Below are positions 1 to 64,000 of a stretch of 64,000 nucleotides of DNA, piece after piece. The position numbers and the translations under genes are program-made. The notes below the pieces were generated by a model that saw only the letters and a list, made by a program, of their open reading frames with translations, searched no databases and had not been told where the DNA came from. Source of the DNA: a virus; the IMG/VR virus record IMGVR_UViG_3300045988_161046, positions 37,807 to 101,806 of that record. One strand, 5' to 3'. How positions within the stretch are numbered: the stretch's first letter is position 1; each line of letters begins with the position of its first letter.

Positions 1-264
1 GTTGCCCAGCGCATCGGTTTCAACATACTCAGCCAATAGCTTACCTACTTCCGGTATAGCTAAAAACTGATTTTTGCAGTCGTTTATGCCCTGAATCTCC
101 CAGCCGTCGAAACCTTTCTGGAAGAAACGGAGATAAAATGTAGAAATAGTGAAGCCCTTAACTGATAAAAACTCAGCTAAATTCTTCTTTTCCTCCACCG
201 AAATATCATTTACCTCTAATGGAGTGTTTTTTCTACATATTTTTTCTATAAATTCCTTTGTCAT
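1..264 (-). CDS. hypothetical protein, C-terminus cut by window edge
   Basis: Manual minus-strand translation MTKEFIEKICRKNTPLEVNDISVEEKKNLAEF...; ATG at 264-262, open to base 1; absent from ORF track because no stop lies in the window. Confidence 0.4.
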   Translation of the reverse strand, partial: MTKEFIEKICRKNTPLEVNDISVEEKKNLAEFLSVKGFTISTFYLRFFQKGFDGWEIQGINDCKNQFLAIPEVGKLLAEYVETDALGN

Positions 265-434
265 TTCGATTTTATTTCTTAATTTTGGTGCAAATTTAAA
301 GAATAAAATTATAGCTACCAAATGTTACCTATATTTTCTTTCAGAAATTATGGTAATTTAACATAGGCTACATATATTAATTAATTTCGAGATAAACAGA
401 TTAGAATTATTCACCTTTAAAATGTATTTGATAT

Positions 435-1124
435 ATGAAGTACTTTTATAATTACAGCTTCCTCGACAAGTGGATGGAAGCAAATAGGAAAATCACCAAT
501 AGAGAAATTATGAAGGCTATGGGTACCACGAGCAATGCGTGCCTGGATAGCTGGATAAGAATGAAGTCTCCACTGCCTACCATCTCCCTGCTGCGCTTCT
601 GCAATGCGTTTCATGTGCCGCTGTCGGCTTTTATTGTAGATGCGGATAAAGACCAACAAGGCAGTGAAGGATGCTGCGGTGCGGGGTATGTATGCCCTGG
701 TATAGATGACCAGTTTGAGCCGGATGGGGGATATATAGATAATGATGAGAAGCGCAAACAGGGGACGAGGGCGCTGCGCAATCCCCTCGATGTGGAGAGG
801 ATGGAGTCGGTGGTACCTGGGTGGACCAGCGTTGGAAACGCTGGGAACGGAGGCGCAAAGGGACACAAGACAAGAGAAGAGGATAAGGAGGCTGCTGCTG
901 CACCTATGAATGCTGCTGCGCCTACCCCGATGGCAGAAAAAGCTGCAAACGCAGAACCGGACATCAGCCTAAAGACCCTTAACCGCATGCTCGATATTAT
1001 TGCTGAACAGCAGAAACAGATAGGCGATCAGCAAAAGCTCATCAGCGAACTCACCCACCGTCTGGAATCTCAGCAGCCTAGCTACAACATGGTAGCAGAA
1101 GAGATACATCGTAACGAGGAATAA
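435..1124 (+). CDS. putative HTH DNA-binding protein with C-terminal coiled coil
   Basis: N-terminus (ITNREIMKAMGTTSNACLDSWIRMKSPLPTISLLRFCNAFHVPLSAFI) resembles XRE-type HTH; C-terminus is heptad-like; low-complexity middle contains Class-A repeat copy 823-855. Confidence 0.45.
   Translation: MKYFYNYSFLDKWMEANRKITNREIMKAMGTTSNACLDSWIRMKSPLPTISLLRFCNAFHVPLSAFIVDADKDQQGSEGCCGAGYVCPGIDDQFEPDGGYIDNDEKRKQGTRALRNPLDVERMESVVPGWTSVGNAGNGGAKGHKTREEDKEAAAAPMNAAAPTPMAEKAANAEPDISLKTLNRMLDIIAEQQKQIGDQQKLISELTHRLESQQPSYNMVAEEIHRNEE
823..855 (+). repeat. Class-A hairpin element copy 1 (inside CDS 435-1124, stem variant gcgtt/aacgc)
   Basis: ggaccagcgttggaaacgctgggaacggaggcg. Confidence 0.85.
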
Positions 1125-1131
1125 ATGAAAA

Positions 1132-1162
1132 CAGCCAGCTATCCATCACGGACGGCTGGCTG
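1132..1162 (-). terminator. conserved-loop hairpin terminator T1
   Basis: Stem cagccagc/gctggctg; minus-sense loop CGTCCGTGATGGATA followed by T-rich run; lies downstream of the 1252-1809 operon. Confidence 0.5.
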
Positions 1163-1251
1163 CAAATGTTTCAGCTTTAACTACTTTAAACCAATAACGT
1201 TTATAAAAATATAGAAATAAATATATATAAAATATAAAGAACGAAATATGA

Positions 1252-1809
1252 TTAATGCTCGTTTACTGCTGCCATCTTACGGCGAAGGAACTCCCTCTCC
1301 GTGATTGTCTGGCAGTCCTCGCTTATGCTCTCGTAAGGCACATCGGTATAGAAAAATCCATGATGCAGGAAGAGGATAGGCGTTGTATTGCCAAAGGAGA
1401 ACGGAAGCTGCACCTCCTTGCCTTCCTTGCCCTTTGCCATCTTAGGTTTGAACTGCAAGATAGCGATAAGAGCAGTTTCATTTACGATAGGCAGTGCCAT
1501 CATCTCCTTCTCCAGGTCACTATTTTCATTAGGAACAAAGAGCGAAGTGCTCTGCATTCCGTCCTTGGTAGGAGTCTGAATGTTCGTCCAGCCTTCCTTG
1601 CTGATCGTGTTTTTGAACTCTACCATCGCCACACCACCTGCAAAGCCTTCGGGCGATTCGTAGTAGGTATCGGCTCCCTGCTTCTCTGCCCAGGCTCTCG
1701 CCTTCTCGCTTGCTTCACTACACTCAGCAAAAAAAGCCTTCAGCTTCTTGCCTGTCTCACTCTCCTCTGCTATCTTCAGATAGTTGTGAGGTCTGTTTTC
1801 TTTTTCCAT
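1252..1809 (-). CDS. hypothetical protein
   Basis: ORF track 1252..1866; start moved to MEKENRPH (1809) because the first 19 codons are the (GGTAAAAA)n array and overlap the upstream gene's stop. Confidence 0.55.
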   Translation of the reverse strand: MEKENRPHNYLKIAEESETGKKLKAFFAECSEASEKARAWAEKQGADTYYESPEGFAGGVAMVEFKNTISKEGWTNIQTPTKDGMQSTSLFVPNENSDLEKEMMALPIVNETALIAILQFKPKMAKGKEGKEVQLPFSFGNTTPILFLHHGFFYTDVPYESISEDCQTITEREFLRRKMAAVNEH

Positions 1810-1816
1810 AAATCCG

Positions 1817-1853
1817 TTTTTTACTTTTTTACCTTTTTGCTTTTTTACCTTTA
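1817..1853 (-). repeat. Class-B (GGTAAAAA)n array B1, leader of 1252-1809
   Basis: ttttttacttttttacctttttgcttttttaccttt. Confidence 0.8.
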
Positions 1854-2168
1854 AACTGCCCTGCAATAGATGACCGGCTCGCCGCTCTCATCATTCTGCA
1901 TACGGAAGCCCTGATAGCTTAACTCCTGCAGATAAAGAGAAAGCGGGTCGCCCAGCGGACAGACTATCGCCTTGAAATATTCACGAAGTCGGGCATCATT
2001 GAATACCTCGCAGCCATCTACCCAATGATCCAACGGCTTATACTGATTACTGAAGGCTTCTATCTTTGCCGGGATAACGAAATCCTGCAGCGTAACTTCT
2101 GCCTGTTCATCATTATCCACGATGTCGTAACCGTACTGCACGTGTTTCTTACTTTTTCCATTCCCCAT
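1851..2168 (-). CDS. hypothetical protein
   Basis: ORF track; packed in a same-strand operon. Confidence 0.55.
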   Translation of the reverse strand: MGNGKSKKHVQYGYDIVDNDEQAEVTLQDFVIPAKIEAFSNQYKPLDHWVDGCEVFNDARLREYFKAIVCPLGDPLSLYLQELSYQGFRMQNDESGEPVIYCRAV

Positions 2169-2769
2169 GGTCGGTATATTTATTAATTGCTGTAAGTGCC
2201 AGAACTATCACGATAAGCAGAAAAAGGGCAAGGGCGTTCTTTCTGGCTTTCTGAATCCAGTTAGCCTTTTTTATCTCTGCTGTATTCTTTTTCTGCGTAT
2301 CTGATAAGCTGTCGGTGGCCTCCCAGCGGGTGCCAACATCACTGCGGTTGCTGATAGCGAGGCTATCGATGGTTTTCTGCATCTGATTGATTTCCTGCTG
2401 CTGATTTTGCAATCGCTCATCATAAGATGACTGCTTATCATAACTGCCCTTGCGCTGGGTGGTGCGGTCGATAGTCTTCTGCTTGTTTCCGGAAAAATCG
2501 GTGGTCTCGGTGATATGCTCCTGGATAGTCTCTTCATATTCGCCCGTTTCCGTCGATGTAGAAGTAGTATGCTTATCCTCGCTCACCTTCACGGCTGCGC
2601 TATCGCCCACCGTTACCTGCTTACGTACGCTGTCCTGCTGAATAACCGATACGCTATCCTTCACTTCCTGGTGGTTATTGCTAACCGCCCGTCGAGAGGT
2701 AGCACATGCCGTAAACATCATCGTCACTACTGCAATCAAGAGTAGTTGAATAATCTCTTTCCTTTTCAT
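2149..2769 (-). CDS. lipoprotein with C-terminal TM helix
   Basis: Signal peptide plus lipobox MKRKEIIQLLLIAVVTMMFTAC; C-terminal hydrophobic ALALFLLIVIVLALTAI. Confidence 0.6.
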   Translation of the reverse strand: MKRKEIIQLLLIAVVTMMFTACATSRRAVSNNHQEVKDSVSVIQQDSVRKQVTVGDSAAVKVSEDKHTTSTSTETGEYEETIQEHITETTDFSGNKQKTIDRTTQRKGSYDKQSSYDERLQNQQQEINQMQKTIDSLAISNRSDVGTRWEATDSLSDTQKKNTAEIKKANWIQKARKNALALFLLIVIVLALTAINKYTDHGEWKK

Positions 2770-2799
2770 ACGTTTTCATTTCTTTTAATGTTTCTGACG

Positions 2800-2837
2800 C
2801 AAAGGTAAGAAAAAAAAGGGTTTATGGTTGGGACAAA
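2800..2837 (-). promoter_or_regulatory. Class-II promoter (TTTGTCCC, 26-nt gap, TACCTTTG)
   Basis: Minus strand TTTGTCCCAACC...TACCTTTGCGTCAGAAAC about 30 nt upstream of ATG 2769. Confidence 0.5.
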
Positions 2838-2843
2838 CAAATA

Positions 2844-2919
2844 AAGGTAAAAAAGTAAAAAGGTAAAAAAGTAAAAAAGCCTAGCGGGATAATGGCTTGC
2901 TTTTTACCTTTTTACCTTT
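2844..2919. repeat. Class-B inverted pair B2 (long hairpin after Rep stop)
   Basis: aaaggtaaaaaagtaaaaaggtaaaaaagtaaaaaagc ... gctttttacctttttaccttt. Confidence 0.8.
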
Positions 2920-4210
2920 AACTTCTGTAGAACACAGGAGCAAAAGAGCCTTTGCAATCGAAAAACTCCTTTGCCTTCTCCTCGATACCCAACTTTCGGA
3001 TCATTTCAAAATCATCATCGCTACACTCCACGCAGAACCTTCCGTTCTTCATGCCAATGAAGGAAATGCGGGAAAGCAGTAATTTCTCAGCATCGCCTAT
3101 AATGAGCTTGCAGAATGCCTTCCACTTGTCAGCGCCTTGCCCGCTCTCGGTTACAATCTTACTTTCCGTAAGCTGATGCACATGGGCGAATATATCACCC
3201 TCTACCGGTTTTCCAGTTTGCTGTGTGCTGTTCTGCTTATACCGCTCATTCAGAGTGGCAGCAATATCAGTGTTCTTATCCTTAGATAGATGATTCTCGC
3301 CAACCACCGTGCGCCGTACATGAAACCTGATAAACTCCGGATCACCTTTTCGCTTGCCCGATTTATAGATGATGTCTTCATCTTTCAGCTCATCAAATAC
3401 GATGTCCGTCTGGGATAACTTCTCCATCCTCTGCAAATCCTTACATACCACATCGAGGACCTGCTTTCTGAACTGCGAGAACTTGGGGTATTTGTTCATA
3501 ACCGGTTCGCCCAGCTCATTCAATAGAATCTCCTTCTTGTTGTTATCTAGTTCTACCAAACCGAGATAAGACTTCAGTTCCAGGAAAGGCACCGATATAT
3601 CCATGCTGCGGTTCAAACCTATCTGACGCAAGAGATAGATATATACGCGTGGAGTGTTCACGTTCTTGGCAAACTTTGCTATCATGGATATATGGTGAAT
3701 ATACCCCTGCCCCATATCGAATACACGCTTAGAAAGTTTCGGGTCAATCTCAAGCAGGATATATCCCAGTATGCGGTCCACCTTCTTTCCGTCCTTAGTC
3801 GTATATCCGTTCTTCGACAATGGTATACGCATTCGGCTGAATATATGCGTAAATTCCTCGCTACCATCGGGCAGTGTACTCTTCACCGCCATATCAAGAA
3901 TACTTGTCTTCAGCTCCGCTCTCAACTTCTGATAGCTCATATTCTCGTAAGTAATGAAATCGTGAATATCTATCTTGATAGGCGGGATATTCATAACAGC
4001 ATGGTCCACGCCTTGCTCAAACAGAAAATCAGAACGAGCGTCGCCCAACTGTCTTTTCTCCAGGAAGTACTCATCCACAAATTTTTGGAGGTGGGTACTC
4101 GTTAGCATCAACACGTTCTGCTGGAACAAAGTGTATTGCTTATCCAGTTTCGTGAGCGAAAAAGGAGTATTTATCCAGGCTAAACCCTTGTTTTCATTAT
4201 CTTCATTCAT
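2918..4210 (-). CDS. plasmid-type replication initiator (Rep_3/RepB-like)
   Basis: Pattern ...TPRVYIYLLRQ...ISVPFLELKSYLGL...YPKFSQFRKQVLDVVCKDL...IRFHV typical of iteron-binding winged-helix Rep proteins; iterons start 4 nt upstream of its ATG. Confidence 0.65.
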   Translation of the reverse strand: MNEDNENKGLAWINTPFSLTKLDKQYTLFQQNVLMLTSTHLQKFVDEYFLEKRQLGDARSDFLFEQGVDHAVMNIPPIKIDIHDFITYENMSYQKLRAELKTSILDMAVKSTLPDGSEEFTHIFSRMRIPLSKNGYTTKDGKKVDRILGYILLEIDPKLSKRVFDMGQGYIHHISMIAKFAKNVNTPRVYIYLLRQIGLNRSMDISVPFLELKSYLGLVELDNNKKEILLNELGEPVMNKYPKFSQFRKQVLDVVCKDLQRMEKLSQTDIVFDELKDEDIIYKSGKRKGDPEFIRFHVRRTVVGENHLSKDKNTDIAATLNERYKQNSTQQTGKPVEGDIFAHVHQLTESKIVTESGQGADKWKAFCKLIIGDAEKLLLSRISFIGMKNGRFCVECSDDDFEMIRKLGIEEKAKEFFDCKGSFAPVFYRS

Positions 4211-4213
4211 ATA

Positions 4214-4530
4214 AAATCTGACTTTTCGTTTACCTAAATCTGACTTTTCGTTTACCTAAATCTGACCTTTCGTTTACCTAAATCTGACCTTTCGTTTACC
4301 TAGAACTTTGTAAGTACTTAAATATCAGCACGTTAAGATTTTCCTAATATATATAATATAGATAATCTTATAATTTTCTATTTAAAGACTCCGTTTTTAG
4401 GTAAACGAAAAGTCAGATTTAGATAGGTAAATTGATACCAAGAACTATACCCCCTCGGTACTATTTCGGTACCTCGTCGAGGTAAAAGACTTTAGTAAGA
4501 TTTTACCTAAATCTGACTTTTCGTTTACCT
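4214..4530. repeat. iteron origin (oriV candidate): 6 x 22-bp AAATCTGAC(T/C)TTTCGTTTACCT
   Basis: Four tandem direct copies at 4214-4301, one inverted at 4399-4420, one direct at 4509-4530; AT-rich stretch 4320-4395 lies between them. Confidence 0.8.
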
Positions 4531-4533
4531 AGA

Positions 4534-4956
4534 TTATCCGTTCTTATGTCTATCCAGATACTCGATAACTGCCTGCAGAGCGATGTCCTTGATAGGCGTA
4601 CCCGTCTCCATCTTCATCTGAAGAATCTGCATGTAATATTTCATCGGCACATAGATGGTGATACCGTTTTGCGTCTTCTTGCCAGCCTTTCTCATAGGTG
4701 CAGAGTCGGGAGCAGAAAAAGGAGCGGCTGATGCAGGAGGAACCGGAGACTGCGAAGGTGCTTCAGCCTGGGGTGCAGGTTCCGGCTCTGCGGTACCCTG
4801 CCCGTTCTGCTGTTTCTCCAATGCCTCGGCAGCCCGCTTCTGGCGAGCTTCCTCATTCGCCTCATAAATTTTCTCTATACCTTGGATAGCTGGAGAGTCT
4901 TCCAGTCCTTTAAACTTGTTTACACTATTATTCTTTGCTTGTCTTGCCATAATCAC
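4534..4956 (-). CDS. ribbon-helix-helix partition adaptor (ParG/CopG-like) candidate
   Basis: Immediately downstream of parA; disordered Ala/Pro/Gln-rich N-terminus, C-terminus ITIYVPMKYYMQILQMKMETGTPIKDIALQAVIEYL fits beta-alpha-alpha. Confidence 0.5.
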   Translation of the reverse strand: MIMARQAKNNSVNKFKGLEDSPAIQGIEKIYEANEEARQKRAAEALEKQQNGQGTAEPEPAPQAEAPSQSPVPPASAAPFSAPDSAPMRKAGKKTQNGITIYVPMKYYMQILQMKMETGTPIKDIALQAVIEYLDRHKNG

Positions 4957-4991
4957 TAAACATTAATCATTAATCACTAAAACACTAATCA

Positions 4992-5864
4992 CTACTTCGG
5001 CATACTTGCCAATATCTCCTTCGTAAAGTTCTCATAGTCTTGCCCTACTCTACTGTAAGGCGAATAAGAAAATATATCCTGATTGATAGCCTGCGCTTCC
5101 ACCATCTTCGTATCACGACGAGTATACGAGTCGAACATGTAGTCATCAAACTTATTGCCCAGATACTCCTTAAACTGCTTTGTGGCTCTCGTCTGATCAT
5201 TACTCATTACCATAAACAGACCACGAATATCAATATCAGGGTTCAAGTCTTCTCGCGTTTCCTGTACCGCATTCAGAATTTCGGCAATACCTTTTGTTGC
5301 CAACATTTCAAGCTGGATAGGTATCACTACACCCGATGCAACCGATAGGGCATTATGCGTGAGAAGTGACAAAGCTGGTGGGCAGTCAATCAATACATAG
5401 TCGAAAGCCTCCAGGATAGAAGATACTCCCTCATTTATCAGTTCATCACCCCGAACTTCGGTCAAAGGCTTGCCGAATAACTTAAACAAAGCCTTGCGTG
5501 GTACCGGCATCTGATTGAGGAATGGTTCGATATTGATAAGGCGATAAGATGCTGGAGCAAGATAGATACCTTCCCTTACCTGGTAAACAGGCAAGCGGGA
5601 TTGCTGTATCATCGCATCGTACATGGTAGGCTGCCCCATATTCTCTGCCTCACTCCATCCAAAGAGGAAGGAAAGGCTCGACTGCGGATCGAGGTCGATG
5701 AGCAAGATACGAGGCTTGCGCTCCTTGCCGTTTTCACCCTTGCCAAAGTAACCCTTGCCATAACGACGAAGACCAGTTGCTAAACTCTGTACGGTTGTTG
5801 TCTTACCAACTCCTCCCTTGTGATTTACGAAGGCGAGGATTTCTTTTAATCTTGTTTCTGCCAT
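4992..5864 (-). CDS. parA: ParA/Soj-family partition ATPase
   Basis: Deviant Walker A NHKGGVGKTTT; Walker B-like VLIDCPP. Confidence 0.85.
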   Translation of the reverse strand: MAETRLKEILAFVNHKGGVGKTTTVQSLATGLRRYGKGYFGKGENGKERKPRILLIDLDPQSSLSFLFGWSEAENMGQPTMYDAMIQQSRLPVYQVREGIYLAPASYRLINIEPFLNQMPVPRKALFKLFGKPLTEVRGDELINEGVSSILEAFDYVLIDCPPALSLLTHNALSVASGVVIPIQLEMLATKGIAEILNAVQETREDLNPDIDIRGLFMVMSNDQTRATKQFKEYLGNKFDDYMFDSYTRRDTKMVEAQAINQDIFSYSPYSRVGQDYENFTKEILASMPK

Positions 5865-5985
5865 AATCTTAAAAGTATTAATTCTTTTATATATATTAAT
5901 GTATTCATTTCTTTGTTGAAAGAAAGAAAGCTATATTTTTTTCTTTCAATAAACACACTAACGCATCCACACATAAATACACATT

Positions 5986-6282
5986 TGTGCTTTTCTGCTT
6001 TTGTGGAAACATGCTTTTGTGTTTTAATGCCGCAAAGTTAAGATTTTAATTTTAAACCGCCAAATGTTTTTAATATTTTTAATGCTTTTATGTATGGATT
6101 GATGTATTGAAAGGAATAAACTAACAAATCAATCAAGAAATAAACCAATGAACGAACAAAGAAACAAACAAATGAAGAAACAAAGAAAGAAATTAATCAA
6201 TAAATACACAAACACATAAATACATAAACACATAAACGTGTGTTTATGTATGCTTTTATGTATTTGCGTTTTTATGCTTTTC
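5986..6282. repeat. TGCTTTT(N)TG short repeats flanking the parA promoter (centromere/operator candidates)
   Basis: Copies near 5986, 5994, 6010, 6081, 6249, 6272; plus palindrome cataaacaca-N6-tgtgtttatg at 6221-6246. Confidence 0.3.
6033..6064 (-). promoter_or_regulatory. Class-I promoter (TTTGGCGGTT, 20-nt gap, TAACTTTG) for the parA operon
   Basis: Canonical Bacteroidota -33 TTTG / -7 TAnnTTTG with a 20-nt gap. Confidence 0.55.
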
Positions 6283-6324
6283 TGTTTTTTACCTTCTCAT
6301 TTATCTTCTCAAAAGGAAAGGAAA

Positions 6325-6385
6325 AAGAAAACGTACCAAAGTATCGAAGTACGATAGTACTAAAGTGCTTTGGTACGTTTTCTTT
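6325..6385. repeat. 18-bp-stem hairpin
   Basis: aaagaaaacgtaccaaag ... ctttggtacgttttcttt. Confidence 0.6.
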
Positions 6386-6389
6386 TTCA

Positions 6390-6536
6390 GTGTTGAATGT
6401 TGAGTGTTAAATGTTGAATTTGGCTAGCGCCCTTGAGCCTGGTGGGGGACCAGCGATAGAATCGCTGGGGACGGGGGCGATAGGAAGAAACGCAACCCCG
6501 ATAGACTAATTCAACATTCAACACTCAACATTGAAA
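6390..6536. repeat. Class-C palindrome C1: (GTTGART)n arms 6390-6420 / 6509-6536 enclosing Class-A copy
   Basis: gtgttgaatgttgagtgttaaatgttgaatt ... aattcaacattcaacactcaacattgaa. Confidence 0.85.
6447..6479 (+). repeat. Class-A hairpin element copy 2
   Basis: ggaccagcgatagaatcgctggggacgggggcg. Confidence 0.9.
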
Positions 6537-7529
6537 TCAAAACTCCACCACGCTCTGTTCTTCCTCCCACGCATCATTGAGTGATACCGAAATGGTGGAA
6601 TGGTGATTATAGTAAGAGCCGCTTACTACCGTAACATGGTTGCGCTGCAAACTGATGTTCGATAGCTTAAACGAGGTGTAAGGCTCGGTGCTGCCCTTGC
6701 GGTTCATGGTGAAGGTGATGTCCGTAGTATAGCCATCCTTCGGCACCAGGAAATAGTAGAAGAGGGAAGAGGAGGTTTTGCCGGCATATCTCGTAACGTC
6801 AGCGATACGCAGGTTTGATACCTTGCCGGTGGCGGCAAAGGTCTGCCAGTCCCATTGTTTATATTCATCGAGCTGTAACTGCAGGGTACTGCAATCTTCC
6901 GGATATGTTCCGGTGTTCTTTACCGTCAGTTTCGCTACGATACGTTCCAGTTGGATATTGATACTCTGGTTCTGACCGACGCTTATACTCACGTCCTGCA
7001 CTGCGCCGAAGCTGTCAGAGTTCTTCGTGCTCGTAAGCACAGCAGGAAGGACACCATCGGCAGACACCGAAAAGGCAGTATTATCTGCCAGACTCCATAA
7101 CGAGCCATCAGCAGAGAGTAGGGTAGGGGTTTCGCTTCTCGTAGCTATCACCTTCAGCGTATGATTGCCGTAATCGAGACTCAGGGATGGCTCTGCAAAA
7201 TCCTCGGCATCGGCAGTCTGGTGCAACACCTGGAGCAGTTTGCCGCTTGCCTTGTCGTAATCGAAGATGTAGAGGTCGGTCATCGCCTTGCCGTTGGCAG
7301 CAAGCTCGGCACGCGTGATAGGGTAGGCGATCCGTCGGCACTGGCTCACGCTCACGTCACCGCCTTCTGGCGAAGTAAACCGCAGTCTTACCATAGTCTT
7401 GCCCGTCATAGGCCGGCTGCCTCCGTTCTCTACTGCATCTTCCACATACTCGGTGCATGAGGTATTCATCATCATGCACGCTGCCATCATCGCAAAGGTG
7501 GTGGCAAACAAAAACTTCTTAGTTCTCAT
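6537..7529 (-). CDS. lipoprotein, possibly fimbrillin (Mfa/FimA)-like
   Basis: Signal plus lipobox MRTKKFLFATTFAMMAACMMMNTSC; overall beta-rich; the fimbrillin call is a weak impression only. Confidence 0.55.
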   Translation of the reverse strand: MRTKKFLFATTFAMMAACMMMNTSCTEYVEDAVENGGSRPMTGKTMVRLRFTSPEGGDVSVSQCRRIAYPITRAELAANGKAMTDLYIFDYDKASGKLLQVLHQTADAEDFAEPSLSLDYGNHTLKVIATRSETPTLLSADGSLWSLADNTAFSVSADGVLPAVLTSTKNSDSFGAVQDVSISVGQNQSINIQLERIVAKLTVKNTGTYPEDCSTLQLQLDEYKQWDWQTFAATGKVSNLRIADVTRYAGKTSSSLFYYFLVPKDGYTTDITFTMNRKGSTEPYTSFKLSNISLQRNHVTVVSGSYYNHHSTISVSLNDAWEEEQSVVEF

Positions 7530-7582
7530 AAGCCAAAAATTTTAAAAGTTGTTATAGATATATTTTAAAGCTCTATTCCCTT

Positions 7583-7620
7583 TTGCATCGGCGAAACTCA
7601 GTGATATTTCGCCGATGCAA
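7583..7620. terminator. 14-bp-stem hairpin
   Basis: ttgcatcggcgaaa-N10-tttcgccgatgcaa between two minus-strand genes. Confidence 0.4.
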
Positions 7621-7634
7621 TAACGTAGGGAAAA

Positions 7635-8465
7635 CTATTCCGTCAGGTTCGGGTACATATCGTATTTGCTGGCGGCTTCCTGCTGCCACTCGTAAGACTT
7701 ACTTTTGTATGCTTCCTCCTGATACTCTTTATCCAGGAACTCGTTCCACTGCTTGTTAAATTCATCCTGCACGAATATCCTTATCATTCCGAGATACTTC
7801 TTTTCTTTATCATAGATGATACGGTTTTCCTTTTTGCGGTCGTCAGCATTCGGAGAAGTTGATTTCCTGAAGAAAACTCCAAATTCAACCTTAGAACGAA
7901 ACAGCTTGCGGTATTCTATCAGGAAAGGAACTAGGCGGTCTCTCAGCTTTTCTAATATCTCCTCTTCCTCATCCTCTAAACCACTAGCCGAAGAACGTAG
8001 AATCTCATCTAAAGACATTACTACCACATTCCTGTCTGTCTCTACCGTCAGTTCACAATACCAACATTCATCTTCAGAATATCCGTCCTTATAAAAACAG
8101 TGGTTTACGAACACTTTTAAGGAACCAGTCATATTCGATTTATCTATATGAACATCATAATTTTCCAGATTAGGAATAAGTGATGAAATATATTTAGTAT
8201 ATCCAAAGATATAGCATAGATTTTCAAAAGGTATCGTTTCGCCACGATGGGCGATGACTGGGTTATCATCAAAGTCGTCCTTTGCACCTGCAGGGATATG
8301 CCAGTAGTCATCATCGCCGATATAATACGGCTCGTCTAATCTATCTGGAATATCTTTATCTTTCTTCCATGCTATACCAACACGCTCACTCAATATGCCA
8401 TACTCATCAACGAAAATGGCATGATCATTATAAGGAATGGCTACTATTTCTTCATTATCTTTCAT
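7635..8465 (-). CDS. hypothetical protein
   Basis: ORF track; 276 aa, acidic. Confidence 0.6.
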   Translation of the reverse strand: MKDNEEIVAIPYNDHAIFVDEYGILSERVGIAWKKDKDIPDRLDEPYYIGDDDYWHIPAGAKDDFDDNPVIAHRGETIPFENLCYIFGYTKYISSLIPNLENYDVHIDKSNMTGSLKVFVNHCFYKDGYSEDECWYCELTVETDRNVVVMSLDEILRSSASGLEDEEEEILEKLRDRLVPFLIEYRKLFRSKVEFGVFFRKSTSPNADDRKKENRIIYDKEKKYLGMIRIFVQDEFNKQWNEFLDKEYQEEAYKSKSYEWQQEAASKYDMYPNLTE

Positions 8466-8562
8466 GTTTCTTAGTTTTAAAATTGTTCTTTATATATATC
8501 TAAGTAACGCAAGGGTTTCCGGAATTATTATATACCCTCACGTATTTTTTATTAAAATCTGC

Positions 8563-8661
8563 TCAAGCAGCACGCCCTGAAAAGGCAGCAGCTCCTAGCC
8601 CAGGGCAGCGCCCTGGGTAATCATAAGCGCGCCCCTTTCGCCCTGTAAGGGCAAAAGCTTT
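8563..8661 (+). repeat. REP/MITE-like element, copy A (inverted partner at 20095-20192)
   Basis: Core palindrome cccagggcagcgccctggg; about 80 percent identical to the reverse complement of 20095-20192; overlaps the 3' end of CDS 8595-10349. Confidence 0.8.
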
Positions 8662-10349
8662 TTCTCGTTTCCAGGTGGTGGCATAGGCTGCGCAGCCACA
8701 CCCACCAGATGGTGGATTTTTCTTGCGTCTATGCCCTTATCTCGCCCAGAAGGTGTAGTTGTAGGCGACGATACAAGATAGCCGCATACAGACTTAAAAT
8801 CTCTGGTGTACGATGGTGATGCAAGCAACTCGGCAATATTCATCTTTACGATAGCCGCAGGAACGGAAGCATAAGGGTGTTTTATTTCTTTCTCTTCTTC
8901 CTCCTTATCCTGTGCCAAATCTGCATGCTCCTTCGCCTTCAATGCATCCTTGAACATTTTATCCAGCTTCACGCCCTTGTAGGCGAAGAAAGCGCAGCCA
9001 CGATAACTGTTAGCCTTATTCCGTCTATCATCAGGCATGAACTCCTTGCAGAAACCGGAAAGGGTGTAAACCTTGCCCTGATATACCACCTTGTTATTGT
9101 CTATCGTGATAACCCTCTGCCCACCATGGATAAAAGTAATGATGTCGCCAGGCTCGATACCGATTTTATCAAAAGCAAACTTGCGGCTATCATCTACAGA
9201 CTTCTTTTTCTTCTCTGAAGATAATGCAGCTTTCTCTTCTGCCGCAGGAGCAGTGATTTCGCAGGTCTTCTGTAATAGCTTAACACCTTTGCCTGGTTCC
9301 CCCGCATCATATACGCCATCAGCCACCTTTTCGCCGATATATGAATCACCATCCTTGCGAGGGCAGAGCAGATAAACGTTTCCGTTCTCACTCTCAGCCA
9401 TCTTCAGAGTCTTCTCATTGATACCCAGATAGAGAATATCCAACTGAGGGATAGAGAGAAGATGCTCTGTGCCGAAACTAAGGGCAAAGCTATGTTTCAA
9501 TACTTCATCGGTGGCAAAGGTGGCTACGTTCTCGCCCATCTTTACCGTGATAACCTTCTCGCCCTTCTTTCCGGAAAGAGAAACATATTCCTCTCCAGAT
9601 ACAGAATAGATCATCTTGCGGATAGCATCCCAGCTGCCGCCGATACGGACGCAATATCCGTCGAAGATGTTGCCGAAGCAGGATGCCCAGTCTACGAACC
9701 GACAAGGAGAAGGTTCATAAGAAGTCATGCCATCAAACTCTATTACGGTAGTCTCTTCACGATTATCCAGTTTCACGGCCGCCAGTTCGTACACTTCACC
9801 CGGCTTCATCTTTGCGCACATCTTCTTCCAGGTCTTCGCATTGATGAGCATTTCGCGGGTATCCCCCGATTTCTGGGTGATGGTAACAGGCATAGCCAGC
9901 AGCTTATGGCTATCAGTAGCCACCAGGCGGTTTCTCTCTGCATCTATAAATATACTGATTATTGCCTCCATATCATGCTTTTTATAGACGAAATCGCAAA
10001 GTTCTGCCATCTCCTTGGTAGCCTGAAAACATACGCAGCCACGTTCCTTCTCGTTCTCTTCCTGATAAGTAAACATGCGCGCATTCTTGCCAATGCCGGC
10101 AAGACCCTCGAACTTAGTAACAAGACGGAAGATATACGCAGCAGCAAACTCGCAGCGGAAGCTGCCTACCTCTATCTGGAATGACTGATCTTTATCTGCA
10201 TCACCCCAATAAAAAATCTTACCCATGTTCTTTGCTATCTCGCTGGCACGGAAACAACCGTGGTCGTTTCTTACCATCTTCTGCCAAATCATTTCGGCTA
10301 TCTCATACAGTTTGTTGAGGATAGCCATATTCAGTTCCTTATTTGTCAT
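8595..10349 (-). CDS. sliding-clamp (DnaN)-like domain protein with extra N- and C-terminal domains
   Basis: ERNRLVATDSHKLLAMPV resembles the clamp motif LVATDGHRLA; later ...ALSFGTEHLLSIP...NVYLLCPRK resembles the clamp C-terminal domain; last ~25 aa are encoded by the REP-like repeat. Confidence 0.4.
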   Translation of the reverse strand: MTNKELNMAILNKLYEIAEMIWQKMVRNDHGCFRASEIAKNMGKIFYWGDADKDQSFQIEVGSFRCEFAAAYIFRLVTKFEGLAGIGKNARMFTYQEENEKERGCVCFQATKEMAELCDFVYKKHDMEAIISIFIDAERNRLVATDSHKLLAMPVTITQKSGDTREMLINAKTWKKMCAKMKPGEVYELAAVKLDNREETTVIEFDGMTSYEPSPCRFVDWASCFGNIFDGYCVRIGGSWDAIRKMIYSVSGEEYVSLSGKKGEKVITVKMGENVATFATDEVLKHSFALSFGTEHLLSIPQLDILYLGINEKTLKMAESENGNVYLLCPRKDGDSYIGEKVADGVYDAGEPGKGVKLLQKTCEITAPAAEEKAALSSEKKKKSVDDSRKFAFDKIGIEPGDIITFIHGGQRVITIDNNKVVYQGKVYTLSGFCKEFMPDDRRNKANSYRGCAFFAYKGVKLDKMFKDALKAKEHADLAQDKEEEEKEIKHPYASVPAAIVKMNIAELLASPSYTRDFKSVCGYLVSSPTTTPSGRDKGIDARKIHHLVGVAAQPMPPPGNEKKLLPLQGERGALMITQGAALG

Positions 10350-10393
10350 AGTCTTATAATCTTTAAAAACGAAAGTATTAAAATTGATATATT

Positions 10394-10516
10394 TTATTTG
10401 AATGCTCCAGCCAGAAGTGGCAGGAAGAACACAGCTACGCCGATGGTAGAGAATAGCAGCACGGCTACACCTACCAGGGCGATGGCTGCAACGGAATATG
10501 TAATTACTTTTTTCAT
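10394..10516 (-). CDS. 40-aa hydrophobic small membrane protein
   Basis: Manual translation MKKVITYSVAAIALVGVAVLLFSTIGVAVFFLPLLAGAFK; shares the leader aaagtattaaaattgat with the next gene. Confidence 0.35.
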   Translation of the reverse strand: MKKVITYSVAAIALVGVAVLLFSTIGVAVFFLPLLAGAFK

Positions 10517-10567
10517 AATGCTATAATCTTTTTAAAGTATTAAAATTGATGTTTATAATTTTATCTC

Positions 10568-10593
10568 AGCATCGGTAAAGTTTTGCCGATGCT
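10568..10593. terminator. hairpin agcatcgg-N10-ccgatgct
   Basis: Overlaps the stop of 10592-10777. Confidence 0.35.
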
Positions 10594-10777
10594 ATAATGA
10601 AGGGTTTTCCTGCGCCTTTAAGGTCGCAGCCTCGATAGCGCGTACAATATCCGTGATATATCTGCTGCCTCCATGTTTTCTTATCCAGTTGTGAACGTCA
10701 TTGGGTACTACGTATTTATGCACGCTGCCCTCGGCTGCGCGTCTGCCTCTCTTATTCGTTGTTTTAATATTCTCCAT
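10592..10777 (-). CDS. hypothetical small basic protein
   Basis: ORF track; leader CAGCCCTACTGCATCACGGATAAGCGGA directly upstream. Confidence 0.5.
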   Translation of the reverse strand: MENIKTTNKRGRRAAEGSVHKYVVPNDVHNWIRKHGGSRYITDIVRAIEAATLKAQENPSL

Positions 10778-10885
10778 AAAAATCCGCTTATCCGTGATGC
10801 AGTAGGGCTGTAAATTTATTAAAATTCTATAATAATTCGGGTGAAATGATACAATGTATCGTTTTATTCCTTAAATTTGCACTCG

Positions 10886-11086
10886 TCTTCGGAAGGCTTT
10901 TAATCGTACCTTTATGGATATTGATTTAATCGTACCTTTATGGAATGGAAAGAGCAATAAAAACTTCCGTTGACGGTCAGACTTTCAAAAGTCTGTGGAT
11001 TTAAACGCTCTTAATGAGCCAAATTTCTACTATAGTAGATTCGAGACGCCAGACTCGCAGTGCCCCGGCTTAGGTCGGGGCTTTTT
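10886..11086 (+). ncRNA. candidate plus-strand small RNA (speculative 5' end)
   Basis: Orphan plus-strand intrinsic terminator at 11062-11086; TAAATTTG box at 10872-10879; two 20-nt direct repeats ttaatcgtacctttatgga (about 10901-10945); hairpin cagacttt/aaagtctg. Confidence 0.2.
11062..11086 (+). terminator. intrinsic terminator on plus strand
   Basis: gccccg-gcttaggt-cggggc followed by ttttt. Confidence 0.6.
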
Positions 11087-11462
11087 CGTTTCGTGCATAA
11101 ACGCCAATTTTATGAAACTCCAACGTCGTGTGGTTATCAGGATAACTACAGTCCTCAAACATAACCCAATAACCTTGCTTGTCCAGGAATATCTGACCGA
11201 TTGAGCTTGCAAAGTCCTTTGGTTCGCCTGCCAATCTATTGCATATTATCCTAGTCAAGTCTTTATAAGGCTGTCTTTGTTCGTCTATGATACGGAAAGA
11301 GTATATATTCTTATCTCTTCCGGTAATCGTCAGCGTGGTTATTAACCCTTCGATCGTTCCAACTCTTTTGTATGTATCACCCTTACACTCCAAAGACTCA
11401 CCATTATCAAACAATCGTCTTGCAAGAAACGTTGTCGTATTGCTACAAATAATCTCAGACAT
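11070..11462 (-). CDS. hypothetical protein
   Basis: ORF track; leader CAGCCCTAGGCGCATCACGGTTAAGCGGA upstream. Confidence 0.55.
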   Translation of the reverse strand: MSEIICSNTTTFLARRLFDNGESLECKGDTYKRVGTIEGLITTLTITGRDKNIYSFRIIDEQRQPYKDLTRIICNRLAGEPKDFASSIGQIFLDKQGYWVMFEDCSYPDNHTTLEFHKIGVYARNEKAPT

Positions 11463-11503
11463 AATTATTCCGCTTAACCGTGATGCGCCTAGGGCTGAAA
11501 TGA

Positions 11504-12034
11504 TTATTCCTTAAAATTTACACCTTTGAGCGGATCATTATCACCGCTGTTCTCAATCCTGATGCCTTCCGGCTTTTCCAGAAGGAGTTTTCTCGTAGCC
11601 TCCAGCATCATAATGGTGTGGATGGTGGCCTGTCTTGCGTGATAATCTGAGCCGGCATCATCCACATACTGCTTATTCATGCGGACCAACGTGTTCAGGA
11701 AGTCAGCGCACTCCTCGCGGCTCGGATTCTTCACGTGAACCTCGCAGGTAACAGCCTTCATGAAGTACTCCATACCCTTCTTCAATAAGGTTCTTATTCT
11801 GCCCGTATCAGGGTGCTGTCCTATCATCTGGTGAATCTTGATTCTCAGGCTGCACCCATGGCGAGGGAAACCGATGCGGTAATCATCGCCTACCTCCTCC
11901 TTTTCCTCGTCGATGTAATCTACCTTTGCGATAAAACCGCAATCCTTATCAGTGCAGACAAGGAAGTCGCACTCACCACGCTTGTGATTTCGCAGCGTGT
12001 CTATAATAAACAGGGGAATTTCTCTTTTTGCCAT
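11504..12034 (-). CDS. hypothetical protein
   Basis: ORF track. Confidence 0.6.
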   Translation of the reverse strand: MAKREIPLFIIDTLRNHKRGECDFLVCTDKDCGFIAKVDYIDEEKEEVGDDYRIGFPRHGCSLRIKIHQMIGQHPDTGRIRTLLKKGMEYFMKAVTCEVHVKNPSREECADFLNTLVRMNKQYVDDAGSDYHARQATIHTIMMLEATRKLLLEKPEGIRIENSGDNDPLKGVNFKE

Positions 12035-12047
12035 ATCTCCAAGTATT

Positions 12048-12272
12048 TTATGATTCTTTGTACAGCTGACAGTACAGCTCTGATCTCATGCGCTTGATAT
12101 AGAAGACCACTTCGCCGGGTGCTGGCTGATAGTCTGATTTTACAAACATTGCATTTTCGCCATCTGTGGCTACATACTTTTCCATCCCGTAAGTATTCTT
12201 AGGGATGCTACCCTCATAGTAGCTTTTAGCTACAGAGGATAGCTGCAAAGGTGATAATATCATTTTTTCCAT
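12048..12272 (-). CDS. hypothetical protein
   Basis: ORF track. Confidence 0.5.
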   Translation of the reverse strand: MEKMILSPLQLSSVAKSYYEGSIPKNTYGMEKYVATDGENAMFVKSDYQPAPGEVVFYIKRMRSELYCQLYKES

Positions 12273-12276
12273 ATTC

Positions 12277-12501
12277 TTATAAATCTATATTAGTACCAGG
12301 AAGACCGAACCATTCTGGATAAAGCTTTTCTATCGGATCTCCCTCGCCCCAATTATTCAACATATTAATATCATTGTCGCAGTAAATATCCCAACCTTTT
12401 TCACGAAGGTAAGTTTTTACATGTTTCTTAGATGTTGCTGTAATGTGCATATACGCACGGCTTGCGTGATTATATACAGAGTAAGTTCTAATTCTTGCCA
12501 T
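12277..12501 (-). CDS. hypothetical protein
   Basis: ORF track. Confidence 0.5.
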   Translation of the reverse strand: MARIRTYSVYNHASRAYMHITATSKKHVKTYLREKGWDIYCDNDINMLNNWGEGDPIEKLYPEWFGLPGTNIDL

Positions 12502-12521
12502 AATCTATAAATCTTTAAACG

Positions 12522-13127
12522 TTAAAAAATAAGCGAAAAACGCTGCTTAACATCGAGTTCAAACTTTTCCTTGCTCACAGGATCGATGTCAGCATGCTCG
12601 TCGCACCAAAATTCCCAAGCCTCGAAAGCTTCATCTTCATCGTCAAAACCATCAAAACTGAATGATGTAACACTCTTAGATGTTGATACTTCGATGTTGG
12701 CAGGGTAGAACTTAATTCCGTGAATGCGGGTAAGACCTTTCTTGTTGACTGCATAGTCTTTGATGTCCTCGGAATTGTCGATGTATGAAGGAATCTTGTC
12801 ATACACATAAGCCTGATAAAGCGCCTCAATCTCCTCCTCGTTGCAGTCTTCGAGTTCCTTTACTCGCCAGGTACCGTAATCGTTGTCGTAATCAATCTGG
12901 CCAGTCTCATCCTCGATATTGTCGCGACCTTCCAAAAGAACATTACCAGCACGATCAAGAAGCTGCCACTGCTCATTAGGAAGCGGATTGCCGTCGATGT
13001 CGGTATCATTGATGATGTCATCCTCTCTGATAACGTCAGCCAATGATTGTACGCTAGGTACGAAAATAATTTTTCTACCGTTGAGGTTCTTGATGTTAAA
13101 AGCTACGATAATCTTATCTGTTGTCAT
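12522..13127 (-). CDS. hypothetical, strongly acidic protein
   Basis: ORF track; Asp/Glu-rich throughout. Confidence 0.6.
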   Translation of the reverse strand: MTTDKIIVAFNIKNLNGRKIIFVPSVQSLADVIREDDIINDTDIDGNPLPNEQWQLLDRAGNVLLEGRDNIEDETGQIDYDNDYGTWRVKELEDCNEEEIEALYQAYVYDKIPSYIDNSEDIKDYAVNKKGLTRIHGIKFYPANIEVSTSKSVTSFSFDGFDDEDEAFEAWEFWCDEHADIDPVSKEKFELDVKQRFSLIF

Positions 13128-13218
13128 ATTTCTCTGCTCATGCCCTTGAGACTTATTTGGCTATCTGGCACAGCCTGTTATTATTATTGTTGTTATTATC
13201 TTCTTGTTTTATCTGATG

Positions 13219-13250
13219 CAAAGGTACTAATAATTTTTGAAACTACCAAA
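13219..13250 (-). promoter_or_regulatory. Class-I promoter (TTTGGTAGTTTC, 20-nt gap, TACCTTTG)
   Basis: Canonical 20-nt gap; about 90 nt upstream of ATG 13127. Confidence 0.55.
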
Positions 13251-13420
13251 TAAAATGCACTTTAATTGCATATTTAGGTGCGTTTTTAACGTTTTATTAC
13301 GTTTCTAATGCTCAATACCCCGTTTATCAGTCATTTGTTCGCCGTGAAGTGTCGATCCTCACATCTTCTATAGATGTTGCCAGCCGTGGCAGCGATAAGC
13401 AAAGGCAAGGTGGTTAAGGC

Positions 13421-13448
13421 TTTTTTACCTTTTTACCCTTTTACCTTT
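13421..13448 (-). repeat. Class-B array B3
   Basis: ttttttacctttttacccttttaccttt. Confidence 0.75.
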
Positions 13449-13453
13449 AAAAA

Positions 13454-13480
13454 TCTGCTGCTATCCTCACGGACCGCAGA
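13454..13480 (-). terminator. conserved-loop hairpin terminator T2
   Basis: Minus sense tctgc-GGTCCGTGAGGATAGCA-gcaga then ttttt. Confidence 0.5.
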
Positions 13481-13667
13481 CAGCTGAGTTAAACTAAAAC
13501 AAATGCGAACGCCTTCGCACATAAACATTTAATTTTTAAAGTTATTTAAAAGAATAATTGCACCCCGCCGTGGTGTCGCTCCACCTTTTGCCGGTCTGCC
13601 GGACGGGGTAGGGGAAGGCTCTCAGGCTTCCCCTGATATGATTGATTTTGCATGATGGATAAACATC

Positions 13668-14243
13668 CTATGCCGCATCACCTTGCGCATAGCGCTTATT
13701 GTGGCAGGCCTTATATTCCTCCTCGGTCATACCTTTCTCAGTAAGATAATTCTCCCATTGACCTTCACGGATGTACTCCTCTTTCTTTTCCTCGAAGGTA
13801 TGAGGAGCGAAGCTCTCAGCAACGTAATAAGCCTCACATCGCAGTTCGATGCCATCGCCTATCCACTGTCCTGATAATAGACGGTTCTCCTCGTCCGGGT
13901 CTTCCTCATCCTCCTCCATCTGCTCATCGAAATGCTCGATAGCGTATTTAATTATCGTGCGGATGTCCTTCGCCCATGAGCTGGTATCGTCAGGGCTGAT
14001 ATTGCATTCCTGCAGTACCATATTCACCAGCTCGTCGATACCCTTGCGACTCTTGATGTATGCGTTGTGATAGAAGTCGAAAGGGATGATGTGATCCAAC
14101 TTCCAGTCCTTCTCCTCATTGACCGATGGTCGGCCGTATGCCTTGCGGCTCTCTTCTGTTACCTGCACTTCTTCTACATTCTCAATAACGTTCATACCGT
14201 TCTCTTTATTATTCTTTGCTTCCATAATTTCTAAATTTTTCAT
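13668..14243 (-). CDS. hypothetical protein
   Basis: ORF track. Confidence 0.6.
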   Translation of the reverse strand: MKNLEIMEAKNNKENGMNVIENVEEVQVTEESRKAYGRPSVNEEKDWKLDHIIPFDFYHNAYIKSRKGIDELVNMVLQECNISPDDTSSWAKDIRTIIKYAIEHFDEQMEEDEEDPDEENRLLSGQWIGDGIELRCEAYYVAESFAPHTFEEKKEEYIREGQWENYLTEKGMTEEEYKACHNKRYAQGDAA

Positions 14244-14291
14244 GTTGTTATAAATATTGTGATTGATATATTGCCCTATAATTTGGGAGAT

Positions 14292-14615
14292 TTAGAAATC
14301 TCCCTCCATATAGACTTCGCCCTCCTGGGAGTAATCGCGATATAATTTCTTCGTGATAGTCATTCCAGATGTTTCTATCTTCCTAGGGATGATTAATCGG
14401 GAATCAATATCGCAATCATCGCAGAACACCCACAGGTCGGAATCTTTTTCCTTTTCGTACACCAGTATGCCCGCCGTTTTTCTGAAGGCTCTGGCAGCCG
14501 TGCCCATGCCACACCTGATTACTACCATATCTTCCTCGGTTGACCACCAGCCTACAGCCACCGGCTTCACTACCTTGTTGCCGATAGTCAATATATAAGT
14601 ATATTCTTTTCTCAT
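14292..14615 (-). CDS. hypothetical protein
   Basis: ORF track 14292..14660; start moved to MRKEYTY (14615), just after the upstream stop at 14621. Confidence 0.55.
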   Translation of the reverse strand: MRKEYTYILTIGNKVVKPVAVGWWSTEEDMVVIRCGMGTAARAFRKTAGILVYEKEKDSDLWVFCDDCDIDSRLIIPRKIETSGMTITKKLYRDYSQEGEVYMEGDF

Positions 14616-14620
14616 AACTT

Positions 14621-14977
14621 CTAATTTTTTACACGTTCTATAATATTCGTATAATACCACACTACTGCCTGCGCCATCGCATCTTTCAATGCCTCCAGAT
14701 ACTTGTCGATAGCTGCCGGCGTATCGGTATTGATATGCTTATCTGGATATTTGTCGCCCTGGTCGCCACTGCCCAGATGGATGATGCAGAAGGAGCGGTC
14801 CGTGTCGTGGGTAGCTACCATACCACGGCGCTTGCAAAGTGACACTACCTTGTCGAAATATTGTGGCTCGAAGGTGATTACCTGGAGCACACTCCAGGGA
14901 TATTCCTGGGCAGTCAGCAGGATTTTGCCCTGCTGCTGCGAAATAGCGAAATTATATATAACCGATGATTTCTTCAT
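14621..14977 (-). CDS. hypothetical protein
   Basis: ORF track. Confidence 0.6.
   Translation of the reverse strand: MKKSSVIYNFAISQQQGKILLTAQEYPWSVLQVITFEPQYFDKVVSLCKRRGMVATHDTDRSFCIIHLGSGDQGDKYPDKHINTDTPAAIDKYLEALKDAMAQAVVWYYTNIIERVKN
14635..14645 (-). promoter_or_regulatory. early-leader motif copy (TATTATAGAAC)
   Basis: gttctataata 19 nt upstream of ATG 14615. Confidence 0.5.
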
Positions 14978-14986
14978 TTTCTATCT

Positions 14987-14996
14987 GTTCTATAAT
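14987..14996 (-). promoter_or_regulatory. early-leader motif copy (partial)
   Basis: gttctataat 9 nt upstream of ATG 14977. Confidence 0.4.
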
Positions 14997-15020
14997 GAGT
15001 GATTTCTAATTTTTCCGATG

Positions 15021-15060
15021 GGCAATAATAGGGCAGCGCTCAGGCTGCCTTATTATTGCC
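15021..15060. terminator. 17-bp-stem hairpin
   Basis: ggcaataatagggcagc-gctcag-gctgccttattattgcc, overlapping the stop of 15040-15678. Confidence 0.45.
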
Positions 15061-15678
15061 AGGGTATGTGATAAACTCGGAGATGCTCATCTGCTCGAAG
15101 ATGTTGTAATAAGCCATTATTTCCAGGCGATCATCGCCGTTCTTAGCCCCGATTTCAGCCTTCACTATATAATACAGCATGTAGGCAAGATAGGCTTCCT
15201 GACAGTCGCTCGTATGGTTAAATAAGGCTGCACGGTTCCAGTCTTTAATATCATTACTCAGAAAGGACCAGAACCCATCGCTGGAAGAGTGATTTTCCTT
15301 GATCCAGACGGCTATCTCTTCACGGTGATTTCTTACCTTTGCTATAATTGCCTTCTTTGCCTCGCTAGATAACCCGATTTTAACCTGGATGGTATCGGTG
15401 CTGAAATTATAAGCCAGTGGGTGCTGAACACCTACGAAGGATAATTTAATATCTTTGCAAACATACTGCTGGAGCCAGCGTTCCCACTGCTTGGTGTATG
15501 CCTCGCAAACTGCCTTCTGGTAACTGTCTTCATTGAAGGTGAAATCCTCATCCTCTACAACTTCGTTCCGGTACTCGTAATCTGATACCTCAAAAGAAGA
15601 ATCCCAGATAGTCTGATACAAGCCTTCGAAGCTTACCAGGTCGATGTTTGATACATCTAATTTCTTTTTCTTTTCCAT
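15040..15678 (-). CDS. hypothetical protein
   Basis: ORF track. Confidence 0.6.
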   Translation of the reverse strand: MEKKKKLDVSNIDLVSFEGLYQTIWDSSFEVSDYEYRNEVVEDEDFTFNEDSYQKAVCEAYTKQWERWLQQYVCKDIKLSFVGVQHPLAYNFSTDTIQVKIGLSSEAKKAIIAKVRNHREEIAVWIKENHSSSDGFWSFLSNDIKDWNRAALFNHTSDCQEAYLAYMLYYIVKAEIGAKNGDDRLEIMAYYNIFEQMSISEFITYPGNNKAA

Positions 15679-15696
15679 AACCTTAAAATTTTAAAT

Positions 15697-15707
15697 GTTC
15701 TATAATA
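15697..15707 (-). promoter_or_regulatory. early-leader motif copy
   Basis: gttctataata 18 nt upstream of ATG 15678. Confidence 0.5.
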
Positions 15708-15735
15708 TGTTATTTTTCTTTATTCCCAGGGAATC

Positions 15736-16443
15736 CTACTTTTGAGGATTCCCTGATACGATACGCACGCTATAATAAGGCGTACTGAAAGGGTATCTTA
15801 CTTCGTTAACGAAGTACTCGACAGACGGTGTACTCATTGCCAGGGTATCCTGGCAAATTACCCGTCCATTCATACCATGCACCATCATGTTAAGTGCACA
15901 CATTTTACATACCAGCGGATCTGAGTCTTGAGCAATATACTGGAATGGTCGCCCAGCTGAATTGTCCAGTTTACTAGCCTCGATAAAATGAGCCAAGAGG
16001 AGTCTGCCACTGCCAGCTGCACAATCATACACCGTGATGCCTTCTATTTTCGTGCTAGTGGCTTCGTTTTTGCCAGAGCCTATAATGGAGCTCATCAGGG
16101 TAGAAGCACTCTGAGGAGTGAAAAATTGCCCCGTTTTCGATGCCTTGCCAGCGGTTAAATACATATCCTCATACAGCATACCGAAAACGTCGAGCCACTG
16201 GCCGCGGTCCATAGTCTGGCTAACATCATTCAACCAAGCCACAGCCAAAACGCCAAACTTTGGTTTAGCCTGAAGGCGCTTCTGCTGCCAGTTTTTAAAA
16301 CCGTCCAGAGTACCGTCAAAAGCCTTCACGCTGAACAGGTCAAGCAGATAGTCACAAAAATCACTGAGCGCCGTTTCGTATGGTCGCCCGTCTGCCTTCG
16401 TCTGCTGGCTCAGATAATCAATATAAAATTTCTTGTTTATCAT
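15736..16443 (-). CDS. N6-adenine MTase-like protein lacking the catalytic (D/N)PP(Y/F) motif
   Basis: GQFFTPQSASTLM (motif X-like), VYDCAAGSGRLLL (motif I), QDSDPLVCKMCALNMMVHG; the ORF ends about 30 aa later without NPPF/Y. Confidence 0.55.
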   Translation of the reverse strand: MINKKFYIDYLSQQTKADGRPYETALSDFCDYLLDLFSVKAFDGTLDGFKNWQQKRLQAKPKFGVLAVAWLNDVSQTMDRGQWLDVFGMLYEDMYLTAGKASKTGQFFTPQSASTLMSSIIGSGKNEATSTKIEGITVYDCAAGSGRLLLAHFIEASKLDNSAGRPFQYIAQDSDPLVCKMCALNMMVHGMNGRVICQDTLAMSTPSVEYFVNEVRYPFSTPYYSVRIVSGNPQK

Positions 16444-16463
16444 AAATCCTCAAAAATTTAAAC

Positions 16464-16474
16464 GTTCTATAATA
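16464..16474 (-). promoter_or_regulatory. early-leader motif copy
   Basis: gttctataata 20 nt upstream of ATG 16443; second partial copy at 16490-16500. Confidence 0.5.
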
Positions 16475-16531
16475 AGTAATATTTCACTCGTTCTATAAAC
16501 AGATGCCCTGGATAGTCTCCAGGGCTAGCTG

Positions 16532-17356
16532 CTAGCATTCCCAGACGTGACTAACAAGCGGGTATTTTTCCAGGTCGTGTTCACGTGCCCAGCTTTTTAT
16601 TGTACCGTCGGTTTTTATCAATTCATGAAATGCAGCCTCAATTTTGCGTACCTGTTCCACGTACTTTGCATAATGTTTGATACTTTCTTTATATTTGGCT
16701 ATATCCTGTCTTTTATCCAAGATATACCCGTCGATCACCCCCAGGGCTTTTTCTGCCTCCATACGGTCGCCCGTGGTCCATTCCCACGCCTCATATATCT
16801 TAGAGCATGCAGTAGGATAGAGTGTAATACCTGGAGCATACTCCCCGTATGAATTAATCGCAAACATAAACAGGCAGTCTTCACAAAAGCTACAATTAAA
16901 GCCCGTCGCCTTCGTTGCAGCGTCCAGGAAGCGCTTATTTATCACTTTGCCGTCGAAGGTACTGCAAACGTCCTTAAGCGCCTTCAGGGCTATAATTTCT
17001 TTATTTGTGCGGTCCACGAGTTTATCGACGTGTTCGCGGTACTTTCTTACTTCCTCGTTTTTCTTGCGCCGCTGCCAGGCCTTCACGGCGTTCTGGTAAT
17101 CTTTTTTCGTGCCTATAATATAATTTTTTGGCTTATCTCGTTCAATAAAGCCACGGCGCATGCAAAACTCATTTCTCAGGATTCCATACTCTTTCGCGTT
17201 TTCTTCACTGCTGAAGGTTTTTGATGTTGGGACAGAAAGAGTATCATAAAACCACAGGAAAACATCTCCTGAGTCTTCAGACAAAACGCCCAGGCGGTCC
17301 GCGATATTCACGATATTTTCTTTCTCTAAATTATTTAAATCTATCTTTGTTTCCAT
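16532..17356 (-). CDS. hypothetical protein
   Basis: ORF track. Confidence 0.6.
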   Translation of the reverse strand: METKIDLNNLEKENIVNIADRLGVLSEDSGDVFLWFYDTLSVPTSKTFSSEENAKEYGILRNEFCMRRGFIERDKPKNYIIGTKKDYQNAVKAWQRRKKNEEVRKYREHVDKLVDRTNKEIIALKALKDVCSTFDGKVINKRFLDAATKATGFNCSFCEDCLFMFAINSYGEYAPGITLYPTACSKIYEAWEWTTGDRMEAEKALGVIDGYILDKRQDIAKYKESIKHYAKYVEQVRKIEAAFHELIKTDGTIKSWAREHDLEKYPLVSHVWEC

Positions 17357-17376
17357 AATTCCTCAAAATTTAAATT

Positions 17377-17387
17377 GTTCTATAATA
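17377..17387 (-). promoter_or_regulatory. early-leader motif copy
   Basis: gttctataata 20 nt upstream of ATG 17356. Confidence 0.5.
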
Positions 17388-17406
17388 TAGTGATATTTTA
17401 CACGTT

Positions 17407-17787
17407 TTATAATTTAAAGCCTTCCTTCTCGAAATCTGAAACGAACTCTTCACGAATCGAAGTCCACACCTGAATATTACGCCTTTTATAGGTGCAATCA
17501 AATTCAACCTCAGTGCGCGCCTTAAAAACAAGGCCTATTTGTTCCGCTCCTTCGTCGGTATCTCGATACATACCTGTAGCGGTTTTAATGCCGTTTTTGG
17601 TCAAATCGACACACCATTCACGGCTTAAAATCTCGCTGAATGCCTGGCACGCCTCCTTCAGGTTTTCTGCCTGGATCTCGCTGTGCTGATTTCTTATATC
17701 GATCCAAAAATCAGCTCTCTTAATATTACCTTCTTTGTCATATGATTCTGAAGGTGTCACTGTGTAGCAAAAATGAAAAGTCTTCAT
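17407..17787 (-). CDS. hypothetical protein
   Basis: ORF track. Confidence 0.6.
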   Translation of the reverse strand: MKTFHFCYTVTPSESYDKEGNIKRADFWIDIRNQHSEIQAENLKEACQAFSEILSREWCVDLTKNGIKTATGMYRDTDEGAEQIGLVFKARTEVEFDCTYKRRNIQVWTSIREEFVSDFEKEGFKL

Positions 17788-17805
17788 AACCTTAAAAATT
17801 TAAAT

Positions 17806-17816
17806 GTTCTATAATA
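17806..17816 (-). promoter_or_regulatory. early-leader motif copy
   Basis: gttctataata 18 nt upstream of ATG 17787. Confidence 0.5.
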
Positions 17817-17881
17817 TATATTTATTAATTCCTAGTGATATTTTACACCCACTATAAAAGCGGATTTTATCACCTTATTAG

Positions 17882-17933
17882 AAGGTGCCGGAAGTCCGCG
17901 AACCGCCTGGAGATCTCAAAATCTTTGCACCTT
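17882..17933. repeat. GGTGCCGG...GCACC structured intergenic element, copy 1
   Basis: aaggtgccggaagtccgcgaaccgcctggagatctcaaaatctttgcacctt; paralog at 18253-18302. Confidence 0.55.
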
Positions 17934-17960
17934 AATGTAAAAGCTTAGAAAAGAATATCA

Positions 17961-18221
17961 TTATAAAGAAATTGATAACAACACACACACCGCCGCGGTA
18001 ATTAGATTAATACCTATAATTTGAAGCCCGGTAACTGTCACGCCTTCACCGTCGCTTGCAAAGTAAGTTTCAGGCTTAAAAAGCCACTGCCAGGCGGCTT
18101 TTATAGCCGCAAAGGTACTTTTGTTCAGGCGTGCAAAAAGAAGGGCACACACCGCGAATAAAATGCTTACTAGTTCGGCCGTACCTGGACGGCGTGAAAA
18201 AATGATATTATAATTATTCAT
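17961..18221 (-). CDS. small membrane protein (2 TM)
   Basis: ORF track; hydrophobic segments LVSILFAVCALLFA and LITAAVCVLLSISL. Confidence 0.5.
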   Translation of the reverse strand: MNNYNIIFSRRPGTAELVSILFAVCALLFARLNKSTFAAIKAAWQWLFKPETYFASDGEGVTVTGLQIIGINLITAAVCVLLSISL

Positions 18222-18239
18222 GATCCTAATATTTTAAAT

Positions 18240-18250
18240 GTTCTATAATA
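18240..18250 (-). promoter_or_regulatory. early-leader motif copy
   Basis: gttctataata 18 nt upstream of ATG 18221. Confidence 0.5.
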
Positions 18251-18252
18251 GA

Positions 18253-18302
18253 GGGTGCCGGCGGGAACGATCCACCGTTTAAGGCCTCAAACCTTAGCAC
18301 CC
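18253..18302. repeat. GGTGCCGG...GCACC structured intergenic element, copy 2
   Basis: gggtgccggcgggaacgatccaccgtttaaggcctcaaaccttagcaccc. Confidence 0.55.
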
Positions 18303-18320
18303 CGAAATCTTTAAATTATA

Positions 18321-18758
18321 TTATAGCGCTGCCATCATAGCAACGGCCGCGTTAACGGTTTTAGCCTGGTTCATGTTTGTGATTTCTGGAGTGTGATCTT
18401 GAACGAATTTCTTTTGTTCAGTACTCAACGCCGCAAAATTAGCCGCGAACGCCTGGACAAACGCCTCCACCTTCTCGTGTTCGTTTTGTGCTACTGCCTG
18501 GATCTCCAGGCATAAAGGTTCACGCATACTTTTAGGGAATTTATCTACAGCGTGCAAAAGCGCCGTTTCGTACTGGAAAGATTCCCAGGTTCTATTTAAA
18601 TAAGACACGCGGGAATGTTCGTAATATTTACCGCCTCCACTTGCAAAAACATGGTGACAGAAGCCGTTTTTTGTGTTGGTCGTGTCACAAGTAAAATAAA
18701 CGTGTTCGCCGTTTACTACAAAATTAAATGTTTTAGTATTATATCTTTTTGTTGCCAT
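18321..18758 (-). CDS. hypothetical protein
   Basis: ORF track. Confidence 0.6.
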   Translation of the reverse strand: MATKRYNTKTFNFVVNGEHVYFTCDTTNTKNGFCHHVFASGGGKYYEHSRVSYLNRTWESFQYETALLHAVDKFPKSMREPLCLEIQAVAQNEHEKVEAFVQAFAANFAALSTEQKKFVQDHTPEITNMNQAKTVNAAVAMMAAL

Positions 18759-18777
18759 AATTTTTTAATTTTAAAAT

Positions 18778-18788
18778 GTTCTATAATA
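18778..18788 (-). promoter_or_regulatory. early-leader motif copy
   Basis: gttctataata 19 nt upstream of ATG 18758. Confidence 0.5.
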
Positions 18789-18821
18789 AGGGCCGCCGGA
18801 ACGGCCCCCGTTAACTATATA

Positions 18822-19190
18822 TTACAGACGGATCTCCTCTAATTTTCCAAGGTCGAAAATTGCAATTTGTTCATTTGCACGACCCGCCTCGATAGCTTCA
18901 GCGCGATTCTCAAAAATCACTGTTGCATCATAATAATAAAAACCGCTTTCGGAATCATACCACCCGCCGAATGCTAAGGTACGGCCGTTTAAATCATCTA
19001 AAGCCTGTAGTTTCTCAATGACATTTGCCACCTTTGCCAGACCTTCAGCCCCGAAACTGTTTTGGGTCTTCTTTAATGCTACGGCATAGCCTGTAGTTAC
19101 AGGCTGCAGAGTTGCAGCGTTAACGGTAAAACCTTCTGGGTTTAAAGCTGCAATTGCAGCAACACTTGAGATAATTAAATTCTTTTTCAT
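18822..19190 (-). CDS. hypothetical protein
   Basis: ORF track. Confidence 0.6.
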   Translation of the reverse strand: MKKNLIISSVAAIAALNPEGFTVNAATLQPVTTGYAVALKKTQNSFGAEGLAKVANVIEKLQALDDLNGRTLAFGGWYDSESGFYYYDATVIFENRAEAIEAGRANEQIAIFDLGKLEEIRL

Positions 19191-19236
19191 AACTTTAATT
19201 TTTTAAATGTTTGTACTATGTTTTATTTTTATGCTG

Positions 19237-19268
19237 CAAAAGTAATAATAAAATATTGAACCGCCAAA
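19237..19268 (-). promoter_or_regulatory. Class-I promoter (TTTGGCGGTTC, 20-nt gap, TACTTTTG)
   Basis: Canonical gap; about 45 nt upstream of ATG 19190; likely head of the early operon. Confidence 0.55.
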
Positions 19269-19429
19269 TATTTTGCAAAGAAAATACTTAAAAGATAGTA
19301 TTTTTAACCTTTATTTGCAATAACATGATAGTATCTTTACAAAATAAATACTATTATATGGTTACAAACAAATAATAGCTATTATATTATATTATTATAT
19401 ATACCTTATTATATATAGAGAAAGAACAA

Positions 19430-19890
19430 AAGCAAGAAGAAGGGAAGGAAGAGAGAGAACCAGGGCGAAGGATGCCGCCGCCATCTTCGCCCGTTCCTCG
19501 CCTCTCTTCCTGTTCTGTCTGCTGCCCCACCGTCCACACCATCGCCAGCGCTCACCCTCTCGCCACGTCGCACAAGCAGCCAGGGCGAGAGGAAGGGCGA
19601 GCACCTCGTCCGGTTCTGGGCGATACCATCGCCACACCTCGCCACACCTCGCCACCGATTGACCAGCAGCCACAGGGCAGCGCCTCGACGGTCTGCCATC
19701 CTGCCCGCCTCGTCCCCGCCTCTCTTCCAATCCGTCAGATGGTGAGGGTAGGGCAGCGAGCCAGCCAGGGCGGCGATCCTCTCCAGCTCACCCCGTCGAC
19801 CCTCTCGCCCGTCCTCGGCAATGTGGAGGGCATATTACAGGGACGACAAAAAGAGGTTAGAGGGGGAAGCTAACCAGTGTGGCGGCGCAG
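19430..19890. other. non-coding C-skewed GC island
   Basis: About 460 bp, clearly more GC-rich than the surrounding sequence by eye, plus strand C >> G; overlapping ORFs open in several frames give low-complexity peptides; tandem cgccacacct x2. Confidence 0.6.
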
Positions 19891-20094
19891 TCTTCCTTGC
19901 GAATCAAAGTTCTCAGGATAGACCGCACAAATGTATCGCTCTAAATATCAATTATTTAATTTCTCCGCTAGGCTATGCCGTGCAAAGCCGGTGTAGCGGG
20001 GAAATGGTAATTGTACTTAAAGTGTAAAAGATAACTAATTAAAACACAAATAGTTATAGGGGTGAATAAATAATTCGTTTTAGTAGTTTAGGTA

Positions 20095-20192
20095 AGACTT
20101 TTGCCATTACAGGGCGAATCGAAACCGCACGCCTATACCCAGGGCGATGCCCTGGGCTAGGAGCTTCTGCCACTTCAGGGCGTGCAGCTTGA
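20095..20192 (-). repeat. REP/MITE-like element, copy B (inverted partner of 8563-8661)
   Basis: Core cccagggcgatgccctggg; a third 25-bp fragment lies at 37361-37385. Confidence 0.8.
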
Positions 20193-20243
20193 AATAGCCA
20201 ATGCTTCCATGGCGTGCGGCTTATATTCTTCCTATTCTGCCGA

Positions 20244-21002
20244 TTAATAATCATACAGCGAAAAGGCAGTGGGACCTTCCAGTTTGAAAGCGGTCTCTAC
20301 ATATACCAGCTGACTTATGTAGTTTCGATAAGCTTTATATTCGGTACGGCAAGCATTAGCGGCATAAGTCAAGGAGCCATGCTCATTTACGCCGCCATCC
20401 TCTATGCCGGCATTGGTTAACGCGCCTCTTACTATATCAAAGCGGTCTTCTATCATCGCATTATAGCGAGCCAAAGGTGCAAGAGTCTCCTCTAGGCTCA
20501 TAGGTACCGACTGAAATACCTGGTTGCCGAGACTGATGCCGCCACCTGCTACCTTATGAAATACCTGACGATATACCTCGAATACCGGACGAACCCTGCG
20601 GGCGATAAAAAACTCAAGGCATGGAACACTAAGCATGTAAGCATTCTGCGGGCGGCCCATCACGCTTTTACCGTCAGTTTGCGTGTCATCAGACTTTTCC
20701 CCATTTTGGGGGAAAACTCCCGACTTTTTGCCATTTTGGGCAAAAACTCCAGACTTTTGAGCATTCTGGGAGAAAACTCCAGACTTTTGAGCATTTGTGC
20801 TCAAAACCTGATAATCAATGTCTTTCACGAATAAATTACTCTTTGCTAATGCTCTTACAGCATCGGAGCGGAACTTAAATACCAATGGCCACACCTCATC
20901 CAAATTCACTGGAAATTCCTCTTTGCTTCTTGAAAGGTTCAACACTTGGATAAAGTAAGCCTTTACCTCACTATCACTACTCTGTTTTGTTAGCTGAATC
21001 AT
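20244..21002 (-). CDS. putative DNA-binding/antirepressor-like protein with internal 10-aa tandem repeats
   Basis: Start set at MIQLTKQ (21002); C-terminal half ...GRPQNAYMLSVPCLEFFIARRVRPVFEVYRQVF resembles KilAC/Ant-type domains (weak); 30-bp x4 repeat at 20691-20810. Confidence 0.45.
   Translation of the reverse strand: MIQLTKQSSDSEVKAYFIQVLNLSRSKEEFPVNLDEVWPLVFKFRSDAVRALAKSNLFVKDIDYQVLSTNAQKSGVFSQNAQKSGVFAQNGKKSGVFPQNGEKSDDTQTDGKSVMGRPQNAYMLSVPCLEFFIARRVRPVFEVYRQVFHKVAGGGISLGNQVFQSVPMSLEETLAPLARYNAMIEDRFDIVRGALTNAGIEDGGVNEHGSLTYAANACRTEYKAYRNYISQLVYVETAFKLEGPTAFSLYDY
20691..20810 (-). repeat. 30-bp tandem repeat x4 inside CDS (NAQKSGVF(S/A)Q units)
   Basis: agacttttccccattttgggggaaaactcc and three variants. 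Confidence 0.85.
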
Positions 21003-21030
21003 AATCTTAATCTTTTTAAAAGGTGAAACT

Positions 21031-21219
21031 TCATGCTTGCACAAAAGTGGAGCGCAAACACGCAAAAAGAATACTCAAGCCCATATTATAGGATATGGAC
21101 TGTTCTTGACTCATGCTCCCAGTATCGGGTGGTGCAGTGGCAAGCTGCTCGATTACTGCCGTGGCTGCCTCCTGGAGGTCAGCTTTACCCATTGGTAGGG
21201 TAATGGTTGTTTCTTTCAT
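21031..21219 (-). CDS. hypothetical small protein
   Basis: ORF track; first minus-strand ORF of the divergent switch. Confidence 0.3.
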   Translation of the reverse strand: MKETTITLPMGKADLQEAATAVIEQLATAPPDTGSMSQEQSISYNMGLSILFACLRSTFVQA

Positions 21220-21468
21220 TCTACATTACTAATTTTAATCAGACATTGGTACACATATTTATATATAAAAAGAGGCAGTGTGCCCTTAACCCCTTGTCTA
21301 ATGACATAAAACGCTCGAATGTAGGAAAGAGCTTGCCACGATAGCGACATTACATCGCAATCAGGGGAGTTCACACTGCCATATATGTATACGCAGCCTC
21401 TGTATCAGAGACACATCACGTGCTTCGATACTTCCCACATTTCCGAATTTTTATTTTTTTAGACGGTG

Positions 21469-21500
21469 CAAAGATAAGGAGATTTATCGAAACTACCAAA
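21469..21500 (-). promoter_or_regulatory. Class-I promoter (TTTGGTAGTTTC, 20-nt gap, TATCTTTG), leftward
   Basis: Canonical gap; would give a ~240-nt leader containing the inverted repeat ggcagtgtg (21273-21281) / cacactgcc (21376-21384). Confidence 0.5.
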
Positions 21501-21571
21501 CTTTTTCCAAGAAAATTCCATTTTATAAGTAATTTTTCGCCAAAAAACTTGCGTAAATCAATATTTTGTTA

Positions 21572-21579
21572 TACTTTTG
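21572..21579 (+). promoter_or_regulatory. -7 box TACTTTTG, rightward promoter of the XRE gene
   Basis: About 30 nt upstream of ATG 21611. Confidence 0.4.
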
Positions 21580-21610
21580 CATCCGAACAATAATATATCA
21601 GATAAAGATT

Positions 21611-22276
21611 ATGAAGAAACTGGATATAAAAAGAGCCTTGCGTGAACATCACATGACGCAGGTTGAACTTTGCAAGAGAACCGGATTGCTTACTCAGAAC
21701 ATGAGTCCGATCATAAACGGCAATCCTACCATCTCTAAACTCTTCCAAGTAGCCGAAGGCATCGGCTGCGACATCACCGACCTCTTCTATCCCGACCCTG
21801 CGGAAGAAGCAGAGGAGAGAGACAAGGCACTCGAAAACGCAAAGAATAGCAAGATGCCGCTGGAACTTATTCTGCGTGACCTGACAAGAAGAGCCTATCC
21901 TAGCATCACGAAAGAGGAAATGGAGGAATGGATGGATGTCATCAGAAATAAGAATATGGTTCCTTGGTTTGATATAAATCCAAGCCAAATGGGTCTGCAG
22001 AATGCGATGGATAAGCTAAGACAATTCGAAGAGGCTAGAAAGAAGCATGAGGGCGAAACTCTGAACGAAACGCTGCGGGGCGATTTGCCGGAAGGTATCA
22101 TCAGCAGAGATGTGAAGTTTGTGCAGCAGGGAGCAGGGAGCGAGCCATCCTATCAGGTTCACGAAAACGGACTGGAATCAGAAAACCAGCAGCAAATAAT
22201 TCAGACTTCCACCTTCTGCCCTCACTGCGGCAAGAAAGTAAGGGTAGGAGTGGTATTATTAAATGTTGAATGTTGA
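21611..22276 (+). CDS. XRE/Cro-CI family HTH regulator with C-terminal zinc-ribbon-like CPHCGKK (repressor candidate)
   Basis: MKKLDIKRALREHHMTQVELCKRTGLLTQNMSPIINGNPTISKLFQVAEGIGCDITDLFY; start moved from 21566 to 21611. Confidence 0.75.
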   Translation: MKKLDIKRALREHHMTQVELCKRTGLLTQNMSPIINGNPTISKLFQVAEGIGCDITDLFYPDPAEEAEERDKALENAKNSKMPLELILRDLTRRAYPSITKEEMEEWMDVIRNKNMVPWFDINPSQMGLQNAMDKLRQFEEARKKHEGETLNETLRGDLPEGIISRDVKFVQQGAGSEPSYQVHENGLESENQQQIIQTSTFCPHCGKKVRVGVVLLNVEC

Positions 22277-22293
22277 GTGTTGAATGTTGAATG
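22263..22293. repeat. Class-C single arm C2
   Basis: atgttgaatgttgagtgttgaatgttgaatg; no partner arm nearby. Confidence 0.75.
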
Positions 22294-22316
22294 ATTTAAA
22301 CAAAAATTAGAAGAAT

Positions 22317-23168
22317 ATGAAAAAGAATTTTTTATCTATGATGAAACGTTCCATGATGGCTATCTGCACAGTGGTGGCCATGGGAATAATTACGGCTTCG
22401 CTGGCGGCTTGCAGCAGCAGCGAGGACGAGAGCGAGAGCGAGAAGAATGCGGCTAAGGTGAAGGAATATCTTGCCGGAAATGAGTGGACCATCAACAGCA
22501 CCAGCGGTACTTATTCTTACTACAAGAACCACATGGTTTACTATGAGGGCGAAGGAAGCTGGTCATCGGGCGGTCTCTTCGGAGAGCCTAACACAGCCTT
22601 CGGCTACTGGCAGATGGATGGCGACAGGCTTACTACCCGCTTCGAGGTAGGTACTCCCGAAAGCTTCAATATCAAGAATCTGCTGAACGAGACGATTTCG
22701 GGCGTGCATCTGCAGGAGAGCAACAAGCTTACGGGAAGCAGGGTATCGGTAAGCATCGATATGAGACCGCTGATTGTGGGTACCTTCGCCAACGGCAATG
22801 AATGCCAGATGAGATGCGGCAATACGCTGAATGATATTTCGGATGAGACGAGCCATGATGCGGCGCTGCGGGGTACCTGGTATTGCATCGTAACGATTAC
22901 AAAGGACGGAAAGAAGAGGGGTTGCATGGGGTCCATGACGTTTAATGAGGATGGCACCATGCACATGGTGATAGAGGGTGAGAAGGACTTCACTACCACC
23001 TATTCTACGAAGAACGGAAAGGTTACTATCAATGGTTATCTGGTAAAGGATCATGTAGCTACCTTCTATTATACGAACCTTAACGGTATAGAGATTAAGC
23101 TGTATAGCTGCGAGAACGGCTATCTTTCGTCTATATGGTTTAAAAATAGGGAAGACGCGAAGCGATAA
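22317..23168 (+). CDS. lipoprotein (cargo/moron candidate)
   Basis: Signal plus lipobox ...MGIITASLAAC followed by SSSEDESESE linker. Confidence 0.65.
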   Translation: MKKNFLSMMKRSMMAICTVVAMGIITASLAACSSSEDESESEKNAAKVKEYLAGNEWTINSTSGTYSYYKNHMVYYEGEGSWSSGGLFGEPNTAFGYWQMDGDRLTTRFEVGTPESFNIKNLLNETISGVHLQESNKLTGSRVSVSIDMRPLIVGTFANGNECQMRCGNTLNDISDETSHDAALRGTWYCIVTITKDGKKRGCMGSMTFNEDGTMHMVIEGEKDFTTTYSTKNGKVTINGYLVKDHVATFYYTNLNGIEIKLYSCENGYLSSIWFKNREDAKR

Positions 23169-23328
23169 AGGTAAAAAAGTAAAAAGGTAAAAAGGTAAAA
23201 AGAGCCTAGCGGGAGATAGGGACTCCTGCTAGGCTCTTTTCTTTTAGGACCAGCGATAGAATCGCTGGGGACGGAGGCAAGGGGGTAAGGTTCTTTTTAC
23301 CTTTTTACTTTTTTACCTTTTTACCTTT
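23167..23328. repeat. composite B-hairpin-A-B structure between convergent genes
   Basis: B arm 23167-23202, hairpin gagcctagc...gctaggctc 23202-23236, Class-A copy 23247-23278, inverted B arm 23293-23328. Confidence 0.85.
23247..23278 (+). repeat. Class-A hairpin element copy 3
   Basis: ggaccagcgatagaatcgctggggacggaggc. Confidence 0.9.
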
Positions 23329-23335
23329 AATAGGG

Positions 23336-23812
23336 TTAAGCATCGCCGCCGTCACCATCGGTGGTGCCGCTGCCTTGAGTGCCGCTGCCGCTTGCACCGG
23401 GTTTAACACCTGCGCCGCCACCTGCAGAAGGAGCAGATACATCGCCCGTTATGTCGAGGTCGCCCAGCTTCACCTTCAGATCTTCGGTTACGAGAGAGCA
23501 CAGATAGCTGTAAGGATTGCCTATCTTGTGCTGACCCTTGTAGGCCTTCATCACAAGCAGGTAATGCTCGCTGCCCTTAGGCTTCTCTGTAGATGGCTTG
23601 TTAGCCTTCCACCATGCGGCGGCAAACTTGCCTTTCGATACGAAAGTCTTGCGAACGGCCTGCTGTGCCTCGGTGTTAGCGTCGGTGAACTCGTGACGCT
23701 CCAATCGGTGAGTAATGCCCGTCTGCTTGTTGACAGCGTAGATAACTCCGCTTCTTGAGCAGAGTTTGCCTGAAATGCTCTCCACATCAGGCGCAAATTT
23801 TACTTTTGCCAT
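23336..23812 (-). CDS. hypothetical protein with Gly/Ser-rich tail
   Basis: ORF track. Confidence 0.6.
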   Translation of the reverse strand: MAKVKFAPDVESISGKLCSRSGVIYAVNKQTGITHRLERHEFTDANTEAQQAVRKTFVSKGKFAAAWWKANKPSTEKPKGSEHYLLVMKAYKGQHKIGNPYSYLCSLVTEDLKVKLGDLDITGDVSAPSAGGGAGVKPGASGSGTQGSGTTDGDGGDA

Positions 23813-23995
23813 AACTTTTTAAGAGTTTAAAAGTACAATAAAATAGTTTTTGAGACAGAGACGGGGTTGTTGTGGGCGAGATTTCAACAGGGCGTGAAAC
23901 ATTCTGCTTTCCTGCTCTATGAAAAGCCGGAAAAGAACCGGTAAGATGAGGGATGAGTTTTCTAGAAAAAGGCTCCTATCTATCTTTCGGTATTG

Positions 23996-24030
23996 TTTCG
24001 GGAATGTTTCGGGATTGTTTCGGGATTGGT
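23996..24030. repeat. short tandem repeat TGTTTCGGGA(A/T) x3
   Basis: ttgtttcgggaatgtttcgggattgtttcgggatt. Confidence 0.7.
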
Positions 24031-24232
24031 GTTCCTTCTACAAGCCAAACTTTCGTCCGGAAATCTCTCGGAATCATGCTCCGGGTTTTCTCATAAGCAA
24101 AGATACGAAAAAGCTGCGTGAAACATCGGACAACATCTGTTTGATTCCCAACGGAAGCTGCCATTATCTGTATGATTTTTATCAAATATTTCCAGATAAT
24201 TCTTACGGATATGCCCAGAAATTTACAGATAA

Positions 24233-24280
24233 TTCTCTGATTTTCTCTGATTTTCTCTGATTTTCTCTGAATTTCTCTAC
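24233..24280. repeat. 10-bp tandem repeat TTCTCTGATT x4
   Basis: ctctgattttctctgattttctctgattttctctgaatttctct. Confidence 0.8.
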
Positions 24281-24299
24281 ATATCTCGGTTTTTCTTCG

Positions 24300-24307
24300 T
24301 ATCTTTG
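24300..24307 (+). promoter_or_regulatory. -7 box TATCTTTG (P1; duplicate 12-mer tcgtatctttgc also at 24457-24468)
   Basis: Exact TAnnTTTG match. Confidence 0.45.
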
Positions 24308-24313
24308 CACCCG

Positions 24314-24425
24314 AAATTCCGCTGCCCGTAAAAAAGGTGGCGGTGTTATAATCTTTATAAAAGTATTAAAAAACGATGCAGCCCTGCCGTCCGCGATGGA
24401 TAGCAGGGCTTTTATCGTTTTTTGG
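24314..24425 (+). ncRNA. candidate ~110-nt sRNA between P1 and terminator T3
   Basis: Promoter box at 24300-24307, terminator at 24381-24425, no ORF in between. Confidence 0.3.
24381..24425 (+). terminator. conserved-loop intrinsic terminator T3
   Basis: gccctgc-CGTCCGCGATGGATA-gcagggc then ttttatcgtttttt. Confidence 0.7.
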
Positions 24426-24458
24426 TAACAGAAACATTGCGCTTTCAGATCATTTTCG

Positions 24459-24466
24459 TATCTTTG
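24459..24466 (+). promoter_or_regulatory. -7 box TATCTTTG (P2) for 24492-24851
   Basis: Exact TAnnTTTG match about 25 nt upstream of the ATG. Confidence 0.5.
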
Positions 24467-24491
24467 CGGCAGAAAATAAAATATTAAGATT

Positions 24492-24851
24492 ATGAAAAAA
24501 TTAGAACCATACGAAAATCAAATGATGTACCTGGTAGGTGGCAGTAGGTTGCCATCAACTCCTGGAGAGCGAGAGTTGGAGCACAAGTGTAATCCGCACC
24601 CTAACGACTGGATAGATGGTATCTATGATTTCAACAAACTTCCTTTCGCTGTTATAATGCAGAAAGGTCTTGTAACGCAAGCAGAGGATGAACGAAGGAA
24701 AGGTAGATATGGCTATCTTAGTGATTTAATTCCATCTTTCGGCGGCTCTGATGCTCCATATTTCTCTGACATGATATTAGAACCTATAGAGAAGTTCAAT
24801 GCAACACACTTCCCTGACGGACGAGAAAAGAATAAGGCGGTCACCATGTAG
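24492..24851 (+). CDS. hypothetical protein
   Basis: ORF track; has its own promoter and a hairpin at 24834-24862. Confidence 0.6.
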   Translation: MKKLEPYENQMMYLVGGSRLPSTPGERELEHKCNPHPNDWIDGIYDFNKLPFAVIMQKGLVTQAEDERRKGRYGYLSDLIPSFGGSDAPYFSDMILEPIEKFNATHFPDGREKNKAVTM

Positions 24852-24862
24852 TGAACCGCCTT
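24834..24862. terminator. hairpin between convergent genes
   Basis: aaggcggt-N13-accgcctt. Confidence 0.45.
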
Positions 24863-24870
24863 ATCTGTTC

Positions 24871-25197
24871 CTATCCTTCTAGTAAATCAACTATCTGACC
24901 ATAACCACCTACAGCCATCACAGGACAGAGTATCTTCTTGATAAGAATAATGTCCTCGGCTTCGATGTCTACGTTCTCAGCATCCTTGCCTATCTTGCAA
25001 GCTACCCGATAAGCACGTAGCTTTTCTTCGCCCGATAGCTGAATACTCTGATTGTCTATCACCTCGAAGAGCACCTTTCCTACAATATCGCCCATAATCT
25101 GTGGCTTGTAGGTTTCCTCTCCGTTCTCGTTCTTTACTGGTGATACTATCACCTCACCCTTCCAATTCTTGAAAGGTACATTGAAATTCTTTTTCAT
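24871..25197 (-). CDS. hypothetical protein
   Basis: ORF track. Confidence 0.6.
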   Translation of the reverse strand: MKKNFNVPFKNWKGEVIVSPVKNENGEETYKPQIMGDIVGKVLFEVIDNQSIQLSGEEKLRAYRVACKIGKDAENVDIEAEDIILIKKILCPVMAVGGYGQIVDLLEG

Positions 25198-25224
25198 ATT
25201 TCTTACTTTTTAATAATTATATTG

Positions 25225-26337
25225 CTATTTCCCAATAAACCAATTTACGTTCCAATTATTACCATCATATATTAATTCTGTTCTCTGGTTGTATGCACCC
25301 GAAGTGAAGCTATTTCTAGAAACTCCGTACCAAGACATATTATTAAGTGATGATTTAATAACAAAGTTGTCACCAGCTTGTATAAACTTATAATATTGAC
25401 CTCTCTGAGGTTTATCGGGGAGTGTTAGCGTTACGCCTCTTGTTACTATAATGAAGCAATCCATCTCAGATAATGTAATACTCTTATTGACTTTTCTTGT
25501 CACAGGACGTAATCCAGCATACATTCCTCTAGATGCGCATATTGCAAAGTTGCCTGATGGTTCATCGGAATAGCTACTTTGTTCCCTTGTTCCACCTTCG
25601 GCATGCAATACTAAACATGCCTTAGAATCGTCTGGTCGGTACTCTCGGTCGTCTATCCTTATATCAGATATTAGATTACTAATACCATAAATTGGGGAGA
25701 CACGCTTTGTAGTACCAATCCAGATAATTCTATCATTAGTTGTATGGTCAGTTGTGTGTGTGAAGAATAAACTATTCTCTGATAATTGCATTGGTTTGTG
25801 CGTGGTGTTATAACCATCGTCATATTCTAAGATTCCATTGTCTGTCAATGTGAATCTACCTATTCTTCCCATTAACGCATAGATTGCTCCATCTTGCGTC
25901 ACATGGAATGGAGCATTTTTAGCATTATCCGCACCAACAAAGAGAGGAGCATAGGTAGTATCATCTACCTTGCAAGCTTCCATATTCTCGGTATTTCCGA
26001 AATATCCCACATTGGCAGTTCCGTCCTCGGACTTCGCCCAAAGATGCTTAACCTCGATTTTATCTGCATCAATCAGGTTAGCATTGAGCTTACCATTACT
26101 GAACATGGCAATGGTGTTATTGTTCTCATCAATAACGCTCGTCTGCTTCGCCTTGATAGCAACACTATCCGAACCGATTACAATACCAGCCGCCGTCATG
26201 TCCTTAACCAACTGAGTAAAGTTCCCGATAGGCGTACTCTCATTCGTTGCAGTAATGAGACGAACAATCTCCGTCTCACTCGCTGTTTTGGGCTTTCTGC
26301 CTACCTTTACAACACCTTGCGCACTATGTCCAGCCAT
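25225..26337 (-). CDS. tail-fibre-like protein
   Basis: N-terminal region ...NGKLNANLIDADKIEVKHLWAK... resembles tail-fibre shaft motifs; position in the tail module. Confidence 0.45.
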   Translation of the reverse strand: MAGHSAQGVVKVGRKPKTASETEIVRLITATNESTPIGNFTQLVKDMTAAGIVIGSDSVAIKAKQTSVIDENNNTIAMFSNGKLNANLIDADKIEVKHLWAKSEDGTANVGYFGNTENMEACKVDDTTYAPLFVGADNAKNAPFHVTQDGAIYALMGRIGRFTLTDNGILEYDDGYNTTHKPMQLSENSLFFTHTTDHTTNDRIIWIGTTKRVSPIYGISNLISDIRIDDREYRPDDSKACLVLHAEGGTREQSSYSDEPSGNFAICASRGMYAGLRPVTRKVNKSITLSEMDCFIIVTRGVTLTLPDKPQRGQYYKFIQAGDNFVIKSSLNNMSWYGVSRNSFTSGAYNQRTELIYDGNNWNVNWFIGK

Positions 26338-26355
26338 AGTATACCTCCTTTCTTT

Positions 26356-26775
26356 TTATACGTTAGCGTTAATTATCTCAACTGCCTTTCTAGCAATTTC
26401 CTTTGCGTGGATGCGCCACTCTTGCATCGCCTTATACTCTGCAATATACTCCTCACGCTTGCTATCATCCAAGGAAATTGATGCCACAGCACTATTCTGA
26501 GCCAACTCGAAGTTAAGACGAATGGCATCCATCTTGTCTGAAGGGTACTTGTCTTCGATGATTGCAGACGCGATTGCATCATAGCTACGGATGCCGCCAC
26601 GAAGCTCGATGTATTCGGCACTATACGCATTATCACCAACAACTACATTACCTTCACTATCATTCTTAGGCTCGGACTTCACGTAGTCGAAAGTAACACG
26701 CATCCAATCACTACTAACCTTTACTGAGACGTTCTCCTTTGGAGCTTCGCCAACCAAATCAAAATATGTTTTCAT
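26356..26775 (-). CDS. hypothetical protein (downstream of DGR RT)
   Basis: ORF track; acidic. Confidence 0.55.
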   Translation of the reverse strand: MKTYFDLVGEAPKENVSVKVSSDWMRVTFDYVKSEPKNDSEGNVVVGDNAYSAEYIELRGGIRSYDAIASAIIEDKYPSDKMDAIRLNFELAQNSAVASISLDDSKREEYIAEYKAMQEWRIHAKEIARKAVEIINANV

Positions 26776-26809
26776 ATCTGTCTTTATTTTTAATGTTTAA
26801 CAATCCTGT

Positions 26810-28258
26810 TTAATCCAAGTCGTAAGTAAAGTTACCACCACGAAGGAAGACTATAGATGCGAAAGTTTCCAATGGGTAGATGTTTTGTTGCCTTCCCAAA
26901 TTAAGTTTTTCAATGATGCGCTTGCTTGTAGTACAGAACTTATATTTCTCACTATTAGCATCATCCTTGAAAGAAAACATCACCCAACAGCGACCACTTT
27001 TATTTGCTATCGTCACATTATCCTCGAAATCGTGAATGATTATCGGTACATGTGTCTGTGCCAACTCTGCAAGTTTCTTCTCCAGTACGTCAAAGACACG
27101 CTTACCATCCTTATCCACATTTACTTGACTTGTAGTAATTCCATGTTCTTTAAAACTCATGTTATTTTCCTTTAATATCGTATTCCATAAATTATTACAT
27201 TTTCCCCATTTAGCTATTCCCCAATAGGAAGCATACAACTCTTTCCTTCTTTTGCGGCTCTTTACTCCATGAAAGCTTTTCACCATGTTGAGTTTGGTAC
27301 GCTTACGCATTCTCATGTTTTTACGGGAAAATACATATCCCACAAAGTCGATGCTGCGACCATCTATCAGCTTACTCTCATCCATCAATGGTGCAACATA
27401 GCTACTACATTTCACTACCATTCCAATACGACTAAGAATATCATCAAAGCACCTCAATAACTCATTGGCTTCTTCCTTGGTTCTAACCATCGCAACTATA
27501 TCATCGCAATGCCTATGATAAAACTCTATGTGCAATTTCTGCTTGGCATATCTGTCAACTTCCGAAAGTACGAGATTGCCGATTATCTGCTTGATGCAGT
27601 TACCTAGTGTTATACCTCGTTCTTCACCTACATAAGCAAGTGGAGTATTCGAAGTCCAAGGACACGTTGCACGTTTCTTGGCATCTTCTTCCAGCAACAA
27701 AGGCTCAATATCCGATTCATAGTCTAAAACCGTCTTCTCTATTAGTTCTAAGAATAGGTCATCATCAATGTACCTTCTCAACGCATTCATTACAACCTTG
27801 TGAGGCAAAGACGGATAGAACTTCCTTATATCTAGCTTTACTACGTAATGAAGATTAGGATGCTTACGCAATAGCTGTTGGGTTCTCAAAGCTGCGAATA
27901 CTTGACCCTTACCCTTTCTTCCTGCCGAAGAATCGTATATCAGAATCTTCTCAACTATAGGCTCGAACACTACCTTAATGGCATGATAGAGGATATTCCA
28001 AGGCATGAAGTGTTGTGGATATATCACTCTGTCCTTATCCTTTGCGTGAAGAACCCTGGGACGATAAGGCTTCGTAGGATATTCTCGCAAAATTATCATA
28101 CTTTGAATCTTTTCGAGATTTGCAGTCTCATTTTTAAGAAACTGCTTCACGTACCAAGCTTCCTTATCTTTTACCACACTTGTTGCATCATTCGCACCTT
28201 CCAATAAGGTTTCCATCTTTATCACCTTGTCAATAAGATGCCTTGCTTTCTTTGTCAT
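26810..28258 (-). CDS. DGR reverse transcriptase
   Basis: RT motifs LDIRKFYPSLPH, GITLGNCIKQIIGNLVLSEVD (DGR-type (I/L)GxxxSQ-like), HCDDIVAM; sits directly downstream of TR; ~150 aa C-terminal extension. Confidence 0.85.
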   Translation of the reverse strand: MTKKARHLIDKVIKMETLLEGANDATSVVKDKEAWYVKQFLKNETANLEKIQSMIILREYPTKPYRPRVLHAKDKDRVIYPQHFMPWNILYHAIKVVFEPIVEKILIYDSSAGRKGKGQVFAALRTQQLLRKHPNLHYVVKLDIRKFYPSLPHKVVMNALRRYIDDDLFLELIEKTVLDYESDIEPLLLEEDAKKRATCPWTSNTPLAYVGEERGITLGNCIKQIIGNLVLSEVDRYAKQKLHIEFYHRHCDDIVAMVRTKEEANELLRCFDDILSRIGMVVKCSSYVAPLMDESKLIDGRSIDFVGYVFSRKNMRMRKRTKLNMVKSFHGVKSRKRRKELYASYWGIAKWGKCNNLWNTILKENNMSFKEHGITTSQVNVDKDGKRVFDVLEKKLAELAQTHVPIIIHDFEDNVTIANKSGRCWVMFSFKDDANSEKYKFCTTSKRIIEKLNLGRQQNIYPLETFASIVFLRGGNFTYDLD

Positions 28259-28466
28259 TATTTCAAAGAGTCGCTTATTTTTCCTCGCCCTAGGCTTTTC
28301 TCCATACTGGCTGCATGGCTACATCACCTAGCTTGTCTGTAATTTAATACTGACCTTTCTGCGTATATGTTTTGGCAGTCCACTAAAGACCGCCAAGGTT
28401 CACGAAACTCAATCGAAAATGGTTTCTCTCTATAGGAGAGACTACTTTTCTGCCTTGATTGATTTT

Positions 28467-28583
28467 ATAAGTTAGACGAGCCCCGTAATTCGTCCTGCGG
28501 TTATCGAAAGCGTTATTCGAATTGACGCAACCGAGACCGCTGTGCGACTGGTTGTTGGAATTGCCACCCCAGATACAGAGCTT
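28467..28583 (-). repeat. DGR template repeat (TR)
   Basis: Gap-free alignment to 28780-28896; Asn (AAY)-rich reading ...WGGNSNNQSHSGLGCVNSNNAFDNRRTNYGARLTY. Confidence 0.9.
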
Positions 28584-28730
28584 ATGTTTCGTTCCACCTT
28601 TTATGCGAGTTGTTTGCGAATTTATGTGAATGTTAATAATTTAATTATTTAACTCTTATGCTCGCTCGCTACGGCTCGCTCGGTTTTTAATTGCCTTGCT
28701 TGCCATAGCTTGCTTGCGTTTTTTGGTGCT

Positions 28731-28749
28731 GCTGACCCTAAAGGTCAGC
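28731..28749. other. 7-bp-stem hairpin at the target gene stop (VR-flanking)
   Basis: gctgacc-ctaaa-ggtcagc. Confidence 0.6.
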
Positions 28750-30039
28750 TCCGTTTACGATTTTCGGTAATGCGCCATAATAAGCGAGACGAGCCCCGCA
28801 ATCCGCCCTGCGGATATCGAAAGCGTTACTCGAATGGACGCAACCGAGACCGCCGCGCGACCGGGCGCCGGAATAGCCACCCCAGATACAGAGCTGCCCA
28901 ACAGGCTTATTATTGCCGTCATAGCACCAATACTTATCTCCCCAACGGCTACCAGAGCCACCTCCACCTTGTGAAGGAATGAGGTCGAAATGTTCACCAA
29001 TCGCCATCTTTGCTATCCACATTTCTTGACTTCCCAATCGTTGAATAGTACGATATGTTCCTGTAGGATGGCTAATAAGTTCCGCATCGGTCGGCAGTCG
29101 ATTACCTTCGTATATAAACGCCTCTAGTCCAGTCTGTCCTTCATTGTTTACATTACCGAAATAGATACCTTGTCTCATTTCCCATTGCCAGTTGTACCAG
29201 TCCTCGACACCAAAGAGAGATACACGACAAGCATTCGGTGCATTAGTTAACGTGATAGGTATCTTACCGCAACTATCTCCAAGTGATATTGTTGCACCCG
29301 TCTTCAACTGAGAAACTCCACCCCAGTTGTCTGCCCATTCACCTTCACCGCCAACACCATTTCCGATATTAGCTTGTACGTTAGGATTGCCATACTCGGA
29401 TAGGTTTGTCATCATTCCCCATTGACCATGCTCGTAGCAAGTGATACCATAATCCTTACCATTGTTTCTAGCGAGATTCCAGAAATCACGGATAAATCTG
29501 CTTCCTGATACATCAATGTTCTTACCGCTACGAGAATGAAGAGCATTACCAGCAACACTACCCATGTATGCACCAATCATCGGATGCTCGATATAATAGC
29601 CACCAATAGGATATTGTGACTGCCATACAACATTGCATCCCATTGATGCATCATACTTAACGACAAAATAAAGGCGTGGAGCTACCACGAATACATCACC
29701 TTTCGATTCATCAACGGTCGTACCATCCGCAAAAATCGAACTATTGATAGATGATAGTTTTGCCATCTTCTCACCTCCAGTCTTCACAAGGTAGCGACCG
29801 ATAGCTCTCTTGTACTCTTCCCATAAGGAGAGATTACCTATTCTTCCCCAATTTTGACTATCTTCGTCTTGTTTGATAGGTGTACCCCACGCTATCAGAG
29901 CCAAATCAAGTTGATTAGTCTGAATAGAGTTAGCCAAATCAGACAGCTTGATACGTCTGAGCGAGCCACCAACCTCTATCAATAAAGTATCACCCTTAAC
30001 CATTGATGATACCAATGCTACTGTTGCAAGATTTTTCAT
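28738..30039 (-). CDS. DGR variable protein; receptor-binding/tail-fibre candidate with C-type-lectin-like C-terminus
   Basis: VR lies in the last ~50 codons (...CIWGGYSGARSRGGLGCVHSSNAFDIRRADCGARLAYY...). Confidence 0.85.
   Translation of the reverse strand: MKNLATVALVSSMVKGDTLLIEVGGSLRRIKLSDLANSIQTNQLDLALIAWGTPIKQDEDSQNWGRIGNLSLWEEYKRAIGRYLVKTGGEKMAKLSSINSSIFADGTTVDESKGDVFVVAPRLYFVVKYDASMGCNVVWQSQYPIGGYYIEHPMIGAYMGSVAGNALHSRSGKNIDVSGSRFIRDFWNLARNNGKDYGITCYEHGQWGMMTNLSEYGNPNVQANIGNGVGGEGEWADNWGGVSQLKTGATISLGDSCGKIPITLTNAPNACRVSLFGVEDWYNWQWEMRQGIYFGNVNNEGQTGLEAFIYEGNRLPTDAELISHPTGTYRTIQRLGSQEMWIAKMAIGEHFDLIPSQGGGGSGSRWGDKYWCYDGNNKPVGQLCIWGGYSGARSRGGLGCVHSSNAFDIRRADCGARLAYYGALPKIVNGADL
28780..28896 (-). 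repeat. DGR variable repeat (VR)
   Basis: 16 mismatches to TR, all at TR coding-strand adenines. Confidence 0.9.
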
Positions 30040-30064
30040 ATTTTGCTATTTTTATGTTACTAAA

Positions 30065-31270
30065 TCAGTTACCAATTAAGTATTCTCCGTTCTCATCAAC
30101 GAGGGGTTCAGAACCATCAGAGAAGAAGTCGAAGCTCGGCTTGTATTCAGCATCACATCTTATCTCCAACTCATCATCAGCAGTTTCGCCTAAACCAGTA
30201 TCAGAGATATTGAAGATTGCCGTATCGCCCTCTTGCCATTGCCTTGTAGTTGTAGCACCGCCATTTTCGGCAATAGTGCTCCAATTGAGTTTGAGGACAT
30301 TAGCAGGGCAGTCCACGATGTTACCCTCTGAATTGACTAGAGCAATCTGTTGTCGGTTGTCAACTCCAGGAGATATGTCTACGTTCTGTCCTGCCGATAC
30401 GCTATACTTCGGATAGGTTCGGGAGACAGATATTTGCTTGTTGCATACTTCCGTATCGCCCACAAATGCCCTAATTACGTATAATGCCGAATTAATCAGT
30501 CTTAAATCAAGTGCGATGTAACTTGTGTTGATTGCTGCCACCTCATTCATTCCTACGCTTATCTGTGTCATCGAAGAACCGCTCATCTTGTAGAGCTTGA
30601 TAGTGTAGCCAGAAGTAATACTCTTTGCGCCCTTGTAGATGTGGAGAGGAATATTTCTCAGATAAGCCTTCTCATCAATGCAAGCGTTCCTAACAGCATC
30701 GGATGCAGCTATCATTCCATGAGCTACCTTGTAGTCGTACAGAAGCAATCTATCTAACATCGGATTGTAGATGATAGTCTCATCATCATCAATAGCCATT
30801 GAATAGGCATCATCGCTCTTTGCAACCGTGTTCAGAACTACCTCATCTGTAAGGATAGGAACATTGATTTTGGTTCGATAGTCAACGATGTCAGCCTTGA
30901 ACCTCAGAGCAAATCGTTCTGTTACTGCTACATTACGGAATATGGTAAGGTCTCCACGTGTAGCACCATCCTGATTAATTGAGTAATCCGATGCAGCCCA
31001 TACATTGCTTATATCCTCGCCGTTGACAAGCCACACCATGTTGGCAAGTACCGCATTTGCTTGCTGATACTTCCACGTTCCATCGCTTGCATAAGCTGTG
31101 ATGTCTGGGTGTAACACACAAGGTGTGTTGGCTCGGTTCGGCTCGAAGCTACTATTAACCACGTTCCACACTTGCGTTGTAGGAGAGCCGCCCGACACAC
31201 ATACGATTGATTTTGCCGTATTGAGAGGTGCAAAAGACCTTCTTATTCTTACTGCGTTGTTTGTTGCCAT
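30065..31270 (-). CDS. virion structural protein (tail/fibre module)
   Basis: ORF track; beta-rich; synteny only. Confidence 0.55.
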   Translation of the reverse strand: MATNNAVRIRRSFAPLNTAKSIVCVSGGSPTTQVWNVVNSSFEPNRANTPCVLHPDITAYASDGTWKYQQANAVLANMVWLVNGEDISNVWAASDYSINQDGATRGDLTIFRNVAVTERFALRFKADIVDYRTKINVPILTDEVVLNTVAKSDDAYSMAIDDDETIIYNPMLDRLLLYDYKVAHGMIAASDAVRNACIDEKAYLRNIPLHIYKGAKSITSGYTIKLYKMSGSSMTQISVGMNEVAAINTSYIALDLRLINSALYVIRAFVGDTEVCNKQISVSRTYPKYSVSAGQNVDISPGVDNRQQIALVNSEGNIVDCPANVLKLNWSTIAENGGATTTRQWQEGDTAIFNISDTGLGETADDELEIRCDAEYKPSFDFFSDGSEPLVDENGEYLIGN

Positions 31271-31287
31271 AATTGTTTCCTCCTATT

Positions 31288-32298
31288 TTACCAGGTTGCC
31301 GTAAACATAACATAAGCATCATGCTCTGTACCGCCATAGTCGCTCTCAGATTTTGCGATTGTGATAACGTTAGAATTTACTTCCTTGATAAGCTCATTAT
31401 TGTCCTTGTAGGCTTTAGCGTTCCACGAAACATTTGTTGGCGTTACAATAGCATTTGTTCTTGTATTCTTGATACTTCCTGTTATCGTTGCAGCCTTATC
31501 GCCTATAAGGTTTGAAACTTCACCGACAATTACGTATTCGTCCGCGTTATCAGTCATTACCTTACCAGCTCTGAAACAAGCATTCTGAGCATCCTTGTGG
31601 TAGAACTCGCAAGTAATGAGGGTAGAACCGTTCACCATATCACGAGTAACCGTGAGGGTCTTATCACTTCCAAGTACTTTACCTGCCGAGTTCTTCCACT
31701 TAACTGAGAAGTCGGTAAGTTCCGTTGTGGATAACCACAATCTTGCCGAGAGTGTAGCCGTATTCTCATTCTGAGCATCTGTCAGTATCGAGCGGTTGGC
31801 GGTTATCCATCCCATGTATGAGTTATTGCCCATAGGTTGTATGAGAATCGTAACGAATCCACTAACGTCCTGAGTGCTGCTGTCACCTATTGTGGCAGTA
31901 CCGCTATATGTAAGCGTATCTGAGCTTGTAGAACTGCTTGATGCAAGGTTTTTGAATATCTTCAATCTTCCGTATTCATCCATACCGAACTTTCCATCAC
32001 TAGTGAGCCAAAACGTTCCACTTTTACTATCGGTAAACACAAGCAACGTATCACCATACTTCCAATGATGGTTGCTGAGAGATACGATATTACCTTTCGC
32101 ACTCTTAACCACAGGAGTAAGGATAGGTCGAGCCGCATCGTCAGTCTCCCAGTTAGGGAATGGTGTAGCGTTGTCATTGTTGGCATCCACGCCTTGAAAT
32201 AGAGGCTGCGAACTCTCGATTGAAATTGACAAAGAATCGTTGTTACGAACTCTTCGTACAGGTATACAACCTTGTGCTGAGTAATTAGTATTTGCCAT
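31288..32298 (-). CDS. virion structural protein (tail/fibre module)
   Basis: ORF track; synteny only. Confidence 0.55.
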   Translation of the reverse strand: MANTNYSAQGCIPVRRVRNNDSLSISIESSQPLFQGVDANNDNATPFPNWETDDAARPILTPVVKSAKGNIVSLSNHHWKYGDTLLVFTDSKSGTFWLTSDGKFGMDEYGRLKIFKNLASSSSTSSDTLTYSGTATIGDSSTQDVSGFVTILIQPMGNNSYMGWITANRSILTDAQNENTATLSARLWLSTTELTDFSVKWKNSAGKVLGSDKTLTVTRDMVNGSTLITCEFYHKDAQNACFRAGKVMTDNADEYVIVGEVSNLIGDKAATITGSIKNTRTNAIVTPTNVSWNAKAYKDNNELIKEVNSNVITIAKSESDYGGTEHDAYVMFTATW

Positions 32299-32300
32299 CT

Positions 32301-32516
32301 TTATTCCTCCGTATTTTTAAATTGTTCCAACTCTTGCTCGGTCATAGCTTTGCCACCGATATTCTTAACACGCTCATCCAAGGTATTACCTTGAATATTG
32401 TTGCTCATCAACACTTCCTTCTCGTTGAGAATCATCTTGCCGTGAGCAGTGATGTGGGTGTGCAGGTTGAATCCGAGACCCAAAGCCTGCACCTTGTCTA
32501 ATATTACATACATCAT
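32301..32516 (-). CDS. hypothetical small protein
   Basis: ORF track; 4-nt overlap with the upstream gene. Confidence 0.5.
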   Translation of the reverse strand: MMYVILDKVQALGLGFNLHTHITAHGKMILNEKEVLMSNNIQGNTLDERVKNIGGKAMTEQELEQFKNTEE

Positions 32517-34576
32517 ACGCTTATTGTTCCTTTTGCTAGTTCAACTTTATTACCCCAAAAAGCAGTGATGGTGAAGATACAGCTATTGGAATCACCGATG
32601 TCATCTTCATCATCCGTCCACGCAATATCTATCGTTCCATCAAAGTTCTTGACCTTATCCTTATTCTGCCAAGCCGCATCATTGACAGCATCACCACTAT
32701 CACGCACGATGTTCCACGATGTAACTTGGGCTGTTATATCCTCAAAACCACGTATCACGGAACATACTACATGGTTTGTCTCTCCCTTGTCTATCCATTC
32801 TCCTGTGCTCTGCGTGATATTGAGTGTAGCATCAAGGATGGCATTCTGCGCCTTCCAGAAATCATTACCCCTTGCAGGTTCACTCGTTACATTTGTTCCT
32901 TCTGGTGCAACACATAACCAAGTTGTTCCGTTGTGTGTCACTTGGTCGTAGTACGTGTAGGTATCTCCTTGTTTCCAATCGCCACGATAGTTTATGGTCT
33001 TAACAATACTTCCGTCTACGTTAACTTGCTCGTAGTACTTAGTATAGAACCGCACCTTCTTCGGGCTTATCTCATATACAAGATTATCATTGCCGAGCGT
33101 GTAGCTATGAACGTTGGTATATCCTACCTCTCTAGGAGCGTTGTCACCATAGGTTTCTTTAACCACGAAGCTCATTCGGTTAGTGTTCGTGCGATTACCC
33201 ATGAGAACGATTGTGTCTCCAGCAGCAGGGTTATCACTACCTTCTGCCTTATCACTTGCAGAGATAACTATCCATGAAAATTTCTTTCCATCATAGAGGA
33301 TATTGTTGTTAGAATCCCTTATCTCCTCATTATCAGTAGACACATCAGTAATCCTGCGCCAATAGAACTTGTTCGATACATTCTCATATACGCCAGCCTT
33401 GATGTTAAAGGTCTCACATCGAACTTGGTCATCAACCTCAAACATATTTGTTGTTGCGGTTGTACCATCATCTGCTAACAGGTAGCACTTCCAACCAGTC
33501 AGTTCATTTGTGGTCTCGTTATTAATCTCTCTCACCTCGAATATTTTACCTGCCGAAGGAGAGAAAACAAGATTGCCGCCTACATAGGTCAGTTCTCGGA
33601 TAGTGAGGTTATTGAAGTACGCCTTACCCCATACTGAGAGGTCAGTAACATTCAGTCCGTACTTTCCATCCTTTCGCTTATAGAAGCCGAAACCCGACTG
33701 CATGGCATCATCGTAATCGGCAGAGTTTAGAAGGTTGATGGTTACGTTTCCGTCGGCATCTATGTAGTATTTGGTCGATTTACCTAAACGCAAGCCTTTC
33801 AGGAAGGTGATTAATCCTGCAGCCGTATCATCCTTATCCTTAGCAAGGAAATGCTTTACACCGAACTGACCGAGATAATGAGGGGTAACTACGGTATCAT
33901 CGCTTGTTTCCAGAGTGCCGTTACTGTCAGCAATGCCCTTCAGTTCATGCCCACCTAAGAAAAGACTGGTTACACGGGCTACCTTTGCCGACAATTCACT
34001 GAAAGTTGCCTTCAGAATTTCCTTCAGAAAGGTGATGGTATCTGATACGGAATTATACCGCCACCATGCGCCTTCACCACCGCTGGCTATTGCCTCGTCG
34101 GTAGCCAGTTTGCCGCATTCAAAATGCTGTTCCCATTCTCGCTTTCTGGTATTGTCGGCATCGGTCTTTACAGCAGATATGATACCGCCTGTAAAGATAT
34201 AGTAATAAGCCTCATTACCTATCTGTTCACCCCCAGTTCTTGAAGCTGTTATAGCCTTTCCGTAAATATCTATCTTCTGACCAGGGAACACGACGGTAGC
34301 CTGGTTATTATCGGTGGTAGACTGTCGTGGAATGGCGATATACACATACTTCCGTTCGCTATCAGGAAAGATAGAAGGGTAGGCAGCAAGCGTCCAGCGC
34401 TGATAGTTGTGACCGGCATCATAGCCCAAGCCGGGCACATCGCTCATATAGCAGAGAACGGAAGCACCCGATACTACACTACACTGGATGTAGTCAGGCT
34501 CTCCCATCGCATTGAGCTGGATATATAGAGCAGTGCTCGAGATCCAATAGTTTGTACTTTTTGCTTCTGTTGCCAT
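32513..34576 (-). CDS. large tail/baseplate structural protein
   Basis: ORF track; 687 aa; synteny only. Confidence 0.55.
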   Translation of the reverse strand: MATEAKSTNYWISSTALYIQLNAMGEPDYIQCSVVSGASVLCYMSDVPGLGYDAGHNYQRWTLAAYPSIFPDSERKYVYIAIPRQSTTDNNQATVVFPGQKIDIYGKAITASRTGGEQIGNEAYYYIFTGGIISAVKTDADNTRKREWEQHFECGKLATDEAIASGGEGAWWRYNSVSDTITFLKEILKATFSELSAKVARVTSLFLGGHELKGIADSNGTLETSDDTVVTPHYLGQFGVKHFLAKDKDDTAAGLITFLKGLRLGKSTKYYIDADGNVTINLLNSADYDDAMQSGFGFYKRKDGKYGLNVTDLSVWGKAYFNNLTIRELTYVGGNLVFSPSAGKIFEVREINNETTNELTGWKCYLLADDGTTATTNMFEVDDQVRCETFNIKAGVYENVSNKFYWRRITDVSTDNEEIRDSNNNILYDGKKFSWIVISASDKAEGSDNPAAGDTIVLMGNRTNTNRMSFVVKETYGDNAPREVGYTNVHSYTLGNDNLVYEISPKKVRFYTKYYEQVNVDGSIVKTINYRGDWKQGDTYTYYDQVTHNGTTWLCVAPEGTNVTSEPARGNDFWKAQNAILDATLNITQSTGEWIDKGETNHVVCSVIRGFEDITAQVTSWNIVRDSGDAVNDAAWQNKDKVKNFDGTIDIAWTDDEDDIGDSNSCIFTITAFWGNKVELAKGTISV

Positions 34577-34609
34577 TTTTATTGTTTGGATTTTTATTTA
34601 TTTATAAGG

Positions 34610-34646
34610 CAAAGATAAAGGGTTTCGATTTTTTAGTTGGGACAAA
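34610..34646 (-). promoter_or_regulatory. Class-II promoter (TTTGTCCC, 25-nt gap, TATCTTTG)
   Basis: Upstream of ATG 34576; Class-A copy abuts it. Confidence 0.55.
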
Positions 34647-34649
34647 AAA

Positions 34650-34680
34650 CCCAGCGATGGAATCGCTGGGAACGGAGGCG
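34650..34680 (+). repeat. Class-A hairpin element copy 4
   Basis: cccagcgatggaatcgctgggaacggaggcg. Confidence 0.9.
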
Positions 34681-34707
34681 AGAGGGAGACACGCAGCTCG
34701 CGCTGGG

Positions 34708-35769
34708 CTAGATGGAGGCGAAGGGGTTGCCGTTGATACCTAGAGTGGCGGTAAAGGAAACGGAATACATATTCTTGTTGGTTTCGTCCTTGATGGTTAT
34801 CTCATCTTCAAGATTGATGATACAAGGAAACCAGGCATCATTTGCTTTCAGCCATACGTGCCCAGACATCAGGAACTCATGGAGATACCACTGCTGCCAT
34901 GCCTTGGTGAGCGGGTCACTCTGATAGAGCCAACTTTCACGATCATTCTGCTTATGAATAGCCGAACGGGAGAACTCATTGAAGGTTTCCTGAATAGCTT
35001 TCGTATATTGCGTGCTCTCGACACTCATATTCTGAGAATAGGATTTCGGAACACTGATGCTCTCCATACAACCGAAGCGGTTAATGAAACGGAAGGTGGT
35101 ACGGTCTTCAGCTTCAGAGGATGGCAGGGCATAGATAGGGTGTCCATGAATGCTCTGCGCACCCTCCTTCGTGATTTCCTGCTCCCTAGATACAGGGGCG
35201 GTCAGTGAGCTGCTGGTAGCTAAGTTCTGCCCTTCGCTATAGGAGACAGGATAAACAAAGCTCTCGCCTACAACGGCTATTTCGTGGGTATCAGTCGGTT
35301 TGCAGGAGAGAAGGGTGACAGCCTTCGTTACGCCCGATTTCAGGCGCTCTATATCGCTGAAGGCACCAGCTATGCAGCGAAGGTTGGTGCTTCCTCCATT
35401 CTTTGAGCCATCAGCTGGATAATAGACTTCGCCTACACCGGTATGCACCTCGCCGTTGTTATCCATATACTCATCGTAGGCTTTGATGTACCAGCTTACT
35501 ACCGGATAGGTAGATGGAGTAGCAGTATACTTATAGCTATCCAGCGTAATGCGGAGAGCAGAGGATATATCGAGCGATACATCTCTTTCCTCGGTGGTAA
35601 CAGGAATGGTGAGCTTATTGGTTTCGTAACTTCCCGTACCATCATCGAAATGCACCTCTACAATGACCCGATGGAAAGATGGCTTCGTAGCCAAGGAAGG
35701 GGTGATGGTAAAGGTTATCGGGTTTCCGGCAAAGACCGAACCCGATGTGAGATTGATTTTCAGTGCCAT
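34708..35769 (-). CDS. virion structural protein
   Basis: ORF track; synteny only. Confidence 0.55.
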   Translation of the reverse strand: MALKINLTSGSVFAGNPITFTITPSLATKPSFHRVIVEVHFDDGTGSYETNKLTIPVTTEERDVSLDISSALRITLDSYKYTATPSTYPVVSWYIKAYDEYMDNNGEVHTGVGEVYYPADGSKNGGSTNLRCIAGAFSDIERLKSGVTKAVTLLSCKPTDTHEIAVVGESFVYPVSYSEGQNLATSSSLTAPVSREQEITKEGAQSIHGHPIYALPSSEAEDRTTFRFINRFGCMESISVPKSYSQNMSVESTQYTKAIQETFNEFSRSAIHKQNDRESWLYQSDPLTKAWQQWYLHEFLMSGHVWLKANDAWFPCIINLEDEITIKDETNKNMYSVSFTATLGINGNPFASI

Positions 35770-35788
35770 AGTTATTCTTTTTTTTGAA

Positions 35789-35887
35789 GGGTAAAAAGGT
35801 AAAAGAGTAAAAAGGTAAAAAGAACCTTAACCGCTCTTTTGCCTTTTACTATTTTTTACCTTTTTACCTTTTTACTTTTTTACTTTT
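35789..35887. repeat. Class-B inverted pair B5 (long hairpin after ACP stop)
   Basis: gggtaaaaaggtaaaagagtaaaaaggtaaaaag ... cttttactattttttacctttttacctttttacttttttactttt. Confidence 0.8.
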
Positions 35888-36120
35888 AAAATCACAAGAT
35901 TGACTACATCAGAAACGAGTTTGCAATCTTTCGCCTCTTCCGGAGTAATCTTGATGTGGAACATCATTTCCACCTGCTGGATCATATCGAGAAAATCAAT
36001 AGACTCAAGTTCTACCTCGTCACGAAGATTAGAGTGCTCTGTTACCTCGTGTTTTACCCATTCAGTTTTCACGCTGTTCACGATGGTAATAATGCGAGAT
36101 GTTATTTCTTCTTTTTTCAT
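35872..36120 (-). CDS. acyl carrier protein
   Basis: 82 aa acidic helical protein; LESIDFLDMIQQVE matches the ACP phosphopantetheine-Ser motif (D/E)S(L/I)D. Confidence 0.7.
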   Translation of the reverse strand: MKKEEITSRIITIVNSVKTEWVKHEVTEHSNLRDEVELESIDFLDMIQQVEMMFHIKITPEEAKDCKLVSDVVNLVILKVKK

Positions 36121-36122
36121 AA

Positions 36123-37325
36123 CTATACTTTTGAAATAATAAATGAGGAGTTTGTACCGCCAAAGCCGAAGGCATTACAGAGAATATGGTGAGGGGAGTA
36201 CCACTTAGGGCGCATTACCAGGTTAAGATGAGGGAAAGCATTCTCATCGGTGGTGGCTGCATGGAACAGACGGCCATAAGCGAACATCGCTACGGCTTGC
36301 ACGGCTTGAGATACGCCCGCCATCCAACACTCGTGACCCGTCATCCCTTTTGTAGCTACTACGTTCGGACAGATAGGGAAAATTCTCTCTATTGCCTTTG
36401 CCTCGGCTTCATCGCCCATCGGTGTACCCGTAGCATGAGCAAGTACTACGTCTATCATACCTTCGTCCAATCCTGCGTCCTCGATAGCATTCAGCATCGA
36501 CACTTCTTCCTGATAGCTATCAGGGGTAGTGATGGCCTTGCCGTTTGAAGAGAAACCATAACCGGAAAGGGAAGCGAAGGAAGGCACCTTCTCTTCTTTC
36601 AATCGAAGACTATCCGATGGTTCGAGGATGATGCAGGCTGCACCACCAGATGGGGCGAGTCCGTTTCTATTCTTGCCAAACGGCTGCACCTTATCGGGTG
36701 AGAAGACACGCAGCGCATCGAATGCCTCCATGCTATAAAGTGATGTCGTTTCCTGCGTACCAACAACGATAACCATCTCGGTCTGTTTGCTATCAAGAAG
36801 CATCTTGGCAAGACCGATTGCATGGCCACCTCCTGCACAGGCCGCACTTACGGTAAGTGATAGGCCATGAATACCGAGGATAGTAGCCAGGTTCATACTG
36901 ATAGCGGAATTAAGTGTTTTGAACAGAGTTCCTGTCTCCAGGTATCTATTATTGAGATCATAATCTACATGATGAACTACCTCTCTTGTTTCGTAACACT
37001 CAGAGTCGTTACTAACGATGACAGAAACATTATGGTTCTGAAGGAAATCATCGCTTATCTTTGCTTTCCTCAAAGCTTCAAAAACGGCATCAAGTGCATA
37101 AAAACCATGTAAGGGCATACTATTGAGTTGTGTCCGAGTTAACTTTTTCGAGTAATCTCCTTTCCAACCAGTCACACGACCGCACAACTCCGAAAGATAA
37201 TGCTCTCTGATTTTGTCGTGATATAGTCCGCATTTGCCCTTGTAGAGGTTCATGGCTACTTCTCTTGTATTTCTACCCATGGCAGAAATAATACCGGTTC
37301 CGGTAATCAATATCTTTTTATCCAT
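36123..37325 (-). CDS. beta-ketoacyl-ACP synthase I/II-type (FabF/FabB-like)
   Basis: Cys-His-His triad contexts SAACAGGGH, AHATGTPMGD, KGMTGHECWMAG, plus NAFGFGGTN; its stop lies 2 nt before the ACP ATG. Confidence 0.8.
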   Translation of the reverse strand: MDKKILITGTGIISAMGRNTREVAMNLYKGKCGLYHDKIREHYLSELCGRVTGWKGDYSKKLTRTQLNSMPLHGFYALDAVFEALRKAKISDDFLQNHNVSVIVSNDSECYETREVVHHVDYDLNNRYLETGTLFKTLNSAISMNLATILGIHGLSLTVSAACAGGGHAIGLAKMLLDSKQTEMVIVVGTQETTSLYSMEAFDALRVFSPDKVQPFGKNRNGLAPSGGAACIILEPSDSLRLKEEKVPSFASLSGYGFSSNGKAITTPDSYQEEVSMLNAIEDAGLDEGMIDVVLAHATGTPMGDEAEAKAIERIFPICPNVVATKGMTGHECWMAGVSQAVQAVAMFAYGRLFHAATTDENAFPHLNLVMRPKWYSPHHILCNAFGFGGTNSSFIISKV

Positions 37326-37379
37326 TTTTATTTTCTTTTTATGTTATAAAACATATTTTCTATTTAAAAGCTTTTGCCC

Positions 37380-40184
37380 TTACAGGGCGTACACTGTTAA
37401 CTCAACCTCGCCCATTCCCGTCTTGGCATCGATGGTGGTGTTTACCTTGTCTATGAGGCATTTCATACCGCCTATATTCCACCATTCCTGCCAGTGGTTC
37501 GGTATATCGGCCACTTGCGCTACGGTGGTGGTACATCTCACCATAAACTTCTTTCTGTTTAAGAGGAAGTAAGCGTAGGGGAGGACGAAGGTATCAAAGA
37601 GGCCACGGGAGCGAACCTTCTTAACCACCTTACCATTTTTATCTACCTCATCTTTATCACAAAGTACTACATTTTGATACTTCGGATCACTCAACCACGA
37701 TGGTTCCTTGAAAGCACGTATCTTGAGTGAGAATTTTTCACCTTCGCCCGTTCCTTCCTGAATACCATTATAGTCAAATTCATTACCCATCATATCCAAT
37801 GAATCGCATGCCAGGGCATACTTACCAGATACGGTACGCCATTTGGACGTTCCGAAGTGGTCGTAATTATAATCGTAAGACTGGCGGGTAGCATCGCTAC
37901 CACCGCCTCGCATCAAAGCAACCGCATATCCCCAGCGTGAATCATCCTGCAACGGAGAGTTGCCATCATCGGTGCTCGAAGGGTCGTAGCTTTCTACGAG
38001 TGATAGTGTCTGCTGCATGTAGAAATCACAGAAAGCAGTAGAGATAGTCTGATTGATAATCTGCTCCACAAACTCATGCTCCATATCCTCATCTACATAA
38101 GCACAGAGGATAGGCTGACCGTCAGCGATAGTTACACCATATTTCTTGCCGTTGTAGGAGTCGATTGCCTCGTGAGAGCCATAGGCAGCTTCTATCTCTT
38201 TGAAATAGTTCACGTCATTAAACGGAACAGGAGTAAAATCTACCGAAATATCGTGAACGAAATCTTTGTTCTCATCACTGCAATCTCCATATTCTACACC
38301 CTTGAACTGACCTACTTCAAAGAGTACCGGTTTCAAGTCGGCTGTCGTGGTTGCATCACTATTCACTTTTACGCGATAAGCGTTGCCAGTCTTGCGGTCG
38401 ATATAGCAGTGCTTATCTCCACTACTCAGATTATGGAAGAAATCGATGTAGTCGAGATTGTAGACCGTGGAATTATCGCCACTATCGGGCGCAGGGTAAT
38501 CGATGTAGTCGTAATCGGTAGAGTAACCCATATTCTTGTTTCTACGGCTATCGAGTACATTCTGACGCTGATCTTTTGCATCACTCTCTGCAGAATAGCG
38601 CATACGCACACCTGTAATTTTCTCTGTCACCGGAATCATTGAATGAATATTGGCATGAAATGTTCTTGCCTTATCGCCACTCTTGCGCAGCACATCACGG
38701 GTGAGATAGGCTGTTACCTTCTTTTGTTCGTAATCATACGAAAACTTGATACCAAAGGCGCTTTCCAGCGAAGAGATAATGGTGCTTACACTCTCGTCGG
38801 GGAAATTCCCGCTGTTGGCTACCATATTGAGCACGTTCGCCTGAACATTGAACTTGCTGATTTTAGCCTCGATGCTGATACCGGTTACCTTGCCGCCATC
38901 ATCGCGTACCTCACCTACCTGCACATGCTCGGTCGTACCCTCTGGTGTACGGAGGGTCAACTCCTGCACATCCTTATCCTCGGCTTTCACGATATTAATC
39001 TTTCCACCGCAACCGCGGCTTTCGAGCCATGAATTGATATGCTCCTGACTTTGAAAATAACCTGTCTTTATTTCACCAGCTTTCTTCTTCTTGGCGATGA
39101 CTTCGGCATCAGTTTCGCTGTAATAAGTACCATGATGAGGATGTTGAATGGTATCGTAGCTGCATACGGTCGTGAAGAAGCAGAGGTGTTTCAAATCCTC
39201 TATCTCCATTAATGCCTTCTTGTCGAATGTAACACCAAGATAGTCAAAGAGGCAATCGAGGAAATAAAGCACATAGAAGCAGATACCAGACTGCGGGCGT
39301 TTTGCATCCAATACCCAATAAGGATAAAGGTCTTCATTCGTCCAGGTACAATCCTTCATGCTGATAATGCCGCTATCAGTTTTTTTTCCTTCTTCGTCCA
39401 AACCATGATGTTTATAACAGATACGTGCGTTGCAATAAGAAGCGGCTCTACCCGCGCCGTCGGTTTCACCATAGGCTGCGGCGGTATTGATGTAGTTTCC
39501 GTTACTAGCGATGGCAGGCTCATTTACAATGTGGTTCTGGGGATAGGAGCGCTCTGACATAATCTTAGCATCTCCTTTTTTGTGATGGGTGCCTGTAGTA
39601 GTCCATTCCACGCAATTAGCAGGATAAGAGAAACCGAGTGCCTGCGGTTCGAGAACCTTGCTTACGCTTACGTGGGCGGCTCTGATTTCGTGGATTTCCG
39701 TCTTATCATCCTTATGCTTACCTCCGGTAACAAAAACATTTACCTTTACCACAGGGTCGCTCTCTATATCCACCCTCACATTACCTATCTTCTCGCCGAT
39801 GATAATCTGGTCCTTGACCGGAATATCACGACATTGCAGGTCGCTGATAAGCTCGCTGAAACTCTGGGTGCTGGCATCGATGTTCATACTGAGGGAATCG
39901 GTTATCTCCTCATCGTCCTGCATGACCAAGGTACCGCTGCGGAATGGCAGTCCGTCGGCATGAATGCGGGTAGGCAGGTGCTCCATGTTTACGGCTTTTA
40001 CCGCTGCATGCACGTCTTCTATGTTCTTTACCAGCCAGCGGTTGCCATCTAGCGGAATAGAGAAAGGATAGGAGAACATTTCCGTATCGTTGAACACAGG
40101 GTTCTGGTCCTCTATATCTATAGAGAAATCATCGGGCAAAGCTACCGGCTTGTCATTGATTAATATCGTAAGATGCGAGTTCAT
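37380..40184 (-). CDS. large (934 aa) tail/baseplate structural protein
   Basis: ORF track; size and synteny only. Confidence 0.55.
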   Translation of the reverse strand: MNSHLTILINDKPVALPDDFSIDIEDQNPVFNDTEMFSYPFSIPLDGNRWLVKNIEDVHAAVKAVNMEHLPTRIHADGLPFRSGTLVMQDDEEITDSLSMNIDASTQSFSELISDLQCRDIPVKDQIIIGEKIGNVRVDIESDPVVKVNVFVTGGKHKDDKTEIHEIRAAHVSVSKVLEPQALGFSYPANCVEWTTTGTHHKKGDAKIMSERSYPQNHIVNEPAIASNGNYINTAAAYGETDGAGRAASYCNARICYKHHGLDEEGKKTDSGIISMKDCTWTNEDLYPYWVLDAKRPQSGICFYVLYFLDCLFDYLGVTFDKKALMEIEDLKHLCFFTTVCSYDTIQHPHHGTYYSETDAEVIAKKKKAGEIKTGYFQSQEHINSWLESRGCGGKINIVKAEDKDVQELTLRTPEGTTEHVQVGEVRDDGGKVTGISIEAKISKFNVQANVLNMVANSGNFPDESVSTIISSLESAFGIKFSYDYEQKKVTAYLTRDVLRKSGDKARTFHANIHSMIPVTEKITGVRMRYSAESDAKDQRQNVLDSRRNKNMGYSTDYDYIDYPAPDSGDNSTVYNLDYIDFFHNLSSGDKHCYIDRKTGNAYRVKVNSDATTTADLKPVLFEVGQFKGVEYGDCSDENKDFVHDISVDFTPVPFNDVNYFKEIEAAYGSHEAIDSYNGKKYGVTIADGQPILCAYVDEDMEHEFVEQIINQTISTAFCDFYMQQTLSLVESYDPSSTDDGNSPLQDDSRWGYAVALMRGGGSDATRQSYDYNYDHFGTSKWRTVSGKYALACDSLDMMGNEFDYNGIQEGTGEGEKFSLKIRAFKEPSWLSDPKYQNVVLCDKDEVDKNGKVVKKVRSRGLFDTFVLPYAYFLLNRKKFMVRCTTTVAQVADIPNHWQEWWNIGGMKCLIDKVNTTIDAKTGMGEVELTVYAL

Positions 40185-40191
40185 ATTCTGA

Positions 40192-40227
40192 TTTTTTACC
40201 TTTTTACCTTTTTACTTTTTTACCTTT
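40192..40227 (-). repeat. Class-B array B6, leader of 37380-40184
   Basis: ttttttacctttttacctttttacttttttaccttt. Confidence 0.8.
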
Positions 40228-40238
40228 AAATAGCCTTT

Positions 40239-40892
40239 TTACCCTCTTAACATTATCTGTGCACTATCGTACAAATCTATGAGTCGATCGGTAAAAGTTT
40301 CGATGGTTGCCGTGCCAAAGGCATTGATTTTCTGATGCCCATGGTCGTGAAGGGTGCCATCGGTAATGAAGACTACACTCTGGTCGTAGCTCTCTGCCTC
40401 GCTGCCCGTCACCAGGTGGGCATAGTTTCGGGCGATACCGTAACCTGCCTTGATGGTTGCCTTGCTGCCATCCAATAACTCTATCTTGCAGCCTTCATTC
40501 ATTACGAGGGCGGTAGCGGCATTATGAAGGATGACGTGCGCCTTGCCGAGGACGTATATCTTTCGGGAGGAGTAGAGATGTATCACCTCGTCTGTATCGC
40601 CCACAAGGACGGTTCCGGTAGGCGAATCTTCGTTGTAGAAGATGCCACCCTGATTTATATCTGCCTTGAACTCCGGATATACGGCTTTGAAGGCATCGAT
40701 TACCTGCTGCGGTACCTCGGTGATTAAGCCATGCCAGTACTTGCGCCACGCCTCGCACATATCCGGAATGCTCTGCGTGCTTTTGAAGGCATGCTGGGAT
40801 TCCTGGCAGTTCCCGCTCTGGGCGAGGATATTGACGCAAAGGGTTTTAAAACGCTGCGTGCGCTGTTCTTGGGTTTCTTTATTCTTTGCCAT
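40239..40892 (-). CDS. hypothetical virion-module protein
   Basis: ORF track. Confidence 0.6.
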   Translation of the reverse strand: MAKNKETQEQRTQRFKTLCVNILAQSGNCQESQHAFKSTQSIPDMCEAWRKYWHGLITEVPQQVIDAFKAVYPEFKADINQGGIFYNEDSPTGTVLVGDTDEVIHLYSSRKIYVLGKAHVILHNAATALVMNEGCKIELLDGSKATIKAGYGIARNYAHLVTGSEAESYDQSVVFITDGTLHDHGHQKINAFGTATIETFTDRLIDLYDSAQIMLRG

Positions 40893-40917
40893 TGCTTTTT
40901 TCTTTTTATTTATATGG

Positions 40918-40954
40918 CAAAGATAGGGGGTTTTTTCTTATTAGGGGGGACATA
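40918..40954 (-). promoter_or_regulatory. Class-II promoter (TATGTCCCC, 25-nt gap, TATCTTTG)
   Basis: Upstream of ATG 40892. Confidence 0.5.
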
Positions 40955-40963
40955 AAAAAAGAA

Positions 40964-40994
40964 CCCAGCGATTGAATCGCTGGGAACGGGGGCG
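40964..40994 (+). repeat. Class-A hairpin element copy 5
   Basis: cccagcgattgaatcgctgggaacgggggcg. Confidence 0.9.
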
Positions 40995-41002
40995 AGATGG
41001 AA

Positions 41003-42115
41003 TTATGCTTCGGGATCCTCTTTGGCTTCTTCTATAGTCTTTGTGAGAATAGCTTCATAGCCGGAAAGCTCCTCTTCGGTCACGATGTCAGAGTAATCCT
41101 GGCGAAGTTGGTCTATGCGCTCCTTGATGCCTTTCACTCTCGTCTGGGTAGATGGCTTATCCTTGCGAAGGATATACTTGATGCGGGCATCGGCTTCTGC
41201 CTTGTGCTTGGCGGCTGCATCACGGGCTGCCTTTACTTCCGGACGATCGTTGGCTATCTTCTCGGCTACCTGCTCGGCAAAATGAGGGTCACGAGACTGC
41301 GCCTTCTCATAGAACGGCTTGAACTGGGTGCGGAGGGTCTGAGGGTCGATAGTAAAGGCTTTCTTTGCATAGGCGATATACTCAGGGTCTCCGGTCTTCT
41401 CGCTCAGTCGCAGGTAACACTCACCCATCTCTCTATCTACTGCCTTAAATATCTCCGGAAGAATATCGCTTTCGATTTCTACGGCTCTTGTGGCGAGAGC
41501 GGCAATCTCATCCTCGGTATAGATGGCGCTTTTGCCTTGTGAGATGGCTTTCTCGTTGGCTTCTGCCACCGTCTTAGCCTGCTCTGCTTTACTTGCCATC
41601 TCGTTGCGGAGTTCACACACGGTGTTCACCTGCTCCTGAAGGGCTGTAGAGAGGAACGGGCGCAACTGCATCAGGTTTGGCATTGTGGCAGCGATACTTT
41701 CGCCATTAGGGTTGGCTACGATACCGTTGTAAGTGAGTGGCTGCAGGGTGGTGTCCGGTTTCAGGCTAGGGAAGAGAGACTGCTTCGCCTCTTCCAGGGC
41801 TTTCTGCTTCTGAAGTTCTGCATAGGCAGCCTGTTCCTGCTTGGTAGGTCGGCCAACACGCCGCTTGTCGGTAGCAGATGATGCAGCGTTGACTTGAGAG
41901 TTGCTGTAGCTGTTGAGATAGGCTATCATCTGTCGGGTACGGCGATGATAATCTTTAAACTTGCGAGAGTTCTCAATAAACGAACGTGCGTTACTTGCAC
42001 CTTCCAGTAGAGACAATCCCTGCTCATAGGCATCTTTCTGTTCCTGAGTAAGCATTCTTGCGCCGATAGCTGGCTTCAAGATACTGATGATTTCCTGTAA
42101 AGATAAATTTTCCAT
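41003..42115 (-). CDS. hypothetical helical protein (virion module)
   Basis: ORF track. Confidence 0.6.
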   Translation of the reverse strand: MENLSLQEIISILKPAIGARMLTQEQKDAYEQGLSLLEGASNARSFIENSRKFKDYHRRTRQMIAYLNSYSNSQVNAASSATDKRRVGRPTKQEQAAYAELQKQKALEEAKQSLFPSLKPDTTLQPLTYNGIVANPNGESIAATMPNLMQLRPFLSTALQEQVNTVCELRNEMASKAEQAKTVAEANEKAISQGKSAIYTEDEIAALATRAVEIESDILPEIFKAVDREMGECYLRLSEKTGDPEYIAYAKKAFTIDPQTLRTQFKPFYEKAQSRDPHFAEQVAEKIANDRPEVKAARDAAAKHKAEADARIKYILRKDKPSTQTRVKGIKERIDQLRQDYSDIVTEEELSGYEAILTKTIEEAKEDPEA

Positions 42116-42245
42116 AAATCCTTGTTGTTGTTATTTATTTGAAAATTAAGAATATTTTTTGCCTGTTTTAGGCTTGATTCCAGATTAAACGTCAAATTAA
42201 GCGGTTTTTGAAACGCTTGATATGACATTAATGCGGAAATAAGTC

Positions 42246-43409
42246 TTAGCACAGGATAGGAGTAACGAAGATACGAGAACCTTTTTGGTTGTTGTCGTAA
42301 CCTTCGCTGCCACCTTTGTTATCCGATGATGAAACAATGGAGGCGTTACTCATCGATGATGAAGAGGTACTGCCTTCTACGGCACTCTCAGCTTTGACTG
42401 CATCGAGTTTGGCTTGCTTCTCGGCTTCCTCTTTCTTCAGCAACCGATGAATGCTTTCCCTTACGGTGATGACATCATTGTGCGCTGTGGAGCGGGTCAA
42501 TTTATCAAAATTGATAACTGATGTACGCTCCTTGAGATAGGCGGCTACAAGCTGGCGTGCCTTCTTCAGCATCTTGTCGTTCTCATCGGCTTGCAGGAGA
42601 CGAGGAATGAAGTCTTCGCCAAAAGCTTCTTCCAGATACTCGCTCTGAATGAAAAGCATATCTGGGATGAGACGGACGAACTTATCTCTGTTGCCGTAAA
42701 TATCAAGATATGGCTGCAAAGACTCGCAGGTAGGGAAAAGCAGATTCCGATGATAGTAATAGTACTTGCTCTCCTGCCAAAGGGTTACGATTTTCTCTAT
42801 CGCTTCATGCTGCTTTGCCTCGGTTTCAGCTGCATTATCTTTGCCGCTATCGGTTCCTTCATCTGTTCCTTCAGATGAGGAACCCTGGTTACTGCCATCT
42901 GAAGGGGTGCTGCCTTCTACACCATCGCCCGCTGTATCGATAGGCATAGGGGTATTCACTTCCTTTGCCCATCCCTCCAAGAGGGAAAGCAGGTTATTGA
43001 GCGAGGTCATTGCTGACTGGCGATAGCTTTCCTTGCCTTGAGCAATCTGCTTGTCGGTGGCTACGGCATAGTCGTTGCTGGAGGCTACGTTGATACCGGA
43101 GCCATTCACAGAAAGGGCTTGCTTCTCGATGTTCTGCGCCATCGCATCATTCACAATCATGCGCTGGGCTAAAAGCAGAAGCTCATTCCATGGGTCGTTG
43201 ACGTAGGTACCATCAGCAACCGCATCGCAGAAGACTGAGGGTTCTATGCTCGCATACTGCTTGCAGAGACGGTCGTATAGGGATGCTCCCAAGCGAGGCT
43301 TCAAAAAGTCCTTTTCGCTGTTGTCGAGCATACCCTGCAGGTTGGCTACATCGTCCACGGCATTGCTGGGGAGATGGAGCCTAAGTTCTTGATTCGTAAA
43401 GAGTATCAT
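42246..43409 (-). CDS. hypothetical protein (possible head-tail connector/adaptor)
   Basis: ORF track; follows the portal gene. Confidence 0.5.
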   Translation of the reverse strand: MILFTNQELRLHLPSNAVDDVANLQGMLDNSEKDFLKPRLGASLYDRLCKQYASIEPSVFCDAVADGTYVNDPWNELLLLAQRMIVNDAMAQNIEKQALSVNGSGINVASSNDYAVATDKQIAQGKESYRQSAMTSLNNLLSLLEGWAKEVNTPMPIDTAGDGVEGSTPSDGSNQGSSSEGTDEGTDSGKDNAAETEAKQHEAIEKIVTLWQESKYYYYHRNLLFPTCESLQPYLDIYGNRDKFVRLIPDMLFIQSEYLEEAFGEDFIPRLLQADENDKMLKKARQLVAAYLKERTSVINFDKLTRSTAHNDVITVRESIHRLLKKEEAEKQAKLDAVKAESAVEGSTSSSSMSNASIVSSSDNKGGSEGYDNNQKGSRIFVTPILC

Positions 43410-43416
43410 ATCCTTA

Positions 43417-43453
43417 TTTTTTTACCTTTTTACTTTTTTACTTTTTTACCTTT
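43417..43453 (-). repeat. Class-B array B7, between portal stop and next ATG
   Basis: tttttttacctttttacttttttacttttttaccttt. Confidence 0.8.
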
Positions 43454-45269
43454 AAGAGACCTCTTGTTTCGCCACTCCGGTCTTCGAGTTATCGAGGGTA
43501 GTCAATACCTCCCGGTCAACCTGCCATACCAGGTGCTCGTCCCAATCGTTGAAGCGGCTCAAGACTTCCAGCGGGCGTATCATCAACTGCTGCAATGGGG
43601 CAAACTGAATCTGCTTGACCAGGAAACGCTCTCTCAGGTCGGTACCGCCAGAGGACGCTGTATCACCAGGGGTGTTGCCGATGAGCTTTGCATCGAGACC
43701 CATGGCAAAGAAGATGATGCTGCTTATTTCCTGTAACTCGGTCTTGTCGGCATTCGCCTGATCATTTGCCTTGGTTTCGATTTCCACGATTTCCCAAGCC
43801 TTGTGCTCCTTTCCGTCGCTTCCCGTAAAGGCAGAAGAGATGAGTGCCTGACCTGCATTATCAGGGTTGGCGAGCCATGTATTGATGGAAGTGAAGATTT
43901 CATTCTGAATCTCACCCTGGGTTTTCTTTTTCTTCTCACCCTGCTGCTGATAGAGCCTGCTGATATAGTCCTGGTGGATATAGATGACACGACCGATGAT
44001 GTTGCTGTTGCGCTTTCGGGTGAGGCGGTCATCTACGATGGTGAAGGCATATTCAAAGATGCTGCCGGCAAAGATGGAGTGCCAAAGGGCATCGGCATAA
44101 TACGGACCACCGAAATCACGTGGCGACATGATGAAGCGGGTAGGGCGTTTCTTGCGGCTTACCTGCTTCTGACGTGCCTCACGTATCTTGCGCTGCAAAT
44201 CCTTTACGGCTGATGTGGTAGGGAGATAAGGGATAGCCGCTATCTTGCGGTCTTCCTCCTTCTGCACACCGACGTATTGGGTTGGGTCGAGCCACTGGTT
44301 GCTGACGTAGGCATAGTTGATGCGGTAGTTCTCGTCCATTCGTTCCAGTCGGGTGGTGAAAATACTGCGATGCTTCAGACCGATTACCTTCGGGGTCCAT
44401 TGAGCGGTAGGAACAGCCTTGCCGTTTTCGTCGAGGGAACGCTGATTAAGCTGAAGTTCTACAAAGCATTGTGACATCAGAGCCATATCTCCTGCCAGGT
44501 CGAGGAAGGTCTGCATCAGGTCGTTATTCTCTATGAAATCACGAAGCTGGGTATTGGTTTCTTCCCATTTGTGGAGGGCTTCTTTCAGAGATTTCATCTC
44601 CTCGCTTTCCTCTTCATCGGAGGATAAGACCTGCGATGAAATCGCAGGGAACGGAGTCTCCTCTTGCTGAGACTGCCCGTTCTGGCTCTGCTGCTCGCTC
44701 TGGCGCTTGGCTTCGGCGGCTGCCTCTTCCTTGGCTTTGAGGTCGGCTATCTGACCACGGAGCAGAACTCCTGCACTCTCGTAGGGGATATATTTCTCTG
44801 TGATGTTTCCGCCTACATACTGGGTATAGTGATACTTTGGGGCGGGACCGCGACCTACCAGTATCTTCTTGATGTAATCAACTCCTGCTGCCGTAAAGGG
44901 CGACATACGGGAGAGCATCCAGATAAGGTTTGGCAGTCGGTTGGACATACCCCATTCCATAAAGCCTAAGCCTTCGGTACCTACGTCTTTCGGTTTACCC
45001 ATGTTCTCGCCGCCACTTGATGCAAAGATTGTGGAGACTTGCTGACGTGCTGCAGAACCGCTTGCGTCGCCACCGCTTGCCGACATACCGGCTGTGGTCA
45101 GGAGCATGCTGTGAACGTAGTCGTTCCAGGAGAAGACTTTACCGCCACCATTCTTAAGCGGCGTAAAGGCATCCGGGCGAACGGCTACATAGCCTGCATC
45201 TTTCAGTTCCTCACTACGCTGTTGGAGCTGCTGCAGGTTGGTTACTCTGTTTCTGTTTTTGCTTGCCAT
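43452..45269 (-). CDS. portal protein
   Basis: 605 aa; C-terminal region ...IIFFAMGLDAKLIGNTPGDTASSGGTDLRERFLVKQIQFAPLQQLMIRPLEVL resembles the conserved portal core. Confidence 0.55.
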   Translation of the reverse strand: MASKNRNRVTNLQQLQQRSEELKDAGYVAVRPDAFTPLKNGGGKVFSWNDYVHSMLLTTAGMSASGGDASGSAARQQVSTIFASSGGENMGKPKDVGTEGLGFMEWGMSNRLPNLIWMLSRMSPFTAAGVDYIKKILVGRGPAPKYHYTQYVGGNITEKYIPYESAGVLLRGQIADLKAKEEAAAEAKRQSEQQSQNGQSQQEETPFPAISSQVLSSDEEESEEMKSLKEALHKWEETNTQLRDFIENNDLMQTFLDLAGDMALMSQCFVELQLNQRSLDENGKAVPTAQWTPKVIGLKHRSIFTTRLERMDENYRINYAYVSNQWLDPTQYVGVQKEEDRKIAAIPYLPTTSAVKDLQRKIREARQKQVSRKKRPTRFIMSPRDFGGPYYADALWHSIFAGSIFEYAFTIVDDRLTRKRNSNIIGRVIYIHQDYISRLYQQQGEKKKKTQGEIQNEIFTSINTWLANPDNAGQALISSAFTGSDGKEHKAWEIVEIETKANDQANADKTELQEISSIIFFAMGLDAKLIGNTPGDTASSGGTDLRERFLVKQIQFAPLQQLMIRPLEVLSRFNDWDEHLVWQVDREVLTTLDNSKTGVAKQEVS

Positions 45270-45368
45270 TTTTTTTGCGTTTCTTTTTTTTATGTTATCC
45301 TGAATATGATTGAAAGAGAGAAGGGTGGCGATATACGCACACCCGCTTTATCTCCTTGTTTCTGAGTG

Positions 45369-45405
45369 TAAAGTTAGGGCTTTTTATGGTTTTGGTGGGG
45401 ACAAA
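45369..45405 (-). promoter_or_regulatory. Class-II promoter (TTTGTCCCC, 25-nt gap, TAACTTTA)
   Basis: Upstream of portal ATG 45269. Confidence 0.45.
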
Positions 45406-45414
45406 GAGGGGAGG

Positions 45415-45446
45415 GGACCAGCGATAGAATCGCTGGGAACGGAGGC
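45415..45446 (+). repeat. Class-A hairpin element copy 6
   Basis: ggaccagcgatagaatcgctgggaacggaggc. Confidence 0.9.
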
Positions 45447-45474
45447 TCCTCTTCTTATTCATAATTAATAATGA

Positions 45475-45567
45475 TCATAAAATCTTTGGCGATGGAGGAG
45501 ATGGCGTTACTGATACCCCCCCCGATTTCTAACCTTTGGGAGTGAGGGTTGGAGTACCAATCACCAT
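45475..45567 (-). pseudogene. degenerate C5-MTase TRD-like cassette c with in-frame TAG and G8 tract
   Basis: Manual translation MVIGTPTLTPKG*KSGGVSVTPSPPSPKIL*; TAG at 45529-45531; C8 at 45516-45523. Confidence 0.35.
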
Positions 45568-45594
45568 CGGCTCTGCCTCTGCTTGCGCAGGTTC

Positions 45595-45777
45595 TTATTC
45601 GTATTGTTGCCATAAAAGATTATCTTTCGTTACGGTGGAAATGCAGTTACTCCAGGGGTAGGAGCTTGGGCGATGATACTTATCCTGATAGCGGCAACCG
45701 CCTCTGTCGCCGTGTATCTTGCGATATGCCTTCGCTTCCTCGGTGCGATAGTGGGTAATGATGGCTTGCTTAATCAT
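45595..45777 (-). CDS. 60-aa protein, paralog of 45944-46120
   Basis: MIKQAIITHY...TKDNLLWQQYE vs MIKILAIHEA...TKDNLLAFRYE; its ATG overlaps the stop of TRD cassette b (ATGATTAA); ORF track gives 45595..45816. Confidence 0.45.
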   Translation of the reverse strand: MIKQAIITHYRTEEAKAYRKIHGDRGGCRYQDKYHRPSSYPWSNCISTVTKDNLLWQQYE

Positions 45778-45934
45778 ACTCCACAAATATTTTGGGATGA
45801 AGTCCACCTCCCCCACATGTATTACAAGCAGGGGCTATGCCTTTTACCGAATACACTCGTTTTGCCAGTTGAAAGCGCTTATCAAAAGGAGGCGTATTCA
45901 GCAAGCCTACTACTATCGTATGTATTTCGTTCAT
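45770..45934 (-). CDS. detached C5-MTase TRD-core mini-ORF b (54 aa)
   Basis: Manual translation ...AKRVYSVKGIAPACNTCGGGGLHPKIFVEYD; resembles the M.HhaI-type TRD core RIYSTRGIAITLSAYGGG. Confidence 0.45.
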   Translation of the reverse strand: MNEIHTIVVGLLNTPPFDKRFQLAKRVYSVKGIAPACNTCGGGGLHPKIFVEYD

Positions 45935-45943
45935 AACTTTTCT

Positions 45944-46120
45944 TTATTCATATCTGAAGGCAAGGAGATTATCCTTCGTGTGGAAGGTACCGATGCACTG
46001 CATCAGGAAGCTGTCACGGAAGAAGATGGCTTTATCACGATAATCGTTGGTGCCAGTCTGCTTGCGTACTTCCTTGGCGTGCTCTGTTCTTGCCTCGTGA
46101 ATGGCTAATATCTTAATCAT
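45944..46120 (-). CDS. 58-aa protein, paralog of 45595-45777
   Basis: Manual translation MIKILAIHEARTEHAKEVRKQTGTNDYRDKAIFFRDSFLMQCIGTFHTKDNLLAFRYE. Confidence 0.4.
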   Translation of the reverse strand: MIKILAIHEARTEHAKEVRKQTGTNDYRDKAIFFRDSFLMQCIGTFHTKDNLLAFRYE

Positions 46121-46206
46121 ATTCTATTAATACAAGGGGTGGCATATCATTAGGGTCATTCTCTTTCTCTTCGGAAGGAGGAATACTGCCTTTATCTATT
46201 ATAACC

Positions 46207-46356
46207 TTATTCATACTCTAATAATATTTTCGGTTTATCAACATCATGCCCTTTGCCCCCCCCACAAAGGCATAGGGCAATACCTTTCGGATGCACGATA
46301 ATGCCATTTTGGGATGGACTATAAGAACCGAGGATAATAGGACGATTACAAATCAT
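46207..46356 (-). CDS. detached C5-MTase TRD-core mini-ORF a (49 aa) containing a G8 tract
   Basis: MICNRPIILGSYSPSQNGIIVHPKGIALCLCGGGKGHDVDKPKILLEYE; its ATG overlaps the MTase TGA (ATGA); C8 at 46256-46263. Confidence 0.45.
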   Translation of the reverse strand: MICNRPIILGSYSPSQNGIIVHPKGIALCLCGGGKGHDVDKPKILLEYE

Positions 46357-47654
46357 TTCTTCTCCAAAAACTGATGATACAAATTATCTAACTTTGGATT
46401 TTGGAACTTGCCGTTCTCTTTCCAGTCATTGAACAGCGGCATGATGATGTCCTCGTGAGCAGAAGAAATCTCCTCCTGCAGTTCTTTTAGAGTGCAATTC
46501 CAAAGATGCGCCTCTTCTATATAAAGAGTGAGGATGGCTTTCAATGCCATTGCATTCTCGTGGCTCGGCTCTATCTCGAACTGATGGAAGACGCAGGTGT
46601 CTTTATCGTTTGCCTGGAGGAATTTGCTGACGGCTTCATCTTTCAGGAAGAACCTTGTATCTACTTCTTCCTGCAACACATCTTCCAGCTTTCTCTTCAG
46701 CGGAATAGGGTCGGGGAACTGGTAATCGAAGGCTACATCTTTTCTCATCGAGAGGCAGAATACTCGGTCGCGGTTCTGCGGAACACCATAGTCTTTGGCA
46801 TTGAGTCTTGCCCATCGGCTTACGTAACCGAGAGATGAGAGCTTATCAAGCCACTTCTGAAAATCGGGCATAAACTTCTCACTTACCAGGGCTGCCACAT
46901 TCTCCTGGAGTAGATACTTCGGTCGCAATACTTCCACGGCATCGGCTACTCGCCACAATAATGCCGAGCGGGTATCGGAACCTTCCTTCAAACCCATCTG
47001 CTTGCCGGCTTGCGATATATCCTGACAAGGTGAGGAATAGGTAAAGAGGTCGATTTCTTGCCCCCCCACATTACGCTTTACCTGTTGCCAGTCGATTTTG
47101 GTTATATCGCCCAAGGCTTTGTCGGCAAACTGCGGAAAGATGAGATTGTGCATCTGACAGGCATACTTATCTATATCGCTCCAGCCTACACACGTCCAGC
47201 GGAAATCAGGGTGCTGCTGGGCGAGGACATCGGCTGCCATCAACTGCGAGTCGTAACCGGAGAAGGTGGTGAGGATAAGTTTCTCGCCATGGTTCTTATC
47301 TACCGGATAGGTAGGGAGTTGGTCTTCTGGGAAGAAATCGGCAAAAAATGAAGTCTGCGCCTCATGCTTCGGTTCTTTCGGGTACCAGAGTTGCTGATAG
47401 ATGGCTGCGAGCACATCTACCACGATGGAGTTACCTGCCTGCTTGTATTGCTGACTGGCTGATACTGCCATATCTTCTGCCTTTCCCTTGCTCTTATAGC
47501 CGGCTACTCGCTCGGCTGCCTGGGCGTTGGTACTTTGCATCGTGCGGATCACATCATCACGCACACCCATCAGTCGAAAACACTCGAAGGGTGTCAGCTT
47601 TCGGATGGCATAAGACTTAATGGTCTTATCCTTGAAATTGAACTTTGTTATCAT
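46353..47654 (-). CDS. DNA cytosine-5 methyltransferase, circularly permuted motif order IX-X-I-IV-VI-VIII
   Basis: IRKLTPFECFRLMGV (IX), QAGNSIVVDV (X), TTFSGYDSQ (I), SSPCQDISQAGK (IV), LLQENVAAL (VI), VPQNRDRVF (VIII), in that order. Confidence 0.85.
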   Translation of the reverse strand: MITKFNFKDKTIKSYAIRKLTPFECFRLMGVRDDVIRTMQSTNAQAAERVAGYKSKGKAEDMAVSASQQYKQAGNSIVVDVLAAIYQQLWYPKEPKHEAQTSFFADFFPEDQLPTYPVDKNHGEKLILTTFSGYDSQLMAADVLAQQHPDFRWTCVGWSDIDKYACQMHNLIFPQFADKALGDITKIDWQQVKRNVGGQEIDLFTYSSPCQDISQAGKQMGLKEGSDTRSALLWRVADAVEVLRPKYLLQENVAALVSEKFMPDFQKWLDKLSSLGYVSRWARLNAKDYGVPQNRDRVFCLSMRKDVAFDYQFPDPIPLKRKLEDVLQEEVDTRFFLKDEAVSKFLQANDKDTCVFHQFEIEPSHENAMALKAILTLYIEEAHLWNCTLKELQEEISSAHEDIIMPLFNDWKENGKFQNPKLDNLYHQFLEKK

Positions 47655-47684
47655 CTTGTTTTGCTCTATAAATCTTTTCTTTGT

Positions 47685-48011
47685 TTATAATTCTACGAAT
47701 ACAAACGGATTGCTGCTGGCTGCCGTGAGTGTATTCACCATTTTACCCCCCCCAACTGTGCGGCTGCGTCTTAGGGCAGAGGTAGGGTAGTTCAAATCGG
47801 CTACACCGGGTGCAGGGCAATCGGTATAGCCTTGCTCTGTAGCCTGACGGATGCGCAGGAATGTTTCTCCTTCTATATCCACGATTTCAAGAAACGGACG
47901 GTCGGAGGTGGAGTATATCCGATAGAGAGAACCATCTGGATAAAAGCCATATCTCTTTCCGTTCAAGATAATCGTTCCTCGCTTGTATTGAGGTTGGTTA
48001 TTGCTACTCAT
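47685..48011 (-). CDS. C5-MTase TRD-like ORF T1, in frame with the downstream MTase across one TAA
   Basis: LRIRQATEQGYTDCPAPGVADLNYPTSALRRSRTVGGGKMVNTLTAAS resembles the ATKKGY...RRGRVG...TLT TRD type; C8 at 47746-47753. Confidence 0.5.
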   Translation of the reverse strand: MSSNNQPQYKRGTIILNGKRYGFYPDGSLYRIYSTSDRPFLEIVDIEGETFLRIRQATEQGYTDCPAPGVADLNYPTSALRRSRTVGGGKMVNTLTAASSNPFVFVEL

Positions 48012-48132
48012 ACTCTATCATTATGCAGTGTGGGCATTTATAATCGGTGGCTCTGAGCGCAGAAGAAAGCTCCCCCCCATTTCTTCCATTCCTGTTTACG
48101 GCTCAAAGGGTGTACAGATGCCTTTACATCTA

Positions 48133-49239
48133 TCATTTGTTCCTCCTCATCTTTTCCATTTCCTCATTCTCTTTCGACAACCTTTCGAGATGTTCGAGAA
48201 CGAGGGAATAAGACTGAGTATTGACCTGATCTTCCGTTAGGCCGACATACTTCTGCATCGTAGCGGTGGTGACGGTGTAGATCTCCATCGGGGTTTGCGG
48301 CTTGGTGTTGTTTGCCTTCTGTACCTTGAACACGTGAGGGTAGCGATGAGCTAGGGTGTGCATGATGCCCGTCCACCAGAAGAGGATGACCTGCCAGTTT
48401 GCCTCTGGGAAATTGACGAAATACTTTGCGTTCTCGGTGAACTGCTTTGACTCGTAATGAAAATCGTATTTCGTGATGCCTGTTGTCGGATCGACGTACT
48501 GGGTGGTGGTGTTGAAGATGGTGGCAAGGAACATGTTTCTGGCGCTAGCTACGCTCTGAGCTTGCGTCTGAAGTTGCTCCTCGATGAACTTATCCATCTG
48601 CTTCATCTTTACCAGGTTATTGCTTAACTTGGTGTAGGTCTGCATCATATCGCTAGCAAAACGGTATTGCTGCCAGGAAAAGCCATCGAGGTCTGTACTC
48701 GGACCGCGGAAGGCTTTGGCACGACGATACCACTTGGCTTTCTGTCCGATGAGCGGATAGGGGAAGAGGGTGAGGAAATTGCCGCTGTCTGCATCCAGCC
48801 AGTCGAGAAGACCTGCGCCCTGAGCGATATACTCAGGGGAGGTTTTATCCTTGGTCTTGGCTTTCGGAGAGAGCCAATAGTTGAGCTGCCAAAGATAGAG
48901 GGGAAAGTGGCTGCCGGACTGCGGACCAGCGATAGAATCGCTGGGAACGGGGGCGCAGAGGGAGAGGAGCTTCTTCAGAAGGCTCTTCTTCTGCGGCTCT
49001 ATGCTTACCAGGTAGTGCTGCTCATTGATAGGCATGCGAGGGTCGGGATAGGCATTGATGCCTATTCCGGCAAAAAGGAAGAAAACGGCTATCTTCACCT
49101 TCTGCATATCGAAGGGGTGATAGCGGTCTGCCTTGGCTATCTGCTCCAGCATGATGAGGGCAATCTGCTCCAGCTGGGTAGGGGTGCATTGGTTCCAGCC
49201 GCGGGGGATGGTGAGGTTTATCTGTTCTTGCATAATCAT
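48133..49239 (-). CDS. hypothetical protein carrying an in-frame Class-A element
   Basis: ORF track; residues ...CAPVPSDSIAGPQ... are encoded by repeat 48923-48955. Confidence 0.55.
   Translation of the reverse strand: MIMQEQINLTIPRGWNQCTPTQLEQIALIMLEQIAKADRYHPFDMQKVKIAVFFLFAGIGINAYPDPRMPINEQHYLVSIEPQKKSLLKKLLSLCAPVPSDSIAGPQSGSHFPLYLWQLNYWLSPKAKTKDKTSPEYIAQGAGLLDWLDADSGNFLTLFPYPLIGQKAKWYRRAKAFRGPSTDLDGFSWQQYRFASDMMQTYTKLSNNLVKMKQMDKFIEEQLQTQAQSVASARNMFLATIFNTTTQYVDPTTGITKYDFHYESKQFTENAKYFVNFPEANWQVILFWWTGIMHTLAHRYPHVFKVQKANNTKPQTPMEIYTVTTATMQKYVGLTEDQVNTQSYSLVLEHLERLSKENEEMEKMRRNK
48923..48955 (+). repeat. Class-A hairpin element copy 7 (inside CDS)
   Basis: ggaccagcgatagaatcgctgggaacgggggcg. 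Confidence 0.9.
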
Positions 49240-49246
49240 TTTTTTT

Positions 49247-49341
49247 AGTGTTGATTGTTGAGTGTTGAATGTTGAATTGCCTCACGGACTCGATGGCGTA
49301 TTCCTAATTCAACATTCAACACTCAACATTCAACACTCAAT
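49247..49341. repeat. Class-C palindrome C3
   Basis: Arms 49247-49278 / 49306-49341; loop contains cctcacggac. Confidence 0.85.
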
Positions 49342-49347
49342 TTACCT

Positions 49348-49902
49348 TTAAAATATGATTTTCTTGCCGCCATTGGCGATGAGGGAGCCGTATTTGATGG
49401 CTTCTAATCTGCGGAGCCAGCCTTTCTCAAATACCTTCTGACTAGGGTGCTTGGCGATGATGCCGGAGATGTATTGCTTGCGGCGTACCTTGATGCGGGC
49501 GAAGAACTGACTAGGGTTCTGGGCGTTGAGGGCAGCGAGGGTCTGCTTGCCTACGATGCCATCGGCTGTTACGCCCAGCATGGCTTGCACGAGGGTGATG
49601 CCTGGAGTACCGCTAGACCATACCCAATCTACCAGAATGTTGGCAATGCTCTGGTCTTTGATGCCATCGGCTTTCCATCGGTTCCAATAACAGCGGCGAA
49701 GGATGGCAGTGAAATCGGCTTTGGTGATAAGCTTTACATCCTTTGCATCGATGCGGCCATCATGGTTCTTGTCATAACCTTGGGTTTGCCAGGTTTTCAG
49801 CGTTACGCCCATGTTGGTAGGGCCGCCCTTGTCGTTGGGGTGGTTTACGTAACCTCCTTCAAAGGAGAGAATGAAATCTGCAAGAGGTTGAATCTTTGCC
49901 AT
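49348..49902 (-). CDS. endolysin, GH108 N-acetylmuramidase with peptidoglycan-binding C-terminal domain
   Basis: ILSFEGGYVNHPNDKGGPTNMGVT is the GH108 signature. Confidence 0.8.
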   Translation of the reverse strand: MAKIQPLADFILSFEGGYVNHPNDKGGPTNMGVTLKTWQTQGYDKNHDGRIDAKDVKLITKADFTAILRRCYWNRWKADGIKDQSIANILVDWVWSSGTPGITLVQAMLGVTADGIVGKQTLAALNAQNPSQFFARIKVRRKQYISGIIAKHPSQKVFEKGWLRRLEAIKYGSLIANGGKKIIF

Positions 49903-49939
49903 ATATTTTCTGTTTTATCGTTTTTATTTCTTCTGAGGG

Positions 49940-49976
49940 CAAAGATAGGGGTTTCTATTTTATTCGAGGGGACAAA
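49940..49976 (-). promoter_or_regulatory. Class-II promoter (TTTGTCCCC, 25-nt gap, TATCTTTG)
   Basis: Upstream of endolysin ATG 49902. Confidence 0.55.
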
Positions 49977-50096
49977 GAAAGCCTCCCTACGACTTTCACA
50001 GTCGCAAAGAGGCTTCAAAAAATGTTATCCCAATCTTTTTACTTTAAAAACTTGCACTCGCTAGTGCGAAATCCATATCACCTATATCAAAACAAA

Positions 50097-50597
50097 CTAC
50101 ATCGTAGCGTGAGCGAACATATAGTCCCATATCTTGGTACAATCGTCTTCTTCGGGTTGCCAGTCTGCATCCTGGAAATAGAAGAGATAAGCTGCCTTGA
50201 TGATTTCATCTTCTGTCATATCGCTGCACAGGTCAGCATACATGGCATTGAAGGCAACATACTTATCCCAATCGTTCACCTTATTATGGAACTTCATGCC
50301 CTTGGTAACATTCGCTATCTGCGATTTGGTCCAGTGTGCGCCGCTTCCTACAAATTCGCCATTCTCACCTTTCTTGTTATACACAAGATGGCAGACATCA
50401 TGGTTGGCCATTTTCTCGCTGTAATGACGGTCATAGAACACTGCGTGCTGATGACGGAGAATGCACCAGTACAATTCCGGATTTGTTTCCTCTAAGGAGG
50501 CGAGGTCGCAGCTCAACTGTTCCATCGCCTCCATCATCTTCTTCTCGGTAGCCACGCCGTGAGCGCGGGCTTGATCTATCAACTGAATATACTTCAT
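50097..50597 (-). CDS. hypothetical protein
   Basis: ORF track. Confidence 0.6.
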   Translation of the reverse strand: MKYIQLIDQARAHGVATEKKMMEAMEQLSCDLASLEETNPELYWCILRHQHAVFYDRHYSEKMANHDVCHLVYNKKGENGEFVGSGAHWTKSQIANVTKGMKFHNKVNDWDKYVAFNAMYADLCSDMTEDEIIKAAYLFYFQDADWQPEEDDCTKIWDYMFAHATM

Positions 50598-50629
50598 CGT
50601 TTCTTACCTTTCCTTTTGTTGGTGGATAG

Positions 50630-51184
50630 TCATGCGATGGCGAATGTTAAAGGAGCATCGCACACGAAAGTCTTGCTACAGGAGCAGCAGGCTACCTTGA
50701 CAAGACGGTTTTTCACGCTGTCAAGAGATGTGGTAACGTTCGTGAAAAGTGAAGCTACCTGCGATTTAAGCACGTCGATGTTGGCGTTGGCAGCGGCATT
50801 GTATGCCATCTGCTCTGCGTTGACCGCCTGTTGCGCATCCTTGTTGGCATCCACTTTGTTTTCGAGCTGGCGAATCTTACCGTCGAGATACTGAGTTACC
50901 TCTACCAACTTCTTGTCGGCATAGTTCTCGCTCTTTGGGATAGCAAGTTCCGTCTTCAATGTAGCGTTCTCCTGCATAAGGTTGGTCTCACCCTTGGTTG
51001 CAAAGCGTGAATCCGAGTCACCTGGGGTGGCTGCCATGCCATTGTTGCCTCTACCGAGGTTGAACAAGGAAGCACCGCCACCCAGTAAACTGGTAGCCAA
51101 ACCTGCGATACCAATTCCAAGGGCGGTATTACCCAATCCCTTGCTGGCAACATCATAGTTGCCATCATTCGTTTTTACCTGCAT
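50630..51184 (-). CDS. hypothetical protein (Gly-rich hydrophobic N-terminal segment, coiled-coil middle)
   Basis: ORF track. Confidence 0.55.
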   Translation of the reverse strand: MQVKTNDGNYDVASKGLGNTALGIGIAGLATSLLGGGASLFNLGRGNNGMAATPGDSDSRFATKGETNLMQENATLKTELAIPKSENYADKKLVEVTQYLDGKIRQLENKVDANKDAQQAVNAEQMAYNAAANANIDVLKSQVASLFTNVTTSLDSVKNRLVKVACCSCSKTFVCDAPLTFAIA

Positions 51185-51463
51185 AGTTTTTTGTGTTTAA
51201 ATTCTTCCAATATCGGAATCGTATGCAAAGGTAATAGGAATGAAGTAAACAGAAAAGCCCCGGTATCTTGCCTTATCTTACTAAGGCGCAATACCGAGGC
51301 TTTGATTTATAGAGTAAATTGCCAATGGAACTCATTGGATAGGGGAGCGATTATTCATCGTTTTCGCCGGGCGTAGAGGTTTCATCATTGACAGATGCTA
51401 CCTGCTTACTCCGCTTAGATGACTGCCGTGAAGCGGAATTGGTATCGCTCTTTTCAGTTCCGC

Positions 51464-52042
51464 TTACGCTCCCCCCGGTGTGCCTGCACCGTTAAGGAGA
51501 GAATCCCAGCCATCTTCTGGTGCGGCAATCTCATAGCGGCCATACATGGTCGGACTGAGAGAACCGCTCAGTGCCACTGTACGGTCATCCTCAGGTTTTT
51601 TGCCCGTGTCTCCCTTAATATTACCGGAGTCGTACTTGAAGTCGTGCTGCTTGTCATAAACGATGATAGATTTATCACCATCCTCAATGATGTAACCACA
51701 CTTGAGGTTATTGAGACCACGAGCCACAAAAGCAGTGGGGGCGTTTACGCTCTCAAGAACGTAGTCCAAGGTCTGCTTGAAACCCTTCTTGAAACCGAGG
51801 TTCTCCCAGGTGTGACCCTGACCGCCATCCTGGCACTCAAACTTGTAGAGACCCTTACCTGGCTTGAAGGACGCACGAGTCAGCGCTGCATAGGTGTTCT
51901 TACCTGCCTCTGGTGAGAGAGGGGCAGCAAGATCACTCTTGATAAAGACATATACGTTTACGCCAAGACCGCCGAAGTTTTCCAAGCAATCGTTCTCGGA
52001 AAGCAGATCCTTGATCTCTGGGCATGTTACTGTTTCTGCCAT
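51464..52042 (-). CDS. hypothetical virion protein (follows capsid gene)
   Basis: ORF track; synteny only. Confidence 0.55.
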   Translation of the reverse strand: MAETVTCPEIKDLLSENDCLENFGGLGVNVYVFIKSDLAAPLSPEAGKNTYAALTRASFKPGKGLYKFECQDGGQGHTWENLGFKKGFKQTLDYVLESVNAPTAFVARGLNNLKCGYIIEDGDKSIIVYDKQHDFKYDSGNIKGDTGKKPEDDRTVALSGSLSPTMYGRYEIAAPEDGWDSLLNGAGTPGGA

Positions 52043-52150
52043 AATTGTATCTTTTTTGATGATTAAACGAAATGGCGGCGGAAGCCATATTCCGCCAGGT
52101 CAGGCGACCGCCGCCGAGGATTTATAGAGGGAATACCTTTTCTGCCTGTT

Positions 52151-52182
52151 GGACCAGTGATGGAATCGCTGGGGACGGGGGC
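52151..52182 (+). repeat. Class-A hairpin element copy 8
   Basis: ggaccagtgatggaatcgctggggacgggggc, starting 10 nt after the capsid gene stop. Confidence 0.85.
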
Positions 52183-52191
52183 AGGAGAGGG

Positions 52192-53484
52192 CTAACCCTG
52201 CTTCTTGAAGAAGGCGGTGAAGCCCTGGCTCATGCCCGTTGCAGCGAACTGGATCTTCTTCACCTTGCTGCCGGTGCTCCAGTGGTCGAAGATGTAGCTG
52301 GTACCATCTACTGCCTCAAGAGTAACAATAGCGTTAGGAGTTGTCTCCACTGGCTTAGTGTAATCAGCATCGTTCACCTTCACATGACCATCAATCTCTC
52401 CCTCTGCGCTAGCTACGGTCTTGGCAAGAGTAACGGTAATGTTAGACTCGGTGTAGTCGCCTGAAACGAACTCTGCGCTTTCGAGGGCACCGTCTGTCAT
52501 TGCGAAGGCCCAAGAGAATGGATTCTCTACATAACAGCCCTGAATACTTTGTGCCTGAATAGTGATGTCTCTCAGGTCGTCTGGACTGCCTTCACCAATC
52601 ATAACCCTAGTGTCGTTACCCTCAGAATCTACTGCGTAAACAAGGTTGTTTTCGATAGAGAAGAGGATGCGATCACCGACACCCAAGCCCTCAACTGGAA
52701 CGATGGTACACTTAGGAAGCTCTGGGATAACGTAATTACCGCCATCTACCACATTGAGCTTATGAGTGCCGTATGACTGGAGTGCGTAAGCATCAGAGAT
52801 AGCGATGGCTGTCTCAGGAGTCATGTAAGCGAGAACCTTCTGACGACGCATGCGTGGGTCCAGTTTCATGTAAACATCACGGAAGATCTTGTATGCAGAG
52901 CTGTCTGTTGCATCAGCTGGTGCAGAGATAGCTTCGCAGTGAATGAGGTTGTGGTTAGCCTCGCTGATAAGACCGTCCTCAATATCGTGCTTAATACCGG
53001 TAAGGAAGCCATCATAGAGAGCCATAGACTTCTCCAGATTTGAAGCGCCAGGAACGTCTCTATCAATGTCACCCCACCAGAGGTTGTTGTAAAGGTCGTC
53101 GGCGTAAGTCTTCAATACCGCTTCGATAGCTACGGTAGAAAGAGGATAAGCGCCATGTGAGTCTGTACCAAGGTTTGTCTCACAATAGCGGTCTATGTTA
53201 TCGGTACCGTGGAACCAAGCGAGCTTGGCTGTCAACTTACGTTCCTTGAGGAAACCGATTTCACTGTTCAACTTAGGATTTACATCCTTACGGCGAGTAG
53301 TACCACCCTTACGGATAAATACATTAATAGTGCGCTGATACTGGATGCCGCTGATAGTCTTGATGCCAAGACGCTTCATCTCCTCAGGGTTAGCGTAAGA
53401 TGGACCCTGAACAACGCTCTTGAATACCTGGTTAGCGACCTCTCTAAGGGCGCTGATACCAATAAAGTTGTTTGGTATTGCCAT
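52192..53484 (-). CDS. major capsid protein candidate
   Basis: 430 aa ORF immediately downstream of the protease-scaffold gene; call from synteny and size only. Confidence 0.5.
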   Translation of the reverse strand: MAIPNNFIGISALREVANQVFKSVVQGPSYANPEEMKRLGIKTISGIQYQRTINVFIRKGGTTRRKDVNPKLNSEIGFLKERKLTAKLAWFHGTDNIDRYCETNLGTDSHGAYPLSTVAIEAVLKTYADDLYNNLWWGDIDRDVPGASNLEKSMALYDGFLTGIKHDIEDGLISEANHNLIHCEAISAPADATDSSAYKIFRDVYMKLDPRMRRQKVLAYMTPETAIAISDAYALQSYGTHKLNVVDGGNYVIPELPKCTIVPVEGLGVGDRILFSIENNLVYAVDSEGNDTRVMIGEGSPDDLRDITIQAQSIQGCYVENPFSWAFAMTDGALESAEFVSGDYTESNITVTLAKTVASAEGEIDGHVKVNDADYTKPVETTPNAIVTLEAVDGTSYIFDHWSTGSKVKKIQFAATGMSQGFTAFFKKQG

Positions 53485-53535
53485 AATTAAAATTCAAATT
53501 TTGCTTATTTATGTATGTGATTTAAATTTCAAAAA

Positions 53536-55134
53536 CTAGAGGAGACCATTTTCTCTCTTGTACTCCTCGATAGCTTTCTTTGAACCTACTGGGTCGGCTG
53601 GATTCCAGGTTGGGTAGCCTGTCTTTGCGGTTTCTACCTTTGCGCCCTCACCGTTGTTCTGAGGTGCGGCACCCTGCGCTGGCTCCTCACCTGGGTTCTC
53701 GTTCAGCTCGGCAATCTGAGCGTCCTTGTCGGCGATGGTCTGCTGGGCAGTCGCGAGTGAAGCCTGGGCAGTCTTCAACTCCTCATCTGCCTTTGCCTTC
53801 TCCTCATCGGCCTTAGCCTTTGCCTCTTTCAGGTTCTTGATTTCCTCGTCCTTCTGGGCGATGGTTTCAGCGAGTGCGTCGTGCTTTGCCTGAAGGTCAG
53901 CAAGATTCTGCTCTGCTGTGGTGGCTTTCTGCTTGGCATCAGCCACAGCCTGCTCCTGCGATGCGAGATGAGCTTCGAGGGTATCGAGCAACGGGGCATT
54001 CATGAATGCGCCTTCCTCCTTTACCTCAATCTGCTGACCATCCTGCATACCGCAAGCGGCATTGATCTTTGAATAATTTGCCATATTGATTGATTTTTGT
54101 GAAATAGTATGTTGATGATTTTCTTGTACAATAGATGCAGATGCCTGCTCCGGCTCGTTCTCTTCCGGTTCAGGCTTTTGGATAGAAGCCTCTCGATTGA
54201 TAGGCTCGGCTGTGCCGTTGTAGAGAGCGAAGCAACGCTGAACGCACCCCATAAAGGTAGACTGGTCGTCCATAAGGATTCCCTTTACGTCTTCAGCATT
54301 GAATACCTTACCTTTCAGGTGAACATCCTCGATAGCGTTAGGACAGGCTTTCTTCACATCGGCTCTGAACTCCACGCCCAACTCGGAAAGCTCTTTGATA
54401 AGCTCCTTGTTGTCATTCTTGTTGGCGATGTCACGGTAAGCCTTATTCTTGTCGAAAGACTCTGGATCGTACTCCTCGTGATAAGTCTCATCGGTATATT
54501 TATCCTTTGAGCCATTAGCCAAAGTATAGAAGGCAGCCATCACGCCGATGCAACCAACCTGGTCTTTCGGATTCAAGTAATATCGCTCATCGCAAAGAGA
54601 AGCGAGATACATACCTGCACTGGCACACATTCCATCTACCAGGGCGATGACCTTCTGACCCTTGGAGTGGGCATAGTCGATAGCAAGTGCATAATCGTTT
54701 TTAGCCCAAGCCGAACCGCCAGGAGTATTAATGATAAAAAGATGACCTCGGCAAAGCGGATGGTCAGCTGCACGCATCATCATATCGCGATGGTCGATAG
54801 AACCATAAGAGCAATATCCACCATTTCGAGTGATAGGACCATCTACGGTGAGAACCGAAACAAACGGGAAGTTCTGTGCCCGCTCATCCTCCTCCGGATA
54901 GTCGAGCTGATAGTTAGCTCTCACCTGCTTGCCATCCTCGGAAATCTGATATTCCTCCGGATAGTAGGTGTTGCCTTCAGCATCCTCCGCAGTGACGAAT
55001 CCACAAGTCCTTTCCGGTTTGGTAAACTCTGTGTGAGTATTTAGGTTCTGCTCAATCGATTTACGAATGCCATGCACGAAATCGGGGTTCACCATCCACT
55101 TCTTCTCGGTCAGAATTTCATAAAGACCTTTCAT
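53536..55134 (-). CDS. S49 (SppA/ClpP-like) prohead protease fused to a coiled-coil scaffold region
   Basis: LFIINTPGGSAWAKND...VDGMCASAGMYLASL; C-terminal Ala/Lys/Glu-rich coiled coil. Confidence 0.7.
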   Translation of the reverse strand: MKGLYEILTEKKWMVNPDFVHGIRKSIEQNLNTHTEFTKPERTCGFVTAEDAEGNTYYPEEYQISEDGKQVRANYQLDYPEEDERAQNFPFVSVLTVDGPITRNGGYCSYGSIDHRDMMMRAADHPLCRGHLFIINTPGGSAWAKNDYALAIDYAHSKGQKVIALVDGMCASAGMYLASLCDERYYLNPKDQVGCIGVMAAFYTLANGSKDKYTDETYHEEYDPESFDKNKAYRDIANKNDNKELIKELSELGVEFRADVKKACPNAIEDVHLKGKVFNAEDVKGILMDDQSTFMGCVQRCFALYNGTAEPINREASIQKPEPEENEPEQASASIVQENHQHTISQKSINMANYSKINAACGMQDGQQIEVKEEGAFMNAPLLDTLEAHLASQEQAVADAKQKATTAEQNLADLQAKHDALAETIAQKDEEIKNLKEAKAKADEEKAKADEELKTAQASLATAQQTIADKDAQIAELNENPGEEPAQGAAPQNNGEGAKVETAKTGYPTWNPADPVGSKKAIEEYKRENGLL

Positions 55135-55236
55135 GTGGGTAATAAATTTTTAAAAATAAATGTATGTTATCGTTATCCTGAATACAAATCTCCTTACCTT
55201 ATTTAGCAAAAGAAGACCTTTCAATATTTCTGACGG

Positions 55237-55273
55237 CAAAGGTAAAGGAAATACATGGGCATATAGGGACAAA
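55237..55273 (-). promoter_or_regulatory. Class-II promoter (TTTGTCCC, 25-nt gap, TACCTTTG)
   Basis: About 100 nt upstream of ATG 55134. Confidence 0.55.
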
Positions 55274-55276
55274 ATA

Positions 55277-55297
55277 AAGGTAAAAAGGTAAAAAAAC
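55277..55297 (-). repeat. Class-B array B8
   Basis: aaaggtaaaaaggtaaaaaaac. Confidence 0.7.
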
Positions 55298-55302
55298 AAA
55301 AA

Positions 55303-55330
55303 GCCCTGCGATCCTCACGGACAGCAGGGC
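55303..55330 (-). terminator. conserved-loop intrinsic terminator T4
   Basis: Minus sense gccctgc-TGTCCGTGAGGATC-gcagggc then ttttt. Confidence 0.65.
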
Positions 55331-55415
55331 TAAAATTAATATAAAATTTCGATACTTATGAATTATATGTTTTCAAAAACTAGAAGATAATTAAGTACTA
55401 TAAATTTATGATTGA

Positions 55416-55904
55416 TTAAGCAATCGTTATCGGAATAAACTCTGACATCGCCTGACAGGTAGCCGTGATGCTGCGGGTCTCAGCATCCATCTGGATAGTT
55501 ACCGATGGAGCGATACTGAAGGTACCAGGTATCGTATGGCACAGATAAAGTGAATCATCCTGCTTACGCAAGACTATATAATAGTCCTTTCCGTGCATAT
55601 TCTTGATGATTTCGGGCATATTCGCCTTGCCATCACTGATATTGGCGGTAATCTCGAACTTGAAGACGGTACCATTGCCTCCCTCTGAAGAGGTCTCTTT
55701 GGCAGTAATGCTGTCAGATATTACATAATTGTCGCCTTCGCTGGTGGCAAGATGGAGTGCTTCGCCGGCAAACTTGCAGCCATTCATATTCAATATCAGC
55801 GGTATGCTGAAGGGGATAGGAACGGAACTTTCCCTTACGGCATAAAAATAAGCATCGGTTACTCCATCCAGAAATAACTCTCTGCAACTATCAGGTAACT
55901 TCAT
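55416..55904 (-). CDS. hypothetical protein
   Basis: ORF track. Confidence 0.6.
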   Translation of the reverse strand: MKLPDSCRELFLDGVTDAYFYAVRESSVPIPFSIPLILNMNGCKFAGEALHLATSEGDNYVISDSITAKETSSEGGNGTVFKFEITANISDGKANMPEIIKNMHGKDYYIVLRKQDDSLYLCHTIPGTFSIAPSVTIQMDAETRSITATCQAMSEFIPITIA

Positions 55905-55978
55905 ATCTTTTCCTTGATTTAGCTATTATTTAGCTTTTGTTTATATATAAATTAACACCTATTATACAAGATGTAAAA

Positions 55979-56767
55979 TCATAGCCACTGCACTTCGTCG
56001 ATGCGGTTAGGCTTGTCACGACTATCTTTATATTGCATATCCACACAGGAATAGCTCTTGAAGAAGCAATGCTCCGTGCGGAACCATCTGCCGATGATTC
56101 GGCGCAATACGTCTTTCTCTTCCTCGCTGACTTCTATACCGTAGCGCATTAAATAACGCTCCAGCATGGCGTTATGGGAACGGGCGATAACCCTTCCTTT
56201 GGAGGTACAGAAGTCGAAGGTGGAGAGTGCCCATTCTACCAGACTGCGCTTGAAATCATTGTTCAATGAGACCGCCAGGGCCCGCATGCCGTTCGTATCG
56301 AGTGTAAAGGTAGGCTTTACCGGATAAACAGTATCGACAACTTCTACCTCGCTCGGCAAGCGGATGCAGAGATAATCATCGTGTGAACCCTTGCCATCGG
56401 TAAGGCGGCCATTGAGCTGCTGAACTTCCTGGAAGGTGAGCCAGCTTCCGACATCACGGCGCATCATTACCTTGCCTCCGGCAGGATGCCTACCCGTGAG
56501 CATATTGCACCATTGCTGCTGCGAGAAACAGCCGAGGTCAATACGGTTGCTTTTCGCAGGGGCGCTAATAAGCGAATTGCGCATGATGAACTGCTCGTGT
56601 GAGTAGTTGCTGAACACCACCGGCTCATCCTTTGCCAGGGTGAACTTAGGGTCGCGGTGCCGGAAAAACTGGCAGCGGGATGTGGGGAGACGGAGATAGA
56701 TATTTGGCACCTTTTCTAATTTATAATTTATAGTTGATAGGGCAGGCTTGCTAAAAGAACCTAGCAA
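55979..56767 (-). CDS. hypothetical protein
   Basis: ORF track; start uncertain because the first codons overlap Class-A copy 9. Confidence 0.55.
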   Translation of the reverse strand: MLGSFSKPALSTINYKLEKVPNIYLRLPTSRCQFFRHRDPKFTLAKDEPVVFSNYSHEQFIMRNSLISAPAKSNRIDLGCFSQQQWCNMLTGRHPAGGKVMMRRDVGSWLTFQEVQQLNGRLTDGKGSHDDYLCIRLPSEVEVVDTVYPVKPTFTLDTNGMRALAVSLNNDFKRSLVEWALSTFDFCTSKGRVIARSHNAMLERYLMRYGIEVSEEEKDVLRRIIGRWFRTEHCFFKSYSCVDMQYKDSRDKPNRIDEVQWL

Positions 56768-56789
56768 TGGAATTGCTGGGAACGGGGGC
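56760..56789 (+). repeat. Class-A hairpin element copy 9 (stem variant gcaat/attgc)
   Basis: cctagcaatggaattgctgggaacgggggc. Confidence 0.8.
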
Positions 56790-56834
56790 TAGATAGCGCT
56801 AGCCTTCTATCAACTATTAATTGTTAACTGTTAA

Positions 56835-57809
56835 CTATTTCATTGCGATGCCTTTCTCCATGGCGTAATGGAGCATGATGGCATCGGTGATGTAGAGAAA
56901 ATATTTCTGCATGCTGTTGCCTTCCTTCGGGCGTGGTACCAGCTTATCAAGCTTGGCAGTCTGGTCCTCGCTGAGATTAGCGATGAGTTTCATGCCGTCG
57001 ATATAGCAGCCGCCGGATTCCGTCTTGGCGATGAAACTTTCGTTGAACTTCTTGTCTTCTCCGAAGAAGAGGTTGATGGCTTCCACCATCTGATCCTGTG
57101 TGAAACCGGGAAGGGTAGGATGCAGCTTGCGGTACTTCTGCGAATAGGTCTTCATACGCTTATCCATATAGATATTGATGCTGTCGGCATACTCATAGTA
57201 GAGGGCGTAATCTTTCGATTTCTCGTCTTTCTTACGGGCAAAATCGAAGAAACCGCTCAACTGACGGAGGCTTGCCATCACGCCGTCAAACTGCTGAAAC
57301 TCACTGGCACCTTTGAAGATTTCCAGCATATCGCCCTTCACCTGGGTAAGCAGGTTTTCGAGCATTTCAGAGAGGAACGTTATCTTATCGAGATTGGTAT
57401 TCAGCTGGTCTACCTTCGCCTGTATGCCCGGACGGCTGTAGTCTACGTAGTAACGTATCAGATGGCCGAAGTTAAGGAAGTCGTAAGTTACCTCACTATG
57501 CAGATTTACCTGTACTAGCAGGTCATAGATGGAATTTGCCAGTTTGCTATCCTTATCCTGGATAGCCTTAATGAGTGATAACATCTGAGGCGAACCCTGC
57601 GGTATGCGGTTGGCAGCACGTACCAGTTCGTTTCGGTTGCGCACGGCATCGGCAAACTTCGGATCTGCGAAGAGCGTCTCCAGGGTTTTAACGTATACAT
57701 CAGCAGGCACATCCTTGAAGTTGAAGGTGTAGATGGTAGGGAGGTTTCTTATTTGCGCCTCACGCTTGGCCATCGCCTGCTGCTGGTGTTTCTTGTTTTT
57801 TGTTCCCAT
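56835..57809 (-). CDS. hypothetical protein
   Basis: ORF track. Confidence 0.6.
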   Translation of the reverse strand: MGTKNKKHQQQAMAKREAQIRNLPTIYTFNFKDVPADVYVKTLETLFADPKFADAVRNRNELVRAANRIPQGSPQMLSLIKAIQDKDSKLANSIYDLLVQVNLHSEVTYDFLNFGHLIRYYVDYSRPGIQAKVDQLNTNLDKITFLSEMLENLLTQVKGDMLEIFKGASEFQQFDGVMASLRQLSGFFDFARKKDEKSKDYALYYEYADSINIYMDKRMKTYSQKYRKLHPTLPGFTQDQMVEAINLFFGEDKKFNESFIAKTESGGCYIDGMKLIANLSEDQTAKLDKLVPRPKEGNSMQKYFLYITDAIMLHYAMEKGIAMK

Positions 57810-57832
57810 TGCTTTTTACTTTTTTTGCTTAC

Positions 57833-57864
57833 GGACCAGCGATAGAATCGCTGGGAACGGAAGC
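57833..57864 (+). repeat. Class-A hairpin element copy 10
   Basis: ggaccagcgatagaatcgctgggaacggaagc, 24 nt upstream of ATG 57809. Confidence 0.9.
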
Positions 57865-57911
57865 TCTATTTATCATAATGAGCGTTAGAGATATTGAGGA
57901 GAGGGGAGCGG

Positions 57912-58301
57912 TTATCGCTCATCGCCTTCACCGGCTATCACATGACGCTCCTTGCGGGAGGCAAGCTTTGCCAGGTTCTCCTCGGCTACTTCTTCGAGGC
58001 TTACACCCATCACATGGGCGAGTCCTGCGGTCTGCCAGAGAATATCTCCGATTTCGGAAAGCATCAGCTTGCGCTCTTCCTCGGTTACATTCCAGATTTG
58101 GGTGTGGCAGATTTTGCCATCCTCGTCACGCTCGGTGGTGGTGATATGAAGCTTGCCTTTGCGCATGTGCTTGCCAGCCTTGCTTGCAAATTCTCCTACT
58201 TCGCCACAAAGGTTGGCGAGCATATAGAAGAGGTTATCACTCTCTGAAAGGCAGGTTGTCATTGCCTTCTCCTGATATTCGTTTAATGTCATTTTTGCCA
58301 T
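57912..58301 (-). CDS. mazG: MazG-like nucleotide pyrophosphohydrolase
   Basis: LCGEVGEFASK and EIGDILWQTAGLAHVMG match the MazG EExxE / ExxD helices. Confidence 0.7.
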   Translation of the reverse strand: MAKMTLNEYQEKAMTTCLSESDNLFYMLANLCGEVGEFASKAGKHMRKGKLHITTTERDEDGKICHTQIWNVTEEERKLMLSEIGDILWQTAGLAHVMGVSLEEVAEENLAKLASRKERHVIAGEGDER

Positions 58302-58313
58302 TTTATTTCTCCT

Positions 58314-59210
58314 TTAGATTTCAAAATCTTTATCATATTCCATCATTCTCTCGGTAATGATGCGATGAATCAGATAGCCTATTTCCTTGGCGTTAGGATG
58401 CGCCTTGCCGGTACTTTCATGGAAGCGGAGGTCCAGGATATGTTTCCACTCCTTGAGGGTATAGGTATAGGCTACCACCGTATAGGTATCGAGAGGAAGA
58501 ATGCCGCGGGCATCCTGCGGCTTCATGCCCGATTTCAGCAAACGGCGATAGAGCCAGTCGGCTATCTTGCATCCAGCAAGATATAGGAACTTCTGCCATC
58601 GGGTGCCCTCATGCAGCCAATGCGGACGAGCAATCTGCACACCACCTTTCTTCTCCAGGTTCACATAGCGTGTGCTCTGCTCGCTGATACAGTTAGGCGA
58701 TGTGCGGTTCAGCTCACGGCTGGTGCTGATCTGCGTGGTAACAACCATGGTCATGCGGAGGAGATAGAGCGCCTTTTTGCAATCATACTTCAGCGCCTTC
58801 TCGATAAACTCATCTTCCTTCACCTGGTAGGGCGTGAGGAGGTTGAGAGTATCGGGATGCTCGGCCAGAAACTGCATGTTGCTGCTGATCCATACCTTTT
58901 TTTCCTGCACTGCATAGTTGATGTAGGGTGAAGCTACGAGGAGCGACCAAAGTGACCTCGGCAGTCTGTTATCATTCTTGACGAAGAAATAGATGGTGCC
59001 GTGACGGAGCATAGAGCGATGACCGCTCTCCCAGAAACGGTTAACCATCTTTACTGCCTGTTCTTCCCGAAACTCCTCTTTCTTACCTTCAGGAAGATTC
59101 TCGTCAGGCTGTTTTGCCTTACTCTTGTAGCAGATTCTGCCTACTCGGGCAATCTGTTGGGCGGCGGTCTTCTGAGGCCACCACTCAACACCAGGAATTA
59201 TCATTTTCAT
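58314..59210 (-). CDS. ThyX-like (flavin-dependent thymidylate synthase fold) protein with an atypical signature
   Basis: ESGHRSMLRHGTIYFFV and SEQSTRY fit ThyX; where canonical ThyX has RHR, my manual alignment gives LNRTSPNC. Confidence 0.55.
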   Translation of the reverse strand: MKMIIPGVEWWPQKTAAQQIARVGRICYKSKAKQPDENLPEGKKEEFREEQAVKMVNRFWESGHRSMLRHGTIYFFVKNDNRLPRSLWSLLVASPYINYAVQEKKVWISSNMQFLAEHPDTLNLLTPYQVKEDEFIEKALKYDCKKALYLLRMTMVVTTQISTSRELNRTSPNCISEQSTRYVNLEKKGGVQIARPHWLHEGTRWQKFLYLAGCKIADWLYRRLLKSGMKPQDARGILPLDTYTVVAYTYTLKEWKHILDLRFHESTGKAHPNAKEIGYLIHRIITERMMEYDKDFEI

Positions 59211-59227
59211 ATCTAAACTATCAATTA

Positions 59228-59800
59228 TTAATTATCTTTCAATGCTGCCTTTATATATTCGGAAAGTTTTGAGCTTTCCTGCTTTTCCAGACTATAGTTC
59301 GTTATCTGCAGAGACGTTGCGATTACTGACTGCATCAGAGCGTAGAGCGAAGAATTGTTGGTAATGACGTTATCAAAACTGTTTATATCCATTGTTACCC
59401 GATATTCGTCACGCTTCATTCTTTCTGGAGCGATGCCACGAGCTTTCAGAGTTTCGGGCTTGGCAGCTACGTAGATATTCACCAGTTCAATATCAGGGAA
59501 TCGCTCGCAAATATCCATGATACCTTTTTCGTCGATTACATAGATGGCGGTATCTTTTATCTGAGAAAGTTCCGTCCAATACTTATAACCTCCATACTCG
59601 GTATAGGCAAGCATTTTTTCTCTTGGGATATTGCATTCTTTCACGAAGATGTGCTCTCTGCCGTTTACCTCGCCTTCACGCATAGGTCGGGTGGTATAGG
59701 AGCAAAGGATGGGCACATGAAGTGTCATCCGCATCAGCTGGGCAACCGTATCTTTTCCGGAGCCAGCCTGACCTACTATTGCAATAATCTTCTGTTTCAT
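59228..59800 (-). CDS. guanylate-kinase-like nucleoside monophosphate kinase
   Basis: P-loop GQAGSGKDT; YTTRPMREGEVNGREHIFV matches the Gmk motif TTRxxRxGExxGxxYxFV; start moved to MKQKII (59800). Confidence 0.6.
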   Translation of the reverse strand: MKQKIIAIVGQAGSGKDTVAQLMRMTLHVPILCSYTTRPMREGEVNGREHIFVKECNIPREKMLAYTEYGGYKYWTELSQIKDTAIYVIDEKGIMDICERFPDIELVNIYVAAKPETLKARGIAPERMKRDEYRVTMDINSFDNVITNNSSLYALMQSVIATSLQITNYSLEKQESSKLSEYIKAALKDN

Positions 59801-60010
59801 ATCCTTTGTTTTGTAAAGTTTTTTATATATAAATAGAGGGATAAACGAACAACACCGAAACAATCGCAAAACATTCCCAAAACATTCATAAGACTCTCGT
59901 GAGACTCTCGCAAAATTTTTACAAAAGCGTAAAACCTTTATTATCAGTTACTTACGAAAAATATAAATTTTAACTTTCAGGATTCTGCCGAACCGATTTG
60001 TAAATTTATT

Positions 60011-60292
60011 TCATCCTCTCAAAACCTTATTTCCTGTAGGTAAAAACGTGAGGTTTCTCAGTCGTTCCAGCGAAGGATATTGCTGATTTACTCTGTCTCT
60101 GAAATCGTCCATATCGCCCATGTATACCATATATTTTCCCAATGCCATATCAAAGTTCACCGGGAACGTCATCGTGATTTGACGGAGGAATTTACCCCCC
60201 CCAATCATTACATCGAATACAACTTTCTCCCATCGCTGACCTTTCTTGTCGAGCCATGACCCCTTCGGGATTTCTACTTTTCTCTTTGCCAT
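60011..60292 (-). CDS. hypothetical protein containing a G8 tract
   Basis: ORF track; C8 at 60195-60202 encodes IGGGK. Confidence 0.5.
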   Translation of the reverse strand: MAKRKVEIPKGSWLDKKGQRWEKVVFDVMIGGGKFLRQITMTFPVNFDMALGKYMVYMGDMDDFRDRVNQQYPSLERLRNLTFLPTGNKVLRG

Positions 60293-60330
60293 AATCTTAT
60301 ATCTTTAATGTATTAAAAAGCTTTTTGTCA

Positions 60331-60419
60331 ATGTTGAGTGTTGAGTGTTGAATGTTGAATTAGGCTAGCGCCCTTGAGTCCGTCAGACAATTCAACATTC
60401 AACATTTAACATTAAACAT
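60331..60419. repeat. Class-C palindrome C4
   Basis: Arms 60331-60361 / 60389-60419; loop ggctagcgcccttgagtccgtcagac. Confidence 0.85.
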
Positions 60420-61488
60420 TCCGCTCGCGGTAAACCTGCTGCAGAATAGAGTGATATTCTCCTTCGCCCAAATTCACCTTGGCGGCGTGGATAAGGTAAT
60501 TGTAACTCACAGTGGTACTTCTGCCTAACTGCCGCCACTTCTGTGAAGCCTGGGCAGCGTTGTACTTCCGGCTGCAGGCTGAAAGCTCGTGAAACAGACG
60601 TTCGCCATAAGGGTGCGCCTTCAATGACCAACCTGCCTTCGTCCACTCATCGTAGCTTTCCGTAATGTTGATGTTTCGGCTCACTAGGGCTTTTACGATG
60701 AGTTCGATGATGCGGTCTTGCGTGCGAGGATCATTCCAGAAGGCTGAGTTATCGCTGCCGCCGTAAGCGCTGGAGGCGTTACTCTGCGGTTGCCGGTACA
60801 TCGGTCGTGCCTGCGGTATCACCTGCGGTTCGTCCATCTGCAAGCCTTGGTAAGGCTGCACATGAGTATTAATATATATATGGTCGGCATCATCCCATGA
60901 AGCGAAACGCACACGTCCGATATTGCCGCATTGCTTATCGAGCACGATGCCCAAGGCTGCATATTCCTTGAGGATAGCCTTGAACTGCTCCTTATGCCTG
61001 TCGGGATAAGCCAGCCGAACCAGTCCGAAATATCCGGTACCCGAACAGGAACGCATCAGCAAGCCTATCTCTGGACGGAAACGAGCCACCATGCGGATAT
61101 TCTCAAAGCTGGTAAGCTGCTGGTTGTCCTGAAGGTCGATGTCGATAGCGAGCCATCCGGTATGCTGCCAAAGATGGGTTTCTCTTCTTGATACCATCAC
61201 GCGCTGACCGGGATGGGTAAGGCTATCGTCTTCGTAGAGACGGAAGAGACCGCTCAATGTGGCACCGGGAAGCATCTTCTTTGTTTCGATATATTCCGGC
61301 ATCTTCTTCGCCTTGCTGCCATACTGTTGCCTCATGGCTCTCAGCTTCTCAACATACGGCTTCCATCTGTCCGTCAGACAAAACTCACGGATAGACATCT
61401 GCGTGATGCACTCGCCAGTCTCCATATCGATAAAGTCACCGTGGGCATCCGTAGCAGACTTGTAGATGGAGCATATCTCTTCAAACAT
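60412..61488 (-). CDS. primase-like protein (VirE/BT4734 N-terminal-type domain plus PriCT-2-like C-terminus)
   Basis: ...RSCSGTGYFGLVRL...GNIGRVRFASWDDADHIYIN... and ...YDEWTKAGWSLKAHPYGERLFHELSACSRKYNAAQASQKW. Confidence 0.5.
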   Translation of the reverse strand: MFEEICSIYKSATDAHGDFIDMETGECITQMSIREFCLTDRWKPYVEKLRAMRQQYGSKAKKMPEYIETKKMLPGATLSGLFRLYEDDSLTHPGQRVMVSRRETHLWQHTGWLAIDIDLQDNQQLTSFENIRMVARFRPEIGLLMRSCSGTGYFGLVRLAYPDRHKEQFKAILKEYAALGIVLDKQCGNIGRVRFASWDDADHIYINTHVQPYQGLQMDEPQVIPQARPMYRQPQSNASSAYGGSDNSAFWNDPRTQDRIIELIVKALVSRNINITESYDEWTKAGWSLKAHPYGERLFHELSACSRKYNAAQASQKWRQLGRSTTVSYNYLIHAAKVNLGEGEYHSILQQVYRERNV

Positions 61489-61521
61489 ACCTTACATATA
61501 TTATTTATTCATTTTTCGCTG

Positions 61522-61529
61522 CAAAGATA
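61522..61529 (-). promoter_or_regulatory. -7 box TATCTTTG upstream of the primase-like gene
   Basis: Exact TAnnTTTG about 35 nt upstream of ATG 61488; no clear -33. Confidence 0.4.
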
Positions 61530-61605
61530 CAAAAATAAATCGAAAATAGTATAGGTAAGCTATATAATATTTGAAATAAGTTATATTTTTAACATTTAAT
61601 ATATA

Positions 61606-61741
61606 AAAAGTAAAAAAGTAAAAGGGTAAAAAAAGCATTAGCCACCTTCTGCCTTTTCTTCTCGGACCAGCGATGGAATCACTGGGAACGGAGGCGAGAA
61701 TGGAGCCACGCAACCCCCGCCAGGCTCTTTTTACCTTTTTT
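61606..61741. repeat. composite B-A-B structure
   Basis: B arm 61606-61636, Class-A copy 61664-61695, short inverted B arm 61728-61741. Confidence 0.75.
61664..61695 (+). repeat. Class-A hairpin element copy 11
   Basis: ggaccagcgatggaatcactgggaacggaggcg. Confidence 0.85.
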
Positions 61742-62291
61742 GGACCATTCTTCCCAAAAAGTCCAAAAACGGTTCAAAAAGTCCAAAAATTAAAGGGAAA
61801 ACAGGAAAATGGCTTGGACCATGTTTTGTTAACAAATGTAAATTGACCATACGCAGACCTGTTATAGTCCGTTAAAAGGTGAATTTCTATTTTTGCCTAA
61901 CTTCTGCTGAATCAGCAGATTTACTTTATTTAGACCAAAAATTTATTGATTTTCTTCTACTTTATATATAAGAAATGGTGAAAAAAAAATATTTAAAAAG
62001 AGTATTGTACACATTTTTCTTGTACAATATAGGGATTTTGCGGCTCAGTTGCCTCTCATTTCCATTACCTAAGTACCTATTAGTCTAGAGTTTACGGCGA
62101 AGCCGTTGATGCTACCAACTTCTTTTTAGAGTTAAAGGGTTTTTACTTTTTAGGAGAAATAAAAAAACAAGAAAAATCTGTAGGGTAGTAGTGAAAACGA
62201 AGATATTTTTGGACTTTTTGCCCTAATTTACCACTAAAAGTCAAAAAATCAATGAATTATAGAGAAAAACACTTCAGACAGGAAAATACCT

Positions 62292-62326
62292 AAAAAAGGC
62301 TGCCTCGCTTCACAGCGAAACAGCCT
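62292..62326 (-). terminator. intrinsic terminator after the tape-measure-like gene
   Basis: Minus sense aggctg-N18-cagcct followed by tttttt. Confidence 0.6.
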
Positions 62327-62391
62327 CGAATGAAAATAATAATAAACTTAAAAACTAACAACTATATAAATAATCAACAAAAAAACTTCAT

Positions 62392-63999
62392 CTATTTATT
62401 CTTCATGAATTGGTTAGCCTTATTCAGACTGTCATGCAGTCCATCACGACCGTACATGTTAATCTTAGCGTTGATAGGCTGGTTCAAACGCTGAATGAGC
62501 GCATTCACGGCTTGCAGGAACGCCGCATTGCTTGCTGCGCTGGCTGCTATCAGTCCGTCTGCCGCTGACGCGCCAGACGAAAGATTACCATTGTTCCCTT
62601 GCGTGCCCGCTGCAAGAATATCACCCACATTTCCATTGTCAAATGCCCTTCTTGCTGAGTTTCTTCCCGAATAGTTGCTGTCGTAATTGACAAGTGCCTT
62701 TAGTAATCCAGGATTGTTCATCATCATCGCATGAGTAGTTTCACGGCCAATCACGATTTCCGGTCCTTTCTCGGCTACGAGAGATGGCTGCCCGTTCACA
62801 GAGGTGGCGGTAGGTGTCGTGAGCATCTTTACGCCCTGCATCTGTTTGCCATCATCCTCCTTCGCCCAATACACTTCGTCGTTATCAGCCACGAATGGCT
62901 TCAAATCCTGCACGTTACCGCTATCGTAGGTAAGCATACCGGTTACGAGCTTGGTGTTGGTGGAAGATGTGTTACTCTTCTTCTTGCCACTGCTGAAGGC
63001 AGAGTTGAGTGCCCACTGGAGCAAGCCCATGAGGGTAGCCTTCACACCCGCGGCTGCAATAGGACCCGCGATAGGACCCAGGAAATCGAAACACTTAGCC
63101 ATCGCACCCGCGATAGAGAGGGTCATTCCTGCTTGCGTGCGGGCAGCATCCGATGCGGTAATGGCTTCGTTATTGGCTTGCGTTTCGGCAAGGGTGGTAG
63201 TGAGCGCCGTTTCCGTCATAGCCATACCCGCGTTCAAAGCCACCTTAGTGCCCTCACTCTGCTCCTTGTTTCCGGCAGCAGTTACATCCGTGATGTTCTG
63301 AACACCCTGGGTAGTTACCTTCTCACGATCCTCATTGCCCTTCTTTACCTCTTTGCTCAGTTCCTTCTGGTGCTTCTTCTCCTTCTTTAACTGGTTGGCT
63401 TTCTCCTCGTCTTCCTTGGATTTGCCGCCAGTCTTGAACTCGGTATTCATCACACCACCGATGAAGGAGCCAGTGATGCCGGCTGCGGCATCAGCGAAGG
63501 AACCGCCACCAGCGATAGCATCGGCTGCTGCTGTACCCGTCTGCGTGGCTGCATCATTATAGAACGCATCAGCATTGTCCCTGTTGCGATGTGCCCACGC
63601 ATGAGGAGCACCATTACCCTGCTCTTTTTTATTCGCCTGCTCGGGGGTTGCAGGGGGCGCGTATGGAGGCACAATAGCCGGACTGTCAGGATTGATAGGT
63701 GTACCATCAGGATTCCAGCCGAGAGCCGGCTGTTGAGGAGGCAGATTCTCGAAGTTAGACGGCGGTTGCTGAGTGAGATAAGATGCGCCCTCATCTACCA
63801 GTCGCACATACATCGGGTTGGTCTTTGTACCGAGCTTTGAGAAATCCTCCTTCACGGCATTGGCATTAGCGTTGGCTCTCGCTTTATCAATATCAGGCTG
63901 GGCTTTTTTCTTGGCTCGCTTGGCACCAGCATCATTGATAGCCTTCCACATCTGCGTATTCACGTCGTTGAGTGCCATATTACCCCATGATTCGAGCAT
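62392..63999 (-). CDS. tape-measure-like / internal virion protein, possibly N-terminally truncated by window edge
   Basis: Gly/Ala-rich segments with hydrophobic stretch ...GMTLSIAGAMAKCFDFLGPIAGPIAAAGVKATLMGLL...; the first ATG sits at the last bases of the window. Confidence 0.4.
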   Translation of the reverse strand: MLESWGNMALNDVNTQMWKAINDAGAKRAKKKAQPDIDKARANANANAVKEDFSKLGTKTNPMYVRLVDEGASYLTQQPPSNFENLPPQQPALGWNPDGTPINPDSPAIVPPYAPPATPEQANKKEQGNGAPHAWAHRNRDNADAFYNDAATQTGTAAADAIAGGGSFADAAAGITGSFIGGVMNTEFKTGGKSKEDEEKANQLKKEKKHQKELSKEVKKGNEDREKVTTQGVQNITDVTAAGNKEQSEGTKVALNAGMAMTETALTTTLAETQANNEAITASDAARTQAGMTLSIAGAMAKCFDFLGPIAGPIAAAGVKATLMGLLQWALNSAFSSGKKKSNTSSTNTKLVTGMLTYDSGNVQDLKPFVADNDEVYWAKEDDGKQMQGVKMLTTPTATSVNGQPSLVAEKGPEIVIGRETTHAMMMNNPGLLKALVNYDSNYSGRNSARRAFDNGNVGDILAAGTQGNNGNLSSGASAADGLIAASAASNAAFLQAVNALIQRLNQPINAKINMYGRDGLHDSLNKANQFMKNK

Positions 64000-64000
64000 A

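Follow-up and report, generated by a model that had tools for sequence, protein, structure and literature searches.

A permuted phage C5-methyltransferase core without a target-recognition domain, flanked by separately encoded target-recognition modules bearing poly-G tracts

The closest known enzymes to the system described here are M.(phi)BssHII and the multispecific methyltransferases (MTases) of SPR, rho11s, and H2. M.(phi)BssHII is reportedly a multispecific C5-MTase in which motifs IX–X stand ahead of motifs I–VIII, and its target-recognition domains (TRDs) are said to lie apart from each other within a single polypeptide, in two places that flank the core. In the enzymes of the Bacillus phages SPR, phi3T, rho11s, and H2 (Trautner laboratory), as well as in metagenomic multi-TRD enzymes such as P0132 and those of Dulem virus 39/40, TRD units of ~40–60 residues are arranged in tandem, each ending in a hydrophobic strand and a Glu, and the motifs follow the canonical I–X order or, in Dulem virus 40, the enzyme is split into alpha and beta parts. 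Split C5-MTases, such as M.AquI (alpha/beta) and the products of genes 0019/0020 of the Streptococcus phage Javan179, consist of pieces translated separately, the cut lying in the variable region, and artificial C5-MTase fragment pairs also assemble from such pieces (PMC5944983, PMC3404938). Natural permuted C5-MTases, referred to as 'Type H', include M.BssHII, M.Alw26I, M2.Eco31I, M.Esp3I, and M2.BsaI (PMC5944983); in these, motif X is placed before motif I, with the permutation point inside the variable region. Phasevarions (Type I hsdS, Type III mod) and poly-G contingency loci use homopolymer tracts in coding sequence to toggle expression (PMC4889913, PMC11868660), and Type I systems have a common catalytic subunit that works with a separate subunit for specificity.

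The array found in the 64-kb stretch of viral DNA analyzed here (the window) is likened by architecture to M.(phi)BssHII and M.BssHII, with which it shares a permuted C5 core, a proposed multispecificity, and TRDs on both sides of the core; whereas those TRDs are part of one chain, in the window each TRD has its own ORF, most of them with a poly-G tract. Like the multispecific phage enzymes, with whose TRD units its minigenes are homologous, the array is phage-borne and presumably evades many restriction-modification (R-M) systems, but its core is permuted, and the TRDs, covalently linked and with no individual switch in those enzymes, are separate and tract-bearing. Several TRD units are found at the level of the locus, not in one chain. 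Split enzymes comprise two pieces with the TRD remaining on the IX–X part, whereas here the TRD alone is detached, with ~8–14 alternatives. The permutation point of the window core likewise lies in the variable region, but the known permuted enzymes retain their TRD in the chain, at the N or C terminus (Type H or J), and each window TRD is an ORF of its own with an individual ATG and stop codon. Tracts within coding sequence are shared with phasevarions and the proposed separate specificity subunit resembles that of Type I systems, but phasevarion MTases are bacterial amino-MTases, whereas a phage C5-MTase with many independently switchable peptides is proposed here. Literature searches turned up no account of minigenes encoding TRDs, or of a phage C5-MTase switched by poly-G tracts.

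The catalytic subunit is encoded by ORF 46353–47654 on the minus strand (433 aa, with a G7 tract at 47061–47067), which matches Pfam DNA_methylase (PF00145) with an E value of 1e-50. Residues 8–89 align to profile positions 269–322 (motifs IX–X) and residues 154–352 to positions 23–219; since the former segment precedes the latter along the chain, the core is permuted, with motifs IX–X ahead of motif I. The full order is IX-X-linker-I-IV-VI-VIII, followed by a C-terminal helical region, and the individual motifs read IRKLTPFEC (IX), QAGNSIVV (X), SSPCQ (IV), QENV (VI), and QNRDRVF (VIII). A preliminary description of this DNA had the motif order right. Motif I reads FSGYDS, nearly invariant among relatives, with the second Gly of the consensus FxGxG replaced, and the Pfam alignment begins past this motif. 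No TRD is present between motifs VIII and IX in the core chain, where motif VIII is followed by a short canonical segment and then by helices, and a search for the minigene TRD units inside the core ORF gave no match. The N terminus is predicted to form a β-hairpin. This permuted, TRD-less form is kept full-length in hundreds of metagenome proteins at 70–98% identity, as well as in 80 related phage loci, with a dN/dS of 0.10. One candidate distant permuted relative, in L092 (Lapin MAG), was rejected because its MTase turned out to have the motifs in canonical order.

Eight minigenes of 33–108 aa flank the core, all on the minus strand, two upstream and six downstream. The outermost upstream one, T0 (48004–48136, family F11, ..SPALRATDYKCPHCIMIEYE type), has its frame broken at a G7 tract (48072–48078) and ends with a stop codon that overlaps the T1 start codon (ATG); an intact version is found in locus L010, and a homologous unit in P0199. 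T1 (47685–48011, family F05, 108 aa, ..IRQATEQGY..RRSRTVGGGKMVNTLT..FVFVEL, dN/dS 0.10) has a G8 tract at 47746–47753 and is homologous to units in D40b of Dulem virus 40 and in P0163, P0166, and P0172. Downstream, minigene a (46207–46356, family F02, 49 aa, G8 tract at 46256–46263, dN/dS 0.08) overlaps the core stop codon by ATGA, and is followed, with an 8-nt overlap, by x33 (46113–46214, family F14, 33 aa, dN/dS 0.14), which is acidic and ends with a ..LVLIEYD tail, but has no recognizable recognition loop. The next one, p58 (45944–46120, family F00, RTEHAK..RKQTGTNDYRDK..TKDNLL type), is 44–53% identical to units within the PF00145 proteins P0132, P0166, P0167, P0168, P0179, and P0199. Minigene b (45770–45934, family F06, ..RVYSVKGIAPACNTCGGGG..KIFVEYD) carries an interrupted G tract (G5AGG, 45810–45814), and overlaps by 8 nt with p73 (45595–45777, family F00, 60 aa counted from the ATG). 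The last, c52 (45455–45613, family F04, 52 aa, ..CASRGRADGDWYSNPHSQRLEIGGGISNAISSIAKDFMIIINYE), is of the RGR..QRLEI..SN.I.S..KD type, with a G8 tract at 45516–45523.

T1, a, and b had been placed correctly in the preliminary description, as had a T5 run and the ATGA at which a overlaps the core stop, but neither T0 nor the poly-G tracts appeared there, and the array is larger than was thought. The two ~59-aa ORFs, p58 and p73, are indeed paralogs (46% identical), although not non-TRD companions of their neighbors: by homology they are TRD units themselves. The cassette called degenerate had been read in the wrong frame, and c52, at the same place, is intact and conserved.

Profile and homology searches of the small ORFs against C5-MTase TRDs, a check that the preliminary description had proposed, established TRD homology for seven of the eight window minigenes, which belong to six families and match some unit of multi-TRD PF00145 proteins; the homologs are TRD units of multispecific MTases, either single-chain or in a beta subunit. 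The exception is x33, for which no homolog was found among the units of multi-TRD MTases. The family of c52 matches TRDs of annotated phage MTases (E = 3e-9 to 8e-9), and b matches 68 phage records, nearly all of them MTase genes, those of Bacillus phages H2 and rho11s included. While tblastn of p73 against phages gave no MTase matches, its family F00 was resolved by an HMM search of 1.84e9 proteins, in which the profile matched long PF00145 proteins inside their multi-TRD regions. In D40b of Dulem virus 40, units of the F01, F06, F04, F05, F03, F09, and F16 types stand in tandem ahead of motifs IX–X, and those adjoining motif IX (F05, F03, F09) represent the families found upstream of the core in window-type loci. 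The minigenes keep the recognition-loop signatures of active TRDs (TLT, SN.LT..KDN, RVYS..G..P) and end in a hydrophobic strand followed by E-Y-[ED] (..ΦΦΦEY[ED]) or in ..VEL, a tail corresponding to the ..ΦΦΦEP end of single-chain TRD units directly before motif IX. A Pfam search of the eight small ORFs gave no matches, and artificial fusions of cassettes with IX–X, run with shuffled controls, brought no meaningful gain in the Pfam score, the model being poorly informative over the variable region. Among PDB sequence profiles, F06 had only a weak match to the M.MpeI TRD (E = 1.4) and F04 matched spurious lectin repeats; blastn of the locus against phage genomes gave no match. Public annotation labels all minigenes 'hypothetical protein', so the system is invisible in databases.

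Of the six G/C runs that reach 7 bases or more in the 64-kb window, five fall within the 2.7-kb array, all of them G on the coding strand, against 0.11 expected for this length (Poisson P ~1e-7). The related loci contain 177 G runs vs 10 C runs, and GGG accounts for 3% of Gly codons in large ORFs. Minigene tracts of G5, G8, and G11 are in frame, and those of G6, G7, G9, and G10 out of frame; the window shows T0 OFF and intact frames for T1, the core, a, b, and c52. Out-of-frame loci amount to ~15–50%, depending on the minigene (compare L004 with L007), in a comparison of tract lengths made between consensus assemblies, where some of the differences could be homopolymer errors. Coding indels between close relatives fall at the tracts, and the tracts of T1 and a are insertions relative to their canonical homologs. 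Among 26 close loci, 25 keep the G7 tract of the core unchanged, in contrast to the variable minigene tracts; L023 carries G8 in the core, and P0106 is a core variant frameshifted at the G7 tract. Tract-length polymorphism toggles the reading frame between assemblies, and the 'switchable' specificity of the preliminary description is supported by way of this feature, tracts whose length sets the frame. Poly-G tracts occur in Campylobacter phages as well.

The observation of a permuted, TRD-less core amid separately encoded alternative TRD modules is partly confirmed and largely real, and its interpretation in the preliminary description is partly supported, by the homology, the dN/dS values, and the recurrence in 80 loci. 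We consider it on balance probable, judging from the sequences, that this core is served in trans by separately translated, individually phase-variable TRD peptides. The fuller reading, in which interchangeable peptides of ~50 aa act in trans on a common core, each switched by its own poly-G tract, as the C5-MTase counterpart of Type I HsdS, is more tentative, and we would put it slightly short of even. The array would be the DNA-protection methylase of the phage, resembling a multispecific C5-MTase taken apart: the single gene 46353–47654 would provide the catalytic subunit, with IX–X joined ahead of I–VIII and no TRD, and the units that stand in tandem in one chain of related enzymes are distributed among separate genes on both sides of it. 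A single transcript is probably translated minigene by minigene through termination-reinitiation. The peptides may dock singly on the small-domain remnant of the core, putatively motif IX, the predicted N-terminal β-hairpin, and the segment after motif VIII, and the outcome would be a mixture of holoenzymes that differ in sequence specificity, hence multispecific methylation. As most minigenes and the core bear a G7–G9 run in their coding sequence, slippage would alter the frame, making each specificity, and the whole enzyme, independently switchable ON/OFF within a population. Points counted against the proposal include the FSGYDS deviation in motif I, x33, with no TRD homolog, the possible homopolymer errors among the tract-length differences, and, as described below, the inactivity of isolated TRD fragments and the lack of a predicted interface in the fused form.

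The junctions bear on the separate translation of the minigenes. An exact 8-nt ATG/stop overlap (ATGAnTRR) is found at 281 of ~390 neighboring minigene pairs, with all three stop codons in use; successive ORFs are offset by +1 and lie in different frames, and no terminator-like sites were found on the coding strand within the array. The offset would also suit an unlikely alternative, in which programmed frameshifting, bypassing, or tract-slippage fusions alone link the minigenes with one another or with the core as they are expressed, yielding an ordinary single-chain permuted multispecific MTase. Fused forms do exist, namely P0090 (core~a) and P0122 (the N-terminal part of b read into p73 after a tract shift), and T1 and the core share a frame in the window, with one TAA and 10 codons between them. 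Moreover, although natural and artificial split C5-MTases complement, an artificial IX-X-I-VIII fragment combined with an isolated TRD fragment of M.MpeI or M.SssI was inactive (PMC5944983), so the use of a bare TRD in trans is not trivially possible. However, recoding needs no start codon, whereas an ATG recurs at the identical position in the 281 of ~390 junctions, a conservation that favors initiation; TAT GAN, the codons preceding the stop, offer no slippery site for a +1 shift; and the fusions are rare singletons vs hundreds of stand-alone ORF clusters. Neither the T1/core frame relation nor the adjacency of a to the core is conserved, and most relatives have other minigenes, as many as three, between a and the core. 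A –1 frameshift at the T5 run fusing a to the core was rejected on the latter ground, and the P0090 fusion arose from an indel elsewhere. Readthrough of the TAA from T1 into the core was rejected as well, since their in-frame relation holds only in this window.

Marginally less likely still, the peptides might be functional without being specificity subunits of the core, acting for instance as its regulators or inhibitors, or on host R-M proteins or DNA sites. The tail of x33, with no recognition loop, would fit such a role, as would the inactivity of the isolated TRD fragments mentioned above (PMC5944983) and the lack of predicted docking. In the AlphaFold2 model of the natural core~a fusion P0090 (mean pLDDT 64.5) there is no predicted interface because the pLDDT of the cassette is below 35. 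On the other hand, a core with no TRD of its own would have no means of reading DNA, the minigenes always adjoin this core, and the recognition-loop signatures of active TRDs are kept.

Minigenes of ~20 families occur in the 80 related phage loci, each locus holding 9 minigenes in the median and 14 at most; on the coding strand of 81 loci, 609 small ORFs end in YD, YE, or EL, and no such enrichment is seen on the opposite strand. The minigenes always flank this core type; almost every locus has a repertoire of its own, minigenes being gained and lost precisely at the junctions. Such variability, together with the short conserved junction sequence that could guide exchange and with the chimera P0126, in which core motif X is joined to p58, might suggest silent cassettes that reach an expression site by recombination, in the manner of pilin-type gene conversion. 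We regard this as improbable, since every cassette has its own ATG and stop codon, the core ORF has no slot for a TRD, all cassettes have one orientation, and their order is largely colinear, with separate sets of families upstream and downstream.

Least probable is that a decaying multispecific MTase was broken by frameshifts, or that the switching is a homopolymer sequencing error: out-of-frame tracts are known from consensus assemblies only and one window unit (T0) is frameshifted, but decay is largely refuted and was rejected, since all 15 minigene families analyzed are under purifying selection (dN/dS 0.08–0.37). Further against this reading, ORF boundaries are identical across cores ~30% diverged, the core tract is stable among close loci in which minigene tracts vary, GGG codons are otherwise avoided, and the tracts are insertions compared to canonical TRDs.

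A natural system with TRDs as free peptides of 5–7 kDa would bear on how, structurally, several TRDs share a single core in multispecific C5-MTases, since the core could be mixed directly with one peptide at a time. If the proposed trans-acting, phase-variable TRD peptides are real, the ~20 TRD families would make a ready toolkit for programmable 5mC, and this would be the first virus known to us to phase-vary the specificities of its own methylation individually. One phage population would then carry as many as 2^n methylomes in combination, hedging between methylation-sensitive and methylation-dependent host restriction, which would bear on the host range and persistence of abundant gut phages. 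The phage of the window is itself a ~100-kb gut phage; a search for its host led to no assignment, with matches only to MAG bins, two of them labelled Prevotella, and its portal is only distantly related to that of a Polaribacter phage.

The array and the core C5 cytosine methyltransferase (46353–47654, minus strand, 433 aa; Pfam PF00145, E 1e-50) lie immediately upstream of a 605-aa portal-like gene (43452–45269), with every feature on the minus strand; relatives of the portal are distant only, in a Polaribacter phage and an unannotated human faecal phage record. Residues 8–89 of the core align with positions 269–322 at the end of the Pfam profile (motifs IX and X), and residues 154–352 with positions 23–219. 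Since these matches are out of order, the motifs run IX-X-I-IV-VI-VIII, as the preliminary description had read them. Motif I is FSGYDS and therefore departs from FxGxG. Motif VIII is followed by the usual short segment (F.FP...LEDVL.EEVD..FFLKD) and then by ~80 residues predicted to be helical; no target-recognition domain (TRD) was found in the core, including this region. The permuted architecture is common to hundreds of metagenome proteins (432–445 aa, 70–98% identity) on contigs of ~95–110 kb, and, judged from these sequences, the TRD-less form is no local accident. In the window, the upstream minigene T1 and the core share one frame, with just a TAA plus 10 codons between them (47655–47684, minus strand); readthrough of this TAA would yield a complete TRD-IX-X-I-VIII enzyme, and the frame relation is not kept in relatives.

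The small ORFs flanking the core were compared in the window and 80 fetched related viral loci (81 in total). T1 (47685–48011), a (46207–46356), b (45770–45934), two ORFs of about 59 aa (p58, 45944–46120, and p73, 45595–45777), the 33-aa x33 and the 52-aa c52 (45455–45613) are all conserved even at ~70% core identity. Over the 81 loci, 609 small ORFs ending in YD, YE or EL lie on the coding strand, with no enrichment on the opposite one; they fall into about 20 families (33–108 aa; median 9 and maximum 14 per locus) and, by these shared features, are one large superfamily. Families F03, F05 (T1), F09, F11 and F13 occur mainly or solely upstream of the core, and F00, F02 (a), F04, F06 (b), F07, F08, F12 and F14 only or almost only downstream, with almost every locus having its own combination. 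An exact 8-nt overlap (tATGAnTRR) joins 281 of ~390 neighbouring minigene pairs, in which TAA, TGA and TAG stops all occur. The terminal Tyr-Glu/Asp is partly dictated by the ATG, because it is embedded in this overlap; the hydrophobic strand plus Glu ahead of it is a feature of the protein. The array is thus larger than first reported: an eighth unit, T0 (48004–48136, minus strand, F11 type), is frameshifted, and the cassette previously called degenerate had been read in the wrong frame, its true ORF (c52, minus strand, F04, ..CASRGRADGDWYSNPHSQRLEIGGGISNAISSIAKDFMIIINYE) being intact. Beyond c52, and starting at a ATGAATAA junction of the usual kind, a 55-aa ORF (45295–45462, minus strand) leads towards the portal gene; it does not resemble a TRD, is only moderately conserved and may simply be the leader of that gene. 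One locus (L011, about 585–2243) carries a 1.66-kb insertion, suspected to be a mobile element, relative to the otherwise ~99% identical L015.

Pfam was uninformative on the TRD identity of the minigenes. c52 belongs to F04, a family with hits in the variable region of annotated phage C5-MTases (E 3e-9 to 8e-9; 56–62% identity across 84–88% of the cassette). Matches to b were found in 68 phage records, nearly all within C5-MTase genes, among them those of Bacillus phages H2 and rho11s, which encode classical multispecific enzymes; b aligns to what we take to be residues 238–257 of M.HhaI, and a is related to the F06 profile at 89.6% probability. A profile built from the two F00 copies of the window (p58 and p73), searched against 1.84 billion representative proteins, found 83 proteins, most of them stand-alone ORFs of 45–113 aa. 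It also matched long PF00145 proteins (P0132, 612 aa; P0166, P0167, P0168, P0179 and P0199) inside their long multi-TRD region, where successive units terminate in ..ILEP, ..VLEP or ..IVEP, the same strand-plus-Glu ending as in the minigenes. The two 59-aa paralogues that follow a and b are TRD units themselves. T0, T1, a, b, p58, p73 and c52 can each be aligned to a unit of multi-TRD proteins, which bears out the TRD homology suggested earlier for T1, a and b; x33 matched none. The latter (46113–46214, minus strand, F14, acidic, dN/dS 0.14) has a ..LVLIEYD tail without a recognition loop and may either be 'empty' as a module or have a regulatory role, competing for the core. Another protein from the F00 search (P0126, 109 aa) has core residues 1–73 fused, at a shared KQ(A/T)G(T)N, to the C-terminal portion of p58, and is either a microhomology deletion variant or an assembly chimera.

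The methyltransferase of Dulem virus 40 is split into an alpha gene (motifs I–VIII) and a beta gene (373 aa), the product of which (D40b) carries F01, F06, F04, F05, F03, F09 and F16-type units in tandem ahead of IX-X. The units nearest IX (F05, F03 and F09) belong to families found here upstream of the core, and F01, F06 and F04 are found downstream. This order would be consistent with the whole alpha–beta gene pair having taken the classical route to circular permutation, by duplication and truncation. Streptococcus phage Javan179 also has an alpha/beta split enzyme, its beta part (128 aa) opening with an F04-type TRD. In Bacillus phage Deep Blue (72150–77920), three C5-MTase genes are adjacent, the first directly followed in frame by the second, so that a tblastn match crosses their junction.

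The most economical reading of these sequences would be a multi-subunit, multispecific enzyme, in which the TRD-less permuted core works with a choice of TRD peptides that are translated separately and switched individually. The proposal of a core pairing, covalently or not, with alternative TRD modules thus stands in part, as detached TRD units do flank such a core. Against assembly in trans, an artificial [IX-X-I-VIII] fragment of M.MpeI or M.SssI was not complemented by an isolated TRD fragment (PMC5944983), and the cassette was left unplaced in an AlphaFold2 model of P0090, a natural core~a fusion. We can speculate that the predicted N-terminal β-hairpin of the core (residues 2–15) and its private C-terminal helical region are docking adaptations. 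A less probable rival reading gives the minigene peptides a role independent of the core. A reservoir of silent cassettes is disfavoured, as no cassette lacks a start or stop codon and the core offers no acceptor site; recoding of the minigenes into one chain is disfavoured by the ATG conserved at each junction and by the non-slippery codons ahead of the stops. Pairwise dN/dS is 0.08–0.37 in 15 minigene families versus 0.10 in the core, ORF boundaries are maintained among cores ~30% diverged, and public gene calls include these small ORFs in many contigs, solely as 'hypothetical protein'; by these measures the minigenes are not relics. Decay is largely refuted, and a sequencing artefact is unlikely.

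The 64-kb window has six runs of G or C that are 7 bases or longer. Five of them, against about 0.11 expected (Poisson P about 1e-7), lie inside the 2.7-kb array, and in each the coding strand carries the G (T0 G7, T1 G8, core G7, a G8, c52 G8); in large ORFs, GGG makes up only 3% of Gly codons. Across loci, 177 such runs are G and 10 are C. Between assemblies, tract length at homologous sites varies from 5 to 11, the frame being kept at G5, G8 and G11 and broken at G6, G7, G9 and G10; one minigene, compared between L004 and L007, is in frame with G8 and out with G9. Depending on the minigene, about 15–50% of the loci compared are out of frame, and coding indels between close relatives are located at G tracts. 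Those of T1 and a are insertions, adding Gly codons that canonical homologues lack. The core G7 is unchanged in 25 of 26 close loci, and frameshifted core versions occur in P0106 and L023. Such a pattern is the signature of contingency loci and points to probable switching within a population. The only other run in the window (G8, 60195–60202) lies in a 93-aa ORF (60011–60292, minus strand, ..DVMIGGGKFLRQ..) without assigned function, which may be another phase-variable gene. In a rabbit-gut MAG (L092, 5043–6181), a canonical-order C5-MTase is apparently interrupted within the variable region, close to a G7 run, a hint that TRDs of C5-MTases may be subject to poly-G switching beyond this phage group too.

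With separate, translationally coupled TRD ORFs, slippage would lose one specificity and spare IX-X and the remaining ones, whereas in D40b or another single-chain enzyme the same event would destroy IX-X and all other specificities; confining the loss in this way would be the rationale for the split architecture. A plausible benefit of switching is bet-hedging, as a methylated motif would shield the phage from a Type II system yet could expose it to methyl-dependent restriction. Among known enzymes, the multispecific ones of Bacillus phages keep all TRDs within one chain, M.(phi)BssHII is closest in architecture but a single polypeptide, and in the two-piece M.AquI the TRD stays attached to IX-X. 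Open-access text yielded no paper in which a phage C5-MTase has its TRDs detached as minigenes or is switched by poly-G tracts.

Elsewhere in the window, the heptamer TTCAACA/TTCAACAT is the building block of inverted repeats between genes (6391–6530, 22264–22291, 49256–49335 and 60339–60411; 16 matches to the pattern versus 0.04 expected), which form long hairpins and may serve as terminators or have a part in regulation or packaging.

Follow-up and report, generated by a model that had tools for sequence, protein, structure and literature searches.

Length-variable G tracts in detached TRD genes of a split phage C5 methyltransferase as candidate contingency loci

Introduction

Why should runs of seven or eight G crowd into the coding sequences around a single DNA methyltransferase gene of a phage, and could they act as switches? 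The question is raised by a 64-kb stretch of viral DNA (the window), for which the initial annotation had listed six such runs and proposed that each TRD module of the methyltransferase locus, and the catalytic core itself, may switch independently. Here the runs were counted across the whole window, the genes carrying them were aligned to C5 methyltransferases, and tract length was compared with ORF state across related loci.

Results

Counting homopolymers throughout the window gave exactly six G or C runs of at least 7, all being C on the plus strand and G on the gene-bearing minus strand, at the same coordinates as annotated initially and, as had been noted by eye, with no further run of that length (the next longest were one C6 and one G6). 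The peptide contexts had also been read correctly, namely IGGGIS (module f), CGGGK (module a), NVGGQ (core), VGGGK (T1) and IGGGK (ORF 60011-60292). Five of the six runs are clustered within 2563 bp (2.6 kb), a density above chance as had been supposed (scan P ~5.5e-5). In first-order Markov simulations the excess of runs of at least 7 was mild (6 seen vs 2.9 expected, P=0.08), and the four runs of at least 8 (0.67 expected) were reached in 0 of 300 simulations. Tracts common everywhere, named beforehand as an argument against switching, were not found, as a single one lies outside the cluster in the window. Four of the clustered tracts had been assigned to methyltransferase-related ORFs, which holds; the fifth (48072-48078) does lie upstream of T1 but is not intergenic, sitting within a frame-broken TRD-like mini-ORF (u0), so that all five are coding. 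In 42 other long minus-strand ORFs, GGG accounted for 41 of 931 Gly codons (4.4%) and GGG-GGG for none of 75 Gly-Gly pairs.

The catalytic gene (46353..47654; this and all other genes and tracts described below are on the minus strand) encodes a 433-aa circularly permuted C5 DNA methyltransferase core, in which motifs IX-X are followed by motifs I-VIII and a C-terminal tail of ~95 aa, with no TRD. Its match to PF00145 (E=1e-50) is split in two stretches. Core residues 13-47 correspond to chain residues 331-365 of M.MpeI (4DKJ) and core residues 187-358 to 112-286, and in an alignment with the canonical 333-aa enzyme P0416, core residues 131-337 correspond to 8-204 and 15-90 to 277-332, residues 205-276 of P0416 having no counterpart in the core. 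The core, surrounded by a variable mini-ORF array, keeps to one genomic slot flanked by two conserved genes and stays an ORF of its own in nearly all relatives (431-442 aa if intact), truncated cores being found in loci L005, L064, L071, L086 and L087. One natural fusion joins the core to module a (P0210); a structure model of this fusion had low confidence, with a mean pLDDT of 50.5. The tract within the core, G7 at 47061..47067 (NVGGQE), is stable in length: all 22 relatives with a pure tract have exactly seven G, three other relatives carry substitutions without a frameshift, and the run is missing from more distant cores. A frameshift at this site was seen in one rare protein cluster only (P0226), and the suggestion that the core itself switches was thus not borne out.

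The array is bounded on its 5' side by a conserved 368-aa ORF (48133..49239), which shares bases of its TGA stop with the start ATG of u0, which served as tblastn anchor in 24 close loci and which matched no Pfam or PHROG family, and on its 3' side by a conserved 605-aa ORF (43452..45269). Two 32-nt direct repeats, 97% identical and 3508 bp apart, enclose the island, one just 3' of the last module (45415..45446) and the other inside the 368-aa ORF (48923..48954). Eight mini-ORFs of 33-108 aa flank the core in the window, and genomes typically hold 5-10 intact ones. Stop/start overlap into the next mini-ORF is usual across the array, a conserved 12-20-nt junction (…GAGTATGAWTAA…) is present, and the mini-ORFs all end where motif IX would normally follow (in EYE, EYD or VEL before the stop). 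Seven of the eight match single TRDs of multi-TRD C5 methyltransferases, each of T1, a, c, d, e, f and a frame-repaired u0 matching different TRDs in such proteins, and dN/dS is 0.09-0.33 in all eight families.

Module T1 (47685..48011) is an intact (ON) 108-aa stand-alone TRD protein ending in RRSRTVGGGKMVNTLTAASSNPFVFVEL, assigned by profile and alignment. Its residues 52-107 align with residues 220-275 of P0416, GGG on GGG (48% identity, E=1e-15), a segment located between the post-motif-VIII region and motif IX, so that on P0416 the pieces tile in the order core, T1, core. The T1 family profile matched internal segments between motifs VIII and IX of PF00145 proteins, several of them with tandem TRD arrays; a comparison of the profile with solved methyltransferase structures gave no match. 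T1 homologues form 171 clusters, almost all stand-alone and of ~105-108 aa, with a dN/dS of 0.10. The G8 tract of T1 (47746..47753) encodes Gly85-Gly87 and has an in-frame length. Upstream of T1, three-frame translation identified u0 (48004..48136), a TRD-like mini-ORF that is frameshifted (OFF) here, reading MIDVKASVHPLSRKQEWKKWGG and requiring a frame change to reach ELSSALRATDYKCPHCIMIEYE and its stop. Its G7 tract (48072..48078) is of an out-of-frame length, and the ORF would be restored by G6 or G9. In-frame alleles among its relatives (family 16) have 8-nt tracts such as GGGCGGGG and GGGGGGAG, and the window carries GGGGGGGAG. Once its frame is repaired, u0 aligns through the tract with a TRD segment of the multi-TRD methyltransferase P0452 (E=1e-9, database of 56 proteins), and dN/dS is 0.17.

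On the other side of the core, the ATG of mini-ORF a (46207..46356; 49 aa, intact (ON), CLCGGGKGHDVDKPKILLEYE), identified by translation and homologues, overlaps the TGA stop of the core (ATGA). It has a G8 tract of in-frame length (46256..46263), homologues in 89 clusters of ~49-50-aa stand-alone proteins, a dN/dS of 0.09 and a weak match to a TRD of P0399. Mini-ORF b (46113..46214; 33 aa, ending in PPLVLIEYD, dN/dS 0.16), known from translation, is without a G tract and found no TRD match in the search that placed the other modules on multi-TRD proteins; its role is the least certain of the mini-ORFs. The remaining modules were assigned by their TRD matches. Mini-ORF c (45944..46120; 58 aa, ending in TFHTKDNLLAFRYE) has no G tract and matches TRD segments of P0389 and P0409 (dN/dS 0.09). 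Mini-ORF d (45770..45934; 54 aa, ending in RVYSVKGIAPACNTCGGGGLHPKIFVEYD) is 55% identical to a TRD of P0388 (E=8e-12; dN/dS 0.31), its Gly run being interrupted, or "locked" (GGGGGAGGTGG). Mini-ORF e (45595..45777; 60 aa, ending in NCISTVTKDNLLWQQYE), a paralog of c also without a G tract, matches TRDs of P0394 and P0395 (dN/dS 0.15). Mini-ORF f, termed "cassette c" initially (45455..45613; 52 aa, intact (ON), LEIGGGISNAISSIAKDFMIIINYE), matches TRDs of P0452 and P0409 (dN/dS 0.10) and carries a G8 tract of in-frame length at 45516..45523.

Tract length was compared with ORF state in about 110 related loci. In a scan of 88 related loci for G/C runs, coding-strand G runs of 6-13 were present around the core in most, C runs being rare. 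At homologous sites, pure G runs ranged from 6 to 11 and ORF state tracked length modulo 3, while interrupted tracts, mostly synonymous, kept an in-frame length (67 ON and 79 OFF for pure tracts; 124 ON and 31 OFF for interrupted ones). In 49 of 74 OFF alleles a single +/-1 change at the tract restores the full ORF; about a third of OFF alleles have other lesions or are ambiguous. Across more than 20 diverged module families, roughly one allele in two was a pure run. The T1 family (family 12) showed pure runs of 6, 8 and 9, with interrupted forms all of 8 nt; in the module a family (family 3) G8 and GGAGGGGG alleles were intact and G7 was broken; and in the module f family (family 8) pure G7 and G9 were broken, with G8 and eight interrupted 8-nt versions intact, apart from one exception. 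Among ~5,800 public T1-family sequences, ~31% diverge exactly at the tract, and variants cut exactly there are plentiful (P0010 with 593 members, P0062 with 348).

Module tract lengths thus differ between close relatives, and the invariance that the initial annotation had set against switching was not found. Between L005 and L002, which are 98.7% identical, four module tracts read 8/8/8/7 (ON, ON, ON, OFF) against 9/7/9/8 (OFF, OFF, OFF, ON), module a being G7 and OFF in L005 and G8 and ON in L002. In 11 near-identical genome pairs, 12 indels fell in G runs of at least 6 and 2 in A/T runs of at least 6, with equal numbers of sites; identical genome pairs shared identical tract lengths. An independent metagenome scan, at coverage of up to 146x, found, between identical flanks, six intact pure G8 alleles and seven truncated G6, G7 or G9 alleles. 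Ten of ten interrupted 8-nt alleles were intact, and one more allele, AGGGGGG (7 nt), was off-length. A single sample with two tract lengths proved to contain two different strains (92% identity). These comparisons support length hypervariability of the module tracts between closely related genomes; tract length decides mini-ORF integrity, so that the ON/OFF states of modules vary independently. Independent states are supported for the modules, as in the L005 and L002 patterns, and switching is not supported for the core with its fixed G7. Phase variation in the strict sense, with frequent and reversible switching inside a single clonal phage population, would go beyond these differences between genomes.

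The sixth tract, G8 at 60195..60202 (IGGGK), lies in a 93-aa ORF (60011..60292) that is unrelated to the methyltransferase and has a primase-like gene upstream. Among relatives (39 related loci) the tract is hypervariable: pure G6, G7, G9 and G10 all truncate the ORF, G8 (8 loci) leaves it intact and 15 of 15 interrupted 8-nt versions are in frame. The sixth tract thus shows the same behaviour as the module tracts, in an unrelated gene.

Discussion

The most likely explanation is that the tracts are contingency loci switching single trans-acting TRD subunits independently; it is probable, though well short of certain, that each of these hypermutable repeats gates one detached-TRD gene of a split C5 methyltransferase of the multispecific type. 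Genome comparison shows that many modules write their conserved Gly-Gly-Gly as a pure run of ~8 G and that this run grows or shrinks one base at a time; slipped-strand mispairing while the phage DNA is replicated is the presumed mechanism. An out-of-frame length truncates its module after a few codons, and the remainder of the module stays intact. Each intact TRD mini-protein would dock in trans on the core to give one methylation specificity. With every TRD in an ORF of its own and motifs IX-X relocated to the core, loss of frame in a single TRD would spare the enzyme and the other TRDs, and each specificity could thus switch independently, although a premature stop could reduce translation of the next coupled mini-ORF, so that switching may be less than fully independent. 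The phage population would then carry mixed methylation repertoires, hedging between two kinds of host, one with restriction-modification systems that demand a given methylation and one with methylation-dependent nucleases that penalize it, and length variation probably alters the DNA sequences that the phage shields from bacterial restriction enzymes. We infer TRD-core assembly, reversibility within a clone and an adaptive benefit; assembly has precedents in an engineered permuted M.MpeI/M.SssI, which complements when split into [IX-X-I..VIII] and a detached TRD fragment, and in M.AquI, which is naturally split and active (PMC5944983). The role of methylation as gene regulator in bacterial phasevarions is not implied for the phage. 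Many alleles are locked by a synonymous interruption, and mutability is thus not obligatory.

It is possible, if rather unlikely, that the G runs are mutational hotspots of no adaptive value, a by-product of the conserved Gly-Gly-Gly in which frameshifts are deleterious and continually purged and switching is unselected. The GGG peptide is conserved even in canonical single-chain enzymes (P0416, "...RRGRIQGGGKICPTLTAS"), interrupted alleles are common and mostly intact, and ordinary decay is seen in some arrays and cores; with about a third of OFF alleles carrying other lesions or being ambiguous, and some cores truncated, part of the variation is indeed ordinary decay. However, GGN codons suffice for the motif, GGG is the rarest Gly codon here, a multi-TRD gene of Dulem virus 40 is without G runs, and purely negative selection predicts that pure G8 is rare, yet it makes up about half of the alleles and recurs in the unrelated 93-aa gene. 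Such codon usage points to selection for the pure run. OFF alleles, moreover, amount to 31-54%, two thirds with the tract as sole lesion, in genes with a dN/dS of ~0.1, which fits frequent reversion better than dead ends. Hybrids in which the tract links the N-terminal part of T1 to another module's tail (P0046, P0080 with 28 members, P0090), the varying content and length of arrays among genomes with 92-97% identical cores and the G(n)-TA context common to most tract families would fit tracts that serve mainly as microhomology for recombination, shuffling TRD halves and deleting or duplicating cassettes, with length change as a side effect. This is improbable, as hybrids are heavily outnumbered by simple +/-1 length variants, the 12-20-nt junction is a better candidate for cassette shuffling and the single-copy 93-aa gene varies in length too without a recombination partner.

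Long homopolymers are slippage sites, and programmed recoding, with slippage of RNA polymerase or of the ribosome at the G run giving truncated and full-length products from a single allele, would agree with alternative frames that close after a few codons, in many cases on a TAA or TAG right behind the run. We regard it as very improbable: in-frame alleles have no need of it, interrupted alleles that abolish slippage are common and conserved, there is no conserved alternative-frame product, and the length polymorphism is seen directly in DNA. Homopolymer miscalls in sequencing or assembly might be suspected because every sequence compared comes from a metagenome assembly and some platforms are prone to errors in homopolymers. 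As an account of the length differences this is scarcely credible, since the core G7 is the same in all 22 pure-tract relatives, A/T runs of equal length seldom differ (2 events vs 12), identical genome pairs from different assemblies have the same tracts, and interrupted tracts almost never deviate. Each off-length form is also represented by hundreds of independent sequences, and SPAdes assemblies of short reads contain off-length alleles at coverage of up to 146x (AGGGGGG) and 38x (pure G7).

Several known systems come close to the present one. The multispecific C5 methyltransferases of the Bacillus phages SPR, phi3T, rho11s, SPbeta and H2 join one catalytic framework to several TRDs of ~40-60 aa, and M.phiBssHII has TRDs at separated locations. 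The mini-ORFs of the window are likewise homologous to individual TRDs of tandem-TRD proteins and, as in M.phiBssHII, lie on both sides of the core. To our knowledge, the multispecific enzymes described keep all TRDs in one polypeptide, whereas here each TRD has an ORF to itself, complete with stop and start, no TRD is present in the core and a G tract occurs in many modules.

Naturally split or permuted C5 methyltransferases (M.AquI alpha/beta; M.BssHII, M.Alw26I, M2.Eco31I, M.Esp3I, M2.BsaI; PMC5944983) share the break in the variable region, with motifs IX-X ahead of I-VIII, and the engineered M.MpeI/M.SssI pair, active by complementation, has the same topology as core and T1. Natural permuted enzymes, however, retain the TRD within the same polypeptide, M.AquI is made of two subunits where the present locus has one core and a library of up to ~10 alternative TRD subunits, and none of the natural split or permuted enzymes is reported to carry repeat tracts. 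In the translationally coupled hsdM-hsdS of Type I restriction-modification (PMC3510504), specificity also comes from a separate polypeptide encoded beside the methyltransferase gene, with exchange of TRD cassettes, but enzyme family, fold and chemistry are unrelated, and HsdS is a large two-TRD scaffold compared with the ~50-aa peptides here.

In the phasevarions of Haemophilus, Neisseria, Helicobacter, Moraxella and others, with phase-variable Type III mod or Type I hsdS/hsdM containing simple-sequence repeats (PMC6902483, PMC5700931, PMC12707154), a repeat in the ORF of a methyltransferase component shifts frame by slippage of +/-1 unit and toggles methylation specificity, and alleles differ in TRDs as well. 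Here the carrier is a phage rather than a bacterium, the enzyme is C5-cytosine rather than N6-adenine Type I or III, and the tracts lie in several TRD mini-genes instead of the catalytic gene, which would give combinatorial output instead of a single ON/OFF; the role expected is anti-restriction, not gene regulation, and the variation is known from genome comparison. Phage-borne tracts have precedents in the hypermutable polyG of Campylobacter Fletchervirus receptor-binding protein genes (Sorensen et al. 2021, cited in PMC12823448 and PMC12633550), in contingency loci of T2/T4 and in an unstudied polyG tract in the methylase gene of Bordetella phage BPP-1 (PMC12633550). The Fletchervirus and T2/T4 tracts have 7-11 G and generate frameshift subpopulations as bet-hedging, with one tract per gene in receptor-binding or assorted genes, whereas here the tracts are placed in a conserved Gly motif across an array of specificity modules in uncultured gut phages.

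Organization of the methyltransferase locus

The methyltransferase locus lies on the minus strand and is headed by a conserved 368-aa ORF (49239..48133), followed by the mini-ORF u0 (48136..48004), whose frame is broken at its own G7 tract, by T1 (48011..47685, 108 aa), a stand-alone ORF resembling a target-recognition domain (TRD), by the C5-methyltransferase core (47654..46353, 433 aa, PF00145) and by six mini-ORFs of 33–60 aa, a to f (46356..45455), with a conserved 605-aa minus-strand ORF next beyond these closing the region. Each mini-ORF closes with a hydrophobic strand, then EY[E/D] and a stop codon (VEL and a stop in T1); most of these stops overlap the following ATG, and seven of the ten matches to the junction motif TAYGANTAR on the whole minus strand fall in the locus. 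Across 24 genomes with cores sharing 81–97% identity (nearly all >90%), the array slot was fixed and its content variable, with 481–1033 nt upstream and 1081–1971 nt downstream of the core; genomes typically carried 5–10 intact mini-ORFs.

A 32-nt direct repeat (97% identical copies at 45415–45446 and 48923–48954, 3508 bp apart) flanks the methyltransferase island, one copy lying within the 368-aa ORF upstream and the other just past the last module; the pair could be an insertion or duplication scar, or could allow the island to be deleted. TCAACAY heptamers (19 matches against 0.26 expected) form arrays at 6391–6530, 22264–22290, 49249–49335 and 60332–60411, mostly as inverted pairs of about three tandem units. 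Two of these four sites are directly upstream of polyG-bearing units, namely the 368-aa ORF heading the array and a 93-aa ORF carrying a further tract, and both units may share the arrays as promoter, operator or terminator elements.

A circularly permuted core without a TRD

The core matched PF00145 (E=1e-50) in two stretches, and alignments to M.MpeI, M.HhaI and P0416, a canonical single-chain C5-methyltransferase of 333 aa used as reference, identified the conserved motifs FSGYDS, SSPCQD, ENV, QNRDR, RKLTPFEC and QAGNSIVV, in agreement with the features expected of the family (FxGxG, PCQ, ENV, QxRxR, and motifs IX and X with GNS). The core departs from the canonical order, in which motifs I–X and a TRD between VIII and IX share one chain, and is circularly permuted, with motifs IX–X N-terminal, before I–VIII. 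Specifically, core residues 13–47 corresponded to 331–365 (motif IX) and 187–358 to 112–286 of the M.MpeI chain (4DKJ). Permuted C5-methyltransferases of the M.BssHII group likewise have motifs IX–X preceding I–VIII, with the break within the variable region (PMC5944983).

Against P0416, core 131–337 aligned with residues 8–204 (motifs I–VIII, E=2e-33), T1 52–107 with 220–275 (TRD, 48% identity, GGG on GGG, E=1e-15) and core 15–90 with 277–332 (motifs IX–X, E=1e-7). Core, T1 and core thus tile exactly on the reference, so that T1 ends at the exact point where the core N-terminus takes over. In this alignment P0416 205–276 had no counterpart in the core, T1 covering 220–275, and the core tail (338–433) showed no TRD similarity. 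The TRD is therefore not retained in the same polypeptide as in the M.BssHII group, its homologs being separate ORFs, and the enzyme is divided in the variable region between separate adjacent ORFs in the manner of M.AquI. Read-through from T1 into the core was considered, as the two share a frame in the window with one TAA between them; neither the frame relation nor the stop position is conserved in relatives, which excludes a read-through fusion.

In the protein cluster P0210 (482 aa, 4 contigs), a relative of 46207–47654, a frameshift in the last ~25 core codons carries the reading frame on into module a, so that the permuted enzyme and a C-terminal TRD form one chain, the sole core–module a fusion noted; its AF2 model was of low confidence (mean pLDDT 50.5, shallow alignment). 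In five related loci the core ORF was truncated away from the G tract (L005, L064, L071, L086 and L087, in which the core begins at locus position 4001, or 1437 in L064). The L005 core has TGG changed to TGA at codon 281, in a genome that also has three modules with intact frames. These truncated cores could be inactivated enzymes or reflect TGA recoding in those genomes.

Mini-ORFs as detached TRDs

The T1 family comprised 171 clusters, almost all stand-alone, of ~105–108 aa and without a Pfam domain, and the module a family 89 clusters of ~49–50 aa. In an exhaustive search of 1.84 billion representative proteins, positions 48–101 of the T1-family profile matched internal segments of long proteins, and all ten of the matched proteins tested belonged to PF00145, with the matched segment between motifs VIII and IX. 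Several of these proteins (clusters P0388, P0389, P0399, P0409, P0424, P0452 and P0465) carry tandem arrays of different TRDs ahead of motifs IX–X, an arrangement of the multispecific type, and each of the eight window modules other than b (T1, a, c, d, e, f and u0 with its tract repaired) matched a different array TRD. In comparisons against a 56-protein database, module d shared 55% identity with P0388 (E=8e-12), repaired u0 matched P0452 across the tract (E=1e-9) and module b gave no TRD match. When solved structures were searched with the T1 profile, all matches were spurious and due to the repeats of designed propeller proteins.

Purifying selection acts on all eight mini-ORF families (dN/dS 0.09–0.33 at dS 0.3–1.2). 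Every module starts at an initiation codon of its own and ends at its own stop, the latter being conserved in ~90 loci and in hundreds of protein clusters. Several distinct TRDs are thus found with one catalytic framework, as in multispecific enzymes, but are not contiguous in one polypeptide. Recoding at the junction (...GAG TAT GAA TAA), by a +1 slip or a ribosomal hop, was rejected, as the sequence offers no slippery re-pairing and all families are conserved as separate ORFs; by reasoning, ordinary translational coupling is the simpler reading of the module junctions.

G tracts in the window

Counting homopolymers throughout the 64-kb window (GC 45%) gave exactly six G/C runs of at least 7, five between 45516 and 48078 and the sixth at 60195–60202, each at the position reported in the initial annotation. 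All six are C on the plus strand and therefore G on the gene-carrying minus strand. The excess over chance proposed there held for the clustering and for the longer runs, whereas the total count was only mildly unusual. First-order Markov simulations gave 2.9 runs of at least 7 against 6 observed (P=0.08) but 0.67 runs of at least 8 against 4 observed, a number reached in 0 of 300 simulations, and the scan P for five of the six tracts falling within 2.6 kb was ~5.5e-5. The strongest argument against a chance origin is codon usage: in 42 other long minus-strand ORFs, GGG made up 41 of 931 Gly codons (4.4%) and GGG-GGG none of 75 Gly-Gly pairs, while GGG-GGG is used in T1, module a, module f and the core, and u0 has TGG-GGG-GGA. 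Pure G runs are strongly enriched at the locus, counter to the codon preference of the genome.

Tract length and ORF state among relatives

Using the core as query, 80 IMG/VR loci and 8 genome-bin loci were found, and the survey of relatives covered 4 kb on either side of the core and 1.5 kb on either side of the 93-aa ORF. Coding-strand G runs of 6–13 flank the core in most of the 88 loci and C runs are rare. Occasional C8–C9 runs, on the opposite strand or in Pro codons, occur ~+61 from the core start (L035, L038) or in downstream arrays (L018, L023, L043, L047), and one sits within the N-terminal part of more distant cores. Tracts were grouped into families by their 25-nt flanks, and family-based and near-identical-pair analyses were used instead of direct pairwise homopolymer comparison, which is confounded by non-independent pairs and variable intergenic A runs.

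At homologous sites with conserved flanks, pure runs ranged from 6 to 11, so that the invariance among relatives that was to speak against phase variation was not seen. Out-of-frame lengths cut the mini-ORF short within a few codons. ORF state tracked length modulo 3, pure tracts giving 67 intact (ON) and 79 broken (OFF) frames and interrupted tracts 124 and 31, respectively; interrupted, mostly synonymous versions (GGGGGTGG, GGAGGGGG, GGTGGGGG and similar) were almost always at an in-frame length. With an independent ORF-length classifier, a single ±1 tract change restored the full-length ORF in 49 of 74 OFF alleles, the two thirds that had no lesion besides the tract. The frame-based and ORF-length-based classifiers differed somewhat in their ON/OFF totals and led to the same conclusion; junction-regex classification, which misassigns modules with an ATG a few codons past the junction, was not used for these counts. 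For example, the loci L002 and L005 (98.7% identical) had four module tracts of 9/7/9/8 and 8/8/8/7, respectively; since all four modules are intact at G8, L005 is ON, ON, ON, OFF and L002 is OFF, OFF, OFF, ON.

Alignment of 11 near-identical genome pairs (90 kb) gave 40 indel events, of which 12 fell in G runs of at least 6 and 2 in A/T runs of at least 6, with ~23 sites of at least 7 in each class, and in all three identical genome pairs the tracts were identical. The module tracts thus have two properties of a contingency locus, with a repeat in coding sequence in which a one-unit change alters the ORF, and with polymorphism among close relatives far above the background indel rate between conserved flanks. 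An independent scan of public metagenomes with fixed 27-nt flanks (24 contigs, most named SPAdes assemblies, coverage up to 146x) recovered pure G8 six times, always intact, and G7 (four), G6 (two) and G9 (one), all truncated; the interrupted 8-nt alleles were intact in 10 of 10 cases and AGGGGGG (7 nt) was off-length. Among the top 120 clusters of the T1 family, ~1,770 of ~5,800 sequences diverge or stop right after ...RTVGG(G), with hundreds of sequences behind each off-length form. Two contigs of assembly ERZ1034855 with different tract lengths share 92% identity; they represent different strains and are uninformative on a single clone.

The core tract was exactly G7 in 22 of 22 pure-tract relatives, a constancy that is both a control on assembly accuracy and evidence against switching of the core. 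Of the switching initially proposed for every TRD module and for the core, the part concerning modules is supported, as their tracts vary among relatives and tract length decides ORF state, which makes the modules candidates for phase variation in the strict sense, and the part concerning the core is not. In the protein clusters P0046, P0080 and P0090, the N-terminal part of T1 continues, from exactly the G tract onward, as the C-terminal tail of another module, ending in ...ILIEYE, ...IVLIEYK or ...IIIVFEYE, which suggests that G tracts of neighbouring modules are joined by deletion or recombination.

The sixth tract and the phage context

The sixth tract lies in the 93-aa ORF (60011–60292), which has no family assignment, is unrelated to the TRD modules and is located downstream of a primase-like gene (PriCT_2/BT4734-like, 60412–61488). 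In its relatives (39 loci), pure runs ranged from G6 to G10, every length except 8 truncating the ORF, and interrupted 8-nt versions were in frame in 15 of 15 cases. The hypervariability of this tract argues for instability of G runs throughout the phage lineage, wherever selection permits it.

Related contigs were ~50–110 kb and classed as viral, with PHROG matches including a head maturation protease, an endolysin and a reverse transcriptase. The hosts are probably Prevotella or other Bacteroidales; pointers to Prevotella/Alloprevotella came from bin titles, several of the bins being clearly mis-assigned, and from one UniRef name. No close relative was found by DNA among GenBank phages, and the protein matches among these were all distant, comprising methyltransferases and a Flavobacterium-phage protease. 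Assignment to crAss-like phages found no support, ten proteins scanned against PHROGs giving no crAss-specific family. A complete-looking diversity-generating retroelement is present at 26810–30039, with a minus-strand reverse transcriptase ORF (26810–28258; phrog_1423, E=1e-61), an adjacent 433-aa minus-strand target ORF (28738–30039) with the variable repeat in its 3' end, and 116-nt repeat copies at 28467–28582 and 28780–28895, the template being intergenic. The template and the variable repeat differ at 16 positions, each an adenine in the template (11 A to G, 3 A to C and 2 A to T). With the G tracts, this makes two separate diversity-generating mechanisms in one phage.

Proposed mechanism and alternative explanations

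The changes in tract length would arise by slipped-strand mispairing during replication and may be reversible, for which the OFF alleles free of other lesions are indirect support. Each intact TRD mini-protein may dock on the core in trans and provide one specificity. Assembly into an active enzyme in this way is suggested by analogy with permuted M.MpeI/M.SssI, for which fragments consisting of [IX-X-I..VIII] and a detached TRD complement each other, and with the naturally split M.AquI, which is active (PMC5944983). In a single-chain multi-TRD enzyme, a frameshift in a TRD would remove motifs IX–X and kill the enzyme, whereas with IX–X on the core and one ORF per TRD it would silence only one specificity. 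The architecture argues for independent switching, and the splitting of the array into ORFs and the relocation of IX–X to the core may be adaptations enabling it.

Together, these observations are tentatively read, as a possibility somewhat short of probable, as a combinatorial methylation switchboard in an abundant human-gut phage lineage. One TRD-less permuted core would be programmed in trans by up to about ten TRD mini-proteins (roughly 50–100 aa each), many gated by selected hypermutable G tracts, and one genotype would keep giving rise to subpopulations with different 5mC specificities. Switching is presumably adaptive, and a plausible benefit would be bet-hedging between hosts whose restriction-modification demands methylation and hosts whose methylation-dependent nucleases attack it. 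Control of a regulon, as in a strict phasevarion, is not expected of a phage anti-restriction methyltransferase.

The tracts could instead be a pure mutational hotspot with no selected function, an unlikely explanation that fits the conserved GGG motif and the many alleles locked by interruption but leaves unexplained why the rarest Gly codon is doubled in about half of the alleles of more than 20 diverged families, and why OFF alleles are frequent and mostly free of secondary lesions. Microhomology recombination at the tracts is consistent with the existence of the T1 hybrids; these are a minority, and recombination is improbable as an account of the tracts. The controls described earlier, such as the constant core G7 and the tract lengths shared by identical genomes, disfavour both programmed recoding at the tracts, which is highly improbable, and an origin of the variation in sequencing artefacts, which is more improbable still.

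If the inferred steps of the switchboard hold, this would be the first methyltransferase, and a virus-borne one, whose specificity comes from exchangeable mini-subunits, each mutationally switched. Phage contingency loci would then serve counter-defence besides receptor binding, and it would become clear how a single lineage of gut phages withstands the great diversity of restriction systems in its hosts. The dozens of small TRD families on one core would also form a natural test bed for TRD modularity in C5-methyltransferases, and could supply parts for programmable 5mC writers. For metagenomics, the locus is a warning that a small ORF in a viral contig with its frame broken at a G run can represent a biological state rather than an error, and the abundance of the locus (thousands of public assemblies) makes it a concrete place to measure phage phase variation at read level.

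Comparison with known systems

The arrangement was not found described in the literature searched, which took in few subscription journals. Two reports describe polyG or contingency loci in phage receptor-binding genes and in T-even genes (PMC12823448, PMC12633550), and one of them mentions in passing a polyG tract in the BPP-1 methylase gene (PMC12633550). A two-gene split C5-methyltransferase is found in Dulem virus 40 (PP511379.1, 45859–47799), with an alpha protein of 259 aa carrying motifs I–VIII and a beta protein of 374 aa carrying several tandem TRDs and motifs IX–X; no G runs were present in this enzyme, the single comparator examined. It looks like an evolutionary intermediate between a single-chain multispecific enzyme and the mini-ORF array.

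As a switch, the tracts would act as repeats do in bacterial phasevarion or contingency loci and as polyG tracts do in Campylobacter phages. Bacillus phages encode multispecific C5-methyltransferases that the enzyme resembles, but its TRDs are not in one chain; it shares its permutation with the M.BssHII group, but the core keeps no TRD; and it is split like M.AquI, which has two subunits where here one core is accompanied by many alternative small subunits. The locus is a combination of contingency repeats with a split, permuted C5-methyltransferase of the multispecific type.
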